The translations under genes were made by a program, and so were the position numbers. The notes beneath the pieces are model-generated. The model made no database searches. It was not told where the DNA came from and saw only the letters and a list, made by a program, of their open reading frames with translations. This document shows positions 1 through 64,000 of a stretch of DNA of 64,000 nucleotides, one piece after another. This stretch comes from Candidatus Adlerbacteria bacterium (GTDB lineage: Bacteria > Patescibacteriota > Minisyncoccia > Phycocordibacterales > SBAW01): assembly GCA_903851045.1 (NCBI GenBank), contig CAINNF010000018.1:3925-67924 (forward strand), written 5' to 3'. Positions within the stretch are counted from its first letter, which is position 1; the number at the start of each line of letters is the position of its first letter.

Positions 1-883
1 TCGCACCTTCTGCGGCACCGGCCCCGATGATGGTGTGTATCTCGTCGATAAAAAGGAGCACTTTGCCTTCGGAGCGCTCGATCTCCTTCATGATAGCCTT
101 GAGCCGCTCCTCGAACTCGCCTCGATACTTGGTACCGGCGATGAGCGCCCCAAGGTCGAGCGACACAAGGTCTTTGTCCTTCAACGACTCGGGCACATCA
201 CCGATAGCGATACGTGCGGCGAGTCCTTCGGCGATAGCGGTCTTTCCCACACCGGCTTCACCGATCAGTATCGGGTTGTTCTTCGTTCGGCGGGACAATA
301 TTTGAATGACACGCTGGATCTCTTCGTCACGGCCGATGACCGGATCAAGCTTGTTCTCCTGGGCCAACTTCGTGAGCGAGCGCGTGTACTTGGCAAGCGC
401 ACGAAACTTCTTTTGTTCCCCTGTGGCGGTGGTCTTCGACGAACGAAGCTCCATGAGCGCACGTATGACCGACTCGCGCGTGACGCGAAATCGGGACAGC
501 GTCTCTCGTACGAGCCCCGGGACATCGAGCAACGCGACGAAGAGGTGCTCGGTCGAAACGAACTCATCATGCAACTCGGTCGCGACCTTCGCGGAACGCT
601 CGAGTGCCTGTACGAGCTCGGGGGTGAGGTACAACTGGTACGACGGTGAAAGCACCGAGGCACCACCTGCTCCTTCGATAGACTCCAAGACGGTGTCAGT
701 GAGGAGTACAAGGTCGACCTCGAGTCGGTCGAGTATGGAGGTCACCAAACTTTCCTCCTGCGTCAGCAGCGCAGCAAGAAGATGCATTGGACTCACCTGG
801 TTTTGGCCACGCTCGACCGCGAGCTCGTGCGCCTTACGCACCGCTTCTTTCGCCTTAGTTGTGAAATGGTTGAATGGTGGCAT
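1..883 (-). CDS. Clp-family AAA+ chaperone/protease ATPase (ClpB/ClpC-like), 3'-truncated at window edge. N-terminus [40 protein letters not shown]... (Clp_N), then Walker [16 protein letters not shown] and LLFIDEIHT
   Basis: Manual reverse-strand translation from ATG at 883-881. Not in ORF track because no stop lies inside the window. Listed + strand ORFs 27..917 are antisense artefacts. Confidence 0.8.
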
Positions 884-894
884 ATATACTGTTA

Positions 895-1740
895 TTACGG
901 ATTTGAGGCTTGATTAGTTGCACCATGCACCGGTTGTGACGCGATCGACGCCACCGTATAGGAATCTGTGGACTGTCCCAGGGACGCAGCGGTTGTGATA
1001 CCGATGATCTCGCCGAACTGGGTCGCGACGACCGAGCCCGGTGTCGTACCTGGCACGGTCGTCAGTATCGACGCGGTGCCGACCCCACCATCCGGAAGCA
1101 TGGCGACCACTCCCTCACCCACACTATCGACTCCTTTACCGCTGATACCAAGTACGCGTTGACCCAAACGAAGCTTCGAGACGTCGGCGATCGATGAGGG
1201 AGCAAATCCGGTCGACGTTCCAAGAACCGTCACAAGGGCGATCGGTGAACTGGTTGCGGACAGGTCCCCCACCTTCAACGGTACTCGGTCCCCGTTCGCT
1301 AGTATGGCTTCGAACTCGGTCGCACCCGAACCGACAAGTGCCGCGCGGTCCGTCATGGTCGTCCCCGTCGCGTTAATGACGACACCTCGTGCAAGCAGGT
1401 CAGCACCTCCCTTCACCGTGATGCGTACGACGCTTTTCTGAAGAGCGGCTATTGTCTGTGCGACGAGATCATCATCTTTCACGACGATGGTCTTTTGGGT
1501 CACTACTGCGGCAGTGTTCTGAGCGGACGCGGGTACGACGGTCTGTACCGTATGTTCGACTATTTGGTTGATGGTGCGGGTGACCGAGGGTGGCGCTTGG
1601 TTCATGAGGGAAACCGTTACGATACCGGTCGCGATGGACGTGACGAAGCTGACCAAGAGTGTAAGAAGAATAATCTGATGTTTCGTCAGGTTCTCAAGAT
1701 CCATACTTCTATTATGCCATACTTTTGTACCTATCTGCAA
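895..1740 (-). CDS. membrane-anchored trypsin-like (HtrA/S1-like) fold protein, catalytic motif apparently degenerate
   Basis: N-terminal TM helix. C-terminal region [27 protein letters not shown] resembles the GNSGGP..GxVIGI segment of S1 proteases but lacks a canonical GDSGGP. Confidence 0.35.
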
Positions 1741-2962
1741 CTACGGCGAGTATCTTGGCGACTTGTATCACTTCGCTGCGTTTCGTCGTCGGCAAGAGCG
1801 TGAGTCGAATGGCGCTTTTGGTCCTGTACTGGTCCAAGCCGAGCGCCACGAGCACATGAGACGGCTTCTCGTCGCTGGAATCGCACGCCGAGCGGGTCGA
1901 GGCCGCGACTCCCTCGGCATCAAGGGCTATGACCGCCATTTCACCATCAAGACCGGGGATCGAGATATTCAGATTGTTCGCAACCCGGACCTGTGGCGTC
2001 GTTTTGTGCGGCGTCGGAGCTGGTATGTCCCACGCACCGTTCACCACCGCAGTGGGGATGCGTCGAGCGATCTCGGTATACAAGAGGTCGCGTGCGGATG
2101 TCACACGCACGACGCGCTCGTCCACGTGCGCCTGTGCCTCTTGAAGGGCGGCAGCGAACGATCCTGTAAGCAGCACGTTTTCGGTACCACCACGACGACC
2201 ACGCTCTTGCCCGCCACCGCGCGACTGCCCCTCGAGCGGGACCCCTCTTCTCACATACAGCGCACCAACTCCTTTGGGACCGCATATCTTCTGCCCATCG
2301 AGCGTTAACAGGTCGACACCAAGCTGTTCGACGCCAACACTGAGCCACAGCGGTGCCTGCGAGGCGTCACAATGGAAATACAGCGGCCTTTGCTCAGAAA
2401 GGGCGGGGCTTTCGGCGCGTTCTTTCTTGATCCGTCGAATTTCTTTTGCTATCTCGCGGATCGGTTCGATGGTGCCGATCTCGCTGTTCACCATTTGGAC
2501 CGACACGAAGACAGTATCGTCGGTCACGGCCGCCGCGACATCCTTCGCGGACACAAGCCCCGCTTCGTCCACCGGAAGCTCCGTGAGCAGTACCCCCTCT
2601 ACCTGGAGCGCACGCAACGGCTCGAGCACCGATGGGTGTTCTATCGAACTCGTGATAGCATGCACCCGTCCGCCCGCACGCAAAAACGGCCGCAGCATGC
2701 CATCGATCGCCAGATTGTTCCCTTCTGTCCCGCCTGAGGTGAAGATGATCTCGTCCGCATGTGCACCGATCGTGGTCGCTATAATCTCGCGCGAATGATC
2801 GAGTTCGGCCTTCGCAGCAAGCGCCTCTTGGTGCAAAGCACCCGGGTTGCCATACACAGTAAGTGTTTGCACCAATGCCTTTCGTGCTGCAGGCGAAATG
2901 GGGGTCGCGGCTGCGGCGTCGAGGTAGATTCGGTGCGTTTTCCTTTGCGACTTCCAAAACAT
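1712..2962 (-). CDS. cysteine desulfurase (NifS/IscS class V aminotransferase)
   Basis: 416 aa. Motifs HCDASQA and PLP-Lys region DGQKICGPKG; SSIEHPSVLEPL. Confidence 0.85.
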   Translation of the reverse strand: MFWKSQRKTHRIYLDAAAATPISPAARKALVQTLTVYGNPGALHQEALAAKAELDHSREIIATTIGAHADEIIFTSGGTEGNNLAIDGMLRPFLRAGGRVHAITSSIEHPSVLEPLRALQVEGVLLTELPVDEAGLVSAKDVAAAVTDDTVFVSVQMVNSEIGTIEPIREIAKEIRRIKKERAESPALSEQRPLYFHCDASQAPLWLSVGVEQLGVDLLTLDGQKICGPKGVGALYVRRGVPLEGQSRGGGQERGRRGGTENVLLTGSFAAALQEAQAHVDERVVRVTSARDLLYTEIARRIPTAVVNGAWDIPAPTPHKTTPQVRVANNLNISIPGLDGEMAVIALDAEGVAASTRSACDSSDEKPSHVLVALGLDQYRTKSAIRLTLLPTTKRSEVIQVAKILAVVADRYKSMA

Positions 2963-2988
2963 GTTGTAATAAGTATATACTCTACTGT

Positions 2989-3477
2989 ATGCATAGCTAC
3001 CTTACCACCTTTGCCCCCTACTTCGCGTTCGCGGCGTGCATACTTTCTTTGTTGAGCCTTCTGTTCGTTCTATTGGTCAGCCGTCGGGTCGAGGATATCT
3101 CGGCCGGTGCGCACGGTTCTCTCGAAAAGACGCTCGACACCCTGCTGAAGAACGTCAGCGAGCTACAAACATTCCGCACCGAACTCGAGTTCTATCTGAA
3201 ACATGCAGAGAGCCGTTTGCGCACGTCGGTGCGTGGTATCGGTGTCGTACGATACAATCCGTTCGCCAGTGACGGCTCCTCGGGAGGCAACCAGAGTTTT
3301 GCCATCGCATTTCTTGACGAAAGCCACTCGGGTGTGGTATTCTCAGCTCTCTACGCACGAGATCGCGTCGGCGTATACGCCAAGCCTATCGAGGCTGGTA
3401 TTCCTTTGTTCAAACTTTCAGAAGAAGAGGGACAGGCGATCACCAAGGCGAAGGAGTCGATGTCAGAGAAGAAGTAA
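2989..3477 (+). CDS. DUF4446-like small membrane protein
   Basis: Start moved to in-frame ATG 2989 (MHSYLTT...) because the longer ORF overlaps the divergent desulfurase. TM N-terminus, VRYNPF...GGNQSF core. Family assignment from memory. Confidence 0.45.
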   Translation: MHSYLTTFAPYFAFAACILSLLSLLFVLLVSRRVEDISAGAHGSLEKTLDTLLKNVSELQTFRTELEFYLKHAESRLRTSVRGIGVVRYNPFASDGSSGGNQSFAIAFLDESHSGVVFSALYARDRVGVYAKPIEAGIPLFKLSEEEGQAITKAKESMSEKK

Positions 3478-3503
3478 CGTGGGAGCTACACCAAACAACC
3501 GGT

Positions 3504-5030
3504 ATGCATACGCAGGAACGTACAACAGAAAGGCCCCCAATCGTGGCGGTCGTCGGACATATCGACCACGGGAAGTCGACGCTTCTTGACTATATCCGTA
3601 AATCAAAGACCGCCGAGGCCGAGGCTGGGGGCATCACCCAACATCTTTCAGCATACGAGGCGCTGCACACGACACCTGCAGGCATCGAGCGTCGTATCAC
3701 CTTCCTCGACACGCCGGGTCACGCAGCATTCGAAGCTATGCGATCGCGCGGTTTGGAAGCTGCGGATGTCGCAATCTTGGTCGTCTCTGCCGAGGACGGT
3801 GTAAAACCACAGACCGTCGAAGCGATCAAGCTCATCAACTCCGCACATATCCCGTTCATCGTCGCACTGACCAAGGTCGACAAGCCCGCCGCCAACGTCG
3901 AGCGCGCGAAAATGTCTCTGCTCGAGCACGGCGTATACCTCGAAGGGCTCGGCGGCGATATCGCCTTTGTCGCCGTGTCGAGCAAGACCGGCGAGGGTAT
4001 CCCCGAGCTGCTCGACCTCATCCTGCTCGCTGCCGAGCTCGAAGGACTTTCTGCCGACTCGGAGATGCCCGGCTCTGGACTCGTTATCGAGGCGCACGTC
4101 GACCAAAAGCGCGGCAACACCGCCACTCTTATCGTCAAAGACGGTAGTATCGAGAGCGGTGAGTTCGTCATCTCTGGCGAAAGCTACGCGCCGGTGCGCA
4201 TCATGGAGAACTATGTCGGGAAGAACATCAAGGTGGCGCTACCGGGAAGCCCGGTGCGCATCGTCGGGTTCTCGACCTTGCCCGAGGTTGGCGCGATGTG
4301 GCATGCGGTGGAGTCCAAGAAAGAGGCCGAGTCCGAGACGACCAACGCTCGTATCGAGCGTCTGACGCAGGAAAAGAAGCGACCGAACGTCTCCGAAAAA
4401 CCGGCGGAGGACACTATCCACATCATACTCCCGCTCGTCATCAAGACCGACTTCTCTGGCACCGGAGACGCGGTGCTGCACGAACTCAAAAAGATACCGG
4501 AGGACCCCCGCATGGAGGTGCGCGTCGTCGGACGCTCGGTCGGACATGTCTCGGAGAACGACGTGCGTCTCGTCGGCGCATCGACCCCCGCTGGCATCAT
4601 CGTCGGTTTCAACACCAAGGTCGACAATGACGCGCGCCAACTGGCGGACCGGCTCGGCGTGACCATCGCCACGTTCGATATCATCTACAAACTCACTGAG
4701 TGGCTCGAGTCAGAGCTTCAAAAACGTCATCCGCGAGAGAACATGGAGGAACGCATCGGCCTCGCGAAGGTACTCAAGGTGTTCAGCAATCAACAGGGTC
4801 GCATCGTGCTCGGAGGACGCGTCGAGGAAGGCACCTTGAGCGATGGGCAGGCAGTGAAGCTTCTGCGACAAGGAGAAGAGGTCGGACGTGGCGAGATCGT
4901 CAGTCTCCAGACCCAAAAGACTTCGGTTAAGAAGATTGAGAACGGCAAGGAGTTCGGTACGATGCTCAAGATGTCGGCCGAACCGGCGCCTGGCGATCAC
5001 ATTGAAGCGTTCGAGGTCGTCTTTAAATAA
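3504..5030 (+). CDS. infB: translation initiation factor IF-2 (short form, G domain at N-terminus)
   Basis: VAVVGHIDHGKSTLLD, DTPGH, LTKVDK motifs; 508 aa; followed by rbfA. Confidence 0.9.
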   Translation: MHTQERTTERPPIVAVVGHIDHGKSTLLDYIRKSKTAEAEAGGITQHLSAYEALHTTPAGIERRITFLDTPGHAAFEAMRSRGLEAADVAILVVSAEDGVKPQTVEAIKLINSAHIPFIVALTKVDKPAANVERAKMSLLEHGVYLEGLGGDIAFVAVSSKTGEGIPELLDLILLAAELEGLSADSEMPGSGLVIEAHVDQKRGNTATLIVKDGSIESGEFVISGESYAPVRIMENYVGKNIKVALPGSPVRIVGFSTLPEVGAMWHAVESKKEAESETTNARIERLTQEKKRPNVSEKPAEDTIHIILPLVIKTDFSGTGDAVLHELKKIPEDPRMEVRVVGRSVGHVSENDVRLVGASTPAGIIVGFNTKVDNDARQLADRLGVTIATFDIIYKLTEWLESELQKRHPRENMEERIGLAKVLKVFSNQQGRIVLGGRVEEGTLSDGQAVKLLRQGEEVGRGEIVSLQTQKTSVKKIENGKEFGTMLKMSAEPAPGDHIEAFEVVFK

Positions 5031-5035
5031 CCACT

Positions 5036-5356
5036 ATGCATGCGAACAGGAACGAAAGGATAGCAGAGGCACTACGCGCGACAGCCGCGGAGTTCTTGGC
5101 GCGAGAAGCGGGACGGCAGTCGATGATCACGGTCACACGCGTACAGCTCGACGAAGATAGTCGTCGCGCCCTCGTCTTTATCAGTGTATTCCCCGAGTCG
5201 TCCGAGCAGTCCGCGCTCGCGTTCGCACAGCGAAGTCGCAGCGAGCTTAGCAAACCGTTCAAGGCGCACGTGCGGGGTGCGTCGCTCCCCCACATCGAAT
5301 TTCGCATAGACACTGGCGAAAAGAACCGCCAGCGCCTCGACGAGCTTTCGCTGTAG
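5036..5356 (+). CDS. rbfA: ribosome-binding factor A
   Basis: 106 aa, conserved position directly after infB; RbfA-like composition. Confidence 0.65.
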   Translation: MHANRNERIAEALRATAAEFLAREAGRQSMITVTRVQLDEDSRRALVFISVFPESSEQSALAFAQRSRSELSKPFKAHVRGASLPHIEFRIDTGEKNRQRLDELSL

Positions 5357-5496
5357 CCAACTCTAGGTTACAGTATGATGTATCCTCGCCACTCGGGCGG
5401 GTACGGCCACGGCCTCCTTCGCTGAGTGCCAGTCGGTCAGCGGTGTTTGAAATAGAGCTTTGCGAGGGCCGCGGCCTCCTTCGCTCAAGCTACGAA

Positions 5497-5568
5497 GGCC
5501 ACGTAGTCAAGTGGTAAGACGAGAGTCTGCAAAACTCTTACGCGCGGGTTCGATTCCCGCCGTGGCCT
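5497..5568 (+). tRNA. tRNA-Cys (GCA)
   Basis: Hand fold: acceptor GGCCACG/CGTGGCC, anticodon stem AGAGT/ACTCT, loop CTGCAAA, T-arm GCGGG-TTCGATT-CCCGC. Confidence 0.8.
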
Positions 5569-5660
5569 CCCGAGCATATGTGTGTACAATAGGGTTACTG
5601 TTCGCTGCCGTAACAGCTGTGGCGGACTACGCCTCACTGCGCGAAAGCTTCGAGGGGTAA

Positions 5661-5744
5661 TGCCGGGGTGATGGAATGGTAGACATAGGGGACTTAAAAT
5701 CCCCAGACCTAATCGGTCGTGAGGGTTCGAGTCCCTCCCCCGGC
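5661..5744 (+). tRNA. tRNA-Leu (TAA), type II long variable arm
   Basis: Acceptor GCCGGGG/CCCCGGC, anticodon loop CTTAAAA, T-arm GAGGG-TTCGAGT-CCCTC. Confidence 0.85.
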
Positions 5745-6099
5745 ACCTTAAACGAACTGAATGGTTTTGAATGCAAATGCAATTCGAGCGACTTCTTGGA
5801 AAGTAACAGCTTTGCTTTTTCAAAACGATAAATTTCTTTTTCAATATCTTGGTCAAGATAACCATTAAGAAGTCGCTCTAACTTTTTCGACAAAGAAAAA
5901 ATCTTTTCTTCTTTGTCTTTCACACAAGCAATCAAAGACGGGGTGGAGTTTTTGTAGTCATCTAACGCCAAACGATTGAGTTCCTCCGACGGAAATGGTA
6001 AATATAAAAATGAGATTGAGTATAAGGGAGTTGAAAAATGTGTTATAATATTTCTAATAGTTGTATTACTAGAGTAAATCATATATGCCAGATTAAATT

Positions 6100-7587
6100 A
6101 TGAAAAAGGAGGATGAATGGTTAGTTGAGTTTTTTAAACATTTTGAGACGATACTTGCACCAAAGAGGTCAGAACTAAAGGATTGGTCTAAGGCAGCAGA
6201 TTTCCATGTCTTCAGCACGTTCTTAATCAAAGATATTCAAGAAATTCAAGAGTATTTGAAAAATGCCGATGACCAGTATCTTTATTATGTTTGTAGGCAT
6301 ATTTTTAATATTATAGATTGGATCAAACTTATGATTGTTTCTGGTCTTTCAAATTTTGGTATTGCTTTTGAAAACGTTTTTGATAAGCAATTTGGAGATA
6401 AATACATTCTGCAAAATTTGTATGATGCTTGTTTTGAAAAGTGGATTTCTCAAAAGAAAGGGCAATGGAAAATTGGAGAAAATTTTTATAACATTCTCGA
6501 TTGTAAGTTATATTACCGCAACCATTTTGGAGAGTGGTTTGAAGTCGAAAGAAGAACGGCCTTTGACCTTCTACCAGACAAAAAGCTTCTTGAAAACAAT
6601 TATTTAATCGAACAATTGAATAGCGAATGCAAAGAAACTTGGTACGATGCAATAATCAGAAAATGGGAAGATAAAAAATATCAGGGAGTACTACCAGATA
6701 ATTTTTTGAAATTTAATAAGGAAGAAACGAGTCCCGAAGAATATTCTGATTTTACAATTGAGAACATTAAAACATTAATAAAAAATCCGGTATCAATTGC
6801 GGAACTGGAACGCTGGAATAACGGCAAGATTTTGGATATAGAACACATCGTGAAAATAGCTTCTGGTGTATTAGAAATGGTAACAAAAAGGAGAGAAGAT
6901 AATTGTCATACTATATATCTTTTACGAGACTGTCTAGTGTTCTATGAAGTACACAAGACCATTGACCTCTTAAATTCGGAGCAGACTTCCGCTGATCAAA
7001 TATTGATTGGACGAAAATTACTCACACATGAATTAAGAGAATGGGGGTATTATGTAGTAACACTCGAATCTCTTTATATAGCTCATGACCGCTATCCAGA
7101 AAATTTTAGAGATTTCTACAATGAGTATGCAAGACTACTGGATATGTTCGTCTCTTTAAATCCAGGATTCGCAACTATTATATCTAATCTTGCTGAGTAC
7201 ATATCGGAACATATTCAAACAGACACAAATAAAATAGTTGTTTTCGACATAGGATTTCAAGGATCGATAGCACTATTAACAAAGTACATAATAGATCGCC
7301 ATATCAAGTCAAATGCCCCCAACAAAACAATGGAAACAGATGTGAAAATTGGTGTGGGTGCCGAATGGTCTAAGGGTTTGTTTGGAGATAGATATGAGAA
7401 TGACTGTTTTCCATTTCTAAATCGTTTGCAATTAATGGCAAGAAGTGATGAATTATTTCACTATAAACTGGGAAGTCTACATTCAGGTAAACTCCAGATT
7501 GTAATGGGTGATAAAGAATCGCAACATAAAGCTACCGTTGAACTTGTTGTTCTTGTAATGGTGACTCTATTGGCACAGAGTGAGTAA
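6100..7587 (+). CDS. hypothetical protein (island cargo), 495 aa
   Basis: Long clean ORF in the AT-rich island; no motif recognised. Confidence 0.5.
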   Translation: MKKEDEWLVEFFKHFETILAPKRSELKDWSKAADFHVFSTFLIKDIQEIQEYLKNADDQYLYYVCRHIFNIIDWIKLMIVSGLSNFGIAFENVFDKQFGDKYILQNLYDACFEKWISQKKGQWKIGENFYNILDCKLYYRNHFGEWFEVERRTAFDLLPDKKLLENNYLIEQLNSECKETWYDAIIRKWEDKKYQGVLPDNFLKFNKEETSPEEYSDFTIENIKTLIKNPVSIAELERWNNGKILDIEHIVKIASGVLEMVTKRREDNCHTIYLLRDCLVFYEVHKTIDLLNSEQTSADQILIGRKLLTHELREWGYYVVTLESLYIAHDRYPENFRDFYNEYARLLDMFVSLNPGFATIISNLAEYISEHIQTDTNKIVVFDIGFQGSIALLTKYIIDRHIKSNAPNKTMETDVKIGVGAEWSKGLFGDRYENDCFPFLNRLQLMARSDELFHYKLGSLHSGKLQIVMGDKESQHKATVELVVLVMVTLLAQSE

Positions 7588-7791
7588 AAAGGATATTGCT
7601 ACTATATCCAAGTTAATTTTGATGGTTTGGTTTTGACTTTCTTGGTGCATACACACCGATTTTTTTTGCAAACCGCACAAATATTATTCGCTGACATATT
7701 GGTGGGTTTCACCACATCACCATTATTTTTTTTCTGTTCGTCACTCATATTGTTTAATTATTTTAAATAAGGGTAATGCCTAGATAAACGT

Positions 7792-8763
7792 CTATTTTGT
7801 TTTGAAATTATCCAATATAGCGCAACTTTCCCGAATGTATTTCTTTGACCTCTCTAAATTTGCTGGGAGGGTCGAAACCATATGCCCTGATGAATCAGTC
7901 TGTGCGTCAGCGGGTTTTAGACGTCCTTGCGCATCAATAGCGATGCCTGGAAACTCTTTGGCTATTGGCTCAAGTAGATTCACTGAATCTGGTCCCAAAC
8001 CCCCTGCCACTGCAAGACCTAAATATGGAAGTTTACTATGGATTAATCTCAGCAAAGGGAGAAGTTCTCCCGCATCCATACCCTTTCCCTTTCCCATACT
8101 CATGTCTATCAAGGCAAAATCAATTGAATCACCGTACTCACGAAGTCGGTTCACTACTTCCTGAGGATCGCCATCAACAGCTCTTATTGCGAATTTTCCA
8201 AGTTGTAAGATAATGACAATATTTGGATTTCTCTCTTTAAACTTGCTCATTTCATCAGGATCTGGCCAGGTGACATCAAGTTGAATTGCGTGGAGATTTT
8301 TTCCTCCATATTGAACACATAATTCAAGATTTTTAAGGATGTCTGGAGATTCTTTAGCTTCCCATGGTCCGTTTGGGCCATATAAGTCAGCATAATGTAT
8401 AGTATTCAAAACATCTGGGTCATCAGTAAATCCATTTGCCATTTCTTCCGTGGTTGGAAACTCTTTACTTACTTCTTCGCGTACTTTCGGAGGAACCGGT
8501 AAATCAGGATTCAAAACAATAGGATGTGTCATGACCCCAACCATAATCTTCCGATCTGGATTTTTTCTATTTAGTCGAAGCTCATCAGCCATGGCTCGGG
8601 CTTGCTCAGGACTAAATACATCACAAACACCGGAATAACGATCGCGTTCCATGTTATGCAATTGTTCTTCGGCATCGGCATAATTTTTTGCCCTTCCTGA
8701 TTCAACTTTCTCTCGAAGCATCTCTGCTTCTTTTTGTGCTACTCTTTGTGAGTATTTTTCCAT
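7792..8763 (-). CDS. hypothetical protein (island cargo), 323 aa
   Basis: Long clean ORF; contains ALIDMSMGKGKG and LAVAGGLGPD, no confident family. Confidence 0.5.
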   Translation of the reverse strand: MEKYSQRVAQKEAEMLREKVESGRAKNYADAEEQLHNMERDRYSGVCDVFSPEQARAMADELRLNRKNPDRKIMVGVMTHPIVLNPDLPVPPKVREEVSKEFPTTEEMANGFTDDPDVLNTIHYADLYGPNGPWEAKESPDILKNLELCVQYGGKNLHAIQLDVTWPDPDEMSKFKERNPNIVIILQLGKFAIRAVDGDPQEVVNRLREYGDSIDFALIDMSMGKGKGMDAGELLPLLRLIHSKLPYLGLAVAGGLGPDSVNLLEPIAKEFPGIAIDAQGRLKPADAQTDSSGHMVSTLPANLERSKKYIRESCAILDNFKTK

Positions 8764-8811
8764 TTTAAGATTATAACTTTAAGATTATAACATGGTTCCG
8801 AAAGTCATACA

Positions 8812-8918
8812 TGTTGCCCGCCCGCACTCATTCCCCAGACCCCTTTCTGTGGGCGGGAAATGCAGTCTCGGTTTTGCCAAATCCATATCCCCAGAAAATA
8901 GTTTGGCAAAACCGAGTC
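8812..8918 (+). repeat. conserved structured element copy L1 (second copy at 62404..62500)
   Basis: Shared CATTCC-CCAGACCCCTYCTGYGGGCGGGAAATSCAG then a 9-13 bp stem (CTCGGTTTTGCCA/TGGCAAAACCGAG here) around the conserved loop AATCCATNTCCCCAGA..GTTT. Confidence 0.5.
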
Positions 8919-9239
8919 CATCAAATTGAAACTAGAATTCCGTCAGTTTCTCCCTTATGAGAAACCCGACCTCGCTCTCGCCACCACCATACCGAAAAAA
9001 GAAAAAAGAAAGCGCGCCAAATCAAAACAGAATGTGTGGTGGCGAGGCGAGGACGGAACAGCAGGAGAGGAAGAATAATGTCGTACTCGACAGTATTCTG
9101 GAACGGACGCTGGGCCGTGACGGAATTCATCGTGAAGCGTACGATTACATTTCACATTACCACACGCTCTGTGCGTGCGACATCATTACTCATTGATTTT
9201 TAAAACAGGTTCGGATTTGGTAAGATAAACGCACATCGT

Positions 9240-10109
9240 ATGCATCGCTATGACCACCGTTTGTTCGTGACCGAACTCCCCGAAGGGTTTACTTCGCGCC
9301 ACCAGTGGCCAGAATTTGCAGAACAGTATCAGTGGCCACCATTCTTTCATGCGACACCGGTGGGTGCGTATCCACGGGGTATGCGTCGTGGCCTGTGGCC
9401 GATTATTCTTGAAGAGTATGTCAGCGACGACGAGCCGCCGCTGGGATATGTAGACGAGACTGCGCCGAATCGTGTCATCCTGTGGCAACGCCTGACCCGA
9501 ACAGACATCCCACGTGGGTGGAGCGCACCGTCGCGTCACCCGGCGATGCTCGAAGGGTTCGCAGAGATTGTCCCTGGCGAAGACTATACTGCGCGCTGGT
9601 CAAAAATCGCTCGGCAGGAACGTAAGGCGTGTGCCGAGGCGTTCGAGCGCGGTCTCTTCGCGATAGAGCAACTCGACTGGGAGACGTTCGAGCGAGTATA
9701 CAGAGCGAGTACGACTATAGAGAAGGCAGGTCTCGGGGCCCTGGCTATCTTGAAGAGAAAATGGTTCGCCAACTCAACGCACATTATGCTGTGGGGCGCT
9801 CGAAATCTTCGTACGGGAGAAGTTGTCGCGGCCGTGGGTGTCGTCAACTCCCCGTCTCATCAGGCGTCCTACTATGCGGCCGGATGCAAGAGAGCGCACC
9901 TTGAGTATCCACTGGTCGTGGGGCTGCTCGCACATTGGTACGAGGTGTCTCAGGCGGCGGGGATTCGCTTCCTCCATTTCGGCGTGTTTTGGATACCCGG
10001 CAAGCCAAAGTCATGGCAGGGCTTCTCGACGTTCAAGATGAAGTTGCGTCCAAAGCTCGTGCTCTACCCGCCAACACTCGTACGATTCAAGCGTGGTACA
10101 CTGTGGTGA
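9240..10109 (+). CDS. FemAB/BioF2-like GNAT-fold acyltransferase (putative)
   Basis: C-terminal ASYYAAGCKRAHLEYPLVVGLLAHWYEVSQAAGIRFLHFGV resembles the FemAB family C-terminus. Confidence 0.35.
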   Translation: MHRYDHRLFVTELPEGFTSRHQWPEFAEQYQWPPFFHATPVGAYPRGMRRGLWPIILEEYVSDDEPPLGYVDETAPNRVILWQRLTRTDIPRGWSAPSRHPAMLEGFAEIVPGEDYTARWSKIARQERKACAEAFERGLFAIEQLDWETFERVYRASTTIEKAGLGALAILKRKWFANSTHIMLWGARNLRTGEVVAAVGVVNSPSHQASYYAAGCKRAHLEYPLVVGLLAHWYEVSQAAGIRFLHFGVFWIPGKPKSWQGFSTFKMKLRPKLVLYPPTLVRFKRGTLW

Positions 10110-10770
10110 CTTATTTTGTATGTGGCGACTTTTTTCGAAGAAAAAGATACCTTCCTCGCAGCACGGTGAGATAACGATCGAGCGCTTCTTCGGTCGGGTC
10201 GTCGTGCGTGCTGGCGGCGTACAACAGACAGGCAGTAAGGTCGATGAGATCTGGCGCTCTGCCCTACAAAGGCTCGAGAAGGCCTTCGGACAACCGCCGC
10301 GTGTGCTCTTACTCGGCCTAGGAGCAGGCGGCGTCGTCAAAGAGCTGCATACCATCTTCCCCGGTTGTACGGTCACCACGGTCGAGCACGACCCCCATAT
10401 GATCGCGATTACCCGCGAACTGCGGCTTTATGCGCCCTTCCCAGAGCCAGCTATCATCGAGGGCGACGCGGGAGAGGTCATCGCACACCATCCCGACCAC
10501 TTCGATCTTGTTCTCGTCGATCTCTACGACGGTCGCGTTGCTTCGCCGCTGGTGTCCCACGAGACGTTCCTACGCGACATCAAACACCATCTTCGACCGG
10601 GAGGGATCATGCTTATGAACATCTTCTCGTCAGAACCCGAGCGCATGCGCACGGCACAAGAGGTGTTCGGCACCTATGCCCACTGGCCGCACGCCGCCAA
10701 CACCATCGGTGTTTTTTGGGATACACCCACGCCGCACGCGAACACGGTTGTAAAAGACGATATTCTGTAG
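10093..10770 (+). CDS. spermidine synthase-like class I SAM-dependent methyltransferase-fold protein
   Basis: VLLLGLGAGGVVKEL (motif I), VLVDLYDG, GGIMLMN. True start uncertain. Confidence 0.45.
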   Translation: MVHCGDLFCMWRLFSKKKIPSSQHGEITIERFFGRVVVRAGGVQQTGSKVDEIWRSALQRLEKAFGQPPRVLLLGLGAGGVVKELHTIFPGCTVTTVEHDPHMIAITRELRLYAPFPEPAIIEGDAGEVIAHHPDHFDLVLVDLYDGRVASPLVSHETFLRDIKHHLRPGGIMLMNIFSSEPERMRTAQEVFGTYAHWPHAANTIGVFWDTPTPHANTVVKDDIL

Positions 10771-10814
10771 TACTTTTACACACAAGTGGAGCGAAGCGAT
10801 TCGTCACCATATTC

Positions 10815-10887
10815 CCGCCCATAGCTCAGTTGGTAGAGCAACTCCCTCTTAAGGAGATGGTCCCAGGTTCGAGCCCTGGTGGGCGGA
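10815..10887 (+). tRNA. tRNA-Lys (CTT)
   Basis: Acceptor CCGCCCA/TGGGCGG, D-arm GCTC-AGTTGGTA-GAGC, anticodon loop CTCTTAA, T-arm CCAGG-TTCGAGC-CCTGG. Confidence 0.8.
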
Positions 10888-10891
10888 CAAA

Positions 10892-11212
10892 TTGACTTTT
10901 ATTTATTTTTGTGATAACATATTTTTTAAGTTAGTACATTGCACTCAAAAAAAGAAGGAGGTCAAAACAATGGCTGTCTTTGGTGGGACTCATATGGCTT
11001 TTCATCCACGACATGGTACACGTGCTAGCTACTGTATTGTTGCGGCACTAAACAGAGAGGAAGCTCTGAATATTGGTTTGAGAATTGCACATGACCGGTT
11101 TCCTCCTGACGAAGACTGGGTAAACCATGAAGTGGGCATGAATGAGATTTCGCGAGAGAACTTGAACCTCCTGTCTCAAAACGCTAGAACTCAGGAGGAA
11201 ATCGGGAGTTAG
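10892..11212 (+). CDS. hypothetical small protein (likely starts at internal MAVFGG, ~10970)
   Basis: ORF only; lower-GC stretch after tRNA-Lys. Confidence 0.25.
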   Translation: MTFIYFCDNIFFKLVHCTQKKKEVKTMAVFGGTHMAFHPRHGTRASYCIVAALNREEALNIGLRIAHDRFPPDEDWVNHEVGMNEISRENLNLLSQNARTQEEIGS

Positions 11213-11366
11213 CCTCGACCGAACCATCAAGCTGCCTACTCGTGAACATTTACGAGTAGGCGGCTTTTTATTTACTCAAAACCATTCCTATCTCGAACCA
11301 GATCCAGAGGGCCGATAATTTGACAACATAAGTATAATATGTAACAATATAACCAGTGTTGAGGAG

Positions 11367-11591
11367 GTGTTTATGATTACCCAGGACCAGCTCGAGGTCG
11401 CTACCCAAATCGCGAGGGCCGCGATGAAGGGTTCCGTTTACAAACCCTTGACGGAAGAGTGGATGGGTGAGCTCCGCAGTATTGGCTATAAACTTGCCCG
11501 CGTGGCTGGCCTGATATGGGACGAAAGCGCGCTGGAAGACTTTCGTCAGGCGATCGTCGATACTGTCAGGCGCCAGGAGCAAACCGCGTAG
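11367..11591 (+). CDS. hypothetical small protein (74 aa)
   Basis: ORF preceded by GAGGAGG RBS (tgaggaggtgtttATG). Confidence 0.35.
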   Translation: MFMITQDQLEVATQIARAAMKGSVYKPLTEEWMGELRSIGYKLARVAGLIWDESALEDFRQAIVDTVRRQEQTA

Positions 11592-11629
11592 TTCTCGAAG
11601 TAATAGACACACTGAAAGGGAACGTGCAG

Positions 11630-11917
11630 ATGTCCGTCTGTGACAAGTGCGGCCGAGAGGTCCACCCCGTAAACGATGCAACCGTCGTGGAGGCGTACGC
11701 GTTTCCAGGCCACGTGATGATGCTCGCGCTGTCGAAACCTCGGCACTTCCTGCCACTCGTCGAAGATGGGAAGCGGGTGTGCGAGGGTTCGCCCAGTCGC
11801 GCGCAGTACATCGAGGGTCAGCCTCGCGACACGCGCGGCTTCCCCTATAACCCTAAGCTGGAGACGAAGTTTCGCGAAGCTTACGCTCGGGTACTCGCAA
11901 AATATTCAGCACAATAA
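11630..11917 (+). CDS. hypothetical zinc-ribbon protein
   Basis: Start at MSVCDKCGREV; CxxC pair. Confidence 0.3.
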   Translation: MSVCDKCGREVHPVNDATVVEAYAFPGHVMMLALSKPRHFLPLVEDGKRVCEGSPSRAQYIEGQPRDTRGFPYNPKLETKFREAYARVLAKYSAQ

Positions 11918-12085
11918 ACGAAGTACAGTAGAACACGCACCAACCGTCATGGATACAAGCTAGGGATTTAATTCCCACTTGTGCCATGACGGTCTGTTTT
12001 TTGTATGTAATACCGTTTAGATATCGAGCAAAAGGACGGATTGGTTACTTGTGACGATGGGGACGAGAGGGTACAATCCCCTCAT

Positions 12086-12170
12086 GCCCTCGTGGCGGAA
12101 TTGGTATACGCGCGTGCCTTAGGAGCACGTTCCGAAAGGATTAGAGGTTCGAGTCCTCTCGGGGGCACCA
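12086..12170 (+). tRNA. tRNA-Leu (TAG), type II, CCA encoded
   Basis: Acceptor GCCCTCG/CGGGGGC, anticodon loop CTTAGGA, long variable arm, T-arm GAGGTTCGAGTCCTC. The listed ORF 12041.. runs through it. Confidence 0.8.
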
Positions 12171-12301
12171 CGGGAAAAATCGGCGAAGAGCCGATTTTTC
12201 CTTTGTCAAAATTTCCTTATATAGAGCCACCGTACGGCTTGACAACAACCTGTTTACTTGTAGAATGCAGACAAACACAGTTCTTTGAAAGGAACATAAG
12301 C

Positions 12302-13768
12302 ATGGACTGGTTCGTGCTAATAAAGAGTACGCTTATCGCGTGGCTGCCTTCAATGCAATGGTTAAAGCAATGGTTTCCTCTTACCGCTCTGGTGGTGGGG
12401 GTCGTATCGTACGTCTTCTACCGCATCGTCTGGGTGCCTTTCTTCAAACAAACCGGCCTCAGCTTGATCCGTTGGAGTACGCTCTGGCAGGGAGCGGTCG
12501 TTGTCGGTTGGTACTACATGGTCGTACAAGCGATCCTGTTGTTTCCACCACTGCTACTGCTGACTGCGCCCGTCGTGGCCTTCTTCGTAGTCTTGTTCCT
12601 CCTTCCTTTTGTCCCAGGGCTGATACGGAAACTGAGTGTCAGCTTTAACCGCGAAACGGGGGATGTAAAGCCGGGGTTCTTCATGTACCCGGAGCAAGGC
12701 CGTATCATCATCATCGAACGAGGGAAGAACTTCTTCAAAGCGATCATGGCTCACGCCGACCACATGTTCAGAGGCGAGAAGCGTAATGCTCTGACTCCAA
12801 ACCAGCCGGAGTATCACGATATCGTACCAACAAGAGAACTTGATGATCCTGTCGTATATCAGGATACACACCCGATTCCTCCGCCCATCAAAAACACCGA
12901 AGAGGTGCTCGCTCGACCTCTGTGGTTGGTGCGGGCACCCTTGAGTGTGCCTTGGTGGGTATGGAAGCGGCATGTATTCGAACTCACCGGAGCGGTCTTT
13001 AGCGGCGTCAAAGGGTATCAGCAGCCGCGAATCTATCCGATCACCAAGATCGTGAAGACAAAGCAACAGGGTGGCAAACACCTCTTCGATGTTGTCGCCT
13101 CGTTCAGCGATCATTTGCGAGCGTCGGTGTTCGAGATTATCATACTAGTCGGTGATGCGAATACCCGGGACCAGTCTGCGGTGTTCGTAGCGGTCAGTCT
13201 CTTCCTCTACACCATCAACCCGTTTCGCGCAGCGTACAGGACCGAGTGGAAATGGCCCGAAAGGATCGACTCACTCGCTACTGGCGTGATCGGCAACTTC
13301 TGCAGATTTCGACCGATGGATGAAGTGCTTGCCGCGAAGGATGAAAAGGGTGCAGGGGCGCTCGCCGAATATCTACGCACAGAGCTTACTGCCCCATTCG
13401 AAGCGATCGGCATCGGATTCCAAGAAGTGGTGCCTGTGAACGTGCTGGATATCAGTCCTACGACTGAAGAGCTGAAGCGACAACTGGAAGCGCTATCAGC
13501 TGCACGGATCCAAAAACTGGCAGATATGGAACTCGCCATCGGTCGAACCGCGTACGCTGAACGTATGGCAAAATTGGCACAAGACAACCCCGAAGCTCTC
13601 GCCTTCGCCGAGATCGACAGTCGAGTAAGTATGTCTGCAAACATGGCGGCCAACCCGAATGCGGTGGTCATCCTGAGTCCTGGCGGAGCCCCACCGGTCG
13701 ATCCTATCGCAGCCGCAACGCTGCGTGGCGTCAATAATCTTGGCACACAACAAAAAGGAAAGAACTGA
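12302..13768 (+). CDS. SPFH/band-7 (flotillin-like) domain membrane protein
   Basis: Start reset to MDWFVLIK downstream of the tRNA; N-terminal TM helices; C-terminal coiled-coil/PHB-like region (KLAQDNPEALAFAEI...). Confidence 0.45.
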   Translation: MDWFVLIKSTLIAWLPSMQWLKQWFPLTALVVGVVSYVFYRIVWVPFFKQTGLSLIRWSTLWQGAVVVGWYYMVVQAILLFPPLLLLTAPVVAFFVVLFLLPFVPGLIRKLSVSFNRETGDVKPGFFMYPEQGRIIIIERGKNFFKAIMAHADHMFRGEKRNALTPNQPEYHDIVPTRELDDPVVYQDTHPIPPPIKNTEEVLARPLWLVRAPLSVPWWVWKRHVFELTGAVFSGVKGYQQPRIYPITKIVKTKQQGGKHLFDVVASFSDHLRASVFEIIILVGDANTRDQSAVFVAVSLFLYTINPFRAAYRTEWKWPERIDSLATGVIGNFCRFRPMDEVLAAKDEKGAGALAEYLRTELTAPFEAIGIGFQEVVPVNVLDISPTTEELKRQLEALSAARIQKLADMELAIGRTAYAERMAKLAQDNPEALAFAEIDSRVSMSANMAANPNAVVILSPGGAPPVDPIAAATLRGVNNLGTQQKGKN

Positions 13769-14643
13769 TGAATGCGTGGCTTGCAGTAGCAGTCGTCTGC
13801 ACCATAGTAATGTTTTTCTTCGTTCTGTGGCTTGCATCCGACTCTTCAGCCACACCTACGCAACAGAACCCGGCCCCACAGCCGGGAAGGGGGCAACAAT
13901 TCCTCGCACAGATAATCCCTTCGTGGAAATTCGTGAAGGGCGCTCTCATTGCTGTCGCCGGTGTCGTCTTGCTGCTCGTCCTGTTCTTGTTCGGTACGGT
14001 CGTCCTGACCACGGCGTCTGACGCTTTTGATTGGGACATCTGGCACAAGCTCTGGATGCGTCGACTTGGCTCTATACCGTGGTGGTGGCACGTTCTTGCG
14101 GCTGCTTCACTGGTAGTGAGCTTGTGTGCTTGGGTCTGGGGCCAGTGGTGGCTGCGCTCGAAGACGAAACGCTTCTGTCGCTGGGCTATCACCCTGGTGC
14201 TGCCGGCATATGCCATCATCTGTGTGGTGTATGCATCAGGCGGTAATCTGGACGCGGTCGGCACGTTCGCATGGCGACTGTGGCACCTGGACCCGTACGA
14301 TGTTCGTGAGTGGTTCTCAATGCTTCAGATGCCTTCGTTCCCAACGGACATCCCGATCATGGGTTGGGCTTCGATCGTCGCCACGACGGTCGGACTCATC
14401 TCGTGGTTCGGGTCGCAGAAAAAGCGTCGATGGTTGGCTCCCGTGGCGGCTCTCCTAGCGGGTGTCGCCACCCTCTTCCTGCTGAGCATCGACCCTTCAG
14501 ACTTCACGCAGGCGAGCTTCAGGCACATCACCAATGACCTGCTCAATTGGCTGCACACATTCCCTGTTTGGGGGCAGATCTGCGGCCTTGCGGTTGCAAC
14601 CATCGGTCTCGTGTTGACCCTGAAGACACTTGGGAGCAAATGA
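13768..14643 (+). CDS. polytopic membrane protein, Trp-rich, unknown function
   Basis: Multiple hydrophobic segments; stop overlaps next start (ATGATG). Confidence 0.5.
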   Translation: MNAWLAVAVVCTIVMFFFVLWLASDSSATPTQQNPAPQPGRGQQFLAQIIPSWKFVKGALIAVAGVVLLLVLFLFGTVVLTTASDAFDWDIWHKLWMRRLGSIPWWWHVLAAASLVVSLCAWVWGQWWLRSKTKRFCRWAITLVLPAYAIICVVYASGGNLDAVGTFAWRLWHLDPYDVREWFSMLQMPSFPTDIPIMGWASIVATTVGLISWFGSQKKRRWLAPVAALLAGVATLFLLSIDPSDFTQASFRHITNDLLNWLHTFPVWGQICGLAVATIGLVLTLKTLGSK

Positions 14644-15254
14644 TGGGGAAGAAAAGCCTACTCGTTGGTTTGGCTCTACTGTGTGGCATAGCGGCTGCGG
14701 CATGGGGATATTCACTCTTTACCATACCGCAATCCACGCTGAACCTCAGCCCATATCAGGTCTTCGTTGGTGCGGTCGTGGTGCCGATCGTGGCGGTCTG
14801 GAACTTTCTGGCGGCAGCACCGTTCGCTGCAGAGATGCTCGTGCTACTGCTGGCCTTGATCAGCGTCAGTCTGTGGCGGCGAAAGGAGTGGGAGGGGTGG
14901 TTTGTGTTGGCCGTCGGCGTGGCGTTCGTCATGTTGTGGGCTCACCACAACCCCACGACCGTCGCGACGCTCACCTCGTACTGGGAGTTGGGGCCGGCAC
15001 GTCCACAGCCGTCCAACTTCTACTGCGCCAGTACACAGTCGGTGGTGGCCACCCCCACTACGTGGACTTACGTTGACAACGGATCCTGCCGCTTGGATAT
15101 CACCGGCTTTAGTGGTTATCTCTCGTTCATGACTCGTGATGGGAGTATCTACAGACACATCAGCGAAGCGGGTCTCAACGGGGTGAACCAGGTCATGTGG
15201 ATCAAAAGTGATGACGGATACACACACCGGGTTTCCATTCAAAAGTTTCCCTAA
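14640..15254 (+). CDS. membrane protein with extracytoplasmic C-terminal domain
   Basis: In-frame ATG at 14640 overlapping the upstream stop (MMGKKSLLVGLALL...). Confidence 0.5.
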   Translation: MMGKKSLLVGLALLCGIAAAAWGYSLFTIPQSTLNLSPYQVFVGAVVVPIVAVWNFLAAAPFAAEMLVLLLALISVSLWRRKEWEGWFVLAVGVAFVMLWAHHNPTTVATLTSYWELGPARPQPSNFYCASTQSVVATPTTWTYVDNGSCRLDITGFSGYLSFMTRDGSIYRHISEAGLNGVNQVMWIKSDDGYTHRVSIQKFP

Positions 15255-15326
15255 GACAGCGGTCTTGTGGGAAGAACAAAAACGGCGAGCCCCACTCAGG
15301 GCTCGCCGTTCTCTTTTTGCATCTTC

Positions 15327-15686
15327 TTAATGGAAAAACGCCACGACCGTTCCCGCTATCATATTCATGATCGCAGTCGACGCGGTGACGATGAACAGTC
15401 CCGCGAGTCCATATAGCATATGTTTCTGCCCCTCTGGGGACGGCTTGCCGTCTCTCAATTGCCATAGGTATTCAACGATGCCTAAGACGAACACCAATAC
15501 CGAGGCGCCAAGCAGAACATCGACGACCGGATACAATAGCTGCTTCTCAAGATTTTGTATGATGGGGCACACGTCTGAGCCAGCAGTACATTGCAAGTTT
15601 GCGAACTGAGCGAAGGCGATCGAGGGTGCGAACAGCAAGCCGAGCGATCCGCCGACCACGAACCTATATCGATCGATATATCTCAT
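15327..15686 (-). CDS. TrbC/VirB2-like 'T4SS pilin'-family small membrane protein, paralog 1
   Basis: Signal peptide plus two TM helices; shares architecture with the three upstream paralogs. Confidence 0.5.
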   Translation of the reverse strand: MRYIDRYRFVVGGSLGLLFAPSIAFAQFANLQCTAGSDVCPIIQNLEKQLLYPVVDVLLGASVLVFVLGIVEYLWQLRDGKPSPEGQKHMLYGLAGLFIVTASTAIMNMIAGTVVAFFH

Positions 15687-15726
15687 ACCATGTGCGTCCT
15701 TTATATCGAGCGGATAAACGAGCTCC

Positions 15727-16065
15727 TTAGTTCGTTGGGAAGTGCGGCGCGGGTACGTTTTGTGTCCCGGTCACACCGAGAGCGTTCTGCGCAAGTGCGA
15801 TGATGCCCCAGATCGACACCATGATGAAAAGTGCGACGATACCGTTGATCATGATCTTTCTGCCGGCTTCCTTCTCAGGCTGTCGAATGTAGGTGATGAG
15901 TCCCCAGAAGAACGCGAGCATCGCGATGCCGATACAGATAGGTATGAGGAGTGCCACCAGGTTACCGATCGAGACGATAAGGGTTTGGATCGGGCCAAGC
16001 GTTTGAGCCGACGCAAAGAACGGGAGTGCCAAAAACGACGAGGTGATGAGCGCGAATTTTTTCAT
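15727..16065 (-). CDS. TrbC/VirB2-like 'T4SS pilin'-family small membrane protein, paralog 2
   Basis: MKKFALITSSFLALPFFASAQ signal, then a two-helix pilin-like core. Confidence 0.55.
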   Translation of the reverse strand: MKKFALITSSFLALPFFASAQTLGPIQTLIVSIGNLVALLIPICIGIAMLAFFWGLITYIRQPEKEAGRKIMINGIVALFIMVSIWGIIALAQNALGVTGTQNVPAPHFPTN

Positions 16066-16184
16066 ACGAAAGAAGTGGCTAAGATAATTTTTAATGGTAT
16101 ACGACCAGTGTAGCAGTCGTGCCCATCCTCACAATAGCCCTGTGTGGATAGCCTGGTCGACATGCACAAAAGCCTTACCCAACA

Positions 16185-16445
16185 TTAACTGCCGAACACG
16201 CCGATACGCATAACCGCGAGGATGCCGCTCAGCGAAAAAATGATGAAAAGTCCGATCAGCCCCCACTTGATCAGCTCCTTCCCGTCCTGTTGTCCCTTCG
16301 AGCCAGCGCTGCGGCTTATATAAAGCACCATACCGAACATGAAAACGGTAATGGCCGTGCCCGAAAGAAGCCACACAAGCAGTTGCATCACCATCAGGAC
16401 GGAATGGACGACGGTCACAAAGGTGGCGCTGGTGTTTCCTGTCAT
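16185..16445 (-). CDS. TrbC/VirB2-like pilin-family protein, paralog 3 (short)
   Basis: Two TM helices flanking a GSKGQQDGKEL loop, as in the paralogs. Confidence 0.45.
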   Translation of the reverse strand: MTGNTSATFVTVVHSVLMVMQLLVWLLSGTAITVFMFGMVLYISRSAGSKGQQDGKELIKWGLIGLFIIFSLSGILAVMRIGVFGS

Positions 16446-16450
16446 ATCGG

Positions 16451-16843
16451 CTAACTACAGGAGGACGCGCTCCCGGCGTTCTGTGGAGAGATATTCTTAA
16501 TCGTGTTCGCTATCACCTGTCCCAAGAACCACGCGGCCATAAAAATAAGGATACCGAGTAGCACGTTCACAAGATTCTCTTTAGCCCTCGCTATGTCTCC
16601 CGGATTGCCGCGTGCGGAAATGAACTTAAAGCCAGCCCATACGAGAAACCCTGCCGCTATAGGGCCACCAACCGACAGCACAAAGCCAAGGATTAGTTTC
16701 ATGAGGCCACAGATCGAGTTTGCCGCAAGCGGATTCGCTATCGTGAACCCGGTCCCAGGGTCGTTAGCGGTCGTGACCCCAAGAGCGATCATGGGAGTAC
16801 ACAGCAGAGCGAACAAGAAAAGATGTCGTGCGAAGGCCTTCAT
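16451..16843 (-). CDS. TrbC/VirB2-like 'T4SS pilin'-family small membrane protein, paralog 4
   Basis: ARGNPGDIARAKENLVNVLLGILIFMAAWFLGQVIANTI aligns with ARGNSEGIARARENLWKVVIGVVLFMSSWLLGVTIVNTI of 60185..60493. Confidence 0.65.
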   Translation of the reverse strand: MKAFARHLFLFALLCTPMIALGVTTANDPGTGFTIANPLAANSICGLMKLILGFVLSVGGPIAAGFLVWAGFKFISARGNPGDIARAKENLVNVLLGILIFMAAWFLGQVIANTIKNISPQNAGSASSCS

Positions 16844-18171
16844 GATGATGCGTGAAGCGAGTTGGTGTGGAGGAGTGTTTGCAGGACCTGGTATGCGTCG
16901 AATATCGCCTGTGCCGGACTCTCCGAACTACTCATCACCGATTCTATCATATTCTCGAAGACGGTGTTCGTCTTCGACGCGTCCGGATCGAGCCACCCAC
17001 GTGAGATAAGTGCCGAGGACGCGAAAACGCTTTTAGCGGCGTCCTTCGACGTATCCATCTGCACATCACGCCGCACGGGGGGTAGTCCCGTACCCGCGAC
17101 AATCGTAGCTATCCCCGTTTGACTCGAGAGCTTTTCGGCAGCAAGGAGCGCACCTGTCGGGTTCGTGCTCGTCCGAGGTATGGCGAGTCCGGTCAACTCT
17201 CCAAATGTCATCTTGACCCCAGTACCCTGGACCTGTGGTACCTGGGCGACACCGAAACGAAGGTTCGGATTGCGAGCTTGTATGGTCGCATAGTCGCTTG
17301 CCAGACCAAAATAGATCGCCAAAGTCCCAGCGACGAACGCATCTTGCGACAATGGGAGCGAGCGGTTCCAGGAGTAGGTCGTCTTCGCCGGGTTCGCGAA
17401 CTCGGTATAGAACTGCAGTGCCGACGAGGCCGGATTTTCGGTCGTGTTCGGGTCCGAACTTACTATCGTGCCCAGTACCGGTGTCGGCGTGCCCGCACCG
17501 TTTCGCACGACGATAGGGTCGCCAGCTTGCATGAACAGCGTCGACAGTATCTCTTTCGCATGAAGTACGTTGGTCCAGCTTCCCATCGCTACGGCGGCTC
17601 GCGTGATGTTCGAACTACCATCAAGCTGCGTGAGCTTCGGCGCACTTTCGAGGAAATCGTTCCAGTATTGCGGCGGGTTCGCGTATCCTGCGCTTGAAAG
17701 AAGGTCACGATTATAGTACATCACCAACGGGTCGATCGTGAACGGGAGTGCAAATGCCCCGTCGGTAGTAAGGAATAGCTGCGCTTCATCTATATAGGAG
17801 TCGGTGAACACCTGCTGCGAGATCGCACTATAGGGAATGACCCCGATCTTGTCGGAGAAAGCGGTGATCTGGTCCTGAGAGATCACGAACAGGTCAGGCC
17901 CGTTACCGCTCGCCATGGCATCGATGATATCCGCTATGTAGGTCGAAGCGTCCTTCTGGACGTAGGATACTCCTTGCAAGGAACCATCCTTCTCGCGAAG
18001 AGACGTGAGCGCCGGTTCGACGACACTTGCGTCCATGGTACCCCAGACGGTGACCTTACCGATCTGCGCACTGCTTTTGACCCCGCCGTAGGTAGCGAAC
18101 GCGCCGATACCGACGAGTATCAAAGCGGCGAATATGCCGAGCGAAGCAATCTGAAATATGGACATTTTCAT
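16840..18171 (-). CDS. extracellular solute-binding protein (ABC transporter SBP family 1-like)
   Basis: Listed ORF begins at a GTG (18243); preferred start is ATG 18171 (MKMSIFQIASLGIF... signal anchor). Long periplasmic-binding-like body. Confidence 0.5.
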   Translation of the reverse strand: MKMSIFQIASLGIFAALILVGIGAFATYGGVKSSAQIGKVTVWGTMDASVVEPALTSLREKDGSLQGVSYVQKDASTYIADIIDAMASGNGPDLFVISQDQITAFSDKIGVIPYSAISQQVFTDSYIDEAQLFLTTDGAFALPFTIDPLVMYYNRDLLSSAGYANPPQYWNDFLESAPKLTQLDGSSNITRAAVAMGSWTNVLHAKEILSTLFMQAGDPIVVRNGAGTPTPVLGTIVSSDPNTTENPASSALQFYTEFANPAKTTYSWNRSLPLSQDAFVAGTLAIYFGLASDYATIQARNPNLRFGVAQVPQVQGTGVKMTFGELTGLAIPRTSTNPTGALLAAEKLSSQTGIATIVAGTGLPPVRRDVQMDTSKDAAKSVFASSALISRGWLDPDASKTNTVFENMIESVMSSSESPAQAIFDAYQVLQTLLHTNSLHASS

Positions 18172-18187
18172 AGTATTTCCATGATAC

Positions 18188-18745
18188 TTAATGCATCGTT
18201 GGTCGAACCTTCTTGCGAACGACGAACCCCCAATGATATTCACCTGCGGGAATATCCTGTACGTATTCGAGCGCTACTTTTTCGAACAGGTCTCGTGCGG
18301 TACCGACCGTGAGCACGTGGTCGGGGTGTGGCCCAAGCCCCCCGAACGAATCGCGCCAGTCGATGACCACCCCGCGCCCGCCCGGACGCAGTATTCGTTC
18401 GACCTCATGTGCCGCCGCAACCCGGTCCTCCAGTGCGAACAAAAGGTTCGAGACGATGGCCACATCGAACGTATCGTCGGAGAGATGACTCCCCTTCTTC
18501 GCCTCGACATCTCCGCGCACGATCTCCACGTTGTGGAGACCTTCGGCACGCGACAGGTTGTGGATCCTGGTCAGAAGGTCCGGATTCACGTCGACGGCCC
18601 ACACCACCCCAGTGGGACCGACCATACGCGCAGCCGTGCGCGTAAAAAAGCCCGAACCCGCGCCAAGGTCGGCGACATGCATCCCCTCATGCAGTCCGAC
18701 CGCATCAAGCGCTTTCGCTGGCTGTAAGAACGAACTTTCTTCCAT
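18188..18745 (-). CDS. class I SAM-dependent methyltransferase
   Basis: VADLGAGSGFF motif I; VVWAVDVNPDLL. Confidence 0.7.
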   Translation of the reverse strand: MEESSFLQPAKALDAVGLHEGMHVADLGAGSGFFTRTAARMVGPTGVVWAVDVNPDLLTRIHNLSRAEGLHNVEIVRGDVEAKKGSHLSDDTFDVAIVSNLLFALEDRVAAAHEVERILRPGGRGVVIDWRDSFGGLGPHPDHVLTVGTARDLFEKVALEYVQDIPAGEYHWGFVVRKKVRPTMH

Positions 18746-18825
18746 TGTTCCTATTGTACATCTAAAAATATCGTACGCATCAAGTGATGATGTGTACGAG
18801 ACGACGCAACCGACACCCTCTGTGC

Positions 18826-19563
18826 TTACAGCTTTGCGTAGAGTGTCGTAAATATCGTCTTTTGAAAATCGGCCAATGCCTTGTTCTCGATTACAAGCGT
18901 CGTTTCACTGTTCAAATCGATGAACGCAACCTTTGTACCATATATCAGCTCGATAATGTTCTGCTCGAACCGCTCTTGGCCCTGACCCAGGTATTTTATG
19001 AACCGCTCAAGGCGCGGCTTTTTTTCCGTACCCGACACGGGGTTGCTGATGACCATCCGTTCGAGCTTCTTTCCGTCACGCTTCTTCCGATAGTCTCGGG
19101 GCAGATAGCTATTCACTTTCGCCAGATCGGTCTCTGATGTGTAGCGATAGAACACATCACCCTTCTCGAGCGAATCGACGATATCCGAGAACACCTGCGA
19201 GATCCCGTTCTTGCCCTCCAGCATACGTACGACGGGCGTATTGCCCCTGGGACCATACAAGGCCTCGAGGTCCGACAGCGATTCGTTCAGATCAACCTCA
19301 AGATCGGTGACCAATGCGCGCAAGCGGTCGGGCTTCTGTGCCATATACAATGTTCGAGCACCTTTCGGTGAGGTACTGACGAGTCCTTTTTGCATAAGCG
19401 AAGCGAGTGCTGCATAGACCGCGGGGCGGTGCTTGTCCGCACGCCGCGCGATATCGGTAGCCGAGGAGGCACCGTGGCTTAGCAAATAAAGGTAGACCGT
19501 TATGTCCCCCTGCGAAAGCCCAAGCCGCCGCAGGAGTGACTGTATTTTTGTGTTTTGTATCAT
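18826..19563 (-). CDS. TrmB-family HTH transcriptional regulator
   Basis: Start at MIQNTKIQSLLRRLGLSQGDITVYLYLLSHGASSATDIARR (wHTH). Confidence 0.6.
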   Translation of the reverse strand: MIQNTKIQSLLRRLGLSQGDITVYLYLLSHGASSATDIARRADKHRPAVYAALASLMQKGLVSTSPKGARTLYMAQKPDRLRALVTDLEVDLNESLSDLEALYGPRGNTPVVRMLEGKNGISQVFSDIVDSLEKGDVFYRYTSETDLAKVNSYLPRDYRKKRDGKKLERMVISNPVSGTEKKPRLERFIKYLGQGQERFEQNIIELIYGTKVAFIDLNSETTLVIENKALADFQKTIFTTLYAKL

Positions 19564-19716
19564 AAATAGTACAATGTATATATAAAAAATATCCTTATAA
19601 ATAAACACTTATTGGCTTATAAAAAGCGATTATAGTACATATTGTATCAAATTGCAATACAAATGCGCGCACCTGCACTATGCTAGCGAAGGATGTTCTT
19701 ACATAGGAGTGAGTCG

Positions 19717-20004
19717 ATGCAAGTGTTAAAGGCGGGTCGCAAACAGCGCGGCCAAGCAATCAAACTGACCTGCACTGGGAAAGGCAACGGTGGTGGCGGA
19801 TGCGGAGCGAAGCTCCTTGTGGGCCAATATGATCTGTACAACACACACAGTTCGCACTATGACGGCAGCACGGAGTCGTACATCACGTTCTGCTGCCCAG
19901 AGTGCGGCACCGAGACCGATGTCGAGCGGACCGGATTCGATATCCGCGGCACTCGTCCCTCGGCCAACGAACGTGCGCGCATGGGGCACGAGCCATCCTC
20001 ATAA
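19717..20004 (+). CDS. hypothetical zinc-ribbon protein
   Basis: Start at MQVLKAG after GGAGTGAG RBS; CTGKGNGGGGCG...CCPECG. Confidence 0.4.
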   Translation: MQVLKAGRKQRGQAIKLTCTGKGNGGGGCGAKLLVGQYDLYNTHSSHYDGSTESYITFCCPECGTETDVERTGFDIRGTRPSANERARMGHEPSS

Positions 20005-20584
20005 TCGAGTCTGAGGTCCGCGTTCACCTCGCTAAGCTCACCTTCGACCATAGACGCATATTGACTGCCGGGCACCATCACACGATGGTGCCCTTTCTTG
20101 TGTTGATAAGCGGCACAGGCTACTCCCGTGTGGGGAAGCCCGGTCACGCTGCTAGCTGTCGCGCTTCCTTTGTCGTCTGTGTACGGACAGTCTCAGGAGC
20201 ATACAAGTTCCCATCATGAGCCAACATCATGAGAAGCGTTTGAACGTGAAGATATTTAGTCAGTTGTTCGGGAGTGAGCGGCGCCTTCTCCGAAGAAGCG
20301 GGGCGTGTTGACGCCTGAGTTCTCGAACGAATCCCAAATCGTTCTATATTCATATCGTGTAATTATACAAGAATTAGCACAGTCGAAAACCGTCAATCTC
20401 CACCCACGGCAGTCACACACACGTATGGCAATAGTTCAACCCTTCGCGGGTCACAAACATTCTTTTTGCGGAGAGGGTCGGTCTAGAACCAACCCGCTCC
20501 AAGCAGTATAAGGCTTTTTGAGCGACTTTTCCATGCGCCAAAATTAGGGGGAACGGTCGGGGTCTGAGAAATCACGCGTTACAA

Positions 20585-20809
20585 ATGTTACAACTTTTTA
20601 CGTACGTTTTTCGATATAATAAAGGCATGTTGAGTAAGAAGGCCAAAGACGATTTCAAGAAGATCATCAAGAAAGATTACGGGGCCGATCTGACAGACGA
20701 TCAGGCCGAAGAGCTTGGTGTCAGTCTCCTCCGCCTCACCCGGGTCGGCCTTTCAGCTCTAGCAAGAAGCCATGACAAAAAAGAAAAAGATAAAAAGAAA
20801 GCTGACTGA
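20585..20809 (+). CDS. hypothetical small basic protein
   Basis: ORF only; Lys-rich C-terminus. Confidence 0.3.
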   Translation: MLQLFTYVFRYNKGMLSKKAKDDFKKIIKKDYGADLTDDQAEELGVSLLRLTRVGLSALARSHDKKEKDKKKAD

Positions 20810-21224
20810 GGTAGAGGAAAAACAAGTCGACTATTTCGTTGATCGACTGGCCAACATTTTACTTATGCAAGTTGAGCAAGAAGCCCTCGAGAAGGCAGAA
20901 AAATCGAAACCCAAAAAGAAAACTGTGGATAAGTGAAAACCCTTATTACAAGCCACGATTTTAACTTTTTGTTGTTAACTCTTGTCAGGGCTTGAGAGGA
21001 AATGACAGGAAGTGACTTTGCAATGCATTTTTAGCGTTGCTACGATTAGGGCACGCAGGAATCTCACGGGGCATCCCCACGGAGAGGGTTCTGCAACAAA
21101 CAAATAAAGGACCCATCCAAGGGACCTAGAGCAACAACGTAACGTCTCGATACGCATCCCGTATCAAGGCGCTGCAAGGTTTTGCCTGGGTCCCTTTTGT
21201 ATTAATAGTTAGCAATTAATAACC

Positions 21225-22562
21225 ATGACCAAAAACAATCTCAAGATTGAGTACGTCCCTATCGACTCACTCCATCACGTGGAATACAACCCACGTATTA
21301 TCAACGACAGTACTAAAGCAGCCGTGCGGAAAAGCATCGAGATTCACGGGATGCAAGATCCGCTCATCGTAAACAATGCCCCCGAACGCATGGGCGGTAT
21401 CATCGGCGGCAACCTCCGCTATGAAGTGCTCAAGGACCTCGGATATACCGAGGTGCCAGTAGTCTTCGTTACCATCCCAGACATAGAGCGCGAAAAAGAT
21501 CTGTGTCTCAGGTTAAACCATGCAGTCGGAGAATGGAGCACTGATCTCCTCGCTGACTTCAGTGAAGCATTCCTCACAGATATTGGATTCTCTAGCGAGG
21601 AGATCGACAACATCTTCCCTGATGAAGATAATCCGACCCCGTTTGATCTCAAGAAGGAGTTGGAGAAACTCAACATCTCGAACATCTCTGTTAAAAAGGG
21701 TGACGTGTATGACCTCGATGGCTCCCGACTCATGTGTGGCGACTCAACCGTTGAGTCGGATATGCTCACACTCTTCGGTGAGTACCGAGCAGACATGTGC
21801 ATGACTGATCCTCCGTACATCCTCGACTATCTCCATGGGAAGAAACGTAACGGTAAAGCCACCGAAGGGTTCGGCCTCAGGCGTGACCGCAAATATCTCG
21901 AGACTGACGAATTGCCAGATAACTTCACCGACCTATGGATGGCGAATGTCGCAAAGATTCAGAAACCTGACTTTTCGATCATTGTGTACGAGAACCCCAA
22001 GAACCTGCGCACCATCTGGAACGCGCTTGAGGTGCACTGGAAGTATCGCAATACAATCGTTTGGACTATTCCGAACCGCGTGCAAAACTTCTCCGCTAAA
22101 TATAAGTTCTTCAACAAGCACGACATCGCGCTCGTGGGAACCTCGGGAGAGATTGCACTGCACACTGAGCCTGAAGATGAACCACTCTTCCAAAATGAGT
22201 ACGAGTCAGCGCTGTTTGCCACTGCGGGTAAGCCCCACTGGGAGTCGTATGGTAAAGACAAGAAGTACTGCCCAACTGACGTAATTGATCATATCGCTGC
22301 CGATGAGAAATCGTCGGGCCAAGGCATTATCTTCGGTACAAAACCCCTCCCGATACTCATTCCGTACATCAAGGTACTGACGAAGCGTGGAGATATTGTT
22401 GTTGAACCATTCGGCGGGAGTGGGTCGACTCTCATTGCCGCAAATACCATCGGACGTCGCTGCTTCCTCATGGAGAAAGTCCCGACCTATGCCGAGGTCA
22501 TCCTCAACCGCTGGGAAAAGTTCTCAGGCAAGAAGCGGGTGAAGATTCATGCACAAGCGTGA
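21225..22562 (+). CDS. ParB-like nuclease domain fused to N6-adenine/N4-cytosine DNA methyltransferase
   Basis: N-terminal ParB motif (EYNPRIIND..LIVNN..GNLRYEVLKDLGYTEVPVVFV); MTase motif IV DPPY (MCMTDPPYILDY) and motif I EPFGGSGST. Confidence 0.8.
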   Translation: MTKNNLKIEYVPIDSLHHVEYNPRIINDSTKAAVRKSIEIHGMQDPLIVNNAPERMGGIIGGNLRYEVLKDLGYTEVPVVFVTIPDIEREKDLCLRLNHAVGEWSTDLLADFSEAFLTDIGFSSEEIDNIFPDEDNPTPFDLKKELEKLNISNISVKKGDVYDLDGSRLMCGDSTVESDMLTLFGEYRADMCMTDPPYILDYLHGKKRNGKATEGFGLRRDRKYLETDELPDNFTDLWMANVAKIQKPDFSIIVYENPKNLRTIWNALEVHWKYRNTIVWTIPNRVQNFSAKYKFFNKHDIALVGTSGEIALHTEPEDEPLFQNEYESALFATAGKPHWESYGKDKKYCPTDVIDHIAADEKSSGQGIIFGTKPLPILIPYIKVLTKRGDIVVEPFGGSGSTLIAANTIGRRCFLMEKVPTYAEVILNRWEKFSGKKRVKIHAQA

Positions 22563-23061
22563 TCAGGAATCCATACTGATTAGCACCCTCGCCGAGGGTC
22601 ACACCATTACCGCCGCATGCAAGCGCGCGGGTGTCTCTCGTATGTTCTACGATCGACACTACAAGAGCGACCGTAACTTCCGTAAACAGGTCGATGAAGC
22701 CCGGTCTGTTGGTATGCATTCCAACGAAGATCTTGTGAGTACCATGCACATGAAAAAAGTGCGGGATGGTCATTGGCCTGCAATTCGGTACGCAATTGAT
22801 AAGAAGACAACTATGGAAAAAGAAGAGAAAGAGGACCGACGAGATCCAAATAGCGTACACATTTCTCCTGGCGATATTCGATTCCTGATTGATGCACTTC
22901 CAGAACCATTAAAATCGCGCAACTACATCAGACTGCGAGAGATCCTTGATGATTCCAGCGCCGCCCAGCAAGCAGGACAGCTTATAGACCCTCGTGTCAG
23001 GGCGGAGATGAAAGTAGCAAAGCCACCACCTGAAAAGCCGATCCAAATAGATGACCTCTAG
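22549..23061 (+). CDS. HTH-domain protein (possible terminase small-subunit-like/phage regulatory)
   Basis: N-terminal HTH ILISTLAEGHTITAACKRAGVSRMFYDRH; overlaps upstream stop by 14 nt. Confidence 0.4.
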   Translation: MHKRDQESILISTLAEGHTITAACKRAGVSRMFYDRHYKSDRNFRKQVDEARSVGMHSNEDLVSTMHMKKVRDGHWPAIRYAIDKKTTMEKEEKEDRRDPNSVHISPGDIRFLIDALPEPLKSRNYIRLREILDDSSAAQQAGQLIDPRVRAEMKVAKPPPEKPIQIDDL

Positions 23062-23267
23062 CGCTTCTTCAGATGCTTGGTGAATAAGGTCAGCTGGTTA
23101 GGGGGTGGCAGCGTCTTCTTTCGACCTCTCCATAAGCCAGTACACGGAAGTATTTTGTTGAGATAGTGCCAGACACGATACACCTCGGTGACAGACACAT
23201 CGTCACCAGTGGTCTCTTTGATTATTTCCTTCAGCTTCTGTGCGTTCTTAAGCGAAGGAAAAGTCAT
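23058..23267 (-). CDS. hypothetical small protein
   Basis: ORF only. Confidence 0.25.
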   Translation of the reverse strand: MTFPSLKNAQKLKEIIKETTGDDVSVTEVYRVWHYLNKILPCTGLWRGRKKTLPPPNQLTLFTKHLKKR

Positions 23268-23269
23268 GG

Positions 23270-23869
23270 CTATTGAGTTAACTGCGCGAGATCTTTATGT
23301 ACTTGAGCAAGATCAGTTGTGACCTTTTGCTCTGCGGCTTTAAGTTGTGCGGATGACACTTTGCTTATCTGCCAATTAATCGCAACTGAAGCCCACGCGC
23401 AGATATCACTGGCCGCTGTGTTGGTGTCGTAATTCCAGTCGTCGAGAGTACTTGGCGATTGCACGTGTGCCGAGGAGTACATATCCGAGACTGTGCGGTA
23501 TGCATCCATAGCATTTGCCGATGGATCGTTTTTTAGGCAGGTGTTAGTGCGGAATGCGCCAAATTTACTTGCTGCTGAATTTTGATCTTGTAGTGCAGAC
23601 AATCCAGCAGTTGCATTCGGATACTGAGTAGATCCGAGCGTATTTTTGCCTATCGCGAAAAGCTGGGAATAGTAGTCCGTACTCGCGACAAGTGTGGCCT
23701 CAACTTTTTTGGTATCTAAAGTAGCAGAAGACGTTGATGCAACAGGCTCAGGCTGTGTTGCGACAACTGTTTGTGTTTGCTGTGGTGGCAGATTATTTCC
23801 AATGAATAATAACGATACGAATATGAGAGCAGCTACTCCGATAACGGAGTAGAGAACTTTTTTAGCCAT
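23270..23869 (-). CDS. secreted/membrane-anchored hypothetical protein
   Basis: N-terminal MAKKVLYSVIGVAALIFVSLLFIG signal anchor. Confidence 0.5.
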   Translation of the reverse strand: MAKKVLYSVIGVAALIFVSLLFIGNNLPPQQTQTVVATQPEPVASTSSATLDTKKVEATLVASTDYYSQLFAIGKNTLGSTQYPNATAGLSALQDQNSAASKFGAFRTNTCLKNDPSANAMDAYRTVSDMYSSAHVQSPSTLDDWNYDTNTAASDICAWASVAINWQISKVSSAQLKAAEQKVTTDLAQVHKDLAQLTQ

Positions 23870-24251
23870 AAATTCTACTAGGATTTATACGGCAGAGCCC
23901 GATGAGGTAATCAAAAGGCTCCCAGCCATTGCGATAGCGCCTTTCGGCAACTACCCATACCCGTTTCCAGATATGACCTAGTAGAGTGACTCTGACTGGG
24001 AGTCCTTTGATCTCTACTAGGTTTTGCAACCATATCCTGAGAATTTGACTTCTTAGGGGTTAGGTCGGCTTGTATTCAATTGTTTGTACCAAGGGGTACA
24101 AGAACAATGATAACATTTTGAGTTATCACTTGGCCACCTTAGCTTAGCTTTGGAGGCTTGCGAAGGAGGTTACCAACAGAGATATGCGCCATCTCTGGCC
24201 TCAATTTGAGCTCACTAATCTATGCGAATGTTTTACTCCCACGAGTGAGTA

Positions 24252-24491
24252 TTATTGTAAGTCTTTCTTTTTCTCCTCAAACTCCTTTTTATCTATCTCA
24301 CCTTTAGCGTAGCGCTCTTTGAGAATATCGAGTGCTGTACCGCGCCCCAACAAACCGCACCACGATCCGCCGTGGCGGTGATGACGCACGATAGACACAA
24401 TGATCCAGATTATCAACACTAAAAACAATAGATCGAAGAGCCCACCGAAGAGACCTAGACCCCATGAATGATGTTCATAACCATAATGCAT
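24252..24491 (-). CDS. SHOCT-domain membrane protein
   Basis: Start at MHYGYEHH; TM helix then C-terminal ALDILKERYAKGEIDKKEFEEKKKDL (SHOCT). Confidence 0.5.
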   Translation of the reverse strand: MHYGYEHHSWGLGLFGGLFDLLFLVLIIWIIVSIVRHHRHGGSWCGLLGRGTALDILKERYAKGEIDKKEFEEKKKDLQ

Positions 24492-24519
24492 ATGCGTAAA
24501 TATATTACGAAATGATAAT

Positions 24520-24702
24520 TTATTGGGACGATGTATTGTCAGTTGGAGCGACCGTCTGCGTCGACGTGCCTCCGCCTTGCATGAACCAATAGATGCCGCC
24601 CAACACAATGACCACGATTACGACGATGGCTATGATGGTTGATGTCTTCATAACGTTTTTCAAATTACTTATAGTTGTTAATAGAGTGAACAAAACATTC
24701 AT
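24520..24702 (-). CDS. small single-pass membrane protein
   Basis: IIAIVVIVVIVLGGIYWF TM; stop/start abuts upstream gene. Confidence 0.35.
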   Translation of the reverse strand: MNVLFTLLTTISNLKNVMKTSTIIAIVVIVVIVLGGIYWFMQGGGTSTQTVAPTDNTSSQ

Positions 24703-26963
24703 TGATTGAGCGCTGCTCGCGTTGTGGGGCCGACATACCCAACTCGGCTTATACCATGCGCTCCCTGGAATTGATCAACCGCCGCCTGCGTGAGGGAACC
24801 GAAGTATCCGGTGATTGGGCCAGAATATACGCCGAGAGTAGTAAGCCGTTTCTGCAATTCTGTGACATCGTTTCCAGTCGAACCGACGCTAAGGAAATTA
24901 TTGAAGACAAAGCCGTCGTCAGCCGTAGTGGTGGTTGTACTACTGCTTTGCGCGCTATTAAGCGCCGCCCTCGTTGCCGGACCCACGACTCCCAGCTGCT
25001 GAATACCATGCGCGGCTTGAAATGCTACGACAGCAGCTTCAGTGAGAGAACCGTAATAGCCGGTTGCTGCTGCAGACAAATATCCATCTTTAATTAATAT
25101 ATTCTGGAGCGCAGTTACTTCACTACTTGTGAGCCCCGGATAAAGATAGTCGGTAATGACCGCGGAGGAAGACGTGGTTGTGACATTCTGCGACCCTGCG
25201 GCGACCACAAGAGTGGTTTGCGCGCTCGCAAGGTGGCTGTATGGATCAGTTGCCGTGACGGTTATTGTATGAGTTCCTGCGTCTGCATTGGTCGGTGTCC
25301 AAGAGAAATACCCCGACGAGTTGATGTCCGCATTCGTAATGCTTGAGCCGCCGAAAGAATCCTGCAAGGTATAGGAGGGCGAAGTAAAACCGTAAGCATA
25401 CGAGCTGAAGACGACCGTCGTGCCCGGCGCGACAGAAGAACTCGGCGTTGGAGCGGTGAGCGCCACCGAAACCCCGGAATTGACGCTTACGGTAATCGAG
25501 GTGTTGGCGCTATGCCCCGCGCTGTCGGTCGCATAGACGGTAATAATGTGCGATCCGGATTGATTGGTCGCAGGAGTCCATGTGAAATATCCTGACGCAT
25601 TGATGTTCGAGTTGGTAATCGTCGTACCGCTGAAAGAATCGCTAAGCGTGTAGGTTGGATTTACGAAACCAGCTTGCGACATGGTGAACGAGAGCGGGCT
25701 ATTGGGCGCGACAACCGTGCCTGGCGTGATTGAGGTAATGGTGATGTTTGGAGTCTGTACGGTAAGTGCGAGCGTGGTATTGCCGCTATGTCCCGAAGGA
25801 TCATTTACGTAGATAGTTAAGTTGTGTGTGCCGACTTGGCTTGAGTCTGGCGTCCATGTGAAGTAGCCGGCGGTATTGATGCTGGAATTGGAAATATTGC
25901 TGCCACCGAAGGAATCAGAAATGCTGAATACGGGGCTGGAGAAGCCCGAAGCCGCTACCGTAAAGGTGACGGGATTGCCGACGACTACCGTGGAGCCCGG
26001 CGAAAGTCCTTGAATAGACGCACCCGAGCCTCCAACAGTAATTGTTTGGCTTGCCGTCGCCGTGTGACCGGAACCATCGGACGCTGTCACGGTAATGGCA
26101 TGCGTGCCGACATCGCTGCTCGAAGGCATCCAAGAAAGGTTGCCTGATGAATTTATATTATTGCTTGAAAGAGTCGTCCCACTGAATGAGTCGCTTATCG
26201 AATATGAAGGACTCGAAAAACCCGAAGCCGCGGCTGTAAGAGTAAGCGTCTGTCCCACGTTAACACTTGAGCCTGGGGATAGGGACTGAATGACAAGCGT
26301 GGGCGCGGCACTTACAGTTATTTGTTCGGTCACGCTCGCGCTGTTCTGCGCATCATGCACCGTGACTGTTATGGTGTGCGTTCCTGCATCTTGTGTTGCC
26401 GGAACCCAGCTGAAGTTGCCCGATGAGTTGATATCTCCATTGACCACGGTCGAGCCGCTAAGGGAATCGTTCACGGAGTAGGTCGGGTTGGTAAAGCCCG
26501 ATGCCGCAACCGTAAAGGAAACCGTTTGCCCGATGGTAACTGCGGAGCTCGGCGAAAGGGATTGGATCGATACCGATGGCGCAGCGCTCACGGTCAGTGT
26601 TTCGGTCGTCGTAGCGCTATCGCCTGAAGAATCATTGACGGCAATGGAAAGATTGTGCGTACCGACATCATTCGAGTTCGGCGTCCATGAAAAGTTCCCG
26701 GACGAATTGATGTTTCCGCTGCCGACGCTGCTGCCGGATACCGAGTCGCTGATGCTGTAGATAGGGTTGGAAAAACCGGAGTTCGACACAGTAAACGAAA
26801 CATTAGTACCGACTGTGACACTAGTACTTGGAGAAAGAGACTGGATTGAAACGGAAACGCTCGCGTATGCAAACGCGAGCGGTACCGTCAAGAATCCCAG
26901 CGCAAACAGAACTTGTGCGAAGCGTTGTACCATTGTGTGCGAAGATTTCATGATGCTATCCAT
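24699..26963 (-). CDS. large secreted surface protein: ~8 tandem ~90-aa Ig-like repeats + two C-terminal peptidoglycan-binding domains
   Basis: Repeats of SIQSLSPS..VGQTVSFTVAASGF..PTYS..DS.SGSTV..INSSGNFSWTP...GTHTITV; C-terminal LTEAAVVAFQAAHGIQQLGVVGPATRAALN twice (PG_binding_1-like). Confidence 0.7.
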   Translation of the reverse strand: MDSIMKSSHTMVQRFAQVLFALGFLTVPLAFAYASVSVSIQSLSPSTSVTVGTNVSFTVSNSGFSNPIYSISDSVSGSSVGSGNINSSGNFSWTPNSNDVGTHNLSIAVNDSSGDSATTTETLTVSAAPSVSIQSLSPSSAVTIGQTVSFTVAASGFTNPTYSVNDSLSGSTVVNGDINSSGNFSWVPATQDAGTHTITVTVHDAQNSASVTEQITVSAAPTLVIQSLSPGSSVNVGQTLTLTAAASGFSSPSYSISDSFSGTTLSSNNINSSGNLSWMPSSSDVGTHAITVTASDGSGHTATASQTITVGGSGASIQGLSPGSTVVVGNPVTFTVAASGFSSPVFSISDSFGGSNISNSSINTAGYFTWTPDSSQVGTHNLTIYVNDPSGHSGNTTLALTVQTPNITITSITPGTVVAPNSPLSFTMSQAGFVNPTYTLSDSFSGTTITNSNINASGYFTWTPATNQSGSHIITVYATDSAGHSANTSITVSVNSGVSVALTAPTPSSSVAPGTTVVFSSYAYGFTSPSYTLQDSFGGSSITNADINSSGYFSWTPTNADAGTHTITVTATDPYSHLASAQTTLVVAAGSQNVTTTSSSAVITDYLYPGLTSSEVTALQNILIKDGYLSAAATGYYGSLTEAAVVAFQAAHGIQQLGVVGPATRAALNSAQSSSTTTTTADDGFVFNNFLSVGSTGNDVTELQKRLTTLGVYSGPITGYFGSLTQAAVDQFQGAHGISRVGYVGPTTRAALNQ

Positions 26964-26974
26964 TGGGCCTTGGT

Positions 26975-27985
26975 TTAGAAGAACCCAAAGAGGTTGTGGA
27001 AGAAGTTACCGATGCCACCAAAGAATCCCATGCCGCCTGTATGAGGTTGCGCAGTGTTCGTGGATGACTGTACTGGAGGAGTTCCGCTATCCATCACAGA
27101 CGACGCGGTGACTGATGTGCCGTTGGTTGTGCCTTGCACCACAACGTTATCGCCAACAACCACATTCGAGATCGAAGAAGCCGCGTTGCCTTTCTCTACG
27201 GTTGCATTTGTCGCGTCCACGGTGTAGGTAACATTGCTCTTGTTGGTTACGGTGAGAATTGAACCGTTTACTGCAGTGACATTACCGCCGATGACTGGCT
27301 GACCGTTACCTTGGATGACAGGCGTCGCATTTTGGTCCGTGCCCTGCCCCTGACCTACGCCATCACGGATCGTTGTAGCGGTGACAGAGGTGCCACTCAC
27401 GGTGCCCGCAACCATCACCGTATCTCCGACCGCGATGTTAGAGACCGATGAGCTTGAGCCGCCCTTCGTGACTGTCGCGTTGGTCGCATCGACCGTGTAA
27501 GTAGTACCTGTGCTACCACCCGGACCCATTTTAGATGTGACCGTAAGCGTATTCCCACTTACTGAAGCAACCGTACCGAAGACACCTGGTGATCGTGTGC
27601 CCATGTTGCCAACTCCGCCGCGGCCGCCCATCGCTCCATCACGAATGGTTGTTGCGGTAACAGATGTGCCGCTTACCGTACCCTGTGCTGAAATCATGTC
27701 GCCGACGGCAATATCGCCAAGTGACGATGCCTCACCATTTTTAGTGACCGTAGCGTTTGTCCCATCAACACTGTAAGTGGTGGGAGTTGCATTCTGACCG
27801 TAGCCATTGCTGGTGACAGTGAGAATGTCGCCGTTTATCGCAGAGACTGTGCCGCGCACGCCGGGAGTATGTGCGCCCCCGAAGCCAGGACCAGCCGCAA
27901 ATGCGGTGCCGCTGACAAGGAGAGAGCCGAGCAATACTGAACCTGCGACGATGTATCCTATCCTGCTTTCAATTTTGTTTTTCAT
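26975..27985 (-). CDS. secreted protein with three ~100-aa internal repeats
   Basis: Signal peptide; repeated TVTS..G.G..TTYTVDATNATVTKGG.SSS...IAVGD.V...GTVSGTSVTATTIRDG. Confidence 0.55.
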   Translation of the reverse strand: MKNKIESRIGYIVAGSVLLGSLLVSGTAFAAGPGFGGAHTPGVRGTVSAINGDILTVTSNGYGQNATPTTYSVDGTNATVTKNGEASSLGDIAVGDMISAQGTVSGTSVTATTIRDGAMGGRGGVGNMGTRSPGVFGTVASVSGNTLTVTSKMGPGGSTGTTYTVDATNATVTKGGSSSSVSNIAVGDTVMVAGTVSGTSVTATTIRDGVGQGQGTDQNATPVIQGNGQPVIGGNVTAVNGSILTVTNKSNVTYTVDATNATVEKGNAASSISNVVVGDNVVVQGTTNGTSVTASSVMDSGTPPVQSSTNTAQPHTGGMGFFGGIGNFFHNLFGFF

Positions 27986-28127
27986 AGTAATTTAGATTAA
28001 TTTTTACAAGCTACTACTAACTAATACGGGAGAAAGGGGCAATTAGGTGCTCTTCACGTCCCTACAACTGTTAATACGCCCACGGGACAAAAAAACTTTC
28101 ATCCCCAATTCATTAAAAGCTGGCTGG

Positions 28128-28433
28128 CTAATGAATGATATTAAAAGCCATAGATACAACGGTTATGACAAGTAGAGTAATACCCGCCATAAAAGAGTAG
28201 TCTGCAATATCTCGATATCGGGCAACGCGGGAGGCATCGTGACGCATGGAAATATAGGAATAAATGATGCTTATTGAAAGAAGAACTGAGGAAACTGCGG
28301 CAACCTCGTCTAAAATTGTTGAATTTGCAACACCGCTTACCCGGAGCCCGGTAATGATTATCAGACAAACCCCAATAAGGTTTGCGGCCGATTGCAGTAT
28401 GTGTGACGTGGCTTCTTTTTTGTATTCGCTCAT
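28128..28433 (-). CDS. small polytopic membrane protein
   Basis: ORF with three hydrophobic segments. Confidence 0.35.
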   Translation of the reverse strand: MSEYKKEATSHILQSAANLIGVCLIIITGLRVSGVANSTILDEVAAVSSVLLSISIIYSYISMRHDASRVARYRDIADYSFMAGITLLVITVVSMAFNIIH

Positions 28434-28760
28434 ATTTTTATTTGTTAATACTGCTTGTAACTATCAGTTTTAGCAAAAGAGGCCCCTATTGGAGGTCTCT
28501 TTTGCAAAAGTTCATAGTGTTTTTTGTACCAATTGTTTTTGAGTAGAGAGTCGACGAACGCATGTGGGCCGTAAAGAGTATTGCTATCCAATCAAGCGAG
28601 TAAGTACCTAATTACAAACCGGCTTGGGGGTGCGACACTCGCGGGCAATATTGTAGTAACAATAAGTTCGCTCGAGTCCAACAGTTGCAAGTGGTTGATT
28701 ACTAGTAATGCCTCGACCTGCACTTACTACTACGCGAGCAAACAAAAATTCCTTTCAAAG

Positions 28761-29447
28761 CTACTGCTCCCAGTTATGCACTGAGCGTGCAATAAATACA
28801 CTCGTCGAAGATTCAAGCAAACCAAACATTCGTATTGTGGAACTTGCGACGGGGACAAACGAGCCTGTGGATGTTGCGACCCGAACCTTCCAAGTACGGC
28901 CGTTAAAGTCAGTAACAGAAAAATTGTTGTTATCCTGGATTGAAGTGATGACTCCAGCCAACCTTCCCACAACCGGACGGCTATATGCTTCTCCCGAATC
29001 CAGCACCAACGAATCGTAGAGCGGTATGGTATTCAAAAATTCATGAGTAATTTTCCCAACACCAAAGAAGTTGAGGATTGAGCCGAAAATAATACTCAGA
29101 ATCACACAACCCAAAACCATCACTCGTATCGGGTACCTGTATCCCTTCTTTGTGTGTTTAAGTCCGATTCGTGCAATTACTATGAATAACACGAGCGCAA
29201 TAATCCAAAGAAACGGTACCATCGCGAGAAAATCAATCACATCATGGGGCATCGCCCATAGACCGTGTTTATGGAAATCAACAAAAAGGTACAGCATCAC
29301 TCCAACGGAAAAACCACCAAGGAGTAGGGAGAGTGCGGCACACAGCCAGTAAAACACTCGCCATACGAGAAAGCGCCAACGCGGAATCGAAATAATCTGA
29401 TCCTTCTCAATCCGTCCCATTATTTTGTTTGATAGTTCTTCGCTCAT
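28761..29447 (-). CDS. putative anti-sigma factor (membrane protein co-transcribed after ECF sigma)
   Basis: Start overlaps sigma stop (ATGA); N-terminal cytoplasmic segment then multiple TM helices. Confidence 0.45.
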   Translation of the reverse strand: MSEELSNKIMGRIEKDQIISIPRWRFLVWRVFYWLCAALSLLLGGFSVGVMLYLFVDFHKHGLWAMPHDVIDFLAMVPFLWIIALVLFIVIARIGLKHTKKGYRYPIRVMVLGCVILSIIFGSILNFFGVGKITHEFLNTIPLYDSLVLDSGEAYSRPVVGRLAGVITSIQDNNNFSVTDFNGRTWKVRVATSTGSFVPVASSTIRMFGLLESSTSVFIARSVHNWEQ

Positions 29448-30028
29448 ATGGTTGTCATCCCTTTGGCTTCCAGCGCAGTTTTTAATTCTTTTTTCCCTCG
29501 GTTGATAAGTGTTGCAACGGTACCCTCCGGCATTTTTAAAATGTCGCTAATCTCAGTATAGCTTTTCTCTTCAAGAAAACGGAGAACAAAAACCTCCTTG
29601 TATTTTGGATCAAGCTCAGAAAGAAGACTCTGTACAAGACGGGCATCGTCTCGTTTATGAGTAAGTTCAACAAAATCAGTCTCATCTGCTAACTGCTCAA
29701 AAAACACGTCCGTGTCCTCTGCGCTTAAGTTTAGTACGCGGGGGCGGACTTTTTTCTTTCTAAGAAACGAAACGGTCTCATTATGAGCTATGCGATAGAG
29801 CCATGATGAAAACTTAAGGCCGGAATCATAGTCATTGAGATTAATAAATACCTTGATGAAAATCTCTTGTAGTACGTCGTCTACGTCACCGTCATCAATA
29901 CCTCCTAAACGTTTACAGTAGCGGCGGATAGGGGCCTCGTACCTATGAACAATCTCTGAAAAAGCCTGCTTATCGGTAAGAGCGGCAGCGACTAATTCTT
30001 GGTCTGTTTTTGTTGATTCTACATTCAT
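29444..30028 (-). CDS. ECF-family RNA polymerase sigma-70 factor
   Basis: Region 2 (VLQEIFIKVF...FSSWLYRIAHNETVSFLRKKK) and region 4 HTH (YTEISDILKMPEGTVATLINRGKKELK). Confidence 0.85.
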   Translation of the reverse strand: MNVESTKTDQELVAAALTDKQAFSEIVHRYEAPIRRYCKRLGGIDDGDVDDVLQEIFIKVFINLNDYDSGLKFSSWLYRIAHNETVSFLRKKKVRPRVLNLSAEDTDVFFEQLADETDFVELTHKRDDARLVQSLLSELDPKYKEVFVLRFLEEKSYTEISDILKMPEGTVATLINRGKKELKTALEAKGMTTI

Positions 30029-30198
30029 GTAACTAAAAGTCGATATCGAGGAGCCCTGGGAGCATAACTGGCTCTGGATACTTCTTGTCGCAGAAAGCTG
30101 ACTCCTCTTTATACTAGCAATCTTGACCTTTTCTTACCAACTTCGAGGGCATTCGGACGCTCTGGACTCCTTAAGGGGTCTGCGTCATCTCTTGAGGT

Positions 30199-31530
30199 AT
30201 GGAACAAATAGCAACAAGGCCCGGTTTGGGAGACACAAGGAGGCAACCCATAGCCCAGCCAGTACGAGTTAGATATTGCCTCTATGCAAGAAAGAGTACC
30301 GAGTCAGAAGAAAGACAGGTCCTTTCTATCGATTCGCAGATCAAGGAGATGCTCCAGTTGGCCGACCGTGAGGGGCTGGAGATAGTCGAATTGAAACGAG
30401 AGAGTCACTCGGCAAAAGAGACTGGGCAGCGACCTGTTTTTAACGAAATAGTAGATGAGCTAAAAGCTGGCAAATATAACGGCATACTCACGTGGGCACC
30501 AGATCGTATTAGCCGCAATGCTGGAGATCTTGGAAAGATAGTAGACCTGATGGATGCGGGGACACTTCAGGAAATACGTACTCATAGTCAAAGTTTTAGG
30601 AATAACCCCAACGAAAAGTTCCTTCTGATGATTCTCGGGTCGCAAGCGAAGCTCGAAAACGATAACCGAGGCGTAAATGTTAAGCGTGGGCTACGGACAC
30701 GCTGCGAAATGGGCCTTAGGCCGGGGGTTGCCCCAGTGGGATATTCAAATGAGAAACACGCCGACCGTAAATGTCACGCGGTTATCGACGAACTGCGCGC
30801 ACCCGTAATCAAGCAAATGTTTGAGAAAGTGGCGAACGAGCAATGGAGTGGCAGGAAATTGTACCAATGGCTGAAATTCGACCTCAACTTCAAAAGTAGG
30901 GCAAACAAAAACATGACGTTGAGTAGTGTCTACGTGGTACTTCAAAACCCCTTCTACTATGGCGTATTCGAGTATCCAGAAAAGAGCGGCAACTGGTACG
31001 ACGGCAAACATCAACCTCTTATCACCAAGGAGCTGTTCGATAAAGCGCAGGAGCAACTCAAACGAGACCGCATCCTGCGCTCCGATATTAAGGAGTTTGC
31101 CTTTATTAAGCTCATGTTATGTGGGGCTTGCGGCTCGGGCATTACAGCGGAGGAGAAGTTTAAGAAACTAAAGGACGGCACCTCAAACCGCTACGTGTAC
31201 TACGGCTGCACCCGTGCGAGGGACAAGGACTGCAAGAACGGTTACGTACGGGAGGAAGAGTTGATTACTCAGACGGTCAAAATTATGGACCACATCGACC
31301 TCAACAACATCAGCATGCGGGAAAAATTCGAGGCAGAGGTAGACCGTATGCGAAAGTTTCAACGCGCATTCACTGCCACGACAACGGATGCAAAACCGCA
31401 AAAAGAAATCGACCTGCGCGGCTACGCTAAGTATTTACTCAAGGAAGGGAGTGTGACGGAGAAGCGCGAGTTGCTGCTCTGTATTAAGAGCAAGTTGGTA
31501 CTCGACAAGGGAACTCTGAGATTGGAGTAG
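30199..31530 (+). CDS. large serine recombinase (resolvase/invertase N-domain + recombinase + zinc-ribbon)
   Basis: VRYCLYARKSTESEERQVLSIDSQ (catalytic Ser region), ...WAPDRISRN; C-terminal CGACGS...YYGCTRAR zinc ribbon. Confidence 0.85.
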   Translation: MEQIATRPGLGDTRRQPIAQPVRVRYCLYARKSTESEERQVLSIDSQIKEMLQLADREGLEIVELKRESHSAKETGQRPVFNEIVDELKAGKYNGILTWAPDRISRNAGDLGKIVDLMDAGTLQEIRTHSQSFRNNPNEKFLLMILGSQAKLENDNRGVNVKRGLRTRCEMGLRPGVAPVGYSNEKHADRKCHAVIDELRAPVIKQMFEKVANEQWSGRKLYQWLKFDLNFKSRANKNMTLSSVYVVLQNPFYYGVFEYPEKSGNWYDGKHQPLITKELFDKAQEQLKRDRILRSDIKEFAFIKLMLCGACGSGITAEEKFKKLKDGTSNRYVYYGCTRARDKDCKNGYVREEELITQTVKIMDHIDLNNISMREKFEAEVDRMRKFQRAFTATTTDAKPQKEIDLRGYAKYLLKEGSVTEKRELLLCIKSKLVLDKGTLRLE

Positions 31531-31534
31531 CGAT

Positions 31535-32776
31535 CTACTTTCCCTTAAGTCGATCCTTATACTTCTTCCTCTGTAACCCAAGGTGGTACTTATGAAAATC
31601 ATCACTATCGCACTCGTTCTCAATTGTCAGAGCTTGCATACACCGGCCTCGACGATATGGACCGAATAGTTTTGCAAATTCTCCCTGAAACCACTGGAGT
31701 GTGTCGTGCTCGCTACCCGCATTCGTTTCTTTGCTGAAATCAGGATCCCCCGGCAATCTTCCGTATTCGTCCATAGCCCCGCCAGTCCCGTCATTATTGC
31801 CCCACATTATCTCGCCGCCCCAATGAATCGCACGAGGGTCAGGCATGAGCAGGTATCCATGCCCGTAGATATTCCAGTCTGATTTAGAGACATGGCGCTC
31901 AGGATACAACCATTCTTCCCTTGCTGCAGCTAAGTAACGGGTCGCACGACTCTTTATGATGAAATTTATTTCACGAACCTCCTGCTCGGTAAGGTGGCGC
32001 AGAACTTGGACATCGGTGAACTTAAATATTGCATTGCGAAAAGGAAACGAATTGGGGCGCTCTTGCTTCGCAGATTGATATGGATTCCTTACCCATGAAA
32101 GGTTTGTGAGTATCAGTACTTTATCGATCGAGAGTGGAAAAATGGTGTGTGTCCCCTGGAGCCATATCTCGGGATCGTTTGAGTCGCGACACTGATGTGA
32201 TCGGGGTCCGCATTCTCGATTATATACAGTAACGGGGTGATCAGAGACAATAAACTTCGTCTCCGACTGAGAAGCGTCCGCAATGAGCCAGACACATTCC
32301 GTCCAAATGGCGGAATGAATATTACGCAATCGAATCATGGCGCGTAGAATCGCGTCCTTATCCTTGCTTCCGATTTTCTCACTTAAAAACGAGAGGCCTT
32401 TGGGAGTCCTGAGTTTCTGGGTACTCATATAGCGCAAGATGTCCTCAAGGGAAGTTCCCCAATCCTTTAGTGGGTAGCCAAATTTTTCAAAGTACTCGAC
32501 AGCGGGGCGACCTTTCGTGTCTATCTCGCCGAAAAAGTGTTTCTCAATGTCTTTCACTTCAATGCCTCGTATTTTTGTCGTATATAAATCTTCTTCGACG
32601 AAACACTTTTTGCTGCCTTGCCGTTTTACTGCCTTCCTAATATGACGTACACCGCGCGGATCAGTGAAAGTTTCTGGATTCAAATCCAACTGAAACAGTT
32701 CATGTTCGCCAGGTAGCATGAACTTCTTTTGGTACCACTGCGGTACGTAGTGGTGATTTCGGTATTCATCAGGCAT
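31535..32776 (-). CDS. DUF4238-family protein
   Basis: N-terminal HHYVPQWYQKKF matches the DUF4238 signature HY(I/V)PQFYL..F as I recall it. Confidence 0.45.
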   Translation of the reverse strand: MPDEYRNHHYVPQWYQKKFMLPGEHELFQLDLNPETFTDPRGVRHIRKAVKRQGSKKCFVEEDLYTTKIRGIEVKDIEKHFFGEIDTKGRPAVEYFEKFGYPLKDWGTSLEDILRYMSTQKLRTPKGLSFLSEKIGSKDKDAILRAMIRLRNIHSAIWTECVWLIADASQSETKFIVSDHPVTVYNRECGPRSHQCRDSNDPEIWLQGTHTIFPLSIDKVLILTNLSWVRNPYQSAKQERPNSFPFRNAIFKFTDVQVLRHLTEQEVREINFIIKSRATRYLAAAREEWLYPERHVSKSDWNIYGHGYLLMPDPRAIHWGGEIMWGNNDGTGGAMDEYGRLPGDPDFSKETNAGSEHDTLQWFQGEFAKLFGPYRRGRCMQALTIENECDSDDFHKYHLGLQRKKYKDRLKGK

Positions 32777-32907
32777 TCCTAAACATTACTCCTGCCAGCA
32801 AAAAAGTTCGAATCCGCTTAGGGTTCGAACTTTTTTGTCTTTACTCATTTTTTATAGCCCCTTGTTTTATAGGGCACGCGGTCGCGAGACACGCATGCCC
32901 GTTCCTG

Positions 32908-32992
32908 CGGAGGCGGAGAGATTCGAACTCTCGAACCCTTGCGGATTGCCGCCTTTCCAAGGCGGTGCACTCGACCACTATGCGACGCCTCC
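32908..32992 (-). tRNA. tRNA-Ser (GGA), type II
   Basis: Reverse complement GGAGGCG..., anticodon stem CCGCC/GGCGG, loop TTGGAAA, long variable arm, T-arm GAGAG-TTCGAAT-CTCTC, acceptor CGCCTCC. Confidence 0.8.
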
Positions 32993-33118
32993 GTTATGTC
33001 GAACCAGCACGAGCGCACTTACCTATACTGCGCTAAAAATCGTTTTTTCTCAAGTCAAAAGGAGATAAGTCGTTTCGACTTACGTTGCATATACGCGCAA
33101 AGCGCACAGTCAGTCTGC

Positions 33119-33424
33119 CTACGCGGTAGGAGTAATAAGCTCCTTCTTGAGCTTCGCGGTCTCTTCGACCAACATCTGGTCGAACCCGGTCATATGCGAA
33201 CTGAGGTATTCGAGCACGGTCGCCACATCTGCCTGGTCACCCTTTTCGGCAAGAAAAGTGTCGAGTGCGGTCTGCTCCTCCTCCGACATCTCGTCTGCCG
33301 CTCGCAGGACAAGGCTCTGGTAGAGCGCCTGACCGATCTTGTCGATGAACTCGTCTTGCTCCTCGGGCGAGAACTGCCCCAACCCCCACTGCTCTATCAT
33401 CTGCTGTCTGTTGTCCTGTTCCAT
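33119..33424 (-). CDS. small acidic hypothetical protein
   Basis: ORF only; Glu/Asp-rich. Confidence 0.35.
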   Translation of the reverse strand: MEQDNRQQMIEQWGLGQFSPEEQDEFIDKIGQALYQSLVLRAADEMSEEEQTALDTFLAEKGDQADVATVLEYLSSHMTGFDQMLVEETAKLKKELITPTA

Positions 33425-33475
33425 AATTATGTTCGTCTATGTTCGCTCTATTAATTTGATGAGACTTCTTACTTC

Positions 33476-35545
33476 CTACTTCGTAGGGGGGACATGCAAT
33501 GCATACGCTCGGTTAAAGAGATCGTCGACCGCACTACTTCGCGTACCAAGGAGCGGATTAAGATTTATCTTGTCTCCTGGATGCACCATGTCGACGAACG
33601 CCATCCCGTGACCGTGCGTATCGAGATGTTGACCCATCATTATCTGTTTGACCATTTCAGGATCCGCTTTCGCGAGCTTCTCCAAAGCGTCAAGTGCATA
33701 ATTTTGTTGCTCGTGCGTGAGCGTAGCGAACACCTTAAAGTATGGCGAGTGTGGGTCACTGAGTCCTGCGCGCATGAGCGTCCAGTCATTGTTACCCGCA
33801 ACGACTTCGAGCGGAGGGATACCACCTGGAGGAATATGGTCGAGCGGATTCCCCGGGTCAACTGTAAGTGTGGAATCGTCCACATGCACATTCGGTTCAC
33901 CCCAATGAGACGGTGTCGCCGCTCCTGTCCCACTCGGATTGGCTGGCGACCCCGGCTCGGCAAATCTCGCGAAAGGATCTTTGCCACCACCACGCAGATA
34001 GGCCTCATCGTCGATATGTCTTGCAAGATCTCTTTCGGCCATAGCAGCCGAAGGTTGTTGGTCGTTCATGTGCAAGCGAGTACTTTCATCACCCAACACA
34101 ACGGTGTCTGAGGGTGTTGTGGGTGCCGGATGAGTCTCGGTGCTCCAACCTCCAGCGTCAGTCGGAGGATCGGTCACAATGACCACAGGCTCCTTTGCTG
34201 GGCCAAGATCCTCCGCAAGAGGTGGTGGCTTCCCTGAAGGGTCGGTGCTCCACCCTCCAGCATCAGTCACTTCCTTCTCTGCACCACCGATATTGTGCGG
34301 GTCGGTATGGTATCCACCTTCAGGTGCGGGGAGTGGTGATGGCTTACCCGAGTCTGGACCCGGAGCAGGGTGCGATGCCGTGTAAGCATCATGATCGGTC
34401 ACTCCGGGAGGAAAGGCTGCATGCGCCTCGTTCAAGGTTGCTGCAGAAGCCGTGCTGGAGCCGAACGGATTGAGTTTAGACAGATCAATGTTCGTCGGAT
34501 TAAGCTTGTTGAGGTCCATTTGGTGCAAAAGCGCGTCTCCACCACCGAAGCTGAGCCACGCGCCAGTACCGGCACCCGCTGCCGCTGCTGCTCCCACCTG
34601 CATCCAACGTGCATGTTTGTCACGCTTGACCTTGTCTTGAATATGCGTATCCAGCTCTTTGAGCTTAGCTGCAAGTGACTTGGGGTCGAGACTGAGGCTT
34701 GCTGTGGTTTGTGCCACACCTTGCTCATATTTTGCCGCACTGCGCCCGAACAACAACTTGCCCACCGCACCACCAACTGTGGCACCAGCGATACCACCTA
34801 ACAGACGACGCGAAAGAAACGCAAGCCCAAGACCAACCGATGCCGCTCCGCCACTTACTGCCAATGCACCTGCTGTGCCGACCACCGCCATTAAAATAAG
34901 GCGCTGCTTTGGAGGAATTTTCCCGATTGTGTTACTTATGGCTGTAAATATGCGCGACGGCTTCTCACCCTTCGCCCTTGAAATCTCCGTGAGCCGGTTC
35001 GTATGCTCTTGGAGCGCGAAATTTATACCGGCCTTTGCTTTTTCCATGTTCGACCCCTCCGTGTTCAAAGAAATCGCCCTTGTTGCGTCCGCTCGGGCTT
35101 TCTCATATTTAAGACGCGAATCACGCAAGCCAATCTCAAAAGGAGTGAGGGAACTCAGCCGTTGGTCCCCATCTGGAATATCCTCGAGTTTCGGCCAGTC
35201 TTTATGCTTCTTTTTGTACTCTTTTTCGACTTTAGCAGATGCATAAACCGCCTCCTCTGCCGCAAGGCTCGCGCGCGCCTTAGCCATTGCGTCTCGTGCG
35301 TCTTGAATTTTTTCGTCCGGAGTTTTTGGAACCTTTGGGGCTGTTGGAGCAGTTGGAGCAGGACGTGAAACCGAGCTGGGTGCAACTGGAGTAGCGGGTC
35401 CTCCGGCTCCCACAGGAGGAACAACTCCAGGCTGAGCATACTGAAAAGTAGTAGAATAATTTCCAACAGAACCAGGAGCAGACTGAGCTGCGGGCGGTTT
35501 GGGTGTATTGCCTTTTCTTGGACCTGCTCCTGGTGCTGCTGCCAT
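33476..35545 (-). CDS. large Pro/Ala-rich membrane-associated hypothetical protein (689 aa)
   Basis: Low-complexity P/A/G N-terminus, central hydrophobic segments, structured C-terminal domain; no motif recognised. Confidence 0.5.
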   Translation of the reverse strand: MAAAPGAGPRKGNTPKPPAAQSAPGSVGNYSTTFQYAQPGVVPPVGAGGPATPVAPSSVSRPAPTAPTAPKVPKTPDEKIQDARDAMAKARASLAAEEAVYASAKVEKEYKKKHKDWPKLEDIPDGDQRLSSLTPFEIGLRDSRLKYEKARADATRAISLNTEGSNMEKAKAGINFALQEHTNRLTEISRAKGEKPSRIFTAISNTIGKIPPKQRLILMAVVGTAGALAVSGGAASVGLGLAFLSRRLLGGIAGATVGGAVGKLLFGRSAAKYEQGVAQTTASLSLDPKSLAAKLKELDTHIQDKVKRDKHARWMQVGAAAAAGAGTGAWLSFGGGDALLHQMDLNKLNPTNIDLSKLNPFGSSTASAATLNEAHAAFPPGVTDHDAYTASHPAPGPDSGKPSPLPAPEGGYHTDPHNIGGAEKEVTDAGGWSTDPSGKPPPLAEDLGPAKEPVVIVTDPPTDAGGWSTETHPAPTTPSDTVVLGDESTRLHMNDQQPSAAMAERDLARHIDDEAYLRGGGKDPFARFAEPGSPANPSGTGAATPSHWGEPNVHVDDSTLTVDPGNPLDHIPPGGIPPLEVVAGNNDWTLMRAGLSDPHSPYFKVFATLTHEQQNYALDALEKLAKADPEMVKQIMMGQHLDTHGHGMAFVDMVHPGDKINLNPLLGTRSSAVDDLFNRAYALHVPPTK

Positions 35546-35671
35546 AAAAAATTATATAAAATTAGAAGTGTTGCTGATAAGTATGTGCATATGTACACGT
35601 ATAGGATAGGTTAGTTACTAGTCGGGGTCAATGTTATTTTTGGCTGGCGTTGGGGACGAGTTCGGGTGCAA

Positions 35672-35700
35672 GAAAAAAGGCGGCATCCGAAGAAGCCGCC
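35672..35700 (-). terminator. intrinsic terminator (minus strand): GGCGGCTTCTTCGGATGCCGCC + T6
   Basis: Perfect GC hairpin followed by TTTTTT on the minus strand; closes a ~760-nt ORF-free transcript downstream of htpX. Confidence 0.55.
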
Positions 35701-36438
35701 TGCGCACGCCAACTCAACGCTGGCTACCTGTATCTACAAACCTTCAGACAACGGACGACTCTTCGTCGTCGTGGTCTGCCACGCACCGTCCTTCCATTCC
35801 CGCAAGGGCATTCCCCTTTCGAGGAACGTCAGCAGAGCTTCCCACCGCGCAACCATTGCGGTGTAACAACCAACACAAAGACGTTTCATCTTAAGACACT
35901 CTCCTTTCCCACGATAGCAAAAACAAACACACTTACTTCCAGACGCCAAACGCCGCTGTGTGCGGATAGCCTCTGGGAGGTTCGAACCGTGGGGGTTTCG
36001 CTTGACCCGCCTCATGTCTGCGAACACACGGTTCGTGAACATAGCGGATCTGTTGGACTCCCACTCGCCCTGTAAACTGGTCAGACGAGTATATCGCTTG
36101 GATAGTACCGCGTCCTCCGCCGGGCCTCACCTCGAAGTATCGTTCCATCTTCGGACCTTTTACTCGATATTTGGGCCTCGCATCGCTACCTAGACGGCTC
36201 CCGATTCTTCTTGGCCTGTCCGCTCTTGCTTGCGTGCCGCACGCTGGTTTTCCACGATCTGACGCGCGATCGCACGCACCTTGCGCGTGGACCGCAACAC
36301 AGCGGCACGGCCCCAGTGATGCCAACCACGATGACGAAATTTGTTTCCTGGATTCGGCAAGACAAGTCTCCCTGAACGATGCATCAACACTTGCTGTGCT
36401 GACGATTTTTTATACTCCCGCGCGGCGATAGCGTCAAC

Positions 36439-37332
36439 CTACTTATCCCCCATGAGCGCGCGGACCCGATCTTCGATCGGCGGGTGGGTCGAAAAAAGCT
36501 TGGTGATAAGGCTTTGTGCAGCCCCCGCTCCGAACGGATTGGAGATATAGAGGTGAGCGGTCGCGTTGTTCGCTCGTTGCATCGGGAGCTCGTAGGCACC
36601 GATCTTCTGGAGTGCCGAGGCGAGTCCGTCTGGATAGCGTGTGAGCAAGGCACCCGAGGCGTCCGCCAAGAACTCGCGCTTGCGCGAGATGGCGAGCTGG
36701 AGCAGTGTCGCGATGATAGGAGAGAGTACCACGAGCGCGATCGCGAGCGCCATGAGCAGCGGGTTCTGGCGCTCTTCCCTGTCGCGGTCACCACCAAAGA
36801 AGGCTGCGCGCAAAAAGTAGTCGGACAAGAGCGTCACGAACCCGACAAGTACCACCGCGATGGTGGAGACGATCATGTCGCGGTTGCCGATGTGGGAGAG
36901 TTCATGCGCCAAGACCCCTTCGAGTTCGGTGCGGTTCATGATACTGAGGAGCCCGGTCGTCACTGCCACCGATGCATGCGTCGCACTTCGCCCCGTCGCG
37001 AACGCATTGGGAGCTGGGTCATCGATCACGTACACCTTGGGCTTGGGGAGTCCCGCCGTAATCGCAAGATTCTCGACGATACGATGCAACTCGACATACT
37101 CCGGCCCGTCGGCGGGTTGTGCGCCCGCGGTCGCTATGACTATCGTGTCGGAGAACCAAAAACTAAAGATGTTCATCACGACCGCAACGATGACCGCAAC
37201 GAACAAGATACTCGGGTTATTGTAGTAAAAGGATACCGCCCACCCGACGGCGATAACGGTACAGAAAAAGACGAACATAAGCGCCCAGGTCTTGGAGACA
37301 TTTTCGGTCTGATGGGTGTAGAGAGTGGCCAT
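36439..37332 (-). CDS. htpX: zinc metalloprotease HtpX
   Basis: HELSHIGNRD (HExxH) plus four TM helices, 297 aa. Confidence 0.85.
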   Translation of the reverse strand: MATLYTHQTENVSKTWALMFVFFCTVIAVGWAVSFYYNNPSILFVAVIVAVVMNIFSFWFSDTIVIATAGAQPADGPEYVELHRIVENLAITAGLPKPKVYVIDDPAPNAFATGRSATHASVAVTTGLLSIMNRTELEGVLAHELSHIGNRDMIVSTIAVVLVGFVTLLSDYFLRAAFFGGDRDREERQNPLLMALAIALVVLSPIIATLLQLAISRKREFLADASGALLTRYPDGLASALQKIGAYELPMQRANNATAHLYISNPFGAGAAQSLITKLFSTHPPIEDRVRALMGDK

Positions 37333-37351
37333 AGAGGTGTACTATACCAAA

Positions 37352-39085
37352 CTACCAGCTCCCGCCGCCACCGCCGCCAAAACCGCCGCCGGAGAATCCT
37401 CCCCCGCCCGAGCCCGAACCGCCGCCGGGAGCCGACGCAAGCGTCGATGTGGCTCCCGTCGAGAACGAACGAAGGTCGGTAGTGAAGAACACAGGGTTAA
37501 AGGTGCCCCCGCGCGAGTCTGCATACCAAGCGGGCGGTTGATTGTATATGCCTTCGAACTGTTTCGCCCATGCATTCTCGACACCGAGCGCCATCGCGAA
37601 CGGCAACAACTTCTCGAACAGCGCGGGACTCTTCTCGGGCGCATCATGAAAGTTGATACGGTCCTTCTCGGCGACGTTCATGTACCACTTCAGCCCTTCG
37701 ATCCGCTCACGGACGATTGCACCCTCCTTGGTCACCCGTGGCATAAGATATCCGAACAACACCACGATGAGTCCAGAGATGGTGCCACTGATCACCACCA
37801 AACTTCCGAGAGACGAACCAACGAACGAGCAGATTGCCATGATACCGATACCGACAGCGGTGTACGTACCACGCACGCCTTCAGGACTCTGTGTGAAATA
37901 CTTCTTTGCAACGACCGATACCATGGTCGCGTTTTTGATGATCGGCAACTCCTTGTAGAAGTGGTCCCGCAGATCCGACAGTTTGACGGAACTTCCGGTC
38001 GCGAACAGTCCGTTCAGCAACAAGCGGTCGAACTCGGGGATGTCCGCACCTTCCTGCAACTTGTCGAGCTGATAGTCGGTATGGTTAAAAAAGAGTATCT
38101 TTTCGTTCAATCGCGTAATCTTGAGGTAGCCTTTGGTCGCCAGATAGATGATCTCGGAGGATACCGCCGTGTTACTAAAACGTTCGTTGAGGACCACGGA
38201 CTGCTCGAGCGGCGTCAGATCGTCCGGCGAGTCATACTCCGGCACCACGGTGCCGCGTCCACGCGGGTCGCGACCTTTATAGAACCACAGCAGGAGCATG
38301 CCGACGAACACTACGACCGGGAGTCCCAGTACGATATTGTCTCTGATGGTCTGGAGAAGACTCTCCCACGACGACGGCTGGCTCACCAACCCCTTGGGGA
38401 AGCCGAGTGCGACCGTGAGTTGTTGGCTCGGAGCGAGCGCATCGGTCGCTTCGAACTTCACCGACCCGCTAGAGCCGTTCACTATAAGCATCGCCGCGGT
38501 ACACTTCTGGGTGCTCCCCTGTGCCCCCTCGTAACACGATACGCGCAGATCATCCTTTGGAAACGATGTTGGTATATTGATGACCGCGCTTGCTTCGTCT
38601 ATGGGGATGCTCCAACCGGAGCCGGTCACGTTCCAATAGAACTCGTCGTAGGAGCCGAAGTATCCTATCGCCCGTGAGACGCGATACGAGATGACGTACG
38701 TCTTGGTGCCGGTCACCAAAGCGTTCGGATCACCGATCTTGATGCGTAGGTTCGGGCCAAAGCGTTCGGTCGTAAATGGATACACGGCGCCCGTCTCGTC
38801 GGTCACACGAACCGCATCGATACCTATAGACGTCTTGCCTGCACTGGTCGTGTAGCTCACCGGTATGTCACGGTAGATACCATGGTGCTGTGCGCTGCCG
38901 AAATCGTATCGCAAGGTCTCTACCACGTTGACAGTGGCGTCGGTCTGCACCTGCGCGACCATGTCGAAGCGATCGATCTGCTCGACACCCGACTGCGCGT
39001 GGGCGGGCACACCGAACACGAGCATCCCGACGACCGCGACCGAGAGAAGGAAGGCTCGTTTCATGATATGCGGGTATGAGGACAA
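37352..39085 (-). CDS. DUF2207-domain membrane protein with Gly-rich C-terminal tail
   Basis: Signal peptide, large extracytoplasmic domain, TM helices, C-terminal GGGSGSGGGGFSGGGFGGGGGGSW; conserved pairing with LemA. Confidence 0.65.
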   Translation of the reverse strand: MSSYPHIMKRAFLLSVAVVGMLVFGVPAHAQSGVEQIDRFDMVAQVQTDATVNVVETLRYDFGSAQHHGIYRDIPVSYTTSAGKTSIGIDAVRVTDETGAVYPFTTERFGPNLRIKIGDPNALVTGTKTYVISYRVSRAIGYFGSYDEFYWNVTGSGWSIPIDEASAVINIPTSFPKDDLRVSCYEGAQGSTQKCTAAMLIVNGSSGSVKFEATDALAPSQQLTVALGFPKGLVSQPSSWESLLQTIRDNIVLGLPVVVFVGMLLLWFYKGRDPRGRGTVVPEYDSPDDLTPLEQSVVLNERFSNTAVSSEIIYLATKGYLKITRLNEKILFFNHTDYQLDKLQEGADIPEFDRLLLNGLFATGSSVKLSDLRDHFYKELPIIKNATMVSVVAKKYFTQSPEGVRGTYTAVGIGIMAICSFVGSSLGSLVVISGTISGLIVVLFGYLMPRVTKEGAIVRERIEGLKWYMNVAEKDRINFHDAPEKSPALFEKLLPFAMALGVENAWAKQFEGIYNQPPAWYADSRGGTFNPVFFTTDLRSFSTGATSTLASAPGGGSGSGGGGFSGGGFGGGGGGSW

Positions 39086-39712
39086 TTAAAACTTCACCGC
39101 GACCGGCTCACGAGCAGCCGCATCAGCATCGCCAAGTTCGAAGTACTTCTGTGCCTCAAAATGGAACGTGCTGGCGATAATATTACCCGGGAAAACTTGC
39201 ATCGCTGTCGTCAAATCACGGACGTTACCGTTGTAGAATCGGCGCGCGGCTTGAATCTTGTTCTCGGTATCTGACAACTCACCCTGGAGCGACAGGAAGT
39301 TCTGATTGGCCTTCAGTTCTGGATATGCTTCAGCAACCGCAAAAAGCGACTTCAGTGTACCCGAAAGCGCGTTCTCGGCTTGACCTTTCGCCTCTGGCCC
39401 TTGTGCGCTCATAGCTGCTGAGCGTGCCGCTGCGATGTTTTCGAACGTGGTCTTTTCGTGGGCGGCATACCCCTTCACCGTCTCGACCAAGTTCGGGATG
39501 AGGTCGTAGCGACGCTTGAGCTGCACATCGATATCGGCCCACGCCTCCTTTGTACGCTGCACCAAGGTCACAAAATGGTTGTACGCGAACACGACCCATA
39601 CAATGAGTAATACAAGCACTCCGAGCACTATATAAAGAATGGTCATACCAACAGTATACAACACCACTGCGGTCGTGGTAGTACTTGACGTGTATATTAT
39701 ATTAATGTACAT
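39086..39712 (-). CDS. LemA-family protein
   Basis: N-terminal TM then LemA core (...YNHFVTLVQRTKEAWADIDVQLKRRYDLIPNLVETVKGYAAHE...). Confidence 0.8.
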   Translation of the reverse strand: MYINIIYTSSTTTTAVVLYTVGMTILYIVLGVLVLLIVWVVFAYNHFVTLVQRTKEAWADIDVQLKRRYDLIPNLVETVKGYAAHEKTTFENIAAARSAAMSAQGPEAKGQAENALSGTLKSLFAVAEAYPELKANQNFLSLQGELSDTENKIQAARRFYNGNVRDLTTAMQVFPGNIIASTFHFEAQKYFELGDADAAAREPVAVKF

Positions 39713-39988
39713 TTTAAACAGGTGTTCACTGCAAAAAGGAAAAAAGAGTCTTGGGGTACGATCGTGGCCGATTTAAGGCCGAAACGAGGCGGGACTGGAG
39801 GAAGCAAAAAGGGAAACTCCGACAAGCCGCCCAAGCCCCGCTTCGAAGAGCCTCGGGCACATACTCAAGTGTGAAGGGTGGCAAGGTGTGGCTGGTGGGG
39901 ATCCTCGGTCTCTATCAACTCACGTTCGGTACCCTGTTCAGGGTGCTACGCTTGATTGTCAAACGGTAAGATAAGAGAGGAGTCGCAC

Positions 39989-40237
39989 ATGCTGAGGGCT
40001 TGGATCTGGTGGTTTGCGGGTACGCCACCGAAGTTCTTCACCCGAACGGTCGCCCCAATCGCCGCTCTGGCGGCGACTAGCTATTTTCAGCCAGTTCTGA
40101 CCGAGCGAGTGGTCTACGAGATCGAGGTCGCATTGAATCGGTTTCAGCCAGTCTTTATGGCGTTAGTCTTTGATTGCGTGGTTATACTGGTAATTCTTTT
40201 TTGTTTCACGCGCTTATTGAAGGCAATGTTCAAGTAA
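39989..40237 (+). CDS. small membrane protein
   Basis: Start at MLRAWIWWF; two hydrophobic segments. Confidence 0.3.
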   Translation: MLRAWIWWFAGTPPKFFTRTVAPIAALAATSYFQPVLTERVVYEIEVALNRFQPVFMALVFDCVVILVILFCFTRLLKAMFK

Positions 40238-40397
40238 GTTCGCCCTAACCCCCGCACGCAGCCGCGTGCGGGGGTTCAATACGTTCGTACTCACTCACGT
40301 TACCCCCGACTTATTGACAAAACATCCGTGAATAGGTATTTTGTTGCTAGAGTTGTTGCATACTGCGGCAATAGAAACATATCGAAAGGCATCGAGG

Positions 40398-40751
40398 ATG
40401 CGAACGGCACGAACTTTTCTGGGTCAGCTGATTGTATCAACCCTATGCAGTACGTCCACTATCACAATTGGACTCCTGGCCGCGGACATGGTCGAACTGA
40501 CACCATCGAGCATCAACCTGTTCCGGTTCATGATGGTGGTCCCTGCGATCTTCTGCCTCGTCCGGTGCGTACTGCTGTTGCGAAGGTCGTGGGGGCTGTT
40601 CACCTGCGGGACGATCGCCATCGTGTCGATACTGTTTCTCACCCAAGGACTGGGGCACACCGAGAACAGTATCTTTTTTGCGCTCGCCGCCTCAATGGGG
40701 GCGTGGGCCTTTATCGGATGGGTGATCACAGTTCGATCGTCTCACTATTGA
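40398..40751 (+). CDS. small polytopic membrane protein
   Basis: Start at MRTARTFLGQ; 3-4 TM helices. Confidence 0.35.
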   Translation: MRTARTFLGQLIVSTLCSTSTITIGLLAADMVELTPSSINLFRFMMVVPAIFCLVRCVLLLRRSWGLFTCGTIAIVSILFLTQGLGHTENSIFFALAASMGAWAFIGWVITVRSSHY

Positions 40752-40808
40752 CACCCAAAACACTACGCTATATAGAATAGTCGGAGCGTTTGGAGCAGAG
40801 GGTTCCAG

Positions 40809-41105
40809 ATGCGTTCCTACAGAGGAGCGACCACTATGTCCACCTGGGTACTCGTGGCCGGGATACTTACCTACCTCATTTCGGCAGGCATCATTGGCAC
40901 CTTCGCCTATAAGGATCTGGCTCACGAGTGGCGCGCCAGAACTATCAGGGTCGAACAGGTGTTCTGGGCGAGCGTGGCGGCACTCGTCCCGGCCATCAAC
41001 ACTGGCCTCGTCATCTTCGTCACGCTGCTGTGGCTGCTGTCGACAGCACTCGAATGGGTCCACAAGAAGCTCAACGTACCCCTGTTGTCGAAGACAAAAG
41101 AATAA
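40809..41105 (+). CDS. small membrane protein
   Basis: Two TM helices. Confidence 0.35.
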   Translation: MRSYRGATTMSTWVLVAGILTYLISAGIIGTFAYKDLAHEWRARTIRVEQVFWASVAALVPAINTGLVIFVTLLWLLSTALEWVHKKLNVPLLSKTKE

Positions 41106-41121
41106 AGATATCGACCACCAT

Positions 41122-41170
41122 CCCCGGCCCAGCCGGGGATTCTCTTTTTTGTACAAGGGTTACACTTGGA
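41122..41170 (+). repeat. array junction J1: GC hairpin (CCCCGGCCCAGCCGGGG) + T-tract + TGTACAAGGGTTACACTTGGA
   Basis: Member of the 7-copy junction repeat family (terminator then palindromic operator). Confidence 0.6.
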
Positions 41171-41254
41171 CTGGGTGGCACTGTATCGTTCACACTTGAC
41201 AGATTTTAAATTTATTATAAAATACAATTAGAGTCCAAAAAAACAGAGAGGTGT

Positions 41255-41728
41255 TTGATGAAAAACCAAACCAACGTACCTGAGGCGGTCGCACACATTG
41301 CCGAGGCACTGCTTCAGCTTCCTGGTATTACAGGAGTCAAATACGTCGAAGGAGTGGAAGCGATTGCAGTAAGCGAGAGGCCACTTGTGCTGGTACTCCA
41401 TGTTGACAACGTTGTAGCTTACTCGTTCCTGACCTACACACTACAGGTAAGGGACATTCTGACGAAGACGCCTGACTCGGCTGCGGCACAGAACATCCGC
41501 AAATTGGGTGCGGGTGATTCGGCTGTACGCTGCATGGCCGCTGCACTTGCAGTGCGGCCGCACACGCAGAACCTTCTAAAGGCGCTGCGTATCGACGACA
41601 CACCCCTCGGGAGCGTGGATGTCTTGATGGTGGCGCCTGGGGACGCATTCGCAGCGCAATTGAGCACCGCTCTGTTTGGCGCCGCATACATCTTCAAGGT
41701 CCTGAAGCTTGCCAGACCGCTCGCTTGA
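41255..41728 (+). CDS. array ORF A, hypothetical (157 aa)
   Basis: AGAGAGGTG RBS; bracketed by J1 and J2. Confidence 0.45.
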   Translation: MMKNQTNVPEAVAHIAEALLQLPGITGVKYVEGVEAIAVSERPLVLVLHVDNVVAYSFLTYTLQVRDILTKTPDSAAAQNIRKLGAGDSAVRCMAAALAVRPHTQNLLKALRIDDTPLGSVDVLMVAPGDAFAAQLSTALFGAAYIFKVLKLARPLA

Positions 41729-41735
41729 CCACACA

Positions 41736-41797
41736 CCCGCCCAGCGACCCCAGAGGTCCTGGGCGGGATTTCTTTTTGTACAAGGGTTACTTTTGGA
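41736..41797 (+). repeat. array junction J2: hairpin CCCGCCCAG...CTGGGCGGG + ATTTCTTTTTG + TGTACAAGGGTTACTTTTGGA
   Basis: Junction repeat family. Confidence 0.6.
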
Positions 41798-41887
41798 AAG
41801 ATACAGCGGTGGTGGTTGACAAAAGTAAGTGTCCCATATACACTTACTTTGATTAAGTTCCTTAACTGCATATGGGGGAGACATCCC

Positions 41888-42220
41888 ATGACCGAAAAAC
41901 AAGGCTTACCTCTGATCACGCCGACCGGTGACTTCATCATCTGTACAGGATGCAGGATCGAGAAACATCACTTGCCTGGTGGGTATGAGTGCGGCGGCCA
42001 GCAAGTGCTGCTCGACCGCATTGGTGGCGAGCCGTACGTGGTTGAAAATTACTCCTGGACGACCTGGACGACTAACCCACCAGACCCATCGGTCAGATTT
42101 GCCCACATGCGTGATGCGATCGTGGCCGAACTCGTGAAGGCGGCAACGACCGAGAAACCCGGGGTCATCGACCTTCGTCTACTGCAGATCTTTCAGAAGA
42201 AACTTCGTACTGCAGCCTGA
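41888..42220 (+). CDS. array ORF B, hypothetical Cys/His-containing protein (111 aa)
   Basis: Start at MTEKQG after GGGGGAGA RBS; CTGCRIEKHH...ECGG; C-terminal DLRLLQIF motif shared with ORF C. Confidence 0.4.
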   Translation: MTEKQGLPLITPTGDFIICTGCRIEKHHLPGGYECGGQQVLLDRIGGEPYVVENYSWTTWTTNPPDPSVRFAHMRDAIVAELVKAATTEKPGVIDLRLLQIFQKKLRTAA

Positions 42221-42236
42221 CACGTTAGCCCCTTTT

Positions 42237-42298
42237 CCCGCCAAAGACCCCAAAGGTCCCCGGCGGGATTTCTTTTTGTACAAGAGTTACCCTTATCC
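42237..42298 (+). repeat. array junction J3: hairpin + ATTTCTTTTTG + TGTACAAGAGTTACCCTTATCC
   Basis: Junction repeat family (degenerate palindrome). Confidence 0.55.
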
Positions 42299-42383
42299 AG
42301 TCACGTCTTATTCTAGTTTTTTGCAAAAAACTAGAATATATCAACACTGTTTTAGTGGCCAAAAAGTCTTTCGGCGAGATTTT

Positions 42384-42406
42384 TTGTACAAGGTTTATCC
42401 TTGTAT
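42384..42406 (+). promoter_or_regulatory. 23-bp palindrome TGTACAAGGTTTATCCTTGTATA (operator-like), J4
   Basis: 9-bp arms, 5-bp spacer, 8/9 arm symmetry; no ORF follows for ~370 nt. Confidence 0.5.
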
Positions 42407-42649
42407 AGAGCAATTATTGAGAGACTAACCCAAGCTCGCTCCGATTCCCTAAAGGAAAAGCCACCCACACGCAGTCGGTGTTGGGTGGCATATAAGTGGT
42501 TCGAGCAGTCTCGAGCAGGCAGCGTCCTCGTCGTGGCTGGGACACCGCTTTTCTCACACAACTGGATGGTGTTTCATTGACGACTCCCGTCCGACCTCAG
42601 TCAAACGTTCACAGTCTCCCATCTACACTGTGCTCGTGCATAATAGCTC

Positions 42650-42740
42650 TCGACCCCGCCGGAGAGAGTCGAACTCCCCTCCCTGCCCCGTCTAGGCAGG
42701 GTCGCCGTGGCGGTTTGCTCGAACCAGCGTCATCGTACCA
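42650..42740 (-). other. tRNA 3'-half-like fragment (T-arm GGGAG-TTCGACT-CTCTC + acceptor-like CGGCGGG), not a complete tRNA
   Basis: On minus strand ...GGGGAGTTCGACTCTCTCCGGCGGGGTCG; 15/16 identity to the T-arm region of tRNA-Ser(GGA) (GGAGAGAtTCGAACTC vs GGAGAGAgTCGAACTC on +). No matching 5' acceptor or D-arm. Confidence 0.3.
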
Positions 42741-42780
42741 AAACAAATATAGAAATCAACAGCACCCTTCTATCGTTTTT

Positions 42781-42803
42781 TGCACAAGGTTTATCCTTGT
42801 ACA
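42781..42803 (+). promoter_or_regulatory. 23-bp palindrome TGCACAAGGTTTATCCTTGTACA, J5
   Basis: Best-conserved copy of the operator-like palindrome; ~80 nt upstream of ORF C. Confidence 0.5.
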
Positions 42804-42883
42804 GACTTATCGAAGGACTGACCCCAGTGTTGGATACATAGACAACAAAACGTAAAAACGGTACTGTTCTTTGCGGTGGCTCG

Positions 42884-43381
42884 GTGGCGAGCCTCATAGG
42901 GAGAAAGCCAACGCAGTCCGTTCGGACGAGAATCTTTGCTCAGACCGTTCTCGACACAATCCTTACGCCCGAGCAGTCTCGGCTTCAAAACAACCCGCGG
43001 GCAGCGTTAGCGGTCCCCATCAACATCCACTGTGGGCAGCAACGCCGGACCATTGTCGCACTGTTTCATGTCGCCCCCAACGACATGACCTGTCTCACGT
43101 GGAGGTGGGTCAACGAGGACCGCCTCCCACTACAGAGTCGATTCCACACCATGACGCAGTGGAACGTACACATGGGAGCTCTGTACGAAACCCGAGGGGG
43201 TCTGAAAGTCTTACTCAACCACTGCGTGAACATCTTTCTCGCCAGCCTTAATGCCGACGAGCACGACCCAATCACGTTCCGCCTCCTGCAAACGTTTCGA
43301 CTCGAGTTGGACGAAGGGCACACGTTCGAGGGCAATACCTTCAACTGTCAAATCCTCTCGTCCGTACTTGTGACAGCATAG
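42884..43381 (+). CDS. array ORF C, hypothetical (165 aa; GTG start in track)
   Basis: Protein-like composition; C-terminal TFRLLQTF motif similar to ORF B. Start uncertain. Confidence 0.35.
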   Translation: MASLIGRKPTQSVRTRIFAQTVLDTILTPEQSRLQNNPRAALAVPINIHCGQQRRTIVALFHVAPNDMTCLTWRWVNEDRLPLQSRFHTMTQWNVHMGALYETRGGLKVLLNHCVNIFLASLNADEHDPITFRLLQTFRLELDEGHTFEGNTFNCQILSSVLVTA

Positions 43382-43416
43382 TTCTCTCCCGCACAAGACA
43401 ACCTCACCGTCTCATC

Positions 43417-43494
43417 CCCCGCCGGAGAAGACCTCACAGGTCCCCGGCGGGATTTCTTTTTGTACAAGGTTTATCCTTGGATACTTACACCACA
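43417..43494 (+). repeat. array junction J6: CCCCGCCGGAGAAGACCTCACAGGTCCCCGGCGGG + ATTTCTTTTTG + TGTACAAGGTTTATCCTTGGATACTTACACCAC
   Basis: Canonical junction: strong terminator hairpin immediately followed by the palindrome. Confidence 0.65.
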
Positions 43495-43589
43495 CTTCTT
43501 TTTTCTATGTAATTGTCACAATTTCCGCCAGATTTGACATGCTTATATATAAATGATAAAATATTTTTTGGTAAGCATGGAGGAAAGCT

Positions 43590-43895
43590 ATGTGGCGTAT
43601 CGTGGTTGGCGATGTCGAAATCAAAACCGACAAGCTGGGTGGCCAACTTAAAGGCTCAAGGTTTGTCTTCCCTGACGGGAGCTACGTTGCTTTGCCCGGC
43701 GGTATAGTAAACCTGGGGTCTGGCAGCATCTCAACCAAAACTCTTCCGCCAGACTCAGCGCTGCCAACGGGAGAGGTCCGCTACCCCAGCGGGTACGTGA
43801 CAACCGATCAAGGCAACTCAAAAAAGATCGCCTGGTTGCCTATCGTTCTCGCCATCGCGACACTGATTGGTTGTCTGTCCTACTTCCTCCTGTAA
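43590..43895 (+). CDS. array ORF D, tail-anchored small membrane protein (101 aa)
   Basis: GGAGGAAAG RBS; C-terminal TM IAWLPIVLAIATLIGCLSYFLL. Confidence 0.4.
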   Translation: MWRIVVGDVEIKTDKLGGQLKGSRFVFPDGSYVALPGGIVNLGSGSISTKTLPPDSALPTGEVRYPSGYVTTDQGNSKKIAWLPIVLAIATLIGCLSYFLL

Positions 43896-43969
43896 AAGGG
43901 CAAGAGCTGTTATATACCCCGCCGTTAATCGTGACTGTCACCATTTCCCCGACCCTTTAGGAGAGACGT

Positions 43970-44146
43970 ATGCCGACCGCCGACACTTTGATGTTCTGCT
44001 TCCTCATGATGTCCATGGTGATTCTCGGAGCCACGGCGATATGGGGCAACTGGATCTGGGACGGCAAGTCGAAACCACCCAGTTTCTGCCGTTTCTGGTT
44101 CGTCCTTGCGCCTCGTGCATTCCTCAAATTTTTCGTGGGGCGTTAA
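43970..44146 (+). CDS. small hydrophobic protein (58 aa), not in ORF track (<60 aa)
   Basis: AGGAGAGACGT-ATG RBS; MPTADTLMFCFLMMSMVILGATAIWGNWIW... TM. Confidence 0.3.
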   Translation: MPTADTLMFCFLMMSMVILGATAIWGNWIWDGKSKPPSFCRFWFVLAPRAFLKFFVGR

Positions 44147-44292
44147 CTTATACACCGCAGACGAAGGTCCGACACCTCCTCTGCGGTTTTTCTTATGAAG
44201 AGTTGCACCATACGGACAATATGTCATGATGCGATCGGCTAGCTCGTTGTATCCACACTGGCTGTGCACGATACGCAAAAAGGAGACGCAGG

Positions 44293-44796
44293 ATGACGAG
44301 GTCCACACTTACACATATCGAGATCCAAGCCAACCTAGGCACCGAAAAAGTACCTCTCGATAAGGAGACACTGAGGTCGGCATATTTGAGGCACTCCTAT
44401 GGAGACGCCGATCTGATCTTCAAGAGACATTATAGGCGTAAATACGGAGGCACCATCACCTTTGGCGTTGCCCAGGCGAAAGATGTAGCGAAAGGACGAC
44501 TCACTCGCTACAACATCTTGGAGAGTCTCCGGGAACAGCGTTTCCGACCCTGTACATTCATGGACGCTCCATTCCTTGCGCTGTATTGCGACACTCACCA
44601 GGCACAGAAGATTCTTCTTCCTCCAGGCGAATACATAACGGTCATGGAATTGATCGAGCATCCACTTGAGAACTGGGAGCCGTTCTACCTTCAACTCGGA
44701 GTCGCACAGGGTGGGTGGTTTAGCTTTTCGGACGTCGCAGATCCAGAGAGACTCCCCCTAAACCCGACCGATTGGGTCCTGTTCAAGAAAGCCTAA
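44293..44796 (+). CDS. array ORF E, hypothetical (167 aa)
   Basis: Clean ORF, AAAGGAGACGCAGG RBS; bracketed by junction J7. Confidence 0.45.
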   Translation: MTRSTLTHIEIQANLGTEKVPLDKETLRSAYLRHSYGDADLIFKRHYRRKYGGTITFGVAQAKDVAKGRLTRYNILESLREQRFRPCTFMDAPFLALYCDTHQAQKILLPPGEYITVMELIEHPLENWEPFYLQLGVAQGGWFSFSDVADPERLPLNPTDWVLFKKA

Positions 44797-44805
44797 CAAA
44801 GCCAT

Positions 44806-44898
44806 CCCCGCCGGAGAGACCCAAAAGGTCCCCGGCGGGATTTCTTTTTGCACAAGGTTTATCCTTGAATAAGGGTTACCCTTGGATACTTACACCAC
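44806..44898 (+). repeat. array junction J7: CCCCGCCGGAGAGACCCAAAAGGTCCCCGGCGGG + T-tract + TGCACAAGGTTTATCCTTGAATAAGGGTTACCCTTGGATACTTACACCAC
   Basis: Carries both palindrome variants (ACAAGGTTTATCCTTG and CAAGGGTTACCCTTG). Confidence 0.65.
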
Positions 44899-44945
44899 TT
44901 TTTTTGCTATTTAATCGTAACTGTCCACATTTCCTTTCTCCTCTA

Positions 44946-45200
44946 TTATTTGAGTTTCTGAGCTATAACGCGAATGTTATGATCAAGAGTCGGAAGAGCC
45001 ATATTTATCTGTGCTTCAATTTTTTTTACTTCCTTCTCCAGAGCCTTTATTGAGGTGTGAAGGTCGTAAAATGGTACAACGCCAACAGGCGTACCACAAC
45101 TAACACACTGAACAAAGTACATTTTGAAATTCGCTCCAACTGGCGCAACCTCAGCTAATTCAAAATTCATCCATCCACACTTTCCACATTTTGATACCAT
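44946..45200 (-). CDS. zinc-ribbon hypothetical protein
   Basis: CGKCGW...CVSCGTP. Confidence 0.4.
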   Translation of the reverse strand: MVSKCGKCGWMNFELAEVAPVGANFKMYFVQCVSCGTPVGVVPFYDLHTSIKALEKEVKKIEAQINMALPTLDHNIRVIAQKLK

Positions 45201-45224
45201 ACATTTATTTGTAGTTAATATTGT

Positions 45225-45407
45225 TTATAATCCAAGCTTTGAACGGAGAGCTGCACCACCAAGAAGGTATGCAGCGGTGTTCATGACCTGAGTTGCTTGC
45301 GTAGGGGCTTTCCAAAAAAGCAACGCCACGATACACAGCGTCAGCGAGTAGGTAATAACTCTGGCCGCAGTATTTACGAAGTGCTTATTTTGGAGAAGCT
45401 CTTTCAT
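45225..45407 (-). CDS. small membrane protein
   Basis: ORF only; one TM. Confidence 0.25.
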   Translation of the reverse strand: MKELLQNKHFVNTAARVITYSLTLCIVALLFWKAPTQATQVMNTAAYLLGGAALRSKLGL

Positions 45408-45408
45408 G

Positions 45409-45897
45409 TTACTTTTGCAGCCCTCTTAAATAATCAAGCCCTTTCTTTTGGCTATGGAACATACCTCCTATTTTTTTAACAAAGGCGTTACGCATATTAC
45501 GAGCATTAAATGCGCCGAAGTTCTTCGCCTCGATACGATCCTTCAGTTCACTTGAGAGAAAATCTATTTCACCTGAGTTAAGACCCTTTACTCCATTTTG
45601 TTCAGCATATTCTAAAAGCCATATTATCTTGTCAGTTTTTGTTGGCAATTCGTAATAACCAGGATAGCCTTCTAGGGCTGTGGAGATAGGGAGTTCTCTG
45701 ATTTCTGCGCGGACACCGCGACCGGCAAACCCACGCCGTTCAGCAACAAACTGCTTCATAGGCTCACCCGATAGGGGGGGTAGAAGGGTGCTTTGTTCCT
45801 GACCTAACAGACTTATAATTTGACCCGCACGCTGCTGCGTAATCACCTTTTCAAAGGAAAATCCTTCGCCAAGAATTGTTAATTTTATTTCGCTCAT
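45409..45897 (-). CDS. hypothetical protein (162 aa)
   Basis: Clean ORF; stop/start abut downstream gene. Confidence 0.45.
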   Translation of the reverse strand: MSEIKLTILGEGFSFEKVITQQRAGQIISLLGQEQSTLLPPLSGEPMKQFVAERRGFAGRGVRAEIRELPISTALEGYPGYYELPTKTDKIIWLLEYAEQNGVKGLNSGEIDFLSSELKDRIEAKNFGAFNARNMRNAFVKKIGGMFHSQKKGLDYLRGLQK

Positions 45898-46000
45898 TTT
45901 TATACCACGTTAGCGTGATATATAAATAATATCATACCTAGTCTTGCGAATAAATCCTACTAGAGTAGTCGAGACTCTTTTTTTGTGTGTGTCAACTACA

Positions 46001-48487
46001 CTACAAACAAACGAAGCTTGCGATAGCGTCGCCGTCGCGGAGTTTCATTATTCTGACTCCTTGGGTACCTCTTGAGAGGGATGGGATTTCGGCTAGGTCG
46101 GTTCTAATCACTTGGCCTTTTTTGGAGACTACCACTATTTCGGGGGAGACTTCGGCTTCTTTGGAGACGACTCGGGCGGCGATCAGGGGGCCCGTTTTTG
46201 GCGTGACTTTGACGGTGCGGATACCGGAGCCGCCTCTGTTCTGCGTCTTGTATTCGTCGGCTGGGGTGGTCTTGCCGTAGCCGTTGCGGGAGACGACGAG
46301 GACTTCGGACGTTTTGTCGCCTTTGCGCACGACGTCGGCGCCGACGATGATGTCGCTGCCGGAGAGCTTCATGGCGCGCACACCTCCGGCGGTGCGGCCC
46401 ATGGCGCGGATGTCGCTTTCTTTAAAGCGGATTGATTGGCCAGTGGATGAGGCGAGGAGGATCTCGTCTCCCTTGTCGACGAAGAGCGCGGCGATGAGTT
46501 CGTCACCCTTGTCGAGGCGCATAGCGATGAGTCCCGAGCGACGCACATCGTGGAAGGCGGTCGCATCTACCTTCTTGGCGACACCCTTCTTCGTGATCAT
46601 ATAGAGCGCGCGCTGACCCTCCTTCTCGGTCTTGCGCATCGGGAGCACAGAGGAGACCTTTTCGCCGTCGCTTATGGAGAGGAAGTTCACTATCGCCTTA
46701 CCCTTGGTGGAGCGCTTCCCTTCTGGCAGTTCGTACATCTTGATCTGGTACGCCTTGCCAAGGTCGGTGAAGAAGAGCAGGTCAGAGTGGCTGGAGGTGG
46801 TGAGGAAGGTGGTTACGAAGTCCTCTTCTTTCGTATCGAGGTCGATGACGCCGACGCCGCCGCGCTTTTGGCGCTTGTACTCTTCGGGGTTGGTGCGCTT
46901 GACGTAGCCGCCGGAGGTGAGGACGAGCACCTGCTCCTCCTCGGGCACGAGGTCTTCGACGTTTATGATGCCTGCGGCACCCTTCATGATGCGGGTCTCG
47001 CGGTCGTCGCCGTACTTGCGGATGATCTCTTGGATCTCGCCCTTGATGACGCCGAGCATCTTCTTGTCAGACTTCAGGAGCGCATCGAGCTCAGCTATGA
47101 GCGCCTGGACTTCGGCCAGCTCGTCTTCGACTTTCTTGCGCTCGAGGTTCGCGAGCTTCTGGAGACGCATCTCGAGGATGGCGTTGGCCTGGAGCTCGGT
47201 GAACTTGAACTTCTTCATCAAGTTGAGGCGCGCGTCATTGACGTCCTTGGAGGCGCGGATGGTCTTGATGACCTCATCGATATGGTCGAGCGCCTTCTTG
47301 AGGCCAATGAGTATATGTTCGCGCTCGCGTGCGCGCGTGAGGTCGAACTGGGTGCGTCGTCGCACCACCTCGCGGCGATGTTTGATGAACTCCTGGAGTA
47401 TGCCCTTGAGCGACATCGTTTGCGGCACGCCGTCCACGAGCATAACCATGTTGAAATGGAAGGTGTCTTCCAGAGCCGTGTGCTTGTAGAGATAGTTGAG
47501 CACCTTCTGGGGCTGGGCGCCTTGCTTGAGCTCGACCACGACGCGGATGTCGCGGGTCGACTCGTCGCGCAGGCCGCGGATACCCTCTATCTTCTTGTCA
47601 CGCACCAGGTCGGCGATGCGCACGATCATGTCGGCCTTGTTGACGCGGTACGGGATAGACGTAATGACTATCTGGAAGTTACCCTTCTTGTCCTCGACTA
47701 TCTCGGCGTTACCGCGCACGACGACGCCACCGCGACCGGTGGAGTATGCATGCAAAAGATCTTTTTTATTGAAAGCGACCGCCCCTGTGGGGAAGTCCGG
47801 CCCCGAAATATCCTCCATCAGGTCTTCGACCGTTGAGTCGGGGTTCTCGATAAGACGCACCACCGCGTTGGAGACTTCGGTCAGGTTGTGCGGCGGGATG
47901 TTGGTCGCCATACCCACGGCGATACCGAGCGTACCGTTGAGCAAAATGTTGGGGAGCACCGCAGGGAGCACGGCCGGCTCCTTGAGCGTGCCGTCGTAGT
48001 TGGCGCGCCAGTCGACGGTGTCCTTGTCGATATCACGCAGCAACTCTTCGGCCACACGCGACATCTTCGCTTCGGTGTAGCGCATAGCAGCGGCAGAGTC
48101 GCCGTCAATCGAGCCGAAGTTACCTTGGCCGAGCACCAACGGGTAGCGCATAGCGAAGTCCTGCGCCATCTTGACCATAGCGTCATAGACGGACGAGTCG
48201 CCGTGCGGGTGGTACTTTCCGAGCACATCTCCGACCACTGCCGCCGACTTGCGGAAGCGCGCACCCGGGGTGAGCCCCATGCGGTGCATGGTGTAGAGGA
48301 TACGTCGGTGCACAGGCTTGAGCCCATCGCGCACGTCTGGCAGCGCGCGGGAGGTGATGACGGTCATCGCGTAGTCGATGTAGGACTCGCGCATTTCGGT
48401 CGAGATATTGCGGCCGATGACGTTCTGACGCGTCACGACCTCCTCGGGCACACTTGAATTACCTTTCTTTTTATCCTTGTCTGCCAT
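46001..48487 (-). CDS. gyrA: DNA gyrase subunit A
   Basis: 828 aa; AAMRYTE active-site Tyr region, ...QGNFGS..., C-terminal beta-pinwheel repeats. Antisense ORFs in the track are artefacts. Confidence 0.95.
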
Positions 48488-48500
48488 ACTCGTCTAAAAG

Positions 48501-48812
48501 TTATTGCTGCGGTAGTGTCGTCTGGTCTTGACCAGGTACCCCAGTGTACGTGGTCGTGGTCGCAACTTCAAGCGAATTGTTGTTTTGCTGTACATCGGTC
48601 CCCATACCGTTGATGGCGTTCGCGAGCTGCAACTCGTTGGACGTCTTATTAAGACTGTTCGCTATATCCGTCTGATGGTTCGCGAGACGAACCCCCAGCG
48701 TCGCTATCCACCCAACGAAAACGAGCGAAGTGACGACCGTCGCAACCTGTGCCGCGTGCTGGCGACGTTCATGCGTGGACTTGGTCTGCATGTGTTCTAG
48801 GTATCGTTTCAT
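48501..48812 (-). CDS. small membrane protein
   Basis: One TM (VATVVTSLVFVGWIATL). Confidence 0.35.
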   Translation of the reverse strand: MKRYLEHMQTKSTHERRQHAAQVATVVTSLVFVGWIATLGVRLANHQTDIANSLNKTSNELQLANAINGMGTDVQQNNNSLEVATTTTYTGVPGQDQTTLPQQ

Positions 48813-48867
48813 AGTTCGATGTTACTCACCACAAGTAGTTCGGTGTGGTTCACTCACTAGTATACCA

Positions 48868-49485
48868 CTATGACGCTATCACGATGATCTCGCCCTCCTT
48901 ACCTTCAAGCTCCTTCTTTTTGGTCGTCAGTTTGTCGACCGGCTTTACCCCCTCGGCGCCCGCCTCTTTCAAGAAGGCTTTGAGCGATGCGTCGTCATAG
49001 TGCATCGGGACGATCGCTTTGGGCTCCAGTTGGACGGCAAGCTTGTATGCCTCGGCGTGGTTCAATACCCCGTTGGCACCCACGGGTACGAAAAGAATGT
49101 CGATATCGTCGAGTTCGGCCTTCGCAGCCGTCGGAAGGGTGGTCGAACCGACCGCCCCCAAGAAACAAAGGTTCGTCCCCTCCAAAAGCACACTATATAT
49201 AGTGTTGAGGTGCTCGCCACCGAATTGCGACTGGGAACCGAAGCCGCGAACCGCTATCCCCTTCACTTCATATTCGCCCGGGCCACTGATAACGAACGGC
49301 TCGCGCTCGCCATAGCTATTGTTCTCTATGCCATTGAAATCTTGATGATCTTGGGATACGAGCACGATGTCGGAGCCGAACTTCACGCTTTTTAATGCGG
49401 AGTCCTTAGATGGCGGATTAAAGGCCAGTGTAAGCTCGCCTTGAGTTATCTTAAAGCATTGCCCACCGAAATAGCTGATTACCAT
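48868..49485 (-). CDS. MBL-fold metal-dependent hydrolase (UPF0173-like)
   Basis: IVLVSQDHQDF..., ...PMHYDD pattern of small metallo-beta-lactamase-fold hydrolases. Confidence 0.65.
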   Translation of the reverse strand: MVISYFGGQCFKITQGELTLAFNPPSKDSALKSVKFGSDIVLVSQDHQDFNGIENNSYGEREPFVISGPGEYEVKGIAVRGFGSQSQFGGEHLNTIYSVLLEGTNLCFLGAVGSTTLPTAAKAELDDIDILFVPVGANGVLNHAEAYKLAVQLEPKAIVPMHYDDASLKAFLKEAGAEGVKPVDKLTTKKKELEGKEGEIIVIAS

Positions 49486-49803
49486 GGGTTATATTTTAGC
49501 ACATGCTAACCTCATTGCCCACCATTGACACGACCACGGCCTATACCGTATCGTCTAGACGGATGCTCCTGATCTCCTCTTTTTTGGTGGCATCTGCTGT
49601 GGCCGTCCGGTCCCAGTAACGAAGAAGGAACGATTCGCCATGCGAAAAACCTTCGTACCCACACCGATCCTGCGCACCGCCAGTCTTGGTGCGGGTACCG
49701 GGCGACCGCTGGATATCGAAAAACACGTACATCGAACCAGTATCGGCTAATACTGGCTAGAGGCCTGACGGCCTCCATGCGCCACCCACGAGTGGCGTAA
49801 AAC

Positions 49804-49843
49804 GCAGCCGAGCTCTTTGGAGCTCGGCTGCACTTCGTTTTTA
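49804..49843 (+). terminator. intrinsic terminator GCAGCCGAGCTCTTTGGAGCTCGGCTGC + T-tract
   Basis: 12-bp perfect stem followed by CGTTTTT. Confidence 0.55.
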
Positions 49844-50296
49844 TCAACACCTCGTTATAGACCAATACTTGCACGAAAAAAACGTGGGTGTACATTTAAA
49901 AAGGCCGTTCTCTGAACTGAATAGTCTTATGGGTTCGGCGCTTAACGTCGCATTGGCTTGCCCCTCCTTCCACACACGGACGGTGACCAAGATGAAACGA
50001 CGAAGATCGCTTAACACTACCGTGTGCGCTCTGCGCACGCATGTCAACGGGCAGAAGCACAACACCCGTCGGAGTGCCCCCTGCAACTCCCTTGTGGAGG
50101 AGCGCGGCATCTGACGGACCGAGATGATTTCGCTTCTAGACAATGAAGCGTGTACGTGCTAGCCGGCCCACCTGCGGAACTTCGTTTCTTCAATCCCCCG
50201 CAGGTGGGACTCTCTCACTATTCGATCCGTTCTTTCTACACCCACTTGGCTTCCTGGTCGCTCTGCAATCAATCTTCCTCACCACCTACCCCACAC

Positions 50297-50328
50297 GCCC
50301 CTGGCGTTGTCCGGGGTTTGTTTTTTTG
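50297..50328 (+). terminator. intrinsic terminator CCCCTGGCGTTGTCCGGGG + T7
   Basis: GC stem then GTTTGTTTTTTTG. Confidence 0.5.
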
Positions 50329-51831
50329 TATACAACCCTGAAATATGCTTTAGCATCCCAAACGCTGGGGTGCGAACCATTTTTAGACAGGACACCGTAT
50401 ACAAAAAGAGCCATATAGTGTCGTGTGGTTCATAGAGCGCAGCGGCCTTCGCTGCCAAGCGCAACGCACAAAGAGGTCTTTTGATGTCGACTGCTGATAC
50501 CGATACCAACACCGAGTCTGCGGACGAAGGAGGTGGTCGTACTGTGACCGAGTCGAACCAAGGAAGTTCGACACCGTTCGTCGAGCAAGAGTGGCGAGGA
50601 TCTGTTAGTCTGGGTACCACTCAAAACAAGCAACTCTAAACGGGAGGCTCCAGTGGTTGAGATCGATTGGGCACAGTTCGAAGCCCGCATGGTTGAACTG
50701 TTTCGCAGGTATGAACTGTTCATACTTCGCACCACGTAAGACCCTGACTACCCCGAGGAGTGAAAACTCCTCGGGCAACCACCTCATCTAGACATTTGCA
50801 GTTCGTTCGGTACCTTGCTCGATATTCACCCCGCCTGCTTCGCGCACGTGTCGGGGTTTTCTTTTTTCTTGTATAAAATAGTCAGAATAAGCCTTATTTA
50901 ACAACATATTTTACATGTACCCATAATATCGTGCAAAATTACTTGACAGAATTTTAATACCGTGTATACTACTCATTGTCGATTCCAAGTTTCGGGATCG
51001 GGCATACCCGGCATCCGTGCCGGTGGAAGAACATCAACAAAGGAAAGGTGCGTGCAATGCACGATCCCCCGCAGAATCTCGGTCGCGCGAGCGACCGTTA
51101 TGGTGTCAAAAACATGCATTTCGGCCTCAGTCATCTCGTCGCCATCGGCCTGGTCGCCCTGACCCGCTGATTCGGCGCCGGCGCCTCGGGGTAGGCGCTT
51201 CGTCCGGGTGAATCCCGGAAGCGAAGCGGCCTACCGCGGGCCTGCTCCAGGCCTAGTGCCTGCTCTGGGTCGTTTCGGCGTCTGGCCGAGAACCCACAGC
51301 TGAGGGCCTAGCTTGGAGCCGTGCAGGTAGGGTGGAGTCACCTCGGTGTAGCTCAACCGAGCGTTGACTGTGAAGCCTTACTTGCCTGAGCTTGCCTGAT
51401 CGACCCGGCTCGCCCCCATCCCGCGCGCAGTGCGCGGGTACGCAACGGCGGGACCGGGCCGATTCCCCCGTCACTCCAGAAGGAGAGGACAGGCCATGCG
51501 CAACCGGCAGCCGGAGCTGCCCGAGCCGGACACCCCGGCCTAAGGGCTTGACAGCCCCTATGTAGCACGGAGAGAGGTTCGAAACCCCAGCAGGTCCCCG
51601 ATATTTTTCTTCCTTTTATAAGGAGGAAAAAGTCGGGGGCCTTTTTCATTTCATGAAAAGGTTGTTTTTATATGAAAACTACGGTATAATCTGTAGTAAT
51701 TGCCTTTATCAGCAATGGTTCGTCGTCGCATAAGGCTATGGCGAACGAAAGCGCGTGGGAGTAATCTCCATATTCACAAAGGTCTGACCTTTGCAGTGTG
51801 GAACCCCTACCGTACAAGTACATAATTATAT

Positions 51832-52947
51832 ATGCCAGTAGAAACAGCAGAAAAGGTGCCAGCTTTAGCCTTGGGCGTATCGGTCATGACCGGTTTGTTC
51901 GAACAGGCACAAACACCCCCGAAAGAGGGTGATATTGTCGAGGGCCACGTGCTTGCGCTCGACCGTGCACGTTTATATATCGATCTTCCTCCGTTCGGTA
52001 CGGGTGTTATTTTTGGTCGTGAGTACATGAACGCGCGCGAGGTCATCAAGCGCGTGAACGTCGGCGACCTCGTCGCGGCAAAGGTCATCTCGACCACCGC
52101 CAAGGACGGCTATATCGAGCTTTCGCTCAAAGAGGCTCGCCAGGCTATCGTCTGGGCAGAGGCTGAAGAGGCGGTCAAGGGCAAGAAGCCGTTCGAACTC
52201 ACCGTCAAAGAGGCGAACAAGGGCGGACTTATCCTCGACTGGCAGGGCCTCATGGGCTTCCTCCCCGCATCCCAACTCAAACCCGAGCACTATCCTCGCG
52301 TCTCGGACGGCGACAAGGATCGTATCCTCGACGAATTGCGCAAGCTCGTTGGCACCAAGCTTACCGTCACCGTCATTTCGGCAACACCGAAGGAAGGCAA
52401 ACTTATCTTCTCTGAAAAAGGTCAGGACGATACCGGCAAGCGCGAGATCGTCGAACACTACCAGGTCGGCGACACGCTCGAGGGCGAAGTGACTGGCATG
52501 GTCGACTTCGGCGTCTTCGTCAAGATCGAGGACGGGCTTGAAGGTCTCGTCCATATCTCGGAGATCGACTGGGGACTCGTGGATGATCCTCGCCACTTCT
52601 TTAAGGTCGGCGACAAGGTAAAGGTCAAGGTCATCGACATCAAGGATGGCAAGATCTCGCTGTCGGTCAAGGCGCTTAAGGAGAACCCGTGGCAGTCCGC
52701 AGGAGATAAGTACAAGAAGGGCGATCGTGTCGAGGGTATCGTCATCAAGTTCAACAAGCACGGCGCACTCGCGTCGATCGAAGAGGGCATCGCGGGTCTC
52801 GTCCACATCTCCGAGTTCGGCTCGGAGGAGAAGCTGCGCCAGTCGCTCGAGCTCGGCAAGCGCTACCCGTTCACCATCTCGCTCTTCGACCCCAAGGAAA
52901 TGCGTATGGCGCTCACCTTTGGCACTCCGGTTGAAAAGAAGGTGTAG
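51832..52947 (+). CDS. rpsA: 30S ribosomal protein S1 (short, 4 S1 domains)
   Basis: Repeated S1-domain signatures (GDIVEGHV..., GDTLEGEVTGMVDFGVFVKI, GDRVEGIVIKFNKHGALASI). Confidence 0.85.
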   Translation: MPVETAEKVPALALGVSVMTGLFEQAQTPPKEGDIVEGHVLALDRARLYIDLPPFGTGVIFGREYMNAREVIKRVNVGDLVAAKVISTTAKDGYIELSLKEARQAIVWAEAEEAVKGKKPFELTVKEANKGGLILDWQGLMGFLPASQLKPEHYPRVSDGDKDRILDELRKLVGTKLTVTVISATPKEGKLIFSEKGQDDTGKREIVEHYQVGDTLEGEVTGMVDFGVFVKIEDGLEGLVHISEIDWGLVDDPRHFFKVGDKVKVKVIDIKDGKISLSVKALKENPWQSAGDKYKKGDRVEGIVIKFNKHGALASIEEGIAGLVHISEFGSEEKLRQSLELGKRYPFTISLFDPKEMRMALTFGTPVEKKV

Positions 52948-52956
52948 CCGTCGTTA

Positions 52957-53061
52957 CAGAACACAAGAAAAACACTTTGCAAATGGTCTGGAAGCCTACA
53001 GCGTCGCTCTGGACGCTGAGGCGGCCCGAGGACCTTTGCAAAGTGTTTTTCTTGTGTTCTG
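52957..53061. repeat. palindromic mini-element copy 1: 27-bp inverted arms (CAGAACACAAGAAAAACACTTTGCAAA/…) around conserved 51-nt core ATGGTCTGGAAGCCTACAGCGTCGCTCTGGACGCTGAGGCGGCCCGAGGACC
   Basis: Perfect long inverted repeat; core shared with 53704..53799; lies between convergent rpsA and pth. Confidence 0.65.
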
Positions 53062-53065
53062 TTCT

Positions 53066-53662
53066 CTATTGTTTCGAATGAATGACCATCGTCGCATGGT
53101 CGCGGCTTTCGTTCACTAACAGTTCGAGCGCTTCGGCGACCAGCTTCTTTACCTTTTTTAGTTTTTCTCCTTCGGTAGGTTTGAACGTACCGAGCACGAA
53201 GTCGACGACCTTCTCCGACTCTGGCTTTTTCGTCTTACCTGACGGTGTCGTGGGCGAGATGCCGATGCGGATACGAACGAAATCCTTCGTCTTGAGCGCC
53301 TTTTGAATAGAGTCGACGCCTCGGTGACCGCCCGCGGAGCTGCCGAACGACAACTTCACCCGCCCAAGAGGCATATCGAGCTCATCGTGGAGCACGACGA
53401 GATTCTCGGCGGCTTTTTTCGACTTCACGAGCGCGGTCAGCGCCTTGCCGGAATTGTTCATATAGGTGTCCGGTAGTACGAGTGCCACCTTTTTACCGAA
53501 CAGTTCTGCTTTCGCGGTCAGTGCATGCAGCTTCGCATCCTCTTTCCACTTTGCTACCCCTTCTTTCTCCGCAATCTCCAATAAGAAGTCGCGTCCGATG
53601 TTATGACGTGTGCCGTCATACTCGCCACCTGGGTTCCCAAGCCCTACGATCGTCCATTGCAT
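53066..53662 (-). CDS. pth: peptidyl-tRNA hydrolase
   Basis: MQWTIVGLGNPGGEYDGTRHNIGRDF...HDELD...GGHRGV motifs. Confidence 0.9.
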   Translation of the reverse strand: MQWTIVGLGNPGGEYDGTRHNIGRDFLLEIAEKEGVAKWKEDAKLHALTAKAELFGKKVALVLPDTYMNNSGKALTALVKSKKAAENLVVLHDELDMPLGRVKLSFGSSAGGHRGVDSIQKALKTKDFVRIRIGISPTTPSGKTKKPESEKVVDFVLGTFKPTEGEKLKKVKKLVAEALELLVNESRDHATMVIHSKQ

Positions 53663-53703
53663 GTCTTACAGCGTAGCATAAGAAGAAAAAATACAAAGTC
53701 TTT

Positions 53704-53799
53704 ACAAAAAAAATGAAAAACATTTTACAAATGGTCTGGAAGCCTACAGTGTCGCTCTGGACGCTGAGGCGGCCCGAGGACCTTTGTAAAATATTTTTC
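53704..53799. repeat. palindromic mini-element copy 2: arms ACAAAAAAAATGAAAAACATTTTACAAA/TTTGTAAAATATTTTTCATTTTTTTGT around the same core (one C>T)
   Basis: Arms differ from copy 1 but remain self-complementary (compensatory changes). Confidence 0.65.
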
Positions 53800-53865
53800 A
53801 TTTTTTTGTATATATATTTTTTGATAAAACTTGCGTTGTTCGAAAAGAAGAATACAATAACTTGC

Positions 53866-54423
53866 ATGCCTCAGGAGCACAGTGAGAATTTTTTCATTGA
53901 ACTCCTCAAGTTCGCTCTTCTCGCGTTATGCATCGTCATACCAGTGCGCTTGTTCGTCGCACAACCGTTCATCGTCTCCGGCGAATCGATGGTCCCCACG
54001 TTCCAGAACGGACAATATTTGATCGTGGACGAACTCACGTATCACTTCGAAGTACCGAAACGCGGCGATGTCATCGTCTTTCGCTATCCGAAGGACCCGT
54101 CGCAGTTCTTTATCAAGCGCATCGTTGGTTTGCCAGGCGACGTCGTGCACGTGTCCGACACCGGCGTCACGGTCACACATACCGACGGGACCACTATCAC
54201 GGTCGACGAGTCCTATGTCGTGAACCACGGCAACGGCGGCACGCACGACTACACGATCCCTGCACAGGACTACTTCGTCATGGGAGACAATCGTCCAGAG
54301 AGTTCCGATTCGCGAGCATGGGGTTTCCTGCCGCGCGGCAACATGGTCGGACGAGTCTTGTTGAGAGTGCTACCGTTCCAAACCCTTGGTCTCTTCCCGG
54401 GAAGTATATCCGAGCCGCAATAA
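53866..54423 (+). CDS. lepB: signal peptidase I
   Basis: Start moved to MPQEHS (53866) because the listed ORF reads through the palindromic element. SGESMVPTF (catalytic Ser), ...KRIVGLPGD..., GDNRPESSDSR. Confidence 0.8.
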   Translation: MPQEHSENFFIELLKFALLALCIVIPVRLFVAQPFIVSGESMVPTFQNGQYLIVDELTYHFEVPKRGDVIVFRYPKDPSQFFIKRIVGLPGDVVHVSDTGVTVTHTDGTTITVDESYVVNHGNGGTHDYTIPAQDYFVMGDNRPESSDSRAWGFLPRGNMVGRVLLRVLPFQTLGLFPGSISEPQ

Positions 54424-54442
54424 ATAATAACAATCACATCAT

Positions 54443-55591
54443 ATGAGCGCATCTCAACGGCTTTCACCCGCATCGTTCGTTCGTCACGCGTCGGACGTCT
54501 CCGCTTTTTACGGGTTTCGACCGATACACGAGGTCGAAAAAGGCCTTGCCGGTAGGCGCTCGCGCTCTTTGCATACCTTCCAAACGAGCATCGAGTCGTG
54601 CACGCAACGGTTTATACAGCAGAAACGGAGCGAGCCGGTCTTGGCGTACTACGCGAGTGCCGCACCGCTCCACACTCCGACCGGGATCTCTGCGCGAGAC
54701 GTTGGTGAGTTCGGACTCCATGTGGTCGGCACGACCGAGAGTCTCGGCGAGATCATTTTGCTCAAAACATTATTCTCGATCGTGACCGAGTGGGGCGCTC
54801 GAGTCTCGCGCGTGCGCGTGAACGCGCTTGGCGACCGCGACTCGAAGTCTCGCTTCGAGCGAGAACTGACCGGATATCTGCGCAAGCATGCACACCTACT
54901 CGACCCCGTTTGTCGCAAAGCGGTCGGTGAAAGCCCGTTGACGACGTACGGATGCACCAACGATGCCTGTCGAGATGTACTAGGTGACGGACCGCGATCC
55001 ATGAACTTTTTGTCCGAGAAGAGTCGCGAGCATTTTCGCGAAGTGCTGGAGTATATCGAGAGTCTGGGTCTCCCCTACGAGGTAGATGACCTGTTGGTCG
55101 GAGATACGCGAGAACCGAGCATAACCTTCGCGCTCGACCTCGATGAGCCGGATGCGACGATCGTCAGCGGTGTCGGGGGACGCTTTGACGAATACGTACG
55201 AAAGCTGAACGCGCGCAAAGACGGCGCCGGCGCCTCAGCGAGTATCTTTTTCCGAAAGAAGGGGTTGGTGCGGTCCGCCTTCGTACCGTCCGCATCCCAG
55301 CGCGCCCCAAAGATATACTTCGTGCAGCTTGGACTGCGCGCGAAATTGCAGAGTCTCTCGGTGGTCGACATGCTTCGAGCGGCTCAGGTGCCGGTCTCGC
55401 AGTCCTTCGACGCACGGAGTCTCGCTCCCCAGATGGAGTCTGCCCGAGCACAGGGTGTCTCCCATCTTCTCATCATGGGCCAACGAGAGGCGATCGACGG
55501 CACCATCATCGTACGTTCGATGCTCAACAGCTCTCAAACGACCGTCCCGATCGCCATCCTCCCCCGCTACCTCAAGACACTGAAGGTTTAG
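54443..55591 (+). CDS. histidyl-tRNA synthetase-like class II aaRS paralog (HisRS/HisZ family, probably non-catalytic)
   Basis: Class-II-like body and C-terminal anticodon-binding-like domain (IYFVQLG...LLIMGQREAIDGTIIVRSM) but no clear motif 2/3. Confidence 0.45.
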   Translation: MSASQRLSPASFVRHASDVSAFYGFRPIHEVEKGLAGRRSRSLHTFQTSIESCTQRFIQQKRSEPVLAYYASAAPLHTPTGISARDVGEFGLHVVGTTESLGEIILLKTLFSIVTEWGARVSRVRVNALGDRDSKSRFERELTGYLRKHAHLLDPVCRKAVGESPLTTYGCTNDACRDVLGDGPRSMNFLSEKSREHFREVLEYIESLGLPYEVDDLLVGDTREPSITFALDLDEPDATIVSGVGGRFDEYVRKLNARKDGAGASASIFFRKKGLVRSAFVPSASQRAPKIYFVQLGLRAKLQSLSVVDMLRAAQVPVSQSFDARSLAPQMESARAQGVSHLLIMGQREAIDGTIIVRSMLNSSQTTVPIAILPRYLKTLKV

Positions 55592-55686
55592 CAGGCACAT
55601 TGACTTGTTTTTAATGGTGTAGTATAAACAAATCCGGATACGGTCTTGCGTTATCTTGTATATAATACAAAAAAGGAAACGGATCG

Positions 55687-56040
55687 GTGAAACCATCGAA
55701 GAGAGTGTTACTCGCCGAGGAAGCGAAGCGGGTTACGAGAGAACTTGTCGCGCTTGGGCTGGACGCGGACATGCTCTCGGTCATGACCCAGAAGGTCCGT
55801 CGCGTTCTTGGTGGTGTACTCGACCACGAACTTAAACAGCTGGATACGCTCGACCCTCGTCATAGAGCGAAAGTGAGGGCGGATGTGTTGGAGGCTATCG
55901 AAGACTCCCTCGGTAAAGCAGCGAGTGGCTCTCTGAAGAGCTATGCTCGGCAATTCCAGGTCGCCGCGAGTGGATGTGAGACCACCGAGGGTAGGGGTGC
56001 TCTCTTGGGTATCGCCAACGCCATGAGTGCAGCTATCTAG
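55687..56040 (+). CDS. hypothetical protein (117 aa)
   Basis: ORF only. Confidence 0.35.
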   Translation: MKPSKRVLLAEEAKRVTRELVALGLDADMLSVMTQKVRRVLGGVLDHELKQLDTLDPRHRAKVRADVLEAIEDSLGKAASGSLKSYARQFQVAASGCETTEGRGALLGIANAMSAAI

Positions 56041-56132
56041 CACGTTTTTTCCAGACTTCTCGACCAAAGGGGCCAGTACGAAAAATACCACCGTACTGGC
56101 CCTTCGCTGTAAGTTGCACCCAGTGTAGGGGT

Positions 56133-56405
56133 GTGGTAGTATCTTTTTACATGGCTATAAATGCAGAAGTGACGAAAAACGAGGCCGAAACACCGGTCAA
56201 TCTTATACGACGATTCTCCAAGCGCGTTCAGGGAACCGGGCTTATCCAGCGTATGCGCTCACGCCGCTACCAGGTCCGTATCAAGTCTGGTAACGTCCGC
56301 CGCAAGCAGACATTGAAGGTTATCAAGCGCCGAGAAGAGGTTGCCGAGCTCATCAAGCTTGGCAAGATGCTCGAGCGCACGACCCGTGGCCCTCGCCGAC
56401 GCTAA
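56133..56405 (+). CDS. rpsU: 30S ribosomal protein bS21 (putative)
   Basis: VNLIRRFSKRVQGTGLIQRMRSRRYQVR resembles S21 core ALRRFKR..K.G....R.R..Y.KP; basic tail; precedes ybeY. Confidence 0.5.
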   Translation: MVVSFYMAINAEVTKNEAETPVNLIRRFSKRVQGTGLIQRMRSRRYQVRIKSGNVRRKQTLKVIKRREEVAELIKLGKMLERTTRGPRRR

Positions 56406-56414
56406 CAACACTCC

Positions 56415-56765
56415 TTGGATACGCTGTTTGAACAGATTAAGACCTTTGTGCTCGGAAAGCGATATGACTTGTCAGTCGCTTTTTTGAGTTCTTCGAAGAT
56501 GCGTGAGGTGACCAAGAAGGCCAAAGGCACGGACAAGGCGAGTAACGTACTGGCGTTCCCACTCTCCAAGACGTCAGGTGAGGTCCTCATCTGCAAGGCG
56601 ACCGCACGAAAAGAGGCGAAGGATTTTGGTATGACCCCCGACACTTTTATCGCCTATTTGTTTATCCACGGTGTATTGCACTTAAAAGGCTTCGATCATA
56701 GTGCTACAATGGAGCACGAAGAGCGCCGAGTCATGCGGCGATTTGATCTTCGTCGTAATGAGTAA
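56415..56765 (+). CDS. ybeY: rRNA maturation endoribonuclease YbeY
   Basis: HGVLHLKGFDH metal-binding motif (H3xH5xH). Confidence 0.8.
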   Translation: MDTLFEQIKTFVLGKRYDLSVAFLSSSKMREVTKKAKGTDKASNVLAFPLSKTSGEVLICKATARKEAKDFGMTPDTFIAYLFIHGVLHLKGFDHSATMEHEERRVMRRFDLRRNE

Positions 56766-57936
56766 AGTAGTCACAGGAATCGATATAGGCACCTACCACG
56801 TCAAAGTGGTCATCGCTGAGCTCGCCGACGATCCTCGGCAGCCTCCGCGTATTCTTGGTAGTGGATATGCCGAGAGCCGGGGACTGAAACAGGGGTATGT
56901 CATTTCTATTGAGGAAACGTCTCGGTCGGTCGCCGCTGCGGTGGCCCAAGCGAGCCGAGCTGCACGGGTGCCCGTAAAGCGTGCGTACGTATCGTTGGGT
57001 GGTGTTGGACTCGATGAGGCGTTCGCCCGGGGTGAGACCGTGGTCGAGCGCGGTGACTCCGAAGTGACCGAGCGCGATGTCCCACGTGCTATAGCCGCCA
57101 GCGAGAAAGCGCTCGCACCTTCGGCCACCCTCAACAGGAAGATCATCCATACCATCCCGCTACGCTTTACCGTCGACGGCGTGACCGTCATGGGCGGCAA
57201 TCCGATCGGCATGAAGGGTATGCGCATCTCGGTCGAAACACTTTTCATAACATGCGTCGAACGTCATGTGCGCGACCTGGTAGAGGCGGTCGAACATGCC
57301 GGGGTCGAGGTGGAGGACCTGGTCGCCTCCCCTATCGCAGCAAGTTTCGTCGCGACGACGAAGATGCAGAAACGCGTCGGCTGTTTGCTCGCCAACATCG
57401 GCTCTGAAACACTCTCTATGGTCGTGTTCGAGGACACGAAACCGGTCTCGCTCAAGGTGTTCCCCGTCGGCGGCAGCGACATCACTAACGACCTCGCGCT
57501 CGCGCTCCGTATCTCTCCTGAAGAGGCTGAACAGCTAAAGTCGGGCGCAGTACTCGCCACCACCTACCCGAAGAAAAAAGTGGACGACATCATCAACCGT
57601 CGGCTCGTCGAGATGTTCAAGCTCATAGAGGCGCACCTCAAACGCATCGGCAAGAACGAACTACTGCCCGCGGGTGCCCTACTCACCGGTGGAGGATCAT
57701 CGCTTCATGCTGCTGCGGACGTCGCCAAACTGGTCCTGAAACTCCCCGCACGCATCGCGAGCCTGTCGGACAGTAACGCGACGAAGATGCAGCTCGGCGA
57801 CGGCATCTGGTCGGTCGCGTACGGACTCACGGTATGGGGTTTTACCTCTGGCGAGGGTATCGAGCGTCCCGACGCCAGCAATTTCGCCGACACCTTCAAA
57901 TTGTTCTGGCGCTGGCTCAAAAAATTCTTTCCATAA
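56758..57936 (+). CDS. ftsA: cell division protein FtsA
   Basis: ATG 56758 overlaps the ybeY stop; actin-like fold motifs VVTGIDIGTYHVKVV...; immediately upstream of ftsZ. Confidence 0.8.
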   Translation: MSKVVTGIDIGTYHVKVVIAELADDPRQPPRILGSGYAESRGLKQGYVISIEETSRSVAAAVAQASRAARVPVKRAYVSLGGVGLDEAFARGETVVERGDSEVTERDVPRAIAASEKALAPSATLNRKIIHTIPLRFTVDGVTVMGGNPIGMKGMRISVETLFITCVERHVRDLVEAVEHAGVEVEDLVASPIAASFVATTKMQKRVGCLLANIGSETLSMVVFEDTKPVSLKVFPVGGSDITNDLALALRISPEEAEQLKSGAVLATTYPKKKVDDIINRRLVEMFKLIEAHLKRIGKNELLPAGALLTGGGSSLHAAADVAKLVLKLPARIASLSDSNATKMQLGDGIWSVAYGLTVWGFTSGEGIERPDASNFADTFKLFWRWLKKFFP

Positions 57937-58005
57937 ACACCAGCTAATAGAAGAAAAAGCTTGTCAAAGTTTGCAAAGCACTTCGACGGTGGTAGAGTGT
58001 GGGGC

Positions 58006-59238
58006 ATGCCGCAAGTACAACCAGAAATTGAAGCGTTCGCTCGTATTCGTGTCGTCGGAGTCGGAGGCTCCGGTGGTAACGCCATCAATCACATGATGGA
58101 GAACAAGATGCGTGGCGTCGACTTCGTCGCTATTAACACCGACGCTCAAGACCTCCACAATTCGCTCGCAAAGAAGAAGATCCATATTGGCAAGAACCTC
58201 ACTCGTGGCCTCGGTGCCGGCATGAACCCTGACCTTGGCAAGCGTGCCGCGGAAGAGACCAAAGAAGAGATACAGCAGTCGATGAAGGGTTCGGACATGG
58301 TCTTCATCGCCTGCGGTATGGGCGGCGGCACCGGCACCGGTGCAGCTCCTATCGTCGCCAAGACCGCCAAAGAGCTCGGTGCACTCACCGTCGCGGTCGT
58401 CACCAAGCCGTTCTCGTTCGAAGGCCAACAGCGTATGCGACTCGCCGAGCAGGGCCTTGAGGACCTGCGCAAAGAGGTCGACGCGCTCATCATCATCCCG
58501 AATGACCGTATTCTTGCGACCGTCGCGAAGGATACGACACTCAAGAATGCCTTCGCTATGTGCGACGACATCCTCAAGCAGGCGGTCGAGGGTATCTCTG
58601 ACCTGATCACCCACCCCGGCATCATCAACGTCGACTTCGCCGATATTCGCGCGGTCATGGAGAACGCTGGCTCGGCACTCATGGGTATCGGTATCGCGTC
58701 CGGCGAGAATCGTGCACAGGTCGCCGCTAAGGCTGCCGTCTCCTCACCCCTGCTCGAACTATCGATCAATGGTGCGAAAGGGGTACTCTTCGCTATCGCA
58801 GGAGGTGACGACCTCGGCATGATCGAGGTACACGAAGCGGCCAAGATTGTGACCGAGTCCGTGGACCCGAACGCGAAGATCATCTTCGGAGCAATCAAAG
58901 ACGAGAAGCTCAAGAAGAACGATGTGCGCGTCACCGTTATCGCGACCGGCTTCCCAACCGCGGCACAGAACGCACAGGCGCAGCGAGGCACGCCACTCTT
59001 TACCTTCGGACGCGACCAGAAAGAAGCTGATGTCCCTCCGGTTGGCACCATCGGCAAGATATTCAACTCACCGACCCCGCCTCCGGTCGCACCGACTCCC
59101 ATAGTCATTCGCGAACCAGAGACTCCAAAGGTCACGACGCCCGTCGTCGAGGTCGAAGTCAAAGCAAAGAAGGACGAGGACGAGGACGATGAGTGGGGCG
59201 CGGTACCATCCTTCCTTCGCCGACCAAAAATTAAATAA
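58006..59238 (+). CDS. ftsZ: cell division GTPase FtsZ
   Basis: Listed ORF starts at TTG 57961; preferred start ATG 58006 (MPQVQPEIEAF). GGGTGTG signature, NTDAQ. Confidence 0.95.
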   Translation: MPQVQPEIEAFARIRVVGVGGSGGNAINHMMENKMRGVDFVAINTDAQDLHNSLAKKKIHIGKNLTRGLGAGMNPDLGKRAAEETKEEIQQSMKGSDMVFIACGMGGGTGTGAAPIVAKTAKELGALTVAVVTKPFSFEGQQRMRLAEQGLEDLRKEVDALIIIPNDRILATVAKDTTLKNAFAMCDDILKQAVEGISDLITHPGIINVDFADIRAVMENAGSALMGIGIASGENRAQVAAKAAVSSPLLELSINGAKGVLFAIAGGDDLGMIEVHEAAKIVTESVDPNAKIIFGAIKDEKLKKNDVRVTVIATGFPTAAQNAQAQRGTPLFTFGRDQKEADVPPVGTIGKIFNSPTPPPVAPTPIVIREPETPKVTTPVVEVEVKAKKDEDEDDEWGAVPSFLRRPKIK

Positions 59239-59255
59239 AGCGGTATACTGTCCTC

Positions 59256-60188
59256 ATGAGTTACGATCTAGCGATTATTGGCGGCGGGCCGGCGGGTGTT
59301 GCTGCGGGAGTGTATGCTGCTCGCAAGCGTCTGAAAACAGTGTTTATCGCCGAGGCCATTGGCGGTCAAAGCATCGACTCGACTGGGATAGAGAACTGGA
59401 TCGGCACCGAGAAGATCTCGGGACTGGACTTGGCTAAGTCGCTCGAGCGACACCTGCGCGCCTACGCGGGCGACATTGTCGATCTGCGGATTGGCGAACG
59501 TGCGAATACGGTCACTAAGGCGAGCCAAGGATTCGCGGTCACGACGACCAAAGGCTCGTATGACGCCAAGACGGTGCTCGTCGTGACCGGAGGCTCGCGC
59601 CGCAAGCTCACCATCCCCGGCGCGGCAGAGTTCGAGAACAAGGGTGTCACCTACTGCGCATCGTGCGACGGCCCGCTCTTCGCGGGCCAGGATGTCGTCG
59701 TCGTCGGTAGCGGTAACGCGGGCTTTGAGAGCGCCGCCCAACTTCTCGCCTATACCAAGTCGGTCACGCTTCTCAACCGGAGTGCCGATTTCAAAAAAGC
59801 GGACGCATCGACCGTGAGCGCGGTTCTTGCACATCCGAACATGACCGCACTTTCGAACACGATACCTGTCGAGATCAAAGGAAACGGCTTTGTGAGCAGC
59901 GTTGTCATCCAAAATTCTGTCACGAACGAGACGAAAGAGATCCCCGCCGCGGGCGTCTTTGTGGAAATCGGCATGGTGCCCGCAACCGACTTTGTCAAAG
60001 ACCTTGTAGAGCGCGACCCGTGGGGCAAGGTTAAGGTAGATGGCAAGAGCCAGCGCACCTCACAGCCGGGCATCTGGTCTGCCGGAGACTGCTCCGACGC
60101 GCTGTATCATCAAAACAACATCGCCGCAGGCGACGCCGTCAAGGCGCTTGAGGACATCTATTTGTATATAAAATCGCTCCCTGCCTAG
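59256..60188 (+). CDS. trxB: thioredoxin-disulfide reductase
   Basis: IIGGGPAGVAAGVYAAR FAD motif; redox CASCDG; VVVVGSGNAGFESA NADPH motif. Confidence 0.85.
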   Translation: MSYDLAIIGGGPAGVAAGVYAARKRLKTVFIAEAIGGQSIDSTGIENWIGTEKISGLDLAKSLERHLRAYAGDIVDLRIGERANTVTKASQGFAVTTTKGSYDAKTVLVVTGGSRRKLTIPGAAEFENKGVTYCASCDGPLFAGQDVVVVGSGNAGFESAAQLLAYTKSVTLLNRSADFKKADASTVSAVLAHPNMTALSNTIPVEIKGNGFVSSVVIQNSVTNETKEIPAAGVFVEIGMVPATDFVKDLVERDPWGKVKVDGKSQRTSQPGIWSAGDCSDALYHQNNIAAGDAVKALEDIYLYIKSLPA

Positions 60189-60493
60189 CAGGACGGCGTC
60201 CCAGGGAAGATCCCCGGAATGATCTGACTAATAGTGTTCACGATAGTGACACCAAGGAGCCACGAGCTCATGAACAGCACGACACCTATCACCACCTTCC
60301 ACAAGTTTTCGCGCGCTCGCGCGATCCCTTCACTGTTACCACGCGCTTTTACCAACAAAAAACCAGCAATAATAAGCCAGAGGGCAGCTATGGGCGTGCC
60401 AATAAGATACACCCCACCAATAAACCCTTTTATCATACAGAAAATACCCGTCTGGGTAAGCGGATCATGCAGAGTGAAACTCACGCCATTCAC
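60185..60493 (-). CDS. TrbC/VirB2-like 'T4SS pilin'-family small membrane protein (5th copy)
   Basis: Aligns with 16451..16843 across ARGN..GIARA.ENL..V.G..LFM..W.LG..I.NTI. Confidence 0.6.
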   Translation of the reverse strand: MNGVSFTLHDPLTQTGIFCMIKGFIGGVYLIGTPIAALWLIIAGFLLVKARGNSEGIARARENLWKVVIGVVLFMSSWLLGVTIVNTISQIIPGIFPGTPSC

Positions 60494-60522
60494 TCGTCCA
60501 GTATACTATATAAGAATTCCGG

Positions 60523-60594
60523 TGACCTCACGGGGAATCGAACCCCGATTTACGCCGTGAAAGGGCGCTGTCCTAACCGTTAGACGATGAGGCC
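60523..60594 (-). tRNA. tRNA-Glu (TTC)
   Basis: Reverse complement GGCCTCA..., anticodon loop CTTTCAC, T-arm CGGGG-TTCGATT-CCCCG, acceptor TGAGGTC. Confidence 0.8.
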
Positions 60595-60703
60595 GTTAGG
60601 TGCCACTATAGCCTACTCGGCGAAAAAATGCTATTGTAGCGCGTGTTCGATGGGTATAGTATGAAAATGCTATTGGTGTGTAACAACTGGTGTGTAGCAA
60701 CCT

Positions 60704-60790
60704 GGAGAGGTGGCTGAGTGGTCGAAGGCACCGCACTCGAAATGCGGCGTAGGGGTAACCTTACCGAGAGTTCGAATCTCTCCCTCTCCG
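60704..60790 (+). tRNA. tRNA-Ser (CGA), type II, CCA encoded (to 60793)
   Basis: Acceptor GGAGAGG/CCTCTCC, anticodon loop CTCGAAA, long variable arm, T-arm GAGAG-TTCGAAT-CTCTC. Confidence 0.8.
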
Positions 60791-60947
60791 CCAAAATTGA
60801 AAATCGGAATTGGAAGCCGAAATGGGGCCGCGCCGCAGGCGCGACACAAACGCATTACCGCCAGAAATTCGCGAATCCAAAAGGTCTTTCCACGCTCCGC
60901 GTAGCTCAAAAAGTACGGTTCGGGAGTTGGAGGATCAAAAATAAATC

Positions 60948-62342
60948 ATGAACGAAGGAAATTTGAACTATTTTGGACCTCGGATTTCAACTCCTAAACC
61001 GAGAACTTTTGAATTGACTGGTAAAAAAGAGCGAGAAGGCCTGACGCCAGAAGAAGAAGGCGAGCTACGAGGTTTATTTGCCCACCCCGATAATCCAGAA
61101 GCTGCGAGCCTATTGCAAAAAGAATACCTCGCATCGCAAGGAATAGGGCAAATGAGTGATGAGGAACGAGAACGCCTGCGCATTATACGAATGGAAAAAT
61201 ATCGTCGAGAACGTAGAGTAGAACCATCTGAAAATGCACCATCTAAATTAGATGAGAAAAAGCAGGCCGAGGCGAGTGCCGCAGAACTGCACATGCTTTA
61301 TATACAAGCAAAAATTGCCGCACTTAAAGGACACTGGGACGGTCTGCCAAAAGAGGTTATAGATCGAATGATTCAAGCTATTCCTGACGATGTAACCGTT
61401 TATACAAAAGAGACCTTACACTCAATGCCAAAGGATGAGCCGTCCGAAATTGAACTATATTTTTTAAGCAAAATTCAAAATCTTCCCGATTTTAGAAAAG
61501 ATGATAAACCGGAAGGGGCATTGCGTATAATGGAGAGCATTCGTTGTTTACGAGATAAAATAAGAACCAAAAAATTTTTAGCTGGACTTACCGAGGCACT
61601 TAATAATATTGGTTCATCCGAAAAATCCGAAATAGAGATGTGCGATGCTGGTACGGGTGCAATACCAATTTTAGCGATTTATGCGGCACTTTCTTCTGAA
61701 AAGGTTCGATGTACTGCGATTGAGCTCAACCCAAATTCTGCTGCGATTGCAGAAAAAGTTGTAGAAGCTTTCGGATTGCAAGACCGCATTAAAATCTTAC
61801 GAACTGATGCAATAAAATTCGAGCCAGAAAAACAGATTGATTTATTAATTTCCGAAACCATGCATTCTGGCCTAACCGCGGAACCTATGGTGCAGATTCT
61901 CTCAAATCTAAATAAATACTTAAAAGAGGACGGGGTCGCATTACCGAGTGCAGTAAGAATAAAAGCCGCGCTTGTGCCTCTCAATGATTGGACAAGCCCA
62001 AAAGGGTTTGTGAAAATTTATGGCAATTTACATCATGTCGTGTCACCGAACTGGGAAGAGGTCGTACATTATGAACCTGGAGACAATTTGGAAGAAATTG
62101 CATTTAACGTACCGGTCGAAGGTGCACCGAAGGGAAGTTATTTTGTCCTTGTGACAAGTGAGGTGGATATTGGTTCACAACGGATTAACTCCTACCAGTC
62201 GCTTATTACAATGCCTCAGTTTTTGCGAGACGCTAAATCTGATCCAATGATCTTTGATATTAAAGATAGCGATAGTCGTCATTCTATCAGTGTTACATAT
62301 AAGCCAGGAGAAATGTTGGATGGGGTAAGCAGACTTGATTAG
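60948..62342 (+). CDS. class I SAM-dependent methyltransferase-domain protein (464 aa) in a lower-GC island
   Basis: Motif I MCDAGTGAIPILAIYAA; post-I acidic ELNPNS; Glu/Lys-rich N-terminal extension. Confidence 0.5.
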   Translation: MNEGNLNYFGPRISTPKPRTFELTGKKEREGLTPEEEGELRGLFAHPDNPEAASLLQKEYLASQGIGQMSDEERERLRIIRMEKYRRERRVEPSENAPSKLDEKKQAEASAAELHMLYIQAKIAALKGHWDGLPKEVIDRMIQAIPDDVTVYTKETLHSMPKDEPSEIELYFLSKIQNLPDFRKDDKPEGALRIMESIRCLRDKIRTKKFLAGLTEALNNIGSSEKSEIEMCDAGTGAIPILAIYAALSSEKVRCTAIELNPNSAAIAEKVVEAFGLQDRIKILRTDAIKFEPEKQIDLLISETMHSGLTAEPMVQILSNLNKYLKEDGVALPSAVRIKAALVPLNDWTSPKGFVKIYGNLHHVVSPNWEEVVHYEPGDNLEEIAFNVPVEGAPKGSYFVLVTSEVDIGSQRINSYQSLITMPQFLRDAKSDPMIFDIKDSDSRHSISVTYKPGEMLDGVSRLD

Positions 62343-62403
62343 AATTTTGTGAGATCTGCTAGTTTGGTGCCGACGAATTTCCGACAATCCCCAGTCCGAA
62401 ACT

Positions 62404-62500
62404 CGTCCGCATTCCTCCCCAGACCCCTCCTGCGGGCGGGAAATCAGCCGAGGCAGGGCGAATCCATTCCCCCAGACACATTGTTTCGCCCTGCCGAGTC
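62404..62500 (+). repeat. conserved structured element copy L2 (pair of 8812..8918)
   Basis: CATTCCTCCCCAGACCCCTCCTGCGGGCGGGAAATCAG + stem GGCAGGGCG/CGCCCTGCC around loop AATCCATTCCCCCAGACACATTGTTT. Confidence 0.5.
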
Positions 62501-62632
62501 CGCTTTAATCGTTTGGATTTTGCTCGAAATAGTTTCAAACTTTGTTTAACAAACACTGCAGAATGTGCTTATAAACAGTTCGGCGTTATGCGACCATGTA
62601 CGTCAAACGGTGCGTGGTATGCTTGTAGGTAT

Positions 62633-63268
62633 ATGGACACCAAGAGTACCGGCGTCAGCATGGTGCTTATCGCAGTTGCTGCGACGGTTTTGGGTGTTGC
62701 GGTATATCCATCCCTACCTGCGGAAGTCGCGGCACACTGGGGAACGATGGGAGAGGTGGATGGGTACCTTCCAAAGGCGTGGGGCATATTCATGTTCCCA
62801 TACATCATGCTGTTCACGTTCTTGGTGTGGTGGGTCATTCCCTACGTGGAGCCGATGAAAAAGAATCTTGAGGCTTTCCGCGAGGCTTACAATGGCTTCT
62901 GGCTCGTGATAGCGGTCTTTCTTTTTTACGTGTATGTACTGGTGATTGGCACGAACGTCGGGTGGGAGTTCAATTTCGTGCAAGCGCTCGCCCCTGGCCT
63001 CGCCCTCTTTCTTGCGGGAGCAGGTGTCTTGCTCGCAGAAAGTAAGCGGAACTACTTCGTTGGCATCCGTACCCCTTGGACCCTCTCGAGCGACAAGGTG
63101 TGGAAACGCACGCACTTGCTCGGGTCGAAGCTGTTCTATCTGTGCGCGGTGTGGACCTTTCTGGGCGTCGTGTTCCCTCAATACTTGATGTGGCTTTTGT
63201 TCGTACCGCTGACGATCACGGTACTGATCACGACCGGCTATTCGTATATTGAATTCAGACGTCAATAG
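62633..63268 (+). CDS. SdpI/YhfL-family membrane protein
   Basis: Start at MDTKSTGVSM; multiple TM helices and GIRTPWTLSSDKVWKRTH signature. Confidence 0.55.
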   Translation: MDTKSTGVSMVLIAVAATVLGVAVYPSLPAEVAAHWGTMGEVDGYLPKAWGIFMFPYIMLFTFLVWWVIPYVEPMKKNLEAFREAYNGFWLVIAVFLFYVYVLVIGTNVGWEFNFVQALAPGLALFLAGAGVLLAESKRNYFVGIRTPWTLSSDKVWKRTHLLGSKLFYLCAVWTFLGVVFPQYLMWLLFVPLTITVLITTGYSYIEFRRQ

Positions 63269-63313
63269 GTGTACAGTAGCTGGGCAATGACGGTGCGCGG
63301 GTGACGACACAAT

Positions 63314-63386
63314 GCGCGGTTAGCTCAGTTGGTAGAGCATCCCCTTGACGTGGGGAGGGCCAGGGGTTCGAGTCCCTTACCGCGCA
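63314..63386 (+). tRNA. tRNA-Val (GAC)
   Basis: Acceptor GCGCGGT/ACCGCGC, D-arm GCTC-AGTTGGTA-GAGC, anticodon stem TCCCC/GGGGA, loop TTGACGT. Confidence 0.8.
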
Positions 63387-63387
63387 C

Positions 63388-64000
63388 ATGAGGGTTCTAG
63401 CGATCGAAACCAGCTGCGACGAGACTGGCGTCTCTATACTTGAGGGCACCCAAACGGGCGAGGCGATGCGTTTTACGGTGCTCGGCACCGCACTCCTCTC
63501 TCAAGCAGCCCTCCACGCGCCCTACGGCGGTGTATACCCCAATCTCGCCAAGCGCGAACATGAGAAGAATCTCCCGGTCATTTTGGAGCAAGCAACAAGA
63601 GCGGCTGGAGAAGCTTGCACGGGGTCCATCGAAACCACCTCAGAAAAAAAGTCCTCGGGTCTCCCGTCCAGGCCGGATGCCGGCCAGGCGGGCCAGACTA
63701 TTTTTTCTGAGGTGGTTTCGACGTTCCAGCGATTATCGATCGACGCGATAGCGGTCACGAGCGGCCCAGGACTCGAACCGGCACTTTGGACCGGGATCAC
63801 CTTCGCGAAGCGACTCGCTAAAGAGACCGGACTGCCGCTGATGGGTGTCAATCATATGGAAGGACATCTTATCTCCTCCCTCGCCCGTCAAAGCCTCGGC
63901 AACGACGGGACTCATTCTCACATTCTTGAGAATGGTGGAGTGACAAGATGTGAGATTCGTGATGTGCGGTTTCCCGTCCTTGGACTTCTGATCTCGGGTG
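63388..64000 (+). CDS. tsaD: tRNA N6-adenosine threonylcarbamoyltransferase TsaD (Kae1/Gcp), 3'-truncated at window edge
   Basis: MRVLAIETSCDETGVSI..., AVTSGPGLEPALWTGITFAKRLA...GVNHMEGH; manual translation, no stop inside the window. Confidence 0.85.
   Translation, partial: MRVLAIETSCDETGVSILEGTQTGEAMRFTVLGTALLSQAALHAPYGGVYPNLAKREHEKNLPVILEQATRAAGEACTGSIETTSEKKSSGLPSRPDAGQAGQTIFSEVVSTFQRLSIDAIAVTSGPGLEPALWTGITFAKRLAKETGLPLMGVNHMEGHLISSLARQSLGNDGTHSHILENGGVTRCEIRDVRFPVLGLLISG

What the first reader, a model, noticed from the sequence alone, without database searches (positions are those of the whole stretch)
5750..8790. Sharp compositional island next to tRNA-Leu with two large orphan proteins
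GC falls abruptly from ~60% to strongly AT-rich exactly at the 3' end of tRNA-Leu(TAA). The island carries a 495-aa and a 323-aa ORF with no recognisable motifs, plus a truncated reading frame (6082 down into the tRNA) that may be a gene remnant. This is typical of recent horizontal acquisition; the function of the cargo is unknown.
Basis: seen in the sequence. Interest (0 to 1): 0.55.

Follow-up and report, generated by a model that had tools for sequence, protein, structure and literature searches.

The report
tRNA-inserted island with conserved enzyme cassette
A 3.5-kb piece of foreign DNA, inserted beside a leucine tRNA gene by a recombinase that has since decayed, carries three genes that travel together among ultra-small (CPR) bacteria and some archaea and probably encode an unstudied phosphoribosyl-transfer pathway.

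Summary
GC falls from about 0.57 to 0.32 exactly at the 3' end of tRNA-Leu(taa), and the island's composition is an outlier (GC z = -5.1, tetranucleotide z = 10.4, GC3 0.30 against 0.63-0.73).

The island is a true insertion. A related genome has the same DUF4446-IF2-RbfA-tRNA-Cys-tRNA-Leu order, with the right-flank gene starting under 30 bp after the tRNA. The ends (5746/5747 and about 9235) match the attL and attR arms of a family of CPR elements that use a large serine recombinase and target tRNA 3' ends. The "truncated frame" is that recombinase's decayed C-terminus.

The two large proteins are not orphans. With a 48-aa protein between them they form a cassette (A 495 aa, C 48 aa, B 323 aa). 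A and B lie adjacent in 22 loci from many CPR lineages and three archaeal bins, always in different surroundings, and C or its tail occurs in the 19 bacterial ones. A and B are under purifying selection (dN/dS about 0.1).

No family library covers them. Structure prediction links A to PRPP-dependent ribofuranosyltransferases (CriT/gPRT) and B to phosphoribosylanthranilate isomerase. The likely function, phosphoribosyl transfer followed by isomerisation on an unknown acceptor, is inferred, not shown.

The parts
5662..5747 (+). tRNA-Leu(taa), the integration target; its 3' end forms the left arm of attL
   Evidence: ARAGORN and Rfam RF00005 at 59 bits. The same tRNA lies directly next to the host 289-aa gene in the empty-site locus L025.
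5747..5771 (+). Element terminus (E arm of attL): CTTAAACGAACTGAATGGTTTTGAA, starting right after ...CGGCAC
   Evidence: 23 of 25 bases are identical to the sequence following tRNA-Gly(ccc) in L026, and a related sequence follows the partial tRNA-Leu(cag) copy in L027.
5748..6082 (-). Decayed 3' end of a large serine recombinase (integrase) gene; the called ORF reads on antisense into the tRNA (to 5627)
   Evidence: Homologues at 66-78% identity are C-terminal recombinase pieces, one of them named 'Recombinase, partial'. Weak Zn_ribbon_recom hit in P0209. L027 has Resolvase + Recombinase + Zn_ribbon ORFs directly upstream of the homologous piece. Window 5782-5980 is about 80% identical in DNA to L026, with about 265 bp missing.
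6006..8777 (.). The transferable cassette unit: A, C and B with their upstream regions
   Evidence: One continuous 2,773-bp blastn alignment at 85.6% identity to L028, where the unit is inverted relative to a different tRNA (Leu-caa); the flanks are unrelated.
6100..7587 (+). Gene A, 495 aa: predicted CriT/gPRT-like PRPP-dependent phosphoribosyl transferase (fold-level assignment)
7602..7748 (-). Gene C, 48 aa: small protein with a CxxCxxxxCxC knuckle and a conserved C-terminal tail ...PSKLTWI (family consensus PPK[ILV]xW[IL]-COOH)
   Evidence: An equivalent ORF lies between A and B in most bacterial loci. In L013 the tail is fused to B. The three archaeal loci lack it.
7792..8763 (-). Gene B, 323 aa: PRAI/TrpF-like ribulose-phosphate-binding (beta/alpha)8 barrel, predicted sugar-phosphate isomerase
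8764..8791 (.). 14-nt tandem duplication TTTAAGATTATAAC x2 directly upstream of B's ATG; each copy carries TATAAT on the minus strand
   Evidence: the repeat finder family D7. Homology to L028 stops at 8777, after the first copy.
8792..9235 (+). Distal element backbone with intermediate GC (~0.47), ending in the X arm (9159-9235) of attR: ...CAGGTTCGGATTTGGTAAGATAAACGCAC
   Evidence: Absent from the empty site L025. 8828-8898 resembles the tRNA-distal edge of the L028 island. 9159-9235 is homologous to the 119-nt X repeat of L027, which occurs there as X|E and X|F junctions. Perfect 15-bp hairpin at 8867-8916.
9240..10109 (+). Host 289-aa gene (right flank); its ATG lies 4 nt after the attR junction
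   Evidence: Host-like GC 0.576 and GC3 0.63. Its homologue starts under 30 bp after tRNA-Leu(taa) in L025.

Best explanation
Window 5747 to about 9235 is a degenerate integrative element. A circular element carrying an attP site (X|E) recombined with the 3' end of tRNA-Leu(taa) (attB = tRNA|host gene), catalysed by its own large serine recombinase. This produced attL (tRNA|E) and attR (X|host). The recombinase gene later lost its catalytic N-terminus and about 265 bp internally, so the island is now immobile.

Its cargo is a self-contained three-gene cassette, B-C-A, that moves horizontally among CPR bacteria and into DPANN-like archaea and is kept by purifying selection.

Inferred function: A is a CriT/gPRT-type enzyme that transfers ribose-5-phosphate from PRPP to an acceptor. 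B is a PRAI-like barrel that binds the ribose-5-phosphate product through its phosphate loop and isomerises it (aldose to ketose, Amadori-type), the same two-step logic as TrpD then TrpF. C is a small accessory protein whose invariant C-terminal tail docks onto the enzymes.

Shown: the insertion, the junctions, the recombinase remnant, the cassette's conservation, mobility and selection, and the fold assignments. Inferred: PRPP as donor, the isomerisation step, the identity of the acceptor, and the role of C. My confidence is about 0.85-0.9 for the island, element and cassette part and about 0.35 for the biochemical part.
For: Insertion: L025 keeps DUF4446-IF2 (64% identical)-RbfA (60%)-tRNA-Cys-tRNA-Leu(taa), followed within 30 bp by the 289-aa homologue.

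Junctions: the window reads tRNA...GGCAC|CTTAAACGAACTG and ...AAACGCAC|(A)TCGT-ATG. L026 has the same E arm after tRNA-Gly(ccc). L027 holds tRNA|F, tRNA'|E, X|E and X|F.

Integrase.

Not an assembly error: the same junctions occur in independent assemblies ERZ1426653, ERZ27313172, SRR8496336 and SRR8496337.

Cassette: A and B are adjacent in all 22 loci examined, and no other neighbour recurs. The B-C-A order holds even where A's orientation flips (L031). dN/dS is 0.08-0.12.

Transfer: the copy in L028 is 85.6% identical in DNA. A and B are 78% identical to those of a host whose GyrA is only 60% identical. The archaeal clade nests inside the CPR copies. The cassette has lower GC than its flanks only in higher-GC hosts. 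Seven of 19 scanned loci sit at a tRNA 3' end (P = 1e-7).

Function. CriT uses PRPP and relies on S678-R679-D680, R708 and E818 plus the 821-825 loop (PMC10299916). A has invariant R276-D277, R305 (the same 28-residue D-to-R spacing) and D383-IGFQGS, each directly after a predicted beta-strand, with a helical insert between the second and third. D126 is the catalytic Asp of TmTrpF (PMC9088769), and B's invariant D220 aligns with the LLD of P. furiosus PRAI.

Against: I could not see the residue-level superposition, so the mapping of catalytic residues rests on secondary-structure order and spacing.

The HAD phosphatase that accompanies every characterised gPRT is absent.

The archaeal cassettes lack C, so C cannot be essential to the chemistry.

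No intact recombinase of this family was recovered, since every homologue found is 195 aa or shorter. The cassette also lies in opposite orientation relative to the tRNA in L028, so how the cassette itself moves between element backbones is unexplained.
Confidence: 0.72

Rival explanations
1. The cassette is a conflict module (anti-phage defence, toxin, or a weapon or immunity factor used in episymbiosis) and not a metabolic pathway. A would modify a target molecule with phosphoribose as a toxic or protective act.
For: It is carried on a mobile island at a tRNA, has a patchy distribution, transfers often and across domains, and always sits in a different context. The small partner protein could be a regulator or antitoxin.
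Against: No PADLOC or PHROG match. Absent from IMG/VR, phage and plasmid collections. Both enzymes are under strong, uniform purifying selection, without the diversification typical of conflict genes. No nuclease, protease, NTPase or sensor domains.
Confidence: 0.12
2. A is a genuine glycan ribofuranosyltransferase that decorates a cell-surface polymer with ribose-5-phosphate, as gPRT/CriT do, and B processes the sugar phosphate on that polymer.
For: The only structural relatives of A are polysaccharide ribofuranosyltransferases (PMC10299916, PMC11294581).
Against: No HAD phosphatase, glycosyltransferase, ABC transporter or other glycan-assembly genes recur near the cassette. A, B and C show no obvious signal peptide or membrane segment by inspection. 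B resembles small-molecule isomerases most closely.
Confidence: 0.12
3. The AT-rich genes are native and vertically inherited, and their composition reflects function or expression and not foreign origin.
For: A and B are under purifying selection and clearly functional.
Against: Empty site in a syntenic relative; att-type junctions and an integrase remnant; a GC3 gap of 0.3-0.4; the same unit beside other tRNAs in other genomes.
Confidence: 0.02
4. The island is an assembly or binning chimera joining a low-GC CPR fragment to a high-GC contig.
For: The composition break is very sharp and the data are metagenomic.
Against: Both junctions recur in independently assembled contigs from at least four samples or runs. 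The junctions fall exactly at recombination arms known from other loci.
Confidence: 0.02
5. The proximity to tRNA genes reflects function, with the cassette acting on tRNA (for example a PRPP-dependent tRNA modification), and not integration.
For: Seven of 19 loci abut a tRNA. PRPP-dependent tRNA ribosylation exists in eukaryotes (Rit1; my own knowledge, not checked here).
Against: The neighbouring tRNAs differ (Leu-taa, Leu-caa, Leu-tag, Gly-tcc, Ser-gga twice, Pro-ggg). Either end of the cassette can face the tRNA, and it is always the tRNA's 3' end that faces the cassette. Most loci have no tRNA nearby. The window has explicit att arms.
Confidence: 0.04

Closest known systems
tRNA-associated genomic islands / integrative elements
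   Same: Sharp compositional break at a tRNA 3' end, an integrase gene next to the tRNA, attL/attR junctions, an empty site in relatives, and unrelated cargo in different members (L027 carries an MFS transporter plus dCMP deaminase).
   Different: The integrase is a large serine recombinase, not the usual tyrosine integrase (that tyrosine is usual is my own knowledge). Accordingly there is no long direct repeat of the tRNA end, only a shared ...GCAC core. The integrase here is reduced to about 110 codons.
CriT domain of H. influenzae Bcs3 (8a0c/8a0m) and gPRT domain of the T. composti ribofuranosyltransferase (7shg)
   Same: They are the only significant structural neighbours of A. Both have an alpha/beta catalytic core with an inserted helical bundle. 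A has an invariant R-D loop, an Arg 28 residues later, and an acidic residue plus Gly-rich loop in the same order as the PRPP-binding residues of CriT.
   Different: No detectable sequence homology. A has a different, roughly 260-residue N-terminal half with a small beta domain. There is no fused or neighbouring HAD phosphatase and no glycan-assembly context. The donor and acceptor are untested.
Phosphoribosylanthranilate isomerase (TrpF/PRAI) and the ribulose-phosphate-binding barrel superfamily
   Same: (beta/alpha)8 barrel. Cys at the end of beta1 (GVCDV), Asp at the end of beta6 (LIDMS, aligned to PRAI's LLD), a GxGK loop, AGGLGP on beta7 and DAQG on beta8 parallel the TrpF motifs.
   Different: Below Pfam and NCBIfam thresholds. 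About 45 variable N-terminal residues and a conserved insertion (GFxDDPDVLNTxHYADLY) that TrpF lacks. No trp genes nearby. Found in organisms that generally lack tryptophan synthesis (my own knowledge).
TrpD then TrpF (and HisG ... HisA) two-step logic
   Same: A PRPP-dependent transferase is paired with a PRAI/HisA-type barrel that would isomerise the phosphoribosyl adduct.
   Different: The transferase fold is CriT-like, not TrpD- or HisG-like. The acceptor is unknown, and a third small tail-bearing protein is part of the unit.

Membership tests
tRNA-targeted integrative genomic island | Composition departs from that of the host genome | tested here: met
   GC z = -5.1, tetranucleotide z = 10.4, GC3 0.30 against 0.63-0.73.
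tRNA-targeted integrative genomic island | Inserted at the 3' end of a tRNA gene, with an unoccupied site in a relative | tested here: met
   L025 has tRNA-Leu(taa) followed within 30 bp by the 289-aa homologue; the window has 3.49 kb between them.
tRNA-targeted integrative genomic island | Recognisable attL and attR junctions | tested here: met
   The E arm after the tRNA and the X arm before the host gene are homologous to arms in L026 and L027. L027 has all four junction types. There is no long direct repeat, as expected for a serine recombinase (my own knowledge).
tRNA-targeted integrative genomic island | Encodes an integrase | tested here: inconclusive
   Only a decayed C-terminal remnant is present, so the island cannot be autonomously mobile now.
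Large serine recombinase | N-terminal Resolvase catalytic domain | tested here: not met
   Absent from the window. It is present (PF00239, E 1.5e-5) in the broken L027 homologue.
Large serine recombinase | Recombinase domain, zinc ribbon and C-terminal coiled coil | tested here: inconclusive
   The window keeps only the coiled-coil and C-terminal part, identified by 66-78% identity to pieces that carry weak Zn_ribbon_recom hits. There is no Pfam hit on the window fragment itself.
gPRT / CriT PRPP-dependent ribofuranosyltransferase | Characteristic fold (alpha/beta core plus helical bundles) | tested here: met
gPRT / CriT PRPP-dependent ribofuranosyltransferase | Conserved acidic pair (D680/E818) and phosphate-binding residues (R679, R708, loop 821-825) | tested here: inconclusive
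   Invariant R276-D277, R305 and D383-x-G-x-x-G-S occupy equivalent positions by strand order and spacing, but no residue-level superposition was available.
gPRT / CriT PRPP-dependent ribofuranosyltransferase | Detectable sequence homology to family members | tested here: not met
   No hit in Pfam, NCBIfam or PDB profile searches. An exhaustive HMM search found only 45 clusters, none with a known domain that links them.
gPRT / CriT PRPP-dependent ribofuranosyltransferase | Partner HAD phosphoribose phosphatase (PRP/CrpP) | tested here: not met
   There is no HAD domain in A and no recurring neighbour besides B and C.
gPRT / CriT PRPP-dependent ribofuranosyltransferase | Uses PRPP as donor | not testable with these tools
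   Needs an enzyme assay.
PRAI / TrpF (PF00697) | Matches the family model | tested here: not met
   No Pfam or NCBIfam hit at E <= 1. The PDB profile hit to PRAI has E = 1.3.
PRAI / TrpF (PF00697) | (beta/alpha)8 barrel closest to PRAI, with a phosphate-binding beta7/beta8 | tested here: met
PRAI / TrpF (PF00697) | Catalytic Asp on beta6 and Cys on beta1 | tested here: inconclusive
   Invariant D220 aligns with the LLD of P. furiosus PRAI, and D126 is catalytic in TmTrpF (PMC9088769). C47 is near-invariant at the end of beta1. Its equivalence to TrpF Cys7 rests on my own knowledge.
PRAI / TrpF (PF00697) | Tryptophan-operon context | tested here: not met
   No trp genes lie near any of the 22 loci.
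Peptide-scaffold or carrier-protein systems (LysW-like, RiPP-like) for C | Small protein with a conserved C-terminus that is the site of chemistry, together with a dedicated ligase or recognition element | tested here: inconclusive
   The tail PPK[ILV]xW[IL] is conserved. But no ATP-grasp, RRE or radical-SAM partner is present, the tail can be fused to B, and the archaeal cassettes lack C altogether.

The most novel reading that the evidence does not exclude
A-C-B encodes a previously undescribed PRPP-dependent modification system. A would phosphoribosylate an amine, possibly the near-invariant lysine in the C-terminal tail of the small protein C (or of B where the tail is fused). B would fix the adduct by an Amadori-type rearrangement. 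The result would be a new protein or peptide modification, or a peptide-scaffolded metabolite, shared by horizontal transfer between CPR bacteria and DPANN archaea.
Probability: 0.1. Interest if true: 0.8.

Novelty: new variant of a known kind. Interest (0 to 1): 0.56.

Why it matters
CPR bacteria and DPANN archaea have tiny genomes, yet many of their conserved genes have no known function. This work identifies a compact three-gene unit that is strongly conserved (47-84% identity for nearly all copies, down to about 31% for a few divergent A genes), exchanged between the two domains, absent from the family libraries searched (Pfam, NCBIfam, PADLOC, PHROGs), and now has a concrete, testable biochemical hypothesis: PRPP-dependent transfer followed by PRAI-type isomerisation. 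It also documents a family of serine-recombinase elements that target tRNA 3' ends in CPR genomes, with defined attachment arms. That is useful for tracing gene flow, and possibly for developing genetic tools, in organisms that currently have almost none.

Tried and rejected
- Pfam and NCBIfam scans of A, B, the remnant frame and the 289-aa gene gave nothing meaningful.
- PADLOC and PHROGs gave nothing.
- IMG/VR, phage and plasmid collections gave no relative of A or B.
- PDB profile searches with full-length A and with its catalytic half alone found no CriT/gPRT hit.
- Pfam on the most distant HMM hits of A gave no linking domain.
- The AlphaFold-database fold library was unavailable.
- I searched for a direct repeat of the tRNA 3' end at the right border and found none longer than 9-10 nt. 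A shuffle test showed the best match is chance: 146 of 500 shuffles reach it. This rejects a tyrosine-integrase-style att duplication.
- The hypothesis that the conserved distal stretch at 8828-8898 is a decayed tRNA half was rejected by the same test.
- The promoter and terminator scan found no more sites than shuffles do.
- Rfam found only the two tRNAs.
- L024 has a distant A-like gene without B. Its convergent 268-aa partner is unrelated to B (hhalign probability 0.3), and its neighbours (amino-acid permease, S51 and trypsin-like peptidases) gave no firm lead.
- Source-name look-ups did not reveal the host's taxon.
- Literature searches found no description of this cassette.
Full report
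**1. Observation.** ARAGORN places tRNA-Cys at 5496-5571 and tRNA-Leu(taa) at 5662-5747, and Rfam agrees. GC in 100-nt windows is 0.57 at 5651-5750 and 0.32 at 5751-5850. It recovers from 0.32 at 8701-8800 to 0.51 at 8801-8900. Across the 64-kb window, 3-kb windows outside the island average GC 0.528 +/- 0.033. The island 5748-8791 has GC 0.358 (z = -5.1). Its tetranucleotide distance from the rest is 0.623 against 0.230 +/- 0.038 (z = 10.4). GC3 is 0.30 in both large genes, against 0.63-0.73 in IF-2, RbfA, the 289-aa gene and a methyltransferase.

**2. It is an insertion.** A scan of metagenome contigs with the host-like 289-aa protein (9240-10109) returned one related contig, L025. L025 encodes a DUF4446 fragment, IF-2 (64% identical), RbfA (60%), tRNA-Cys and tRNA-Leu(taa). 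The homologue of the 289-aa protein (49% identical) then starts under 30 bp after the tRNA. Synteny is therefore conserved and the site is empty in that relative, so the window has about 3.49 kb of extra DNA. Contigs from at least four independent assemblies contain the same junctions, which argues against a chimera.

**3. How it got there.** The 151-aa frame that runs into the tRNA has homologues at 66-78% identity. All are 195 aa or shorter, and one is named "Recombinase, partial".
- Their sequences continue upstream into a recombinase zinc-ribbon segment, with weak PF13408 hits.
- Several end in peptides that are antisense translations of tRNA genes.
- In L026 such a frame runs antisense into tRNA-Gly(ccc). 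In L027 it follows ORFs with Resolvase (E 1.5e-5), Recombinase and Zn-ribbon matches and ends 80 bp before tRNA-Leu(cag).

So this is the C-terminus of a large serine recombinase lying tail-to-tail with a tRNA. At the DNA level, the 25 nt after the window's tRNA-Leu (CTTAAACGAACTGAATGGTTTTGAA) match 23 of 25 nt after L026's tRNA-Gly. Window 5782-5980 is about 80% identical to the L026 gene, but about 265 bp in between are missing.

The right end is equally informative. Window 9159-9235 is homologous to a 119-nt sequence X that occurs twice in L027. L027 contains all four junction types: tRNA|F, tRNA'|E, X|E and X|F. Here E is the element end that leads into the recombinase gene and F is the native tRNA flank. 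The window has tRNA|E at 5746/5747 and X|host at about 9235, 4 nt before the ATG of the 289-aa gene, and L025 has tRNA|host. This is the pattern expected from attP (X|E) x attB (tRNA|host) recombination, with the crossover just after ...GCAC.

No long direct repeat exists. To my knowledge that is usual for serine recombinases. L027's element carries different cargo (an MFS transporter and a dCMP deaminase, also low in GC), so this is an element family with variable cargo.

**4. The cargo is a conserved cassette, not orphan genes.**
- B (323 aa) has at least 198 homologues and A (495 aa) at least 86 among 90%-identity clusters, nearly all at 47-84% identity. Where a source gives a name, it is Saccharibacteria, Parcubacteria, Paceibacterota, Yanofskybacteria, Uhrbacteria or "archaeon".
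- A and B lie next to each other in all 22 loci examined. No other neighbouring gene family recurs in more than three loci.
- The archaeal identity of L005 is supported by a histone, a form III-type RuBisCO, FtsZ and a Hef-like helicase.

Between A and B lies a small gene, C (window 7602-7748, 48 aa). It has an N-terminal MxDE..NN motif, usually a CxxCxxxPCxC knuckle, a basic linker, and a C-terminal tail with consensus PPK[ILV]xW[IL]. Some copies lack the cysteines but keep the tail (L019, L011, L029, L031). In L013 there is no C gene and B itself ends in ...DQISWI. The three archaeal loci lack C. In L031 a divergent A (31% identical, motifs intact) lies on the same strand, giving a B-C-A operon.

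dN/dS for the window against L028 is 0.12 for A, 0.12 for B and 0.45 for C (few sites). Against L029 it is 0.09 for A and 0.08 for B.

**5. Evidence for repeated transfer.**
- The window and L028 share one 2,773-bp alignment (85.6% identity, window 6006-8777). In L028 the unit lies beside tRNA-Leu(caa), inverted relative to the tRNA, in unrelated flanks. L028's A falls in the same 90% cluster as the window's A.
- L029, from a host sharing a methyltransferase-SBP gene pair (with T4SS-pilin genes alongside) with the window but only 60% GyrA identity, has A and B at 78% identity beside tRNA-Leu(tag).
- The cassette has the same GC as its flanks in low-GC hosts and lower GC in higher-GC hosts: L015, L017, L019, L028, L029 and, most extremely, the window.
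- In an NJ tree of A (no bootstrap), the three archaeal copies form one clade nested within the bacterial copies, and the Saccharibacteria-labelled copies are scattered.
- Seven of the 19 loci scanned for tRNAs have a tRNA within 360 bp with its 3' end facing the cassette. The expected number is 0.42 (binomial P = 1e-7, or 1e-5 ignoring orientation).
- Nothing related was found in IMG/VR, phage or plasmid collections.

**6. What the proteins probably do.** No Pfam, NCBIfam, PADLOC or PHROG family matches A, B or C.

In CriT, S678-R679-D680 (after beta20), S707-R708 (after beta21) and E818 plus loop 821-825 (after beta22, following an inserted helical bundle) bind PRPP. In A, the invariant R276-D277 follow strand 270-274 and the invariant R305 follows strand 298-301. 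The D-to-R spacing is 28 residues in both proteins. Three helices (316-369) intervene, and then the invariant D383-I-G-F-Q-G-S follows strand 378-383. This correspondence is an inference from order and spacing, because I could not inspect the superposition. Sequence-level searches do not connect A to gPRT. An exhaustive HMM search of 1.84 billion representatives found only 45 related clusters.

*Combined hypothesis.* A PRPP-type transferase beside a PRAI-type barrel recalls the TrpD-TrpF and HisG...HisA logic: transfer of ribose-5-phosphate to an acceptor, then isomerisation of the adduct. The acceptor is unknown. C's tail has alternating hydrophobic residues at the carboxy-terminus, can be fused to B, and is dispensable in archaea. 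That fits a docking or accessory role better than an obligatory substrate.

**7. Verdict.** The island, its mechanism of arrival and the existence of a mobile, selected three-gene cassette are well supported (about 0.85-0.9). The biochemical reading is a structured hypothesis (about 0.35). In kind, the island is a known type of feature with an uncommon integrase class. The cargo represents uncharacterised protein families with a testable predicted chemistry.

Noticed in passing
It has a CxxCxxxxCxC knuckle and an invariant-type C-terminal tail. Equivalents occur in 19 of 22 loci, once fused to B.
   Followed up: yes
window 5403-5425, 5465-5487 and 5556-5578: Upstream of tRNA-Cys are two copies, 62 nt apart, of a 19-nt sequence (GGCC[A/G]CGGCCTCCTTCGCT). 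Its first 12 nt resemble the 3' acceptor strand of tRNA-Cys (GCCGTGGCCTCC). They may be leftover partial tRNA ends from earlier integration or excision events, like the 157-nt tRNA'-plus-flank tandem units in L027. The L025 sequence read here (from 2100, the 47 nt before its tRNA-Cys) shows no such copy.
   Followed up: partly
window 8764-8791: Exact 14-nt tandem duplication TTTAAGATTATAAC x2 abutting B's start codon. On the minus strand each copy carries TATAAT, the proximal one ending 6 nt from the ATG, which would suit a leaderless or very short-leader transcript. Homology to L028 ends after the first copy.
   Followed up: partly
window 8867-8916 and 8828-8898: A perfect 15-bp inverted repeat (CTCGGTTTTGCCAAA / TTTGGCAAAACCGAG, 20-nt loop) lies inside a roughly 70-nt non-coding stretch. 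That stretch is also found at the tRNA-distal edge of the L028 island, even though the cassette is inverted there. Its role is unknown.
   Followed up: partly
window 28000-30500, 44500-46000, 60500-63000, 10500-11500: Other, milder low-GC patches (1-kb GC 0.41-0.49 against a mean of 0.53). Two lie next to tRNA genes: tRNA-Lys at 10815-10888, and tRNA-Glu and tRNA-Ser at 60521-60793. They may be further, older insertions.
   Followed up: no
L027 2800-7732: A complex array: a full tRNA-Leu(cag), 157-nt tandem units of flank plus partial tRNA end, 43-nt perfect inverted copies of the element end E flanking a broken serine recombinase gene, and 119-nt perfect inverted copies of arm X flanking low-GC cargo (MFS transporter and dCMP deaminase). 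It suggests repeated integration and inversion events.
   Followed up: partly
L005 / L006 / L023 6559-9521: In the archaeal genome the cassette's A gene lies 110 bp downstream of, and co-directional with, a RuBisCO large-subunit gene. That enzyme belongs to the archaeal AMP/ribose-1,5-bisphosphate salvage route, which is PRPP-related chemistry (my own knowledge). A 181-aa ORF replaces C there. This was seen in one organism only.
   Followed up: no
L017 8224-9483; L022 655-1878: The A gene appears truncated (L017, 419 aa) or split into 79 + 322 aa (L022) in two genomes. This is either pseudogenisation or assembly error.
   Followed up: no
homologues of window 5748-6082: All 42 database relatives of the recombinase remnant are 195 aa or shorter. 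No intact gene of this recombinase family was recovered, so decayed copies next to tRNAs seem to be the common state in CPR genomes.
   Followed up: partly
L011 and P0098: Cassette-bearing contigs labelled 'uncultured Gammaproteobacteria' (38 kb, GC 0.40) and 'Planctomycetota' (2 kb). These are probably mis-binned, but genuine occurrence outside CPR and DPANN was not excluded.
   Followed up: no

Follow-up and report, generated by a model that had tools for sequence, protein, structure and literature searches.

Two hairpin-bearing arms in a Candidatus Adlerbacteria contig belong to a Patescibacteria-wide family of islands at tRNA 3' ends

The window analyzed here, that is, the whole stretch of 64,000 nt from a contig of a Candidatus Adlerbacteria bacterium, harbors two copies of a structured element, L1 (8817-8916) and L2 (62402-62495), both on the + strand and each with two hairpins, P1 and P2. 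Both are arm copies of an integrative island family that is found throughout the Patescibacteria at the 3' ends of tRNA genes, and each represents the tRNA-distal arm of an island that has lost its recombinase module. The loops of the hairpins are conserved and C-rich in both copies, and the stems differ in sequence yet are complementary. We consider it probable that, in this family of tRNA-end islands, the folded core of the arm is a module for recombination or cargo exchange.

Arm copies and islands in the window

Hairpin P1 is formed by pairing of 8817-8826 with 8848-8857 in L1 and of 62402-62411 with 62431-62440 in L2, and its loop contains CCCCAGACCCC. Hairpin P2 results from pairing of 8867-8879 with 8904-8916 in L1 (CTCGGTTTTGCCA / TGGCAAAACCGAG) and of 62452-62460 with 62487-62495 in L2 (GGCAGGGCG / CGCCCTGCC); its loop, AATCCATNNCCCCAGA..GTTT, is followed on the 3' side by CCGAGTCC. 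The z scores for folding of the + strand are -6.1 for L1 and -2.9 for L2. An initial annotation had described look-alikes of about 100 nt at these two distant loci, with a conserved loop and different but complementary stems. The look-alikes are real and both are located on the + strand at the places given, and the pattern of loop and stems was confirmed for P2 of both copies. However, a single stem-loop had been recognized, which corresponds to P2, and it had been missed that P1 is a hairpin as well. Also, the element is indeed shared, but it is longer than 100 nt; the L2 arm spans about 62365-62559 and the L1 arm about 8795-8945, to which a conserved flank of 290 nt is added. The arm copy of the L1 subtype (+ strand) ends with ..GAATTCCGTCA, the repeat boundary being taken from the inverted pair of a related locus (L034). 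The arm copy of the L2 subtype (+ strand) has a tail that ends with ..AACAAACACTGC and gave an nhmmer match at 62365-62564 with 190 bits.

A covariance model built from family members and run on the window scored about 136-137 bits for L2 and 97 bits for L1, and no other convincing match was found in the window. A weak model match of 12.9 bits at 32759-32855 looks like the terminator hairpin of a tRNA. Neither the pattern search nor nhmmer nor the covariance model revealed a partner arm for L1 or L2 in the window. In a sensitive BLAST comparison of the two islands described below, the arm alone was shared, and the flanks of the two copies were unrelated.

Island 1 extends from 5748 to about 9236. 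Its insertion target and left boundary is the gene for tRNA-Leu(taa) (5662-5747, + strand), which was identified by ARAGORN and Rfam. Next to it lies the remnant of a large serine recombinase gene, comprising the C-terminal part and pointing to the tRNA (5770-6010, - strand), which has 78.6% nucleotide and 69% amino-acid identity to the 3' portion of a 533-aa recombinase ORF in a family locus (L038). The recombinase module has been lost apart from this remnant. The cargo (6100-8763) has a low GC content of 0.32-0.42 versus about 0.55 in the flanks, and none of its three ORFs (6100-7587 on the + strand, 7602-7748 and 7792-8763 on the - strand) has a match in Pfam or NCBIfam. The L1 arm is followed by the distal flank that is conserved in L1-type arms (8946-9236, + strand) and includes, at about 8970-9052, the long hairpin that had been noticed downstream of L1 and proved to be imperfect. 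The flank has 75-83% identity in four other loci (L034, L074, L043, and L028), where unrelated genes come after it, and it is missing from two relatives that are empty at tRNA-Leu(taa) (L140 and L141), in which a gene for 289 aa directly follows the tRNA. Because it is conserved up to unrelated genes and missing from the empty sites, the flank is part of the insertion. Other assemblies break at 8929-9097.

Island 2 extends from 60794 to about 62566, with the gene for tRNA-Ser(cga) (60704-60793, + strand; ARAGORN and Rfam) as insertion target and left boundary. It is left with a spacer S, one cargo gene, and the arm, and has no recombinase. The spacer (60794-60906, + strand) has 82% identity to positions 3903-4016 of locus L127 and resembles the spacer of L036; at the junction of tRNA-Ser and S, CTCCGCCA is directly followed by AAATT... 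The cargo gene (60948-62342, + strand) encodes a PRMT5-like methyltransferase (Pfam PF05185, 1.6e-06) and lies in low-GC DNA (GC 0.42). Two relatives are empty at tRNA-Ser(cga) (L136 and L137), and the homology to the empty site resumes past L2 at 62567 with GCTTATAAACAGT. The check proposed in the initial annotation, whether further copies border tRNA-adjacent islands, was well chosen: copies do lie at such islands, and empty sites are found in relatives. At the far boundary, a direct repeat of the tRNA 3' end was seen only in two family loci (L118 and L031) and is not convincing in the window, where a weak GGTTCGGATTTGG..GCAC resemblance precedes 9240 and nothing comparable follows L2. In other assemblies of the same strain, contigs break near arms and tRNAs, and no alternative structures were observed at either locus. 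As the window copies lack both a partner arm and an intact recombinase of the arm family, they may be inert relics. A third recombinase locus of the window, at 30199-31530, lacks comparable inverted repeats.

Architecture and distribution of the island family

To collect family loci, species genomes as well as metagenomes were searched with a pattern. More than 240 loci with the P1-P2 module were found (more than 120 in genomes and more than 120 in metagenomes), so that the lack of further copies in relatives, which had been named as an observation that would speak against the element, does not apply. Almost all loci are labelled Patescibacteria, and the MAG labels include Saccharibacteria, Paceibacteria, Kaiserbacteria, Woesebacteria, and Peribacteria. 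The viral contigs of IMG/VR contained no true copies, the two matches being chance similarities inside coding sequence, and the arm is thus not phage-borne in IMG/VR.

The P1-P2 motif is the constant core of an arm of about 200 nt, and these arms usually occur as inverted pairs around 1.4-4.5 kb of cargo. The genome set contains 24 such pairs, with arms of 193-208 nt and 99-100% identity. Nearly every element has a cargo of its own, and the cargo genes include restriction-modification systems, transporters, and enzymes. For 19 of the 24 pairs, the recombinase gene or its spacer was found beside one arm, and two of the other five are located on contigs that end within the arms. The recombinase was found by tblastn in 31 sources and has the domains Resolvase, Recombinase, and Zn_ribbon_recom (e.g., 5030-6142 in L120). 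Two features by which an island of this type is recognized are observed, namely, a recombinase with these three domains in related loci and presence or absence of the insertion at the tRNA 3' end.

The recombinase end of the element abuts the tRNA gene's 3' end, and the order of a complete element is tRNA, a 113-nt spacer S, the large serine recombinase, S inverted, arm, cargo, and arm inverted, with both arms pointing outward. This canonical order was found in eight loci (L021, L036, L041, L067, L072, L078, L080, and L118), while the recombinase segment is flipped in L127. Upstream of the recombinase gene, at a distance of 280-400 nt, the proximal arm always shares the orientation of this gene. 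Each arm consists of a variable inner stretch, the constant two-hairpin core, and a variable tail that ends in a copy of the 3' end of the target tRNA. The junctions of tRNA and S and of arm and S have a common core, CCGCCA followed directly across the junction by A, with CCACCA in elements that target tRNA-Ala. The initial annotation missed this context, that is, that the element forms the core of an arm within a terminal inverted repeat, that it is linked to a serine recombinase, and that L1 and L2 are not genes standing on their own but single arms left by elements that have decayed. A literature search found no description of an arm-bearing element. The family of serine-recombinase islands is widespread and apparently undescribed, and its arm-bearing elements are a new variant of tRNA-targeting integrative islands.

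Conservation, exchange, and possible roles of the hairpin core

Selection on the hairpin structure, which had been proposed from the two window copies, is strongly supported, and it extends well beyond the window. In P2, 7 of the 9 pairs have changed on both sides and 98% of the cells are paired, a result reached by none of 500 shuffles. P1 exists with at least four fully complementary stem types (CCCGCCCGCA/TGCGGGCGGG, CCCGCGCGGA/TCCGCGCGGG, AAGCGGAGGA/TCCTCCGCTT, and CCCGTGCGGA/TCCGCACGGG) around one unchanged loop of 19-21 nt. Compensatory pair changes, the generic hallmark of structured RNAs, are present, and a DNA hairpin would score alike; also, the counts of G-U and A-C mismatches gave no clear signal for a strand or for RNA versus DNA. 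With the gathering threshold, Rfam yielded nothing for L1 or L2, and at E values up to 10 there were only sub-threshold matches to miRNA-like hairpins (14-17 bits). The core is conserved irrespective of the recombinase clade, the target tRNA, and the class of the host: across recombinase clades with 43-54% identity, the identity is 81-96% for P1 and 79-93% for P2, compared with 27-68% for the tail and 13-66% for the sequence beyond. That P1 stays the same with recombinases that are just 43-54% identical argues against P1 being a specific binding site of these enzymes. The idea that the arm is a tRNA-derived fossil was discarded, as the best local scores of 20-25 are within the range of shuffled sequences (mean 21, maximum 26-28). 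It had arisen from TCCCCAGACC, which is common to the arm and tRNA-Leu(taa) and is treated as a chance similarity, and from the T-loop-like sequence downstream of the P2 loop.

The arms also carry traces of exchange. In chimeric arms (L063, L121, L198, L250, and both arms of L254), the 5' and 3' strands of P1 are of different types, which places the breakpoint within the 20-nt P1 loop, and both reciprocal chimeras, type 1-type 3 and type 3-type 1, exist. Because this loop is the longest invariant stretch, ordinary homologous recombination could also have produced such breakpoints. Three pairs (L011, L015, and L105) have arms that agree in the inner part and in P1 and diverge from P2 outward, and one inner type is combined with five tail types. 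Only one cargo pair is informative for orientation (L048 and L108), and its two members do not differ in how the cargo is oriented to the recombinase. No excision product, cargo inversion isomer, or circular junction was seen. Two further schemes were rejected: for a cargo circle with a palindromic attachment site, the fetched loci contained no head-to-head arm junctions, apart from a short palindrome beside the tRNA of L088, and for tandem simple cassettes rearranged by inversion, the expected spacer copies inside the cargo were not found.

In the mechanism that we consider most likely, the arm tail and S would jointly make up the attachment junction that the recombinase uses to insert the element at the tRNA end. 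The P1-P2 core would act as a folded single strand, which would fit stems that are free to vary around fixed loops. Elements would trade their cargo modules at this core by crossovers within the P1 loop, and the inverted layout would permit cargo to be swapped or flipped without deletion. Large serine recombinases are known to act on double-stranded sites of about 40-50 bp and not on hairpins, and we know of no serine recombinases that use folded single strands. We are rather doubtful about the most far-reaching version, in which Patescibacteria would have a cassette platform that resembles integrons but relies on a serine recombinase, and in which cargo between inverted hairpin sites would be swapped from element to element via the P1 loop, the site acting either as a folded single strand or through an RNA made from it.

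It is possible, albeit not probable, that the P1-P2 core is instead a structured RNA, which would be either a small RNA or the leader at the 5' end of the mRNA for the recombinase. The apical loops are C-rich (UCCUCCCC, CCCCUCCU, and UCCCCCAGA), resemble anti-Shine-Dalgarno sequences, and could pair with G-rich ribosome-binding sites, thereby controlling the recombinase or other genes. It is a classic RNA signature that the stems of both hairpins covary freely around fixed loops, and the z scores of the + strand, the co-orientation of the proximal arm with the downstream recombinase gene, and the constancy of the core, which suits a universal RNA target rather than a clade-specific protein site, point in the same direction. 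However, Rfam contains no matching family, a promoter scan found no promoter-like site in the arms or just inside them, the second copy reads outward into unrelated host DNA, and the wobble versus A-C counts favor neither strand. Moreover, an RNA role by itself leaves the perfect inverted pairs, the chimeras, and the reassortment of inner parts and tails unexplained. Another reading is that P1 is a conventional double-stranded recombination site with 10-bp inverted arms and a 19-21-bp core, and that the element's own serine recombinase would invert or exchange the cargo between the two inverted copies, as in Gin/gix, Cin/cix, or FLP/FRT within long inverted repeats. An inverted repeat, a segment, and a second inverted repeat beside a serine recombinase gene are the layout of invertible segments, P1 has the size of a serine-integrase site (about 40 bp), chimeras of both reciprocal kinds exist, and the recombinase segment occurs in both orientations (L127 versus the eight canonical loci). 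Nevertheless, protein-bound sites keep their arms and vary the spacer, whereas P1 does the reverse, and the same P1 accompanies recombinase clades that are highly divergent. The sole informative cargo pair shows one orientation, and the junctions put the recombinase crossover at the arm terminus beside S and not at P1, so that we regard this reading as unlikely.

The arms might also be passive, providing portable homology for RecA-mediated swaps of cargo after DNA uptake, with hairpins that merely shield the cargo as insulators or terminators. Mosaic arms suit homologous recombination, transcripts that exit the cargo either way would meet the same hairpins, and inverted repeats cannot delete the cargo. 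In addition, in the inward direction the stem of P1 is GC-rich and a T-rich run comes after it, and similar terminators of the form CCCGCC..CCCCAGAGG..GGCGGG-TTTCTTTTT occur at 41.7-44.9 kb of the window. Yet terminators need no 20-nt loops that are kept across bacterial classes, a terminator scan detected none in either arm, and in the outward direction AAAT comes after P1; we judge a passive role to be improbable. It is far less plausible still that the arms, as terminal inverted repeats, delimit an ordinary transposon or a MITE-like cassette served in trans by a DDE or HUH transposase. Long terminal inverted repeats around passenger genes with no transposase inside would agree with such a cassette, the subterminal hairpin with its conserved loop is reminiscent of the sites of HUH enzymes, and GGGGTCTG, the reverse complement of the P1 loop, is identical to the first bases of Tn3-family ends. 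However, the repeat has its GGGG motif about 145 nt from the tip and not at the tip itself, no target-site duplication was seen at the arm ends, the elements are found at tRNA 3' ends and are not scattered, no copies were found in viral contigs, and the serine recombinase is the only consistently linked gene, with no transposase linked. Lastly, chance or a simple segmental duplication in this genome might be suspected, because pairwise BLAST of L1 against L2 returned just a single 30-nt block with E = 0.03. This is already refuted by the hundreds of copies with the same block order in other genomes, by the covariance scores of both copies, and by their unrelated flanks.

Patescibacteria have tiny genomes and few recognized mobile elements, and their acquisition of accessory genes is therefore poorly understood. 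The arm family could be among the main ways in which cargo turns over in this group. With the invariant core as a simple sequence tag, such islands and their boundaries can be located in fragmented MAGs, and the core also explains many assembly breaks. If the core is indeed a recombination site that depends on a folded strand or on RNA, this would extend the known abilities of serine recombinases, and cassette swapping via the P1 loop would represent a chemistry or mode of guidance that is not known for these enzymes. Compact recombinases with defined tRNA-end targets would also be of interest as tools.

Relation to known systems

The hairpin core shares features with sites and RNAs of quite different origin. 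As in integron attC sites and other sites that are recombined or nicked as folded single strands, such as rolling-circle origins and IS200/IS605 ends, structure is kept while the sequence varies, and the structure is tied to exchangeable gene cassettes; the invariant loop is also reminiscent of a Rep or HUH nick site. However, no gene for a tyrosine integrase, Rep, or HUH protein is linked to the arms, and the arm loops are conserved, whereas attC sites have a variable loop and conserved stem ends, so that the features that define attC and IntI are absent. Several hairpins with C-rich apical loops and possible pairing to Shine-Dalgarno sequences are also characteristic of the RsaE/RoxS RNAs of Firmicutes, from which the module differs in lacking any sequence or Rfam match and in residing in the repeats of a mobile element as inverted pairs.

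Invertible segments are known from the G segment of Mu with Gin, from the C segment of phage P1 with Cin and inverted repeats of 0.6 kb, and from the yeast 2-micron plasmid, in which FLP/FRT operates within inverted repeats of 599 bp. The arm elements resemble them in having long, near-perfect inverted repeats with the recombinase gene just outside and a recombinase module in both orientations. In contrast to invertible segments, different elements carry unrelated cargo, in which alternative coding ends or promoters are lacking; their recombinase is of the large-integrase type, and cargo inversion was not observed. Staphylococcal cassette chromosome (SCC) elements with Ccr recombinases resemble the arm elements in that the serine recombinase belongs to the large family, the arm-element enzyme being weakly similar to CcrB and CcrA. 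Both also insert site-specifically where a conserved gene has its 3' end, vary strongly in cargo, and have terminal inverted repeats and recombinase-less derivatives that stay in place. However, the CcrB score of the arm-element recombinase is 98 bits versus a cut-off of 900, the target is a tRNA gene and not rlmH, the arms are 200 nt long and carry structured hairpins, and the hosts are Patescibacteria.

Islands at tRNA genes include the tycheposons of Prochlorococcus, one class of which is integrated by large serine recombinases (bioRxiv 10.1101/2020.12.28.424599), and the islands of the Islander/TIGER catalogue (PMC4383910). The arm elements are similar to both with regard to location at the tRNA 3' end, a recombinase gene beside the tRNA, variable cargo, empty sites in relatives, decay to recombinase-less islands, and occasional displaced copies of the tRNA 3' end (L118 and L031). 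To our knowledge, neither the arm nor the second inverted repeat, the hairpin core, or the tRNA-mimicking terminus has been described for tRNA-gene islands. Unlike the tycheposons and Islander islands, the arm elements carry their cargo between perfect inverted arms of 200 nt and their recombinase within a second inverted repeat, and they combine a two-hairpin core that is kept across bacterial classes with an arm terminus that mimics the end of the tRNA.

Two hairpin copies at the edges of tRNA-adjacent islands

The two window copies of the hairpin motif, L1 and L2, lie on the + strand where the initial annotation had placed them, and each forms two hairpins, P1 and P2. P1 has a 10-bp GC-rich stem in both copies (8817-8826 pairing with 8848-8857 in L1, 62402-62411 with 62431-62440 in L2) and a loop of 19-21 nt with CCCCAGACCCC at its centre. 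The suggestion that the stem is wholly different between the copies while the loop is common holds for P2, in which 8867-8879 pairs with 8904-8916 in L1 (stem CTCGGTTTTGCCA/TGGCAAAACCGAG) and 62452-62460 with 62487-62495 in L2 (stem GGCAGGGCG/CGCCCTGCC), both around the loop AATCCATNNCCCCAGA..GTTT, followed by CCGAGTCC. Folding of the + strand was more stable than that of shuffled sequences, with z values of -6.1 (L1) and -2.9 (L2). By pairwise BLAST, the similarity between the two copies was weak, consisting of one 30-nt block (E = 0.03).

In both islands, low-GC DNA starts just past a tRNA gene, with the motif copy at its right edge; tRNA-Leu(taa) (5662-5747) precedes L1, and tRNA-Ser(cga) (60704-60793) precedes L2. 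Island 2, the insertion at tRNA-Ser(cga), consists of a 113-nt spacer termed S (60794-60906), a methyltransferase gene (60948-62342), and the L2 arm (about 62365-62559), an arm being the inverted-repeat unit of about 200 nt around the P1-P2 core. In a related MAG this site is empty: tRNA-Ser(cga), an SdpI-like gene (65% protein identity to that of the window), and tRNA-Val are present with no insert, and homology to the window picks up at 62567, a few bases past the L2 arm terminus. Island 1, the insertion at tRNA-Leu(taa), comprises a remnant of a recombinase C-terminus (5770-6010; 78.6% DNA identity to L038, one of the comparison loci from other genomes and metagenomes, all denoted by three-digit handles), three orphan ORFs, the L1 arm (about 8795-8945), and a 290-nt flank that includes a long hairpin. 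This flank is conserved in L034, L074, L043, and L028, where unrelated genes come next. Two relatives lack island 1 and have a homologue of the 289-aa gene directly after tRNA-Leu(taa). Taken together, the layouts and the empty sites identify L1 and L2 as the tRNA-distal arms of insertions, both of which have had the recombinase module and the proximal arm deleted; the copies thus border tRNA-adjacent islands, a point that the initial annotation had raised. A related MAG in which the site of island 1 is empty (L140, 3800-4315) harbors an HNH-endonuclease gene between tRNA-Cys and tRNA-Leu(taa), which are just 90 nt apart in the window. The tRNA-Leu(taa) gene also contains TCCCCAGACC (5698-5709), identical to the P1-loop centre; according to alignment statistics, this identity is due to chance.

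The proposed comparison with Rfam, carried out at two thresholds, returned no family match for L1 or L2. Elsewhere in the window, LOOT RNA (RF03000) gave a clear match at 23933-24066 on the - strand (72.5 bits versus a gathering score of 46.4). Searches of the window with a covariance model and an nhmmer profile found no other convincing copy of the motif. Weak matches to the arm covariance model were obtained for hairpins in the region 41100-44900, in which small ORFs form a run and each has a P1-like terminator hairpin (CCCGCC..GACCCCAGAGGTC..GGCGGGATTTCTTTTT) behind it. Past these hairpins, the conserved motif TTGTACAAGG(G/T)TTA(C/T)CCTTGGATA occurs in 6-9 copies with a spacing of 500-1400 nt, and the region gives the impression of arrayed small gene cassettes with a common 3' end or regulatory box. 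In addition, a 125-nt repeat is present in two copies that are 83% identical (52950-53074 and 53698-53822), each with a perfect inverted repeat of 25-28 nt whose arms are 51 nt apart; a further hairpin at 63629-63721 has 21-nt arms and the same 51-nt spacing.

Spread and architecture of the complete element

An exact-pattern scan (CCCCAGACCCCN{3,10}GGGCGGGAA) of one genome per species returned at least 120 matches. Together with a second scan, of metagenomes, for which the pattern was made to catch variant P1 stems and the matches listed are a lower bound, it confirmed that related genomes contain further copies. Apart from a few chance ones, the genome matches listed can all be aligned to the two window copies along about 200 nt; L026, L029, L045, and L116 were rejected as chance matches, and L066 shares the pattern alone. 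The matches listed are mostly MAGs labelled as Patescibacteria lineages, among them Saccharibacteria, Paceibacteria, Nomurabacteria, Kaiserbacteria, Moraniibacteriota, Woesebacteria, Peribacteria, and Uhrbacteria; a few short contigs with the motif are binned outside Patescibacteria. No true copies were found in viral contigs.

Among the matches listed, 24 genome loci contain inverted motif pairs, 1.4-4.5 kb apart and both facing outward. The arm repeats have lengths of 193-208 nt and a complementarity of 99-100%; from the CCCCAGACCCC box, each arm extends about 55 nt towards the cargo and about 146 nt outward. The cargo differs in nearly every element and includes type II and type III restriction-modification genes, transporters, an aminotransferase, a glycosyltransferase, an HD-domain protein, and many unknowns. 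Right outside one arm, past a conserved spacer, begins a gene that is transcribed away from the arm and encodes a protein with Resolvase, Recombinase, and Zn_ribbon_recom domains. This recombinase is weakly similar to XisF and CcrB, and among solved structures it matches the integrases of SPbeta and A118. Of the 24 pairs among the matches listed, 19 have the recombinase or its spacer next to one arm, the other five including two contigs that end within the arms (L010 and L018).

The canonical order in the module map (L021, L036, L041, L067, L072, L078, L080, and L118) starts with tRNA-Ser and S (113 nt), followed by the recombinase gene, which is oriented towards the tRNA, an inverted copy of S (130 nt), one arm, the cargo, and the other arm. 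L127 has the recombinase segment reversed between the same junctions, and other recombinase clades are found at tRNA-Ala (L016, L097) and tRNA-Leu (L114). The recombinase module has been lost, leaving varied scars, in L056, L057, L068, L088, and L128. A third large serine recombinase gene of the window (30199-31530, in the region 28000-32992) is intact, codes for 443 aa, and is 35-39% identical to the recombinases of the family. It neighbors a 413-aa gene and tRNA-Ser(gga) (32907-32992, - strand), and a low-GC sigma/anti-sigma pair lies upstream; no arms or inverted repeats were found at this locus, and a weak model match at 32759-32855 looks like a terminator.

The junctions of S with the tRNA and with the arm have a common core: ...CTCCGCCA abuts AAATTCGG on the tRNA side, and ...AAACACCGCCA abuts AAATTCGG on the arm side. 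In tRNA-Ala elements, the terminus ...CACCACCA matches the ...GTCCACCA of the tRNA. Thus, the last bases of the arm follow the discriminator base plus CCA of the target tRNA, and the inverted repeat around the recombinase takes in these tRNA-end-like bases. The arm/S junction is likely to be the crossover region of the recombinase. At a greater distance, L118 and L031 also have a displaced copy of the tRNA 3' end, which is the scar that integration at tRNA sites usually leaves. Between tRNA-Ser(tga) and the arm of L088 (3249-3300) lies a perfect palindrome, TTTTAAAAACACCAAGCGAGCTTGGTGTTTTTAAAA, in which the arm terminus is repeated head-to-head and which may be a trace of arm joining or resolution. 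The points at which same-strain assemblies diverge from the window (10889 and 12170; L004 3242-3582, L005 1845-2033) coincide exactly with the 3' ends of tRNA-Lys(ctt) and tRNA-Leu(tag), indicating that these genes are also strain-variable insertion points.

Covarying stems, constant core and mosaic arms

Selection on structure, proposed from the two window copies, is evident in both stems. Across 56 arms, changes on both sides were observed in 7 of the 9 P2 pairs, and 98% of the cells were paired. The P2 covariation score was 0.237 versus 0.075 in shuffles, none of the 500 shuffles reached it, and sliding the pairing partners gave 0.04-0.12. P1 seemed invariant in the first arm set, which had been selected by the P1 3' strand; the diverged copies and the metagenome set contain at least four stem types, CCCGCCCGCA/TGCGGGCGGG, CCCGCGCGGA/TCCGCGCGGG, AAGCGGAGGA/TCCTCCGCTT, and CCCGTGCGGA/TCCGCACGGG, each fully complementary, around an unchanged 20-nt loop. 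At the sequence level, P1 and P2 both carry the signature of a hairpin with a sequence-specific loop, which would apply to RNA and to a DNA strand alike. G-U pairs are about as numerous as A-C mismatches.

The recombinase clades share 43-54% protein identity; between their representatives, DNA identity is 81-96% in P1 and 79-93% in P2, 27-68% in the arm tail, which faces outward, and 13-66% in the 120 nt beyond it. The tail and S change together with the recombinase clade and its target tRNA, whereas the core does not, which argues against the core being the clade-specific binding site of the recombinase. More likely, its role relates to something that all elements or hosts have in common.

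Some arms are chimeric, with the P1 5' strand of one type and the 3' strand of another, so that the junction falls inside the 20-nt loop: type 3 is joined to type 1 in L063 and L121, type 1 to type 3 in L250 and both L254 arms, and a type 2-like strand to type 3 in L198. In the L011, L015, and L105 pairs, the two arms show no difference in the inner part or in P1, and their subtypes differ from P2 outward. The commonest inner-part type occurs with five tail types (13, 9, 4, 4, and 1 distinct arms), and in all 24 pairs the inner parts match over 47-81 nt, measured from the CCCCAGACCCC box towards the cargo. Thus, the cargo and the inner half-arms act as a unit that is re-joined to varied outer half-arms and backbones. 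An enzyme may act at the P1 loop; ordinary homologous recombination via the most conserved stretch would produce the same mosaic pattern.

Candidate mechanism and relation to known systems

We propose that the arm tail and S would form the attachment junction, that the core would act as a folded strand and as the point of cargo exchange, and that the inverted layout would allow exchange while guarding the cargo against deletion. Alternatively, the core could be a structured RNA, either the leader of the recombinase or a small RNA, its C-rich loops resembling an anti-Shine-Dalgarno sequence. This possibility, which we regard as real but rather unlikely, accounts well for the loops and for the independence from the recombinase clade, but the promoter scan of the arms found no promoter, and the inverted pairs and chimeras are left unexplained. 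The layout would also suit a conventional double-stranded inversion site, to which variable arms and a conserved spacer do not fit; we consider it improbable. Passive homology arms with insulator hairpins, for which the mosaics speak and the invariant loops do not, are similarly doubtful. Classical transposon ends and chance similarity are excluded or unlikely.

In membership tests, the element did not belong to Ccr/SCC, integrons, insertion sequences, or any Rfam family. The double inverted-repeat architecture, the arm terminus that mimics a tRNA end, and the class-spanning two-hairpin core have, to our knowledge, not been described, and no description of any of them was found in the literature searched, an incomplete set, so that a prior one is possible. 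There is a modest chance that the element hides a new recombination or regulatory mechanism. In its mode of operation, it resembles a tRNA-targeting integrative island with a large serine recombinase, and its habits are SCC-like: variable cargo, recombinase-less derivatives, and an insertion site at the 3' end of a conserved gene.

What the first reader, a model, noticed from the sequence alone, without database searches (positions are those of the whole stretch)
15327..16843. Four tandem paralogous TrbC/VirB2-like 'T4SS pilin' genes, with a fifth copy at 60185-60493
Four adjacent small genes on the minus strand encode signal-peptide plus two-helix membrane proteins. Two of them (16451..16843 and the distant 60185..60493) align over ARGN..GIARA.ENL..V.G..LFM..W.LG..I.NTI; the others keep the architecture but have diverged. 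This matches the small pilin family that, to my knowledge, is abundant in CPR/Patescibacteria and related to conjugative VirB2/TrbC pilins. The cluster sits beside an SPFH protein, two Trp-rich polytopic membrane proteins and a solute-binding protein, but no VirB4/VirB6/ATPase is visible in the window. What appendage these pilins build is unknown, and an episymbiont attachment or DNA-uptake structure is possible.
Basis: partly seen in the sequence, partly recalled or inferred. Interest (0 to 1): 0.6.

Follow-up and report, generated by a model that had tools for sequence, protein, structure and literature searches.

The report
Solute-binding-protein-coupled VirB2-like pilin operon
The five small genes are real members of the VirB2-like "T4SS pilin" family of ultrasmall Patescibacteria, a known kind of gene array, but here they form an ancient four-subunit set fused into one operon with a sugar-type binding protein, a link I did not find described.

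Summary
Five ORFs (D 16451-16843, C 16185-16445, B 15727-16065, A 15327-15686, E 60185-60493, all minus strand) encode two-helix hairpin membrane proteins. Their best Pfam match is PF18895 T4SS_pilin or TrbC/VirB2; only D passes the curated cut-off. HMMs built without window sequences recover exactly these five among 475 window ORFs.

The genome is a Paceibacteria (Parcubacteria) relative of Adlerbacteria. Tandem arrays of divergent VirB2-like pilins in Patescibacteria are already published (Wang 2023; Quinonero-Coronel 2025), so the finding as written is a known kind.

- The four genes are four ancient types kept in fixed order 1-2-3-4 across the class, not recent duplicates. E is a type-1 duplicate.
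- The array overlaps by ATGA the stop of a membrane-anchored MalE-like solute-binding protein. That link is near-obligate in both directions (75/82 pilin-seeded loci; 67/70 binding-protein-seeded loci).
- No VirB4-like ATPase lies in the window, nor as a recurrent neighbour within about 10 kb in relatives.

C and E lack signal peptides. The function is inferred: a heteromeric surface or membrane structure, probably served by a T4SS encoded elsewhere.

The parts
18188..18745 (-). Class I SAM-dependent methyltransferase (185 aa), first conserved gene of the module
   Evidence: Pfam Methyltransf_31/25/11, E 1e-15 to 1e-18. A homologue sits directly upstream of the binding protein on the same strand in 71/82 pilin-seeded loci and 39/62 binding-protein-seeded loci. 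Only 16 nt separate it from the binding-protein start.
16840..18171 (-). Membrane-anchored MalE-like (family 1) solute-binding protein, 443 aa; N-terminal helix 5-28 with no lipobox Cys
   Evidence: Pfam SBP_bac_8 6e-20 and SBP_bac_1 5e-19. AlphaFold2 pLDDT 91. Foldseek top hits are sugar-binding proteins: 5ci5, T. maritima MalE2, Atu4361, UgpB (E 1e-20 to 1e-22, TM 0.66-0.79). Its stop overlaps the D start as ATGA. It is present immediately upstream of the array in 75/82 loci.
16451..16843 (-). Pilin D, type 1 (130 aa): signal peptide, NPL..C motif, helix 44-76, basic loop ARGN, helix 81-118, C-terminal Cys
   Evidence: PF18895 44.8 bits (cut-off 26.6), TrbC 22.7 bits. AF2 helical hairpin, core pLDDT about 90. 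Independent position-1 HMM E 1.5e-36.
16185..16445 (-). Pilin C, type 2 (86 aa): two helices, no signal peptide
   Evidence: PF18895 22.4 bits, E 1.3e-4. Position-2 HMM E 5.7e-20. Hydrophobic segments 5-45 and 57-86.
15727..16065 (-). Pilin B, type 3 (112 aa): signal peptide MKK...ASA|Q plus two helices; the most conserved subunit
   Evidence: PF18895 21.9 bits, E 1.8e-4. Position-3 HMM E 5.5e-41. 79% identical to its orthologue in L008. Preceded by a 119-nt spacer.
15327..15686 (-). Pilin A, type 4 (119 aa): lineage-specific N-terminal extension with a signal-like segment and two Cys, then two helices
   Evidence: TrbC 17.8 and PF18895 15.9 bits, both below cut-off. Position-4 HMM E 5.2e-23. 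Most type-4 orthologues are about 90 aa without a signal peptide.
15281..15310 (.). GC-rich 12-bp-stem hairpin flanked by T/A runs: bidirectional intrinsic terminator closing the pilin operon and the convergent membrane-protein operon
   Evidence: Terminator scan and sequence.
60185..60493 (-). Pilin E (102 aa): dispersed duplicate of type 1, without signal peptide, just downstream of tRNA-Glu and overlapping the trxB stop
   Evidence: PF18895 25.0 bits. 44% identical to D. Position-1 HMM E 5.6e-27, and its best cross-genome hit is a position-1 gene. Context.
12302..15254 (+). Convergent operon of three fast-evolving membrane proteins: SPFH-like about 488 aa, Trp-rich polytopic 291 aa, and 204 aa. 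Their association with the array is uncertain.
   Evidence: Syntenic in close relatives but only 30-39% identical where the pilins and binding protein are 61-79%. Counterparts in more distant relatives hit Band_7. The window proteins themselves have no family hits.

Best explanation
Shown: the locus is a chromosomal operon of a Paceibacteria (Parcubacteria, Adlerbacteria-like) genome. It reads methyltransferase, membrane-anchored MalE-like solute-binding protein, then four VirB2-like (PF18895 T4SS_pilin) two-helix proteins of four ancient types in fixed order 1-2-3-4 (D-C-B-A). An intrinsic terminator closes it. A dispersed type-1 duplicate (E) lies 44 kb away.

Inferred: the proteins are inserted by Sec, and D, B and A lose a signal peptide. 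Each adopts an N-out/C-out hairpin with a conserved basic cytoplasmic loop. Together they form a heteromeric structure at the cell surface. By homology with VirB2/TrbC pilins, and with the essential pilin array of Southlakia epibionticum, that structure is most likely a short pilus or conduit. It would be extracted from the membrane pool by a VirB4/VirB3/VirB6 machine encoded elsewhere in the genome, and used in contact with, or uptake from, a host cell. B (type 3) or D (type 1) would be the major subunit and the others minor subunits. The co-translated binding protein probably works at the same site, capturing a host-derived saccharide or similar ligand, or acting as an adhesin.
For: Family: Pfam hits; NCBIfam pilin-like ICE protein NF045849 at 30.9 bits for D; all listed homologues carry PF18895, many with PF04956, and some are named 'pilin'; 66,402 representative clusters match at E<=1e-3.

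Fold and topology: signal helix plus a hairpin of helices 44-76 and 81-118. The loop residues A70 G71 F72 G79 are invariant while the termini vary.

Four fixed types: the best cross-genome hit falls on the same array position in 87/93 cases. The order string 1234 occurs in 30 loci, and expansions keep the order.

Purifying selection: pilins are 61-79% identical to L008 orthologues, against 75% for the binding protein.

Operon: ATGA overlap, short gaps, terminator. Linkage to the binding protein holds in 75/82 loci and reciprocally in 67/70.

Host: all 80 related loci are Patescibacteria, and GyrA is 79-83% identical to Adler-/Nomura-/Parcubacteria MAGs.

Literature: pilin arrays are essential and lie inside the T4SS cluster in S. 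epibionticum (PMC10633639). 441 arrays were found in 383 assemblies, and 1,948 assemblies carry both VirB2-like pilins and VirB4 (PMC12102498). T4SS pilins are among the highly expressed genes of unknown function in cultured Paceibacterales (PMC10936435).
Against: No VirB4, VirB6, VirD4 or any P-loop ATPase other than IF-2 is in the 64-kb window. No VirB4-like family is among the 25 families shown of the 75 found in large proteins within about 10 kb of the array in 80 relatives.

C and E lack signal peptides. Family members exist as single polypeptides of 3-8 fused hairpins, which fits poorly with one-by-one extraction of subunits into a pilus. No filament made of these proteins has been seen in any Patescibacterium, as far as the papers read here report.
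Confidence: 0.55

Rival explanations
1. The four hairpin proteins never leave the membrane. They form a hetero-oligomeric channel or docking platform for the co-translated solute-binding protein: a T4SS-independent, binding-protein-dependent uptake or sensing device built from exapted VirB2-like proteins.
For: Near-obligate, bidirectional linkage with the binding protein and the ATGA overlap. No recurrent VirB4 within about 10 kb in relatives. No ABC permease or ATPase next to this binding protein. Four fixed subunit types suggest a defined stoichiometric complex. Poly-hairpin fusions of 3-8 units and type1+type2 fusions exist. Types 2 and 4 lack signal peptides.
Against: No known transporter is built this way, and no energy-coupling component is evident. 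The family is homologous to VirB2/TrbC, and in Saccharimonadia it sits inside an essential T4SS cluster (PMC10633639). No binding-protein/pilin fusion protein was found. A separate ABC_tran + BPD_transp_1 pair exists 7-8 kb beyond the left end of the window and could be the binding protein's real partner.
Confidence: 0.25
2. The array is a set of interchangeable major pilins kept for antigenic or host-range variation, as suggested for Patescibacteria by analogy with Bartonella and Anaplasma VirB2 paralogues (PMC12102498).
For: Low identity between paralogues (16-31%), matching the published 25% average. Lineage-specific duplications of types 1 and 3 (strings 11334, 112334). The extra copy E.
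Against: Positions are orthologous across the class (87/93 on the diagonal). Order is fixed. Subunits differ in architecture, with or without a signal peptide. They evolve no faster than the binding protein. This is the opposite of a rapidly turning-over variation cassette.
Confidence: 0.1
3. The ORFs are unrelated small hydrophobic peptides or chance ORFs, and the Pfam similarity is only compositional.
For: Four of five Pfam scores are below the gathering threshold. Structure searches are non-specific.
Against: Independent HMMs give E 1e-20 to 1e-41 and hit nothing else in the window. The genes are conserved in order and sequence in more than 150 loci from two collections. Gene callers predict them in other assemblies.
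Confidence: 0.01

Closest known systems
VirB2-like pilin arrays of Patescibacteria (Southlakia epibionticum SEML1 T4SS cluster, Wang et al. 2023, PMC10633639; survey by Quinonero-Coronel et al. 2025, PMC12102498)
   Same: Same Pfam family (PF18895/PF04956). Tandem arrays of 2-11 sequence-divergent, structurally similar hairpin proteins, about 25% identity within an array. Chromosomal, in a monoderm ultrasmall bacterium.
   Different: Here the array is not in a T4SS cluster. It is fused into an operon with a MalE-like binding protein and a methyltransferase next to gyrA. The four members are fixed orthologous types across a whole class, which argues against the 'variation' reading offered in the survey.
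VirB2/TrbC/TraA conjugative pilins of diderm T4SS (T-pilus, RP4, F pilus)
   Same: Small size, usually a long signal peptide, two hydrophobic helices joined by a short basic loop, weak TrbC profile similarity (D 22.7 bits).
   Different: Below the TrbC cut-off. No adjacent VirB3-B11. Monoderm host. No evidence of cyclisation or of a filament. Solved pilins are not retrieved by fold or sequence search.
Mbov_0395 family pilin-like conjugal transfer protein of Mycoplasma ICEs (NCBIfam NF045849)
   Same: Best NCBIfam hit for D (30.9 bits), E (20.7) and C (14.3). A VirB2-like protein in a wall-less or monoderm MPF-FATA-type system.
   Different: Below the 40-bit cut-off. Those are single genes inside ICE conjugation modules.
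MalE/UgpB-type substrate-binding proteins of carbohydrate ABC importers
   Same: Fold of the upstream protein (Foldseek E 1e-20 to 1e-22) and Pfam SBP_bac_1/8.
   Different: No adjacent permease or ATPase. It is followed instead, almost without exception, by the pilin array.
Sulfolobus bindosome (Bas system): sugar-binding proteins assembled at the surface by a pilin-like machinery. Recalled from my own knowledge, not checked here.
   Same: Conceptual parallel: binding proteins functionally tied to small pilin-like membrane proteins.
   Different: Those use type IV (class III signal) pilin-like proteins with a dedicated ATPase and membrane protein. There is no homology to VirB2-like hairpins.

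Membership tests
Pfam PF18895 T4SS_pilin | HMM score at or above the gathering threshold (26.6 bits) | tested here: met
   D 44.8 bits. E 25.0, C 22.4, B 21.9 and A 15.9 are individually below the threshold, but the family is their first or second hit. They are tied to D-type proteins by lineage HMMs (A, B and C against the position-1 HMM at about 1e-7; D against the position-2 HMM at 2e-11).
Pfam PF18895 T4SS_pilin | Two hydrophobic helices joined by a short polar/basic loop in a protein of about 80-150 aa | tested here: met
   Hydropathy for all five. AF2 model of D: helices 44-76 and 81-118, loop 77-80.
Functional VirB2/TrbC T4SS major pilin | Score at or above the PF04956 TrbC gathering threshold (27.9 bits) | tested here: not met
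   D 22.7, A 17.8, E 12.3 bits. Many D-type homologues elsewhere do carry a precomputed PF04956 hit.
Functional VirB2/TrbC T4SS major pilin | Encoded with VirB4 and other mating-pair-formation genes | tested here: not met
   There is none in the window or in the 10 kb beyond either end. No VirB4-type family is among the 25 families shown for large proteins near the array in 80 related loci.
Functional VirB2/TrbC T4SS major pilin | A VirB4/VirB3/VirB6 machine present somewhere in the same genome | not testable with these tools
   Only the window and 10-kb flanks could be read. The literature reports VirB4 in most Patescibacteria genomes (2,474 genes in 3,035 genomes; PMC12102498).
Functional VirB2/TrbC T4SS major pilin | Structural match to solved conjugative pilins; polymerisation into a lipid-containing filament | tested here: inconclusive
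Functional VirB2/TrbC T4SS major pilin | Cleavable N-terminal signal peptide | tested here: inconclusive
   Signal-like segments with AxA motifs are present in A, B and D, and absent from C and E. No dedicated predictor was available.
Patescibacterial VirB2-like pilin array (as defined in PMC12102498) | Two or more tandem VirB2-like genes with low mutual identity in a Patescibacteria genome | tested here: met
   Four tandem genes at 16-31% identity. Host assignment.
Type IV (T4P) pilins | Class III signal peptide (G|F/M-x-x-x-E) and a single N-terminal helix | tested here: not met
   No such motif appears in any of the five sequences, and all have two transmembrane helices.
Binding-protein-dependent ABC importer operon | Binding-protein gene adjacent to permease (BPD_transp_1) and ABC ATPase genes | tested here: not met
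   Binding-protein fold confirmed. The neighbours are a methyltransferase and the pilins. No permease or ATPase cluster recurs near it in relatives. The nearest ABC pair lies about 24 kb away, outside the window.
SPFH/Band 7 (claim about the neighbour at about 12302-13768) | Pfam PF01145 hit at or above 23.6 bits | tested here: inconclusive
   The window protein has no hit even at E<=5. Syntenic convergent genes in relatives score 19-32 bits, three of ten above the cut-off, and 10/78 large neighbours hit Band_7.

The most novel reading that the evidence does not exclude
The binding protein plus the four fixed VirB2-like subunits make up a dedicated, previously undescribed surface apparatus of Paceibacteria. 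It would be either a binding-protein-decorated short filament or a membrane complex that captures host-derived saccharides or anchors the cell to host glycans. It would have been exapted from conjugative pilins and be genetically uncoupled from the T4SS, possibly independent of it.
Probability: 0.25. Interest if true: 0.7.

Novelty: new variant of a known kind. Interest (0 to 1): 0.4.

Why it matters
Patescibacteria make up a large share of bacterial diversity and depend on host cells, yet how they take material from hosts is unknown. Their T4SS and its unusual pilin arrays are essential in the one genetically tractable species, with no known function.

If the same pilin family in the largest class (Paceibacteria) is hard-wired to a sugar-type binding protein in a four-subunit operon, that gives a concrete handle. 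The binding protein's ligand can be screened in vitro. The four subunits can be looked for in surface fractions or tomograms of the cultured relative Minisyncoccus. Co-occurrence with virB4 can be scored across closed genomes.

It also argues against reading these arrays as mere antigenic-variation cassettes.

As a bare observation ('tandem T4SS pilin paralogues in a CPR genome') the finding is ordinary and already published.

Tried and rejected
- Single-sequence and profile searches of PDB sequences for D found nothing relevant.
- I looked for binding-protein/pilin fusion proteins as a Rosetta stone and found none. Large pilin-HMM hits in loci are pilin domains with other extensions or tandem pilin domains. 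The 557-aa binding-protein hit P0260 is an internal duplication.
- Iterative HMM from the window's SPFH-like protein did not expand beyond 4 loci. The SPFH question was settled only indirectly through Pfam on syntenic genes.
- Exact-protein look-up of the DUF2207 gene failed, and the 689-aa ORF was found only on one 4-kb contig. That part of the window therefore could not be annotated from other assemblies.
- A search for E-like singletons next to trxB/ftsZ in relatives found no such genes in the loci held.
- A conserved Cys pair in D/E, as a possible disulfide mimic of pilin cyclisation, is not general. Of 86 type-1 proteins, 24 have both Cys, 21 the N-terminal one only, 3 the C-terminal one only, and 38 neither.
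- The type IV pilin and recent-tandem-duplication readings were rejected.
- Whether the genome encodes VirB4 could not be determined with the tools available.
Full report
**The observation**

- Each has two long hydrophobic segments separated by a short polar, basic loop.
- A, B and D also have an N-terminal signal-like segment ending in AFA|Q or ASA|Q.
- C and E do not, and their ORFs cannot be extended upstream.
- D and E are 44% identical (E 9e-26).
- A, B and C are 28-31% identical to each other. They relate to D/E only at profile level.

**Family**

Against Pfam, D hits PF18895 T4SS_pilin at 44.8 bits (cut-off 26.6) and TrbC/VirB2 at 22.7. E, C and B have PF18895 as top hit at 25.0, 22.4 and 21.9 bits. 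A hits TrbC at 17.8 and PF18895 at 15.9. NCBIfam's nearest model is the Mycoplasma ICE 'pilin-like conjugal transfer protein'.

A profile of D-type proteins recovers:
- 296 proteins at E<=1e-5 in the word-indexed database. All 120 listed carry PF18895, many also PF04956, and some are named 'pilin' or 'TrbC/VirB2 family protein' by NCBI.
- 66,402 representative clusters at E<=1e-3 in the exhaustive search.

To exclude circularity I built four HMMs from other genomes only. Among 475 six-frame ORFs of the window they hit exactly these five, at E 1e-20 to 1e-41. There is no sixth copy.

**Organism**

All 80 loci returned from the species-representative genomes are Patescibacteria: Adler-, Kaiser-, Nomura-, Zambryski-, Ryan-, Yonath-, Wolfe-, Campbell- and Niyogibacteria, and 'Paceibacterota'. 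The window's GyrA is 79-83% identical to Adler-, Nomura- and Parcubacteria MAGs. The same DNA occurs in several metagenome assemblies, on contigs up to 255-265 kb.

**What the array really is**

In those 80 loci nearly every D-type gene heads an array of 4-7 pilin-like genes. Size 4 occurs in 36 loci, 5 in 16, 6 in 10.

- The positions are orthologous. For genes in four-gene arrays, the best hit in another genome falls on the same position in 87 of 93 cases.
- Typed with the position HMMs, the commonest order is 1234 (30 loci). Larger arrays such as 11334 and 112334 keep the order and duplicate mainly types 1 and 3.
- Types differ in architecture. Types 1 and 3 carry signal peptides; types 2 and 4 usually do not.
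- Against the nearest relative (L008) the pilins are 61-79% identical. The binding protein is 75% and the methyltransferase 83%.

So D-C-B-A are four ancient, differentiated subunits under purifying selection, not recent duplicates. E is a dispersed duplicate of type 1.

**The operon**

D's ATG overlaps the stop of the upstream gene as ATGA. That gene encodes a 443-aa protein with an N-terminal membrane helix and a MalE-like family 1 solute-binding fold. Evidence: Pfam 6e-20; AF2 pLDDT 91; Foldseek E 1e-20 to 1e-22 to sugar- and glycerol-3-phosphate-binding proteins.

A 185-aa class I methyltransferase lies 16 nt further upstream. A 12-bp GC-rich hairpin at 15281-15310 terminates the array and the convergent operon.

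The linkage is general:
- A binding-protein orthologue sits directly upstream, on the same strand, in 75 of 82 pilin-seeded loci. The methyltransferase is present in 71.
- Starting instead from the binding protein in an independent collection, 67 of 70 loci with enough downstream sequence have a pilin ORF starting within 150 nt of its stop. Order 1234 is again the commonest.
- No ABC permease or ATPase recurs nearby.
- I found no mention of this linkage in the papers searched. 'Solute' occurs 0 times in PMC12102498.

**Wider context**

In relatives the order is gyrA - methyltransferase - binding protein - pilins, then convergent rbfA/infB. In the window, gyrA (46001-48487) is about 27 kb from the methyltransferase. 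The interval carries mobile-element-type genes.

Convergent to the array are three fast-evolving membrane proteins, 30-39% identical to L008. The largest has no family hit itself, but its positional counterparts in relatives hit Band_7/SPFH.

**T4SS link**

The window contains no VirB4, VirB6 or VirD4. Its only P-loop ORF of 200 aa or more is IF-2, and the 10 kb beyond each end adds none. Among 78 large proteins near the array in relatives, no VirB4-type family is in the 25 families shown out of 75 found; only two PilB-like T2SSE proteins appear. Whether this genome has a T4SS elsewhere could not be tested.

The literature says:
- Most Patescibacteria encode VirB4, usually near dnaA.
- 1,948 assemblies have both VirB4 and VirB2-like pilins, with the pilin near virB4 in 1,135 of them.
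- 441 arrays of 2-11 pilins were catalogued (PMC12102498).
- In S. epibionticum the array lies inside the T4SS cluster and is essential (PMC10633639).
- The function of the system is called unknown (PMC11665869).
- T4SS pilins are among the highly expressed genes of unknown function in cultured Paceibacterales (PMC10936435).

**Structure**

The invariant residues cluster at the end of helix 1 and the ARGN loop. The loop is net basic and the termini are variable. P0003 even carries a TNTGSPAP repeat after its signal peptide. This fits an N-out/C-out topology with exposed termini.

**Mechanism**

Most likely (about 0.55), the four proteins form a heteromeric VirB2-type surface structure assembled by a T4SS encoded elsewhere, with the binding protein acting at the same site.

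The main rival (about 0.25) is a T4SS-independent membrane complex that serves the binding protein. It is favoured by:
- the obligate linkage to the binding protein;
- the absence of nearby virB4;
- the fixed four-type composition;
- natural polypeptides of 3-8 fused hairpins, and type1+type2 fusions.

The published 'variation' idea (about 0.1) is disfavoured by positional orthology and purifying selection.

**Verdict**

As stated, the finding is a known kind. The follow-up reveals a class-wide, binding-protein-coupled, four-type variant that I did not find described. Interest is moderate.

Noticed in passing
window 23933-24066 (-): A LOOT RNA (Rfam RF03000) match at 72.5 bits (gathering score 46.4), full length. 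It lies inside the inserted region, between a 199-aa ORF and the 754-aa Ig-like/PG_binding surface protein.
   Followed up: no
window about 19600-46000: About 27 kb separates the methyltransferase from gyrA, which are adjacent in 58 related loci. The interval holds a ParB-DNA methyltransferase (phrog_498), a weak small-terminase-like ORF, an ECF-type sigma factor, a large serine integrase (30199-31530) next to tRNA-Ser (32907-32992), DUF4238, DUF2207 and low-GC stretches. It looks like one or more integrated mobile elements or remnants. The 689-aa ORF 33476-35545 was found on only one other small contig.
   Followed up: partly
window 6100-7587 (+): A 495-aa ORF in a sharply low-GC stretch (34% against about 54%), just after tRNA-Cys and tRNA-Leu. 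It has no Pfam or NCBIfam hit and is probably foreign DNA.
   Followed up: no
P0121-P0131, P0138, P0166; L054:7917-8945: Database proteins consist of 3-8 tandem T4SS_pilin hairpin domains in one polypeptide (for example P0121, 820 aa, 8 domains; P0122, 555 aa, one signal peptide plus 6 hairpins). There are also type1+type2 fusions. This is hard to reconcile with subunit-by-subunit pilus assembly.
   Followed up: partly
window 16451-16843 and 60185-60493; A2/A3 alignments: D, E and their close relatives share a Cys just before helix 1 and a Cys at the extreme C-terminus. Both are predicted to be outside the membrane, so a disulfide could tie the two termini. The pair is confined to a sub-lineage (24 of 86 type-1 proteins have both; the C-terminal Cys almost never occurs alone).
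   Followed up: partly
window 12041-13768 (+) and tRNA-Leu 12086-12170 (+): The long ORF, and the 558-aa gene call made in some assemblies, overlaps tRNA-Leu(tag) on the same strand. The real start of the SPFH-like gene is probably the Met at 12302, giving the 488-aa call seen in another assembly.
   Followed up: no
window 13768-15254 (+): Two polytopic membrane proteins are unusually rich in Trp (7.6% and 4.3%) and evolve much faster than their neighbours: 36-39% identity to the nearest relative, against 75% for the binding protein. This may reflect host-interface proteins under diversifying pressure.
   Followed up: no
window 24699-26963 (-); L005:14807-16075: A 754-aa surface protein has Cadherin-like, He_PIG, Big_9 and PKD Ig-like repeats and two C-terminal PG_binding_1 domains. 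A shorter paralogue lies just outside the left end of the window. Similar PG-binding and Ig-fold proteins are reported as highly expressed in cultured Paceibacterales.
   Followed up: no
L055:2289-3599, L041:7832-9340, L052:1924-3405, L079:3999-5279: Some relatives have 420-500-aa proteins with one T4SS_pilin hairpin plus a large extra domain, either before or after the hairpin. The exposed termini of type-1 subunits can apparently carry cargo domains.
   Followed up: no
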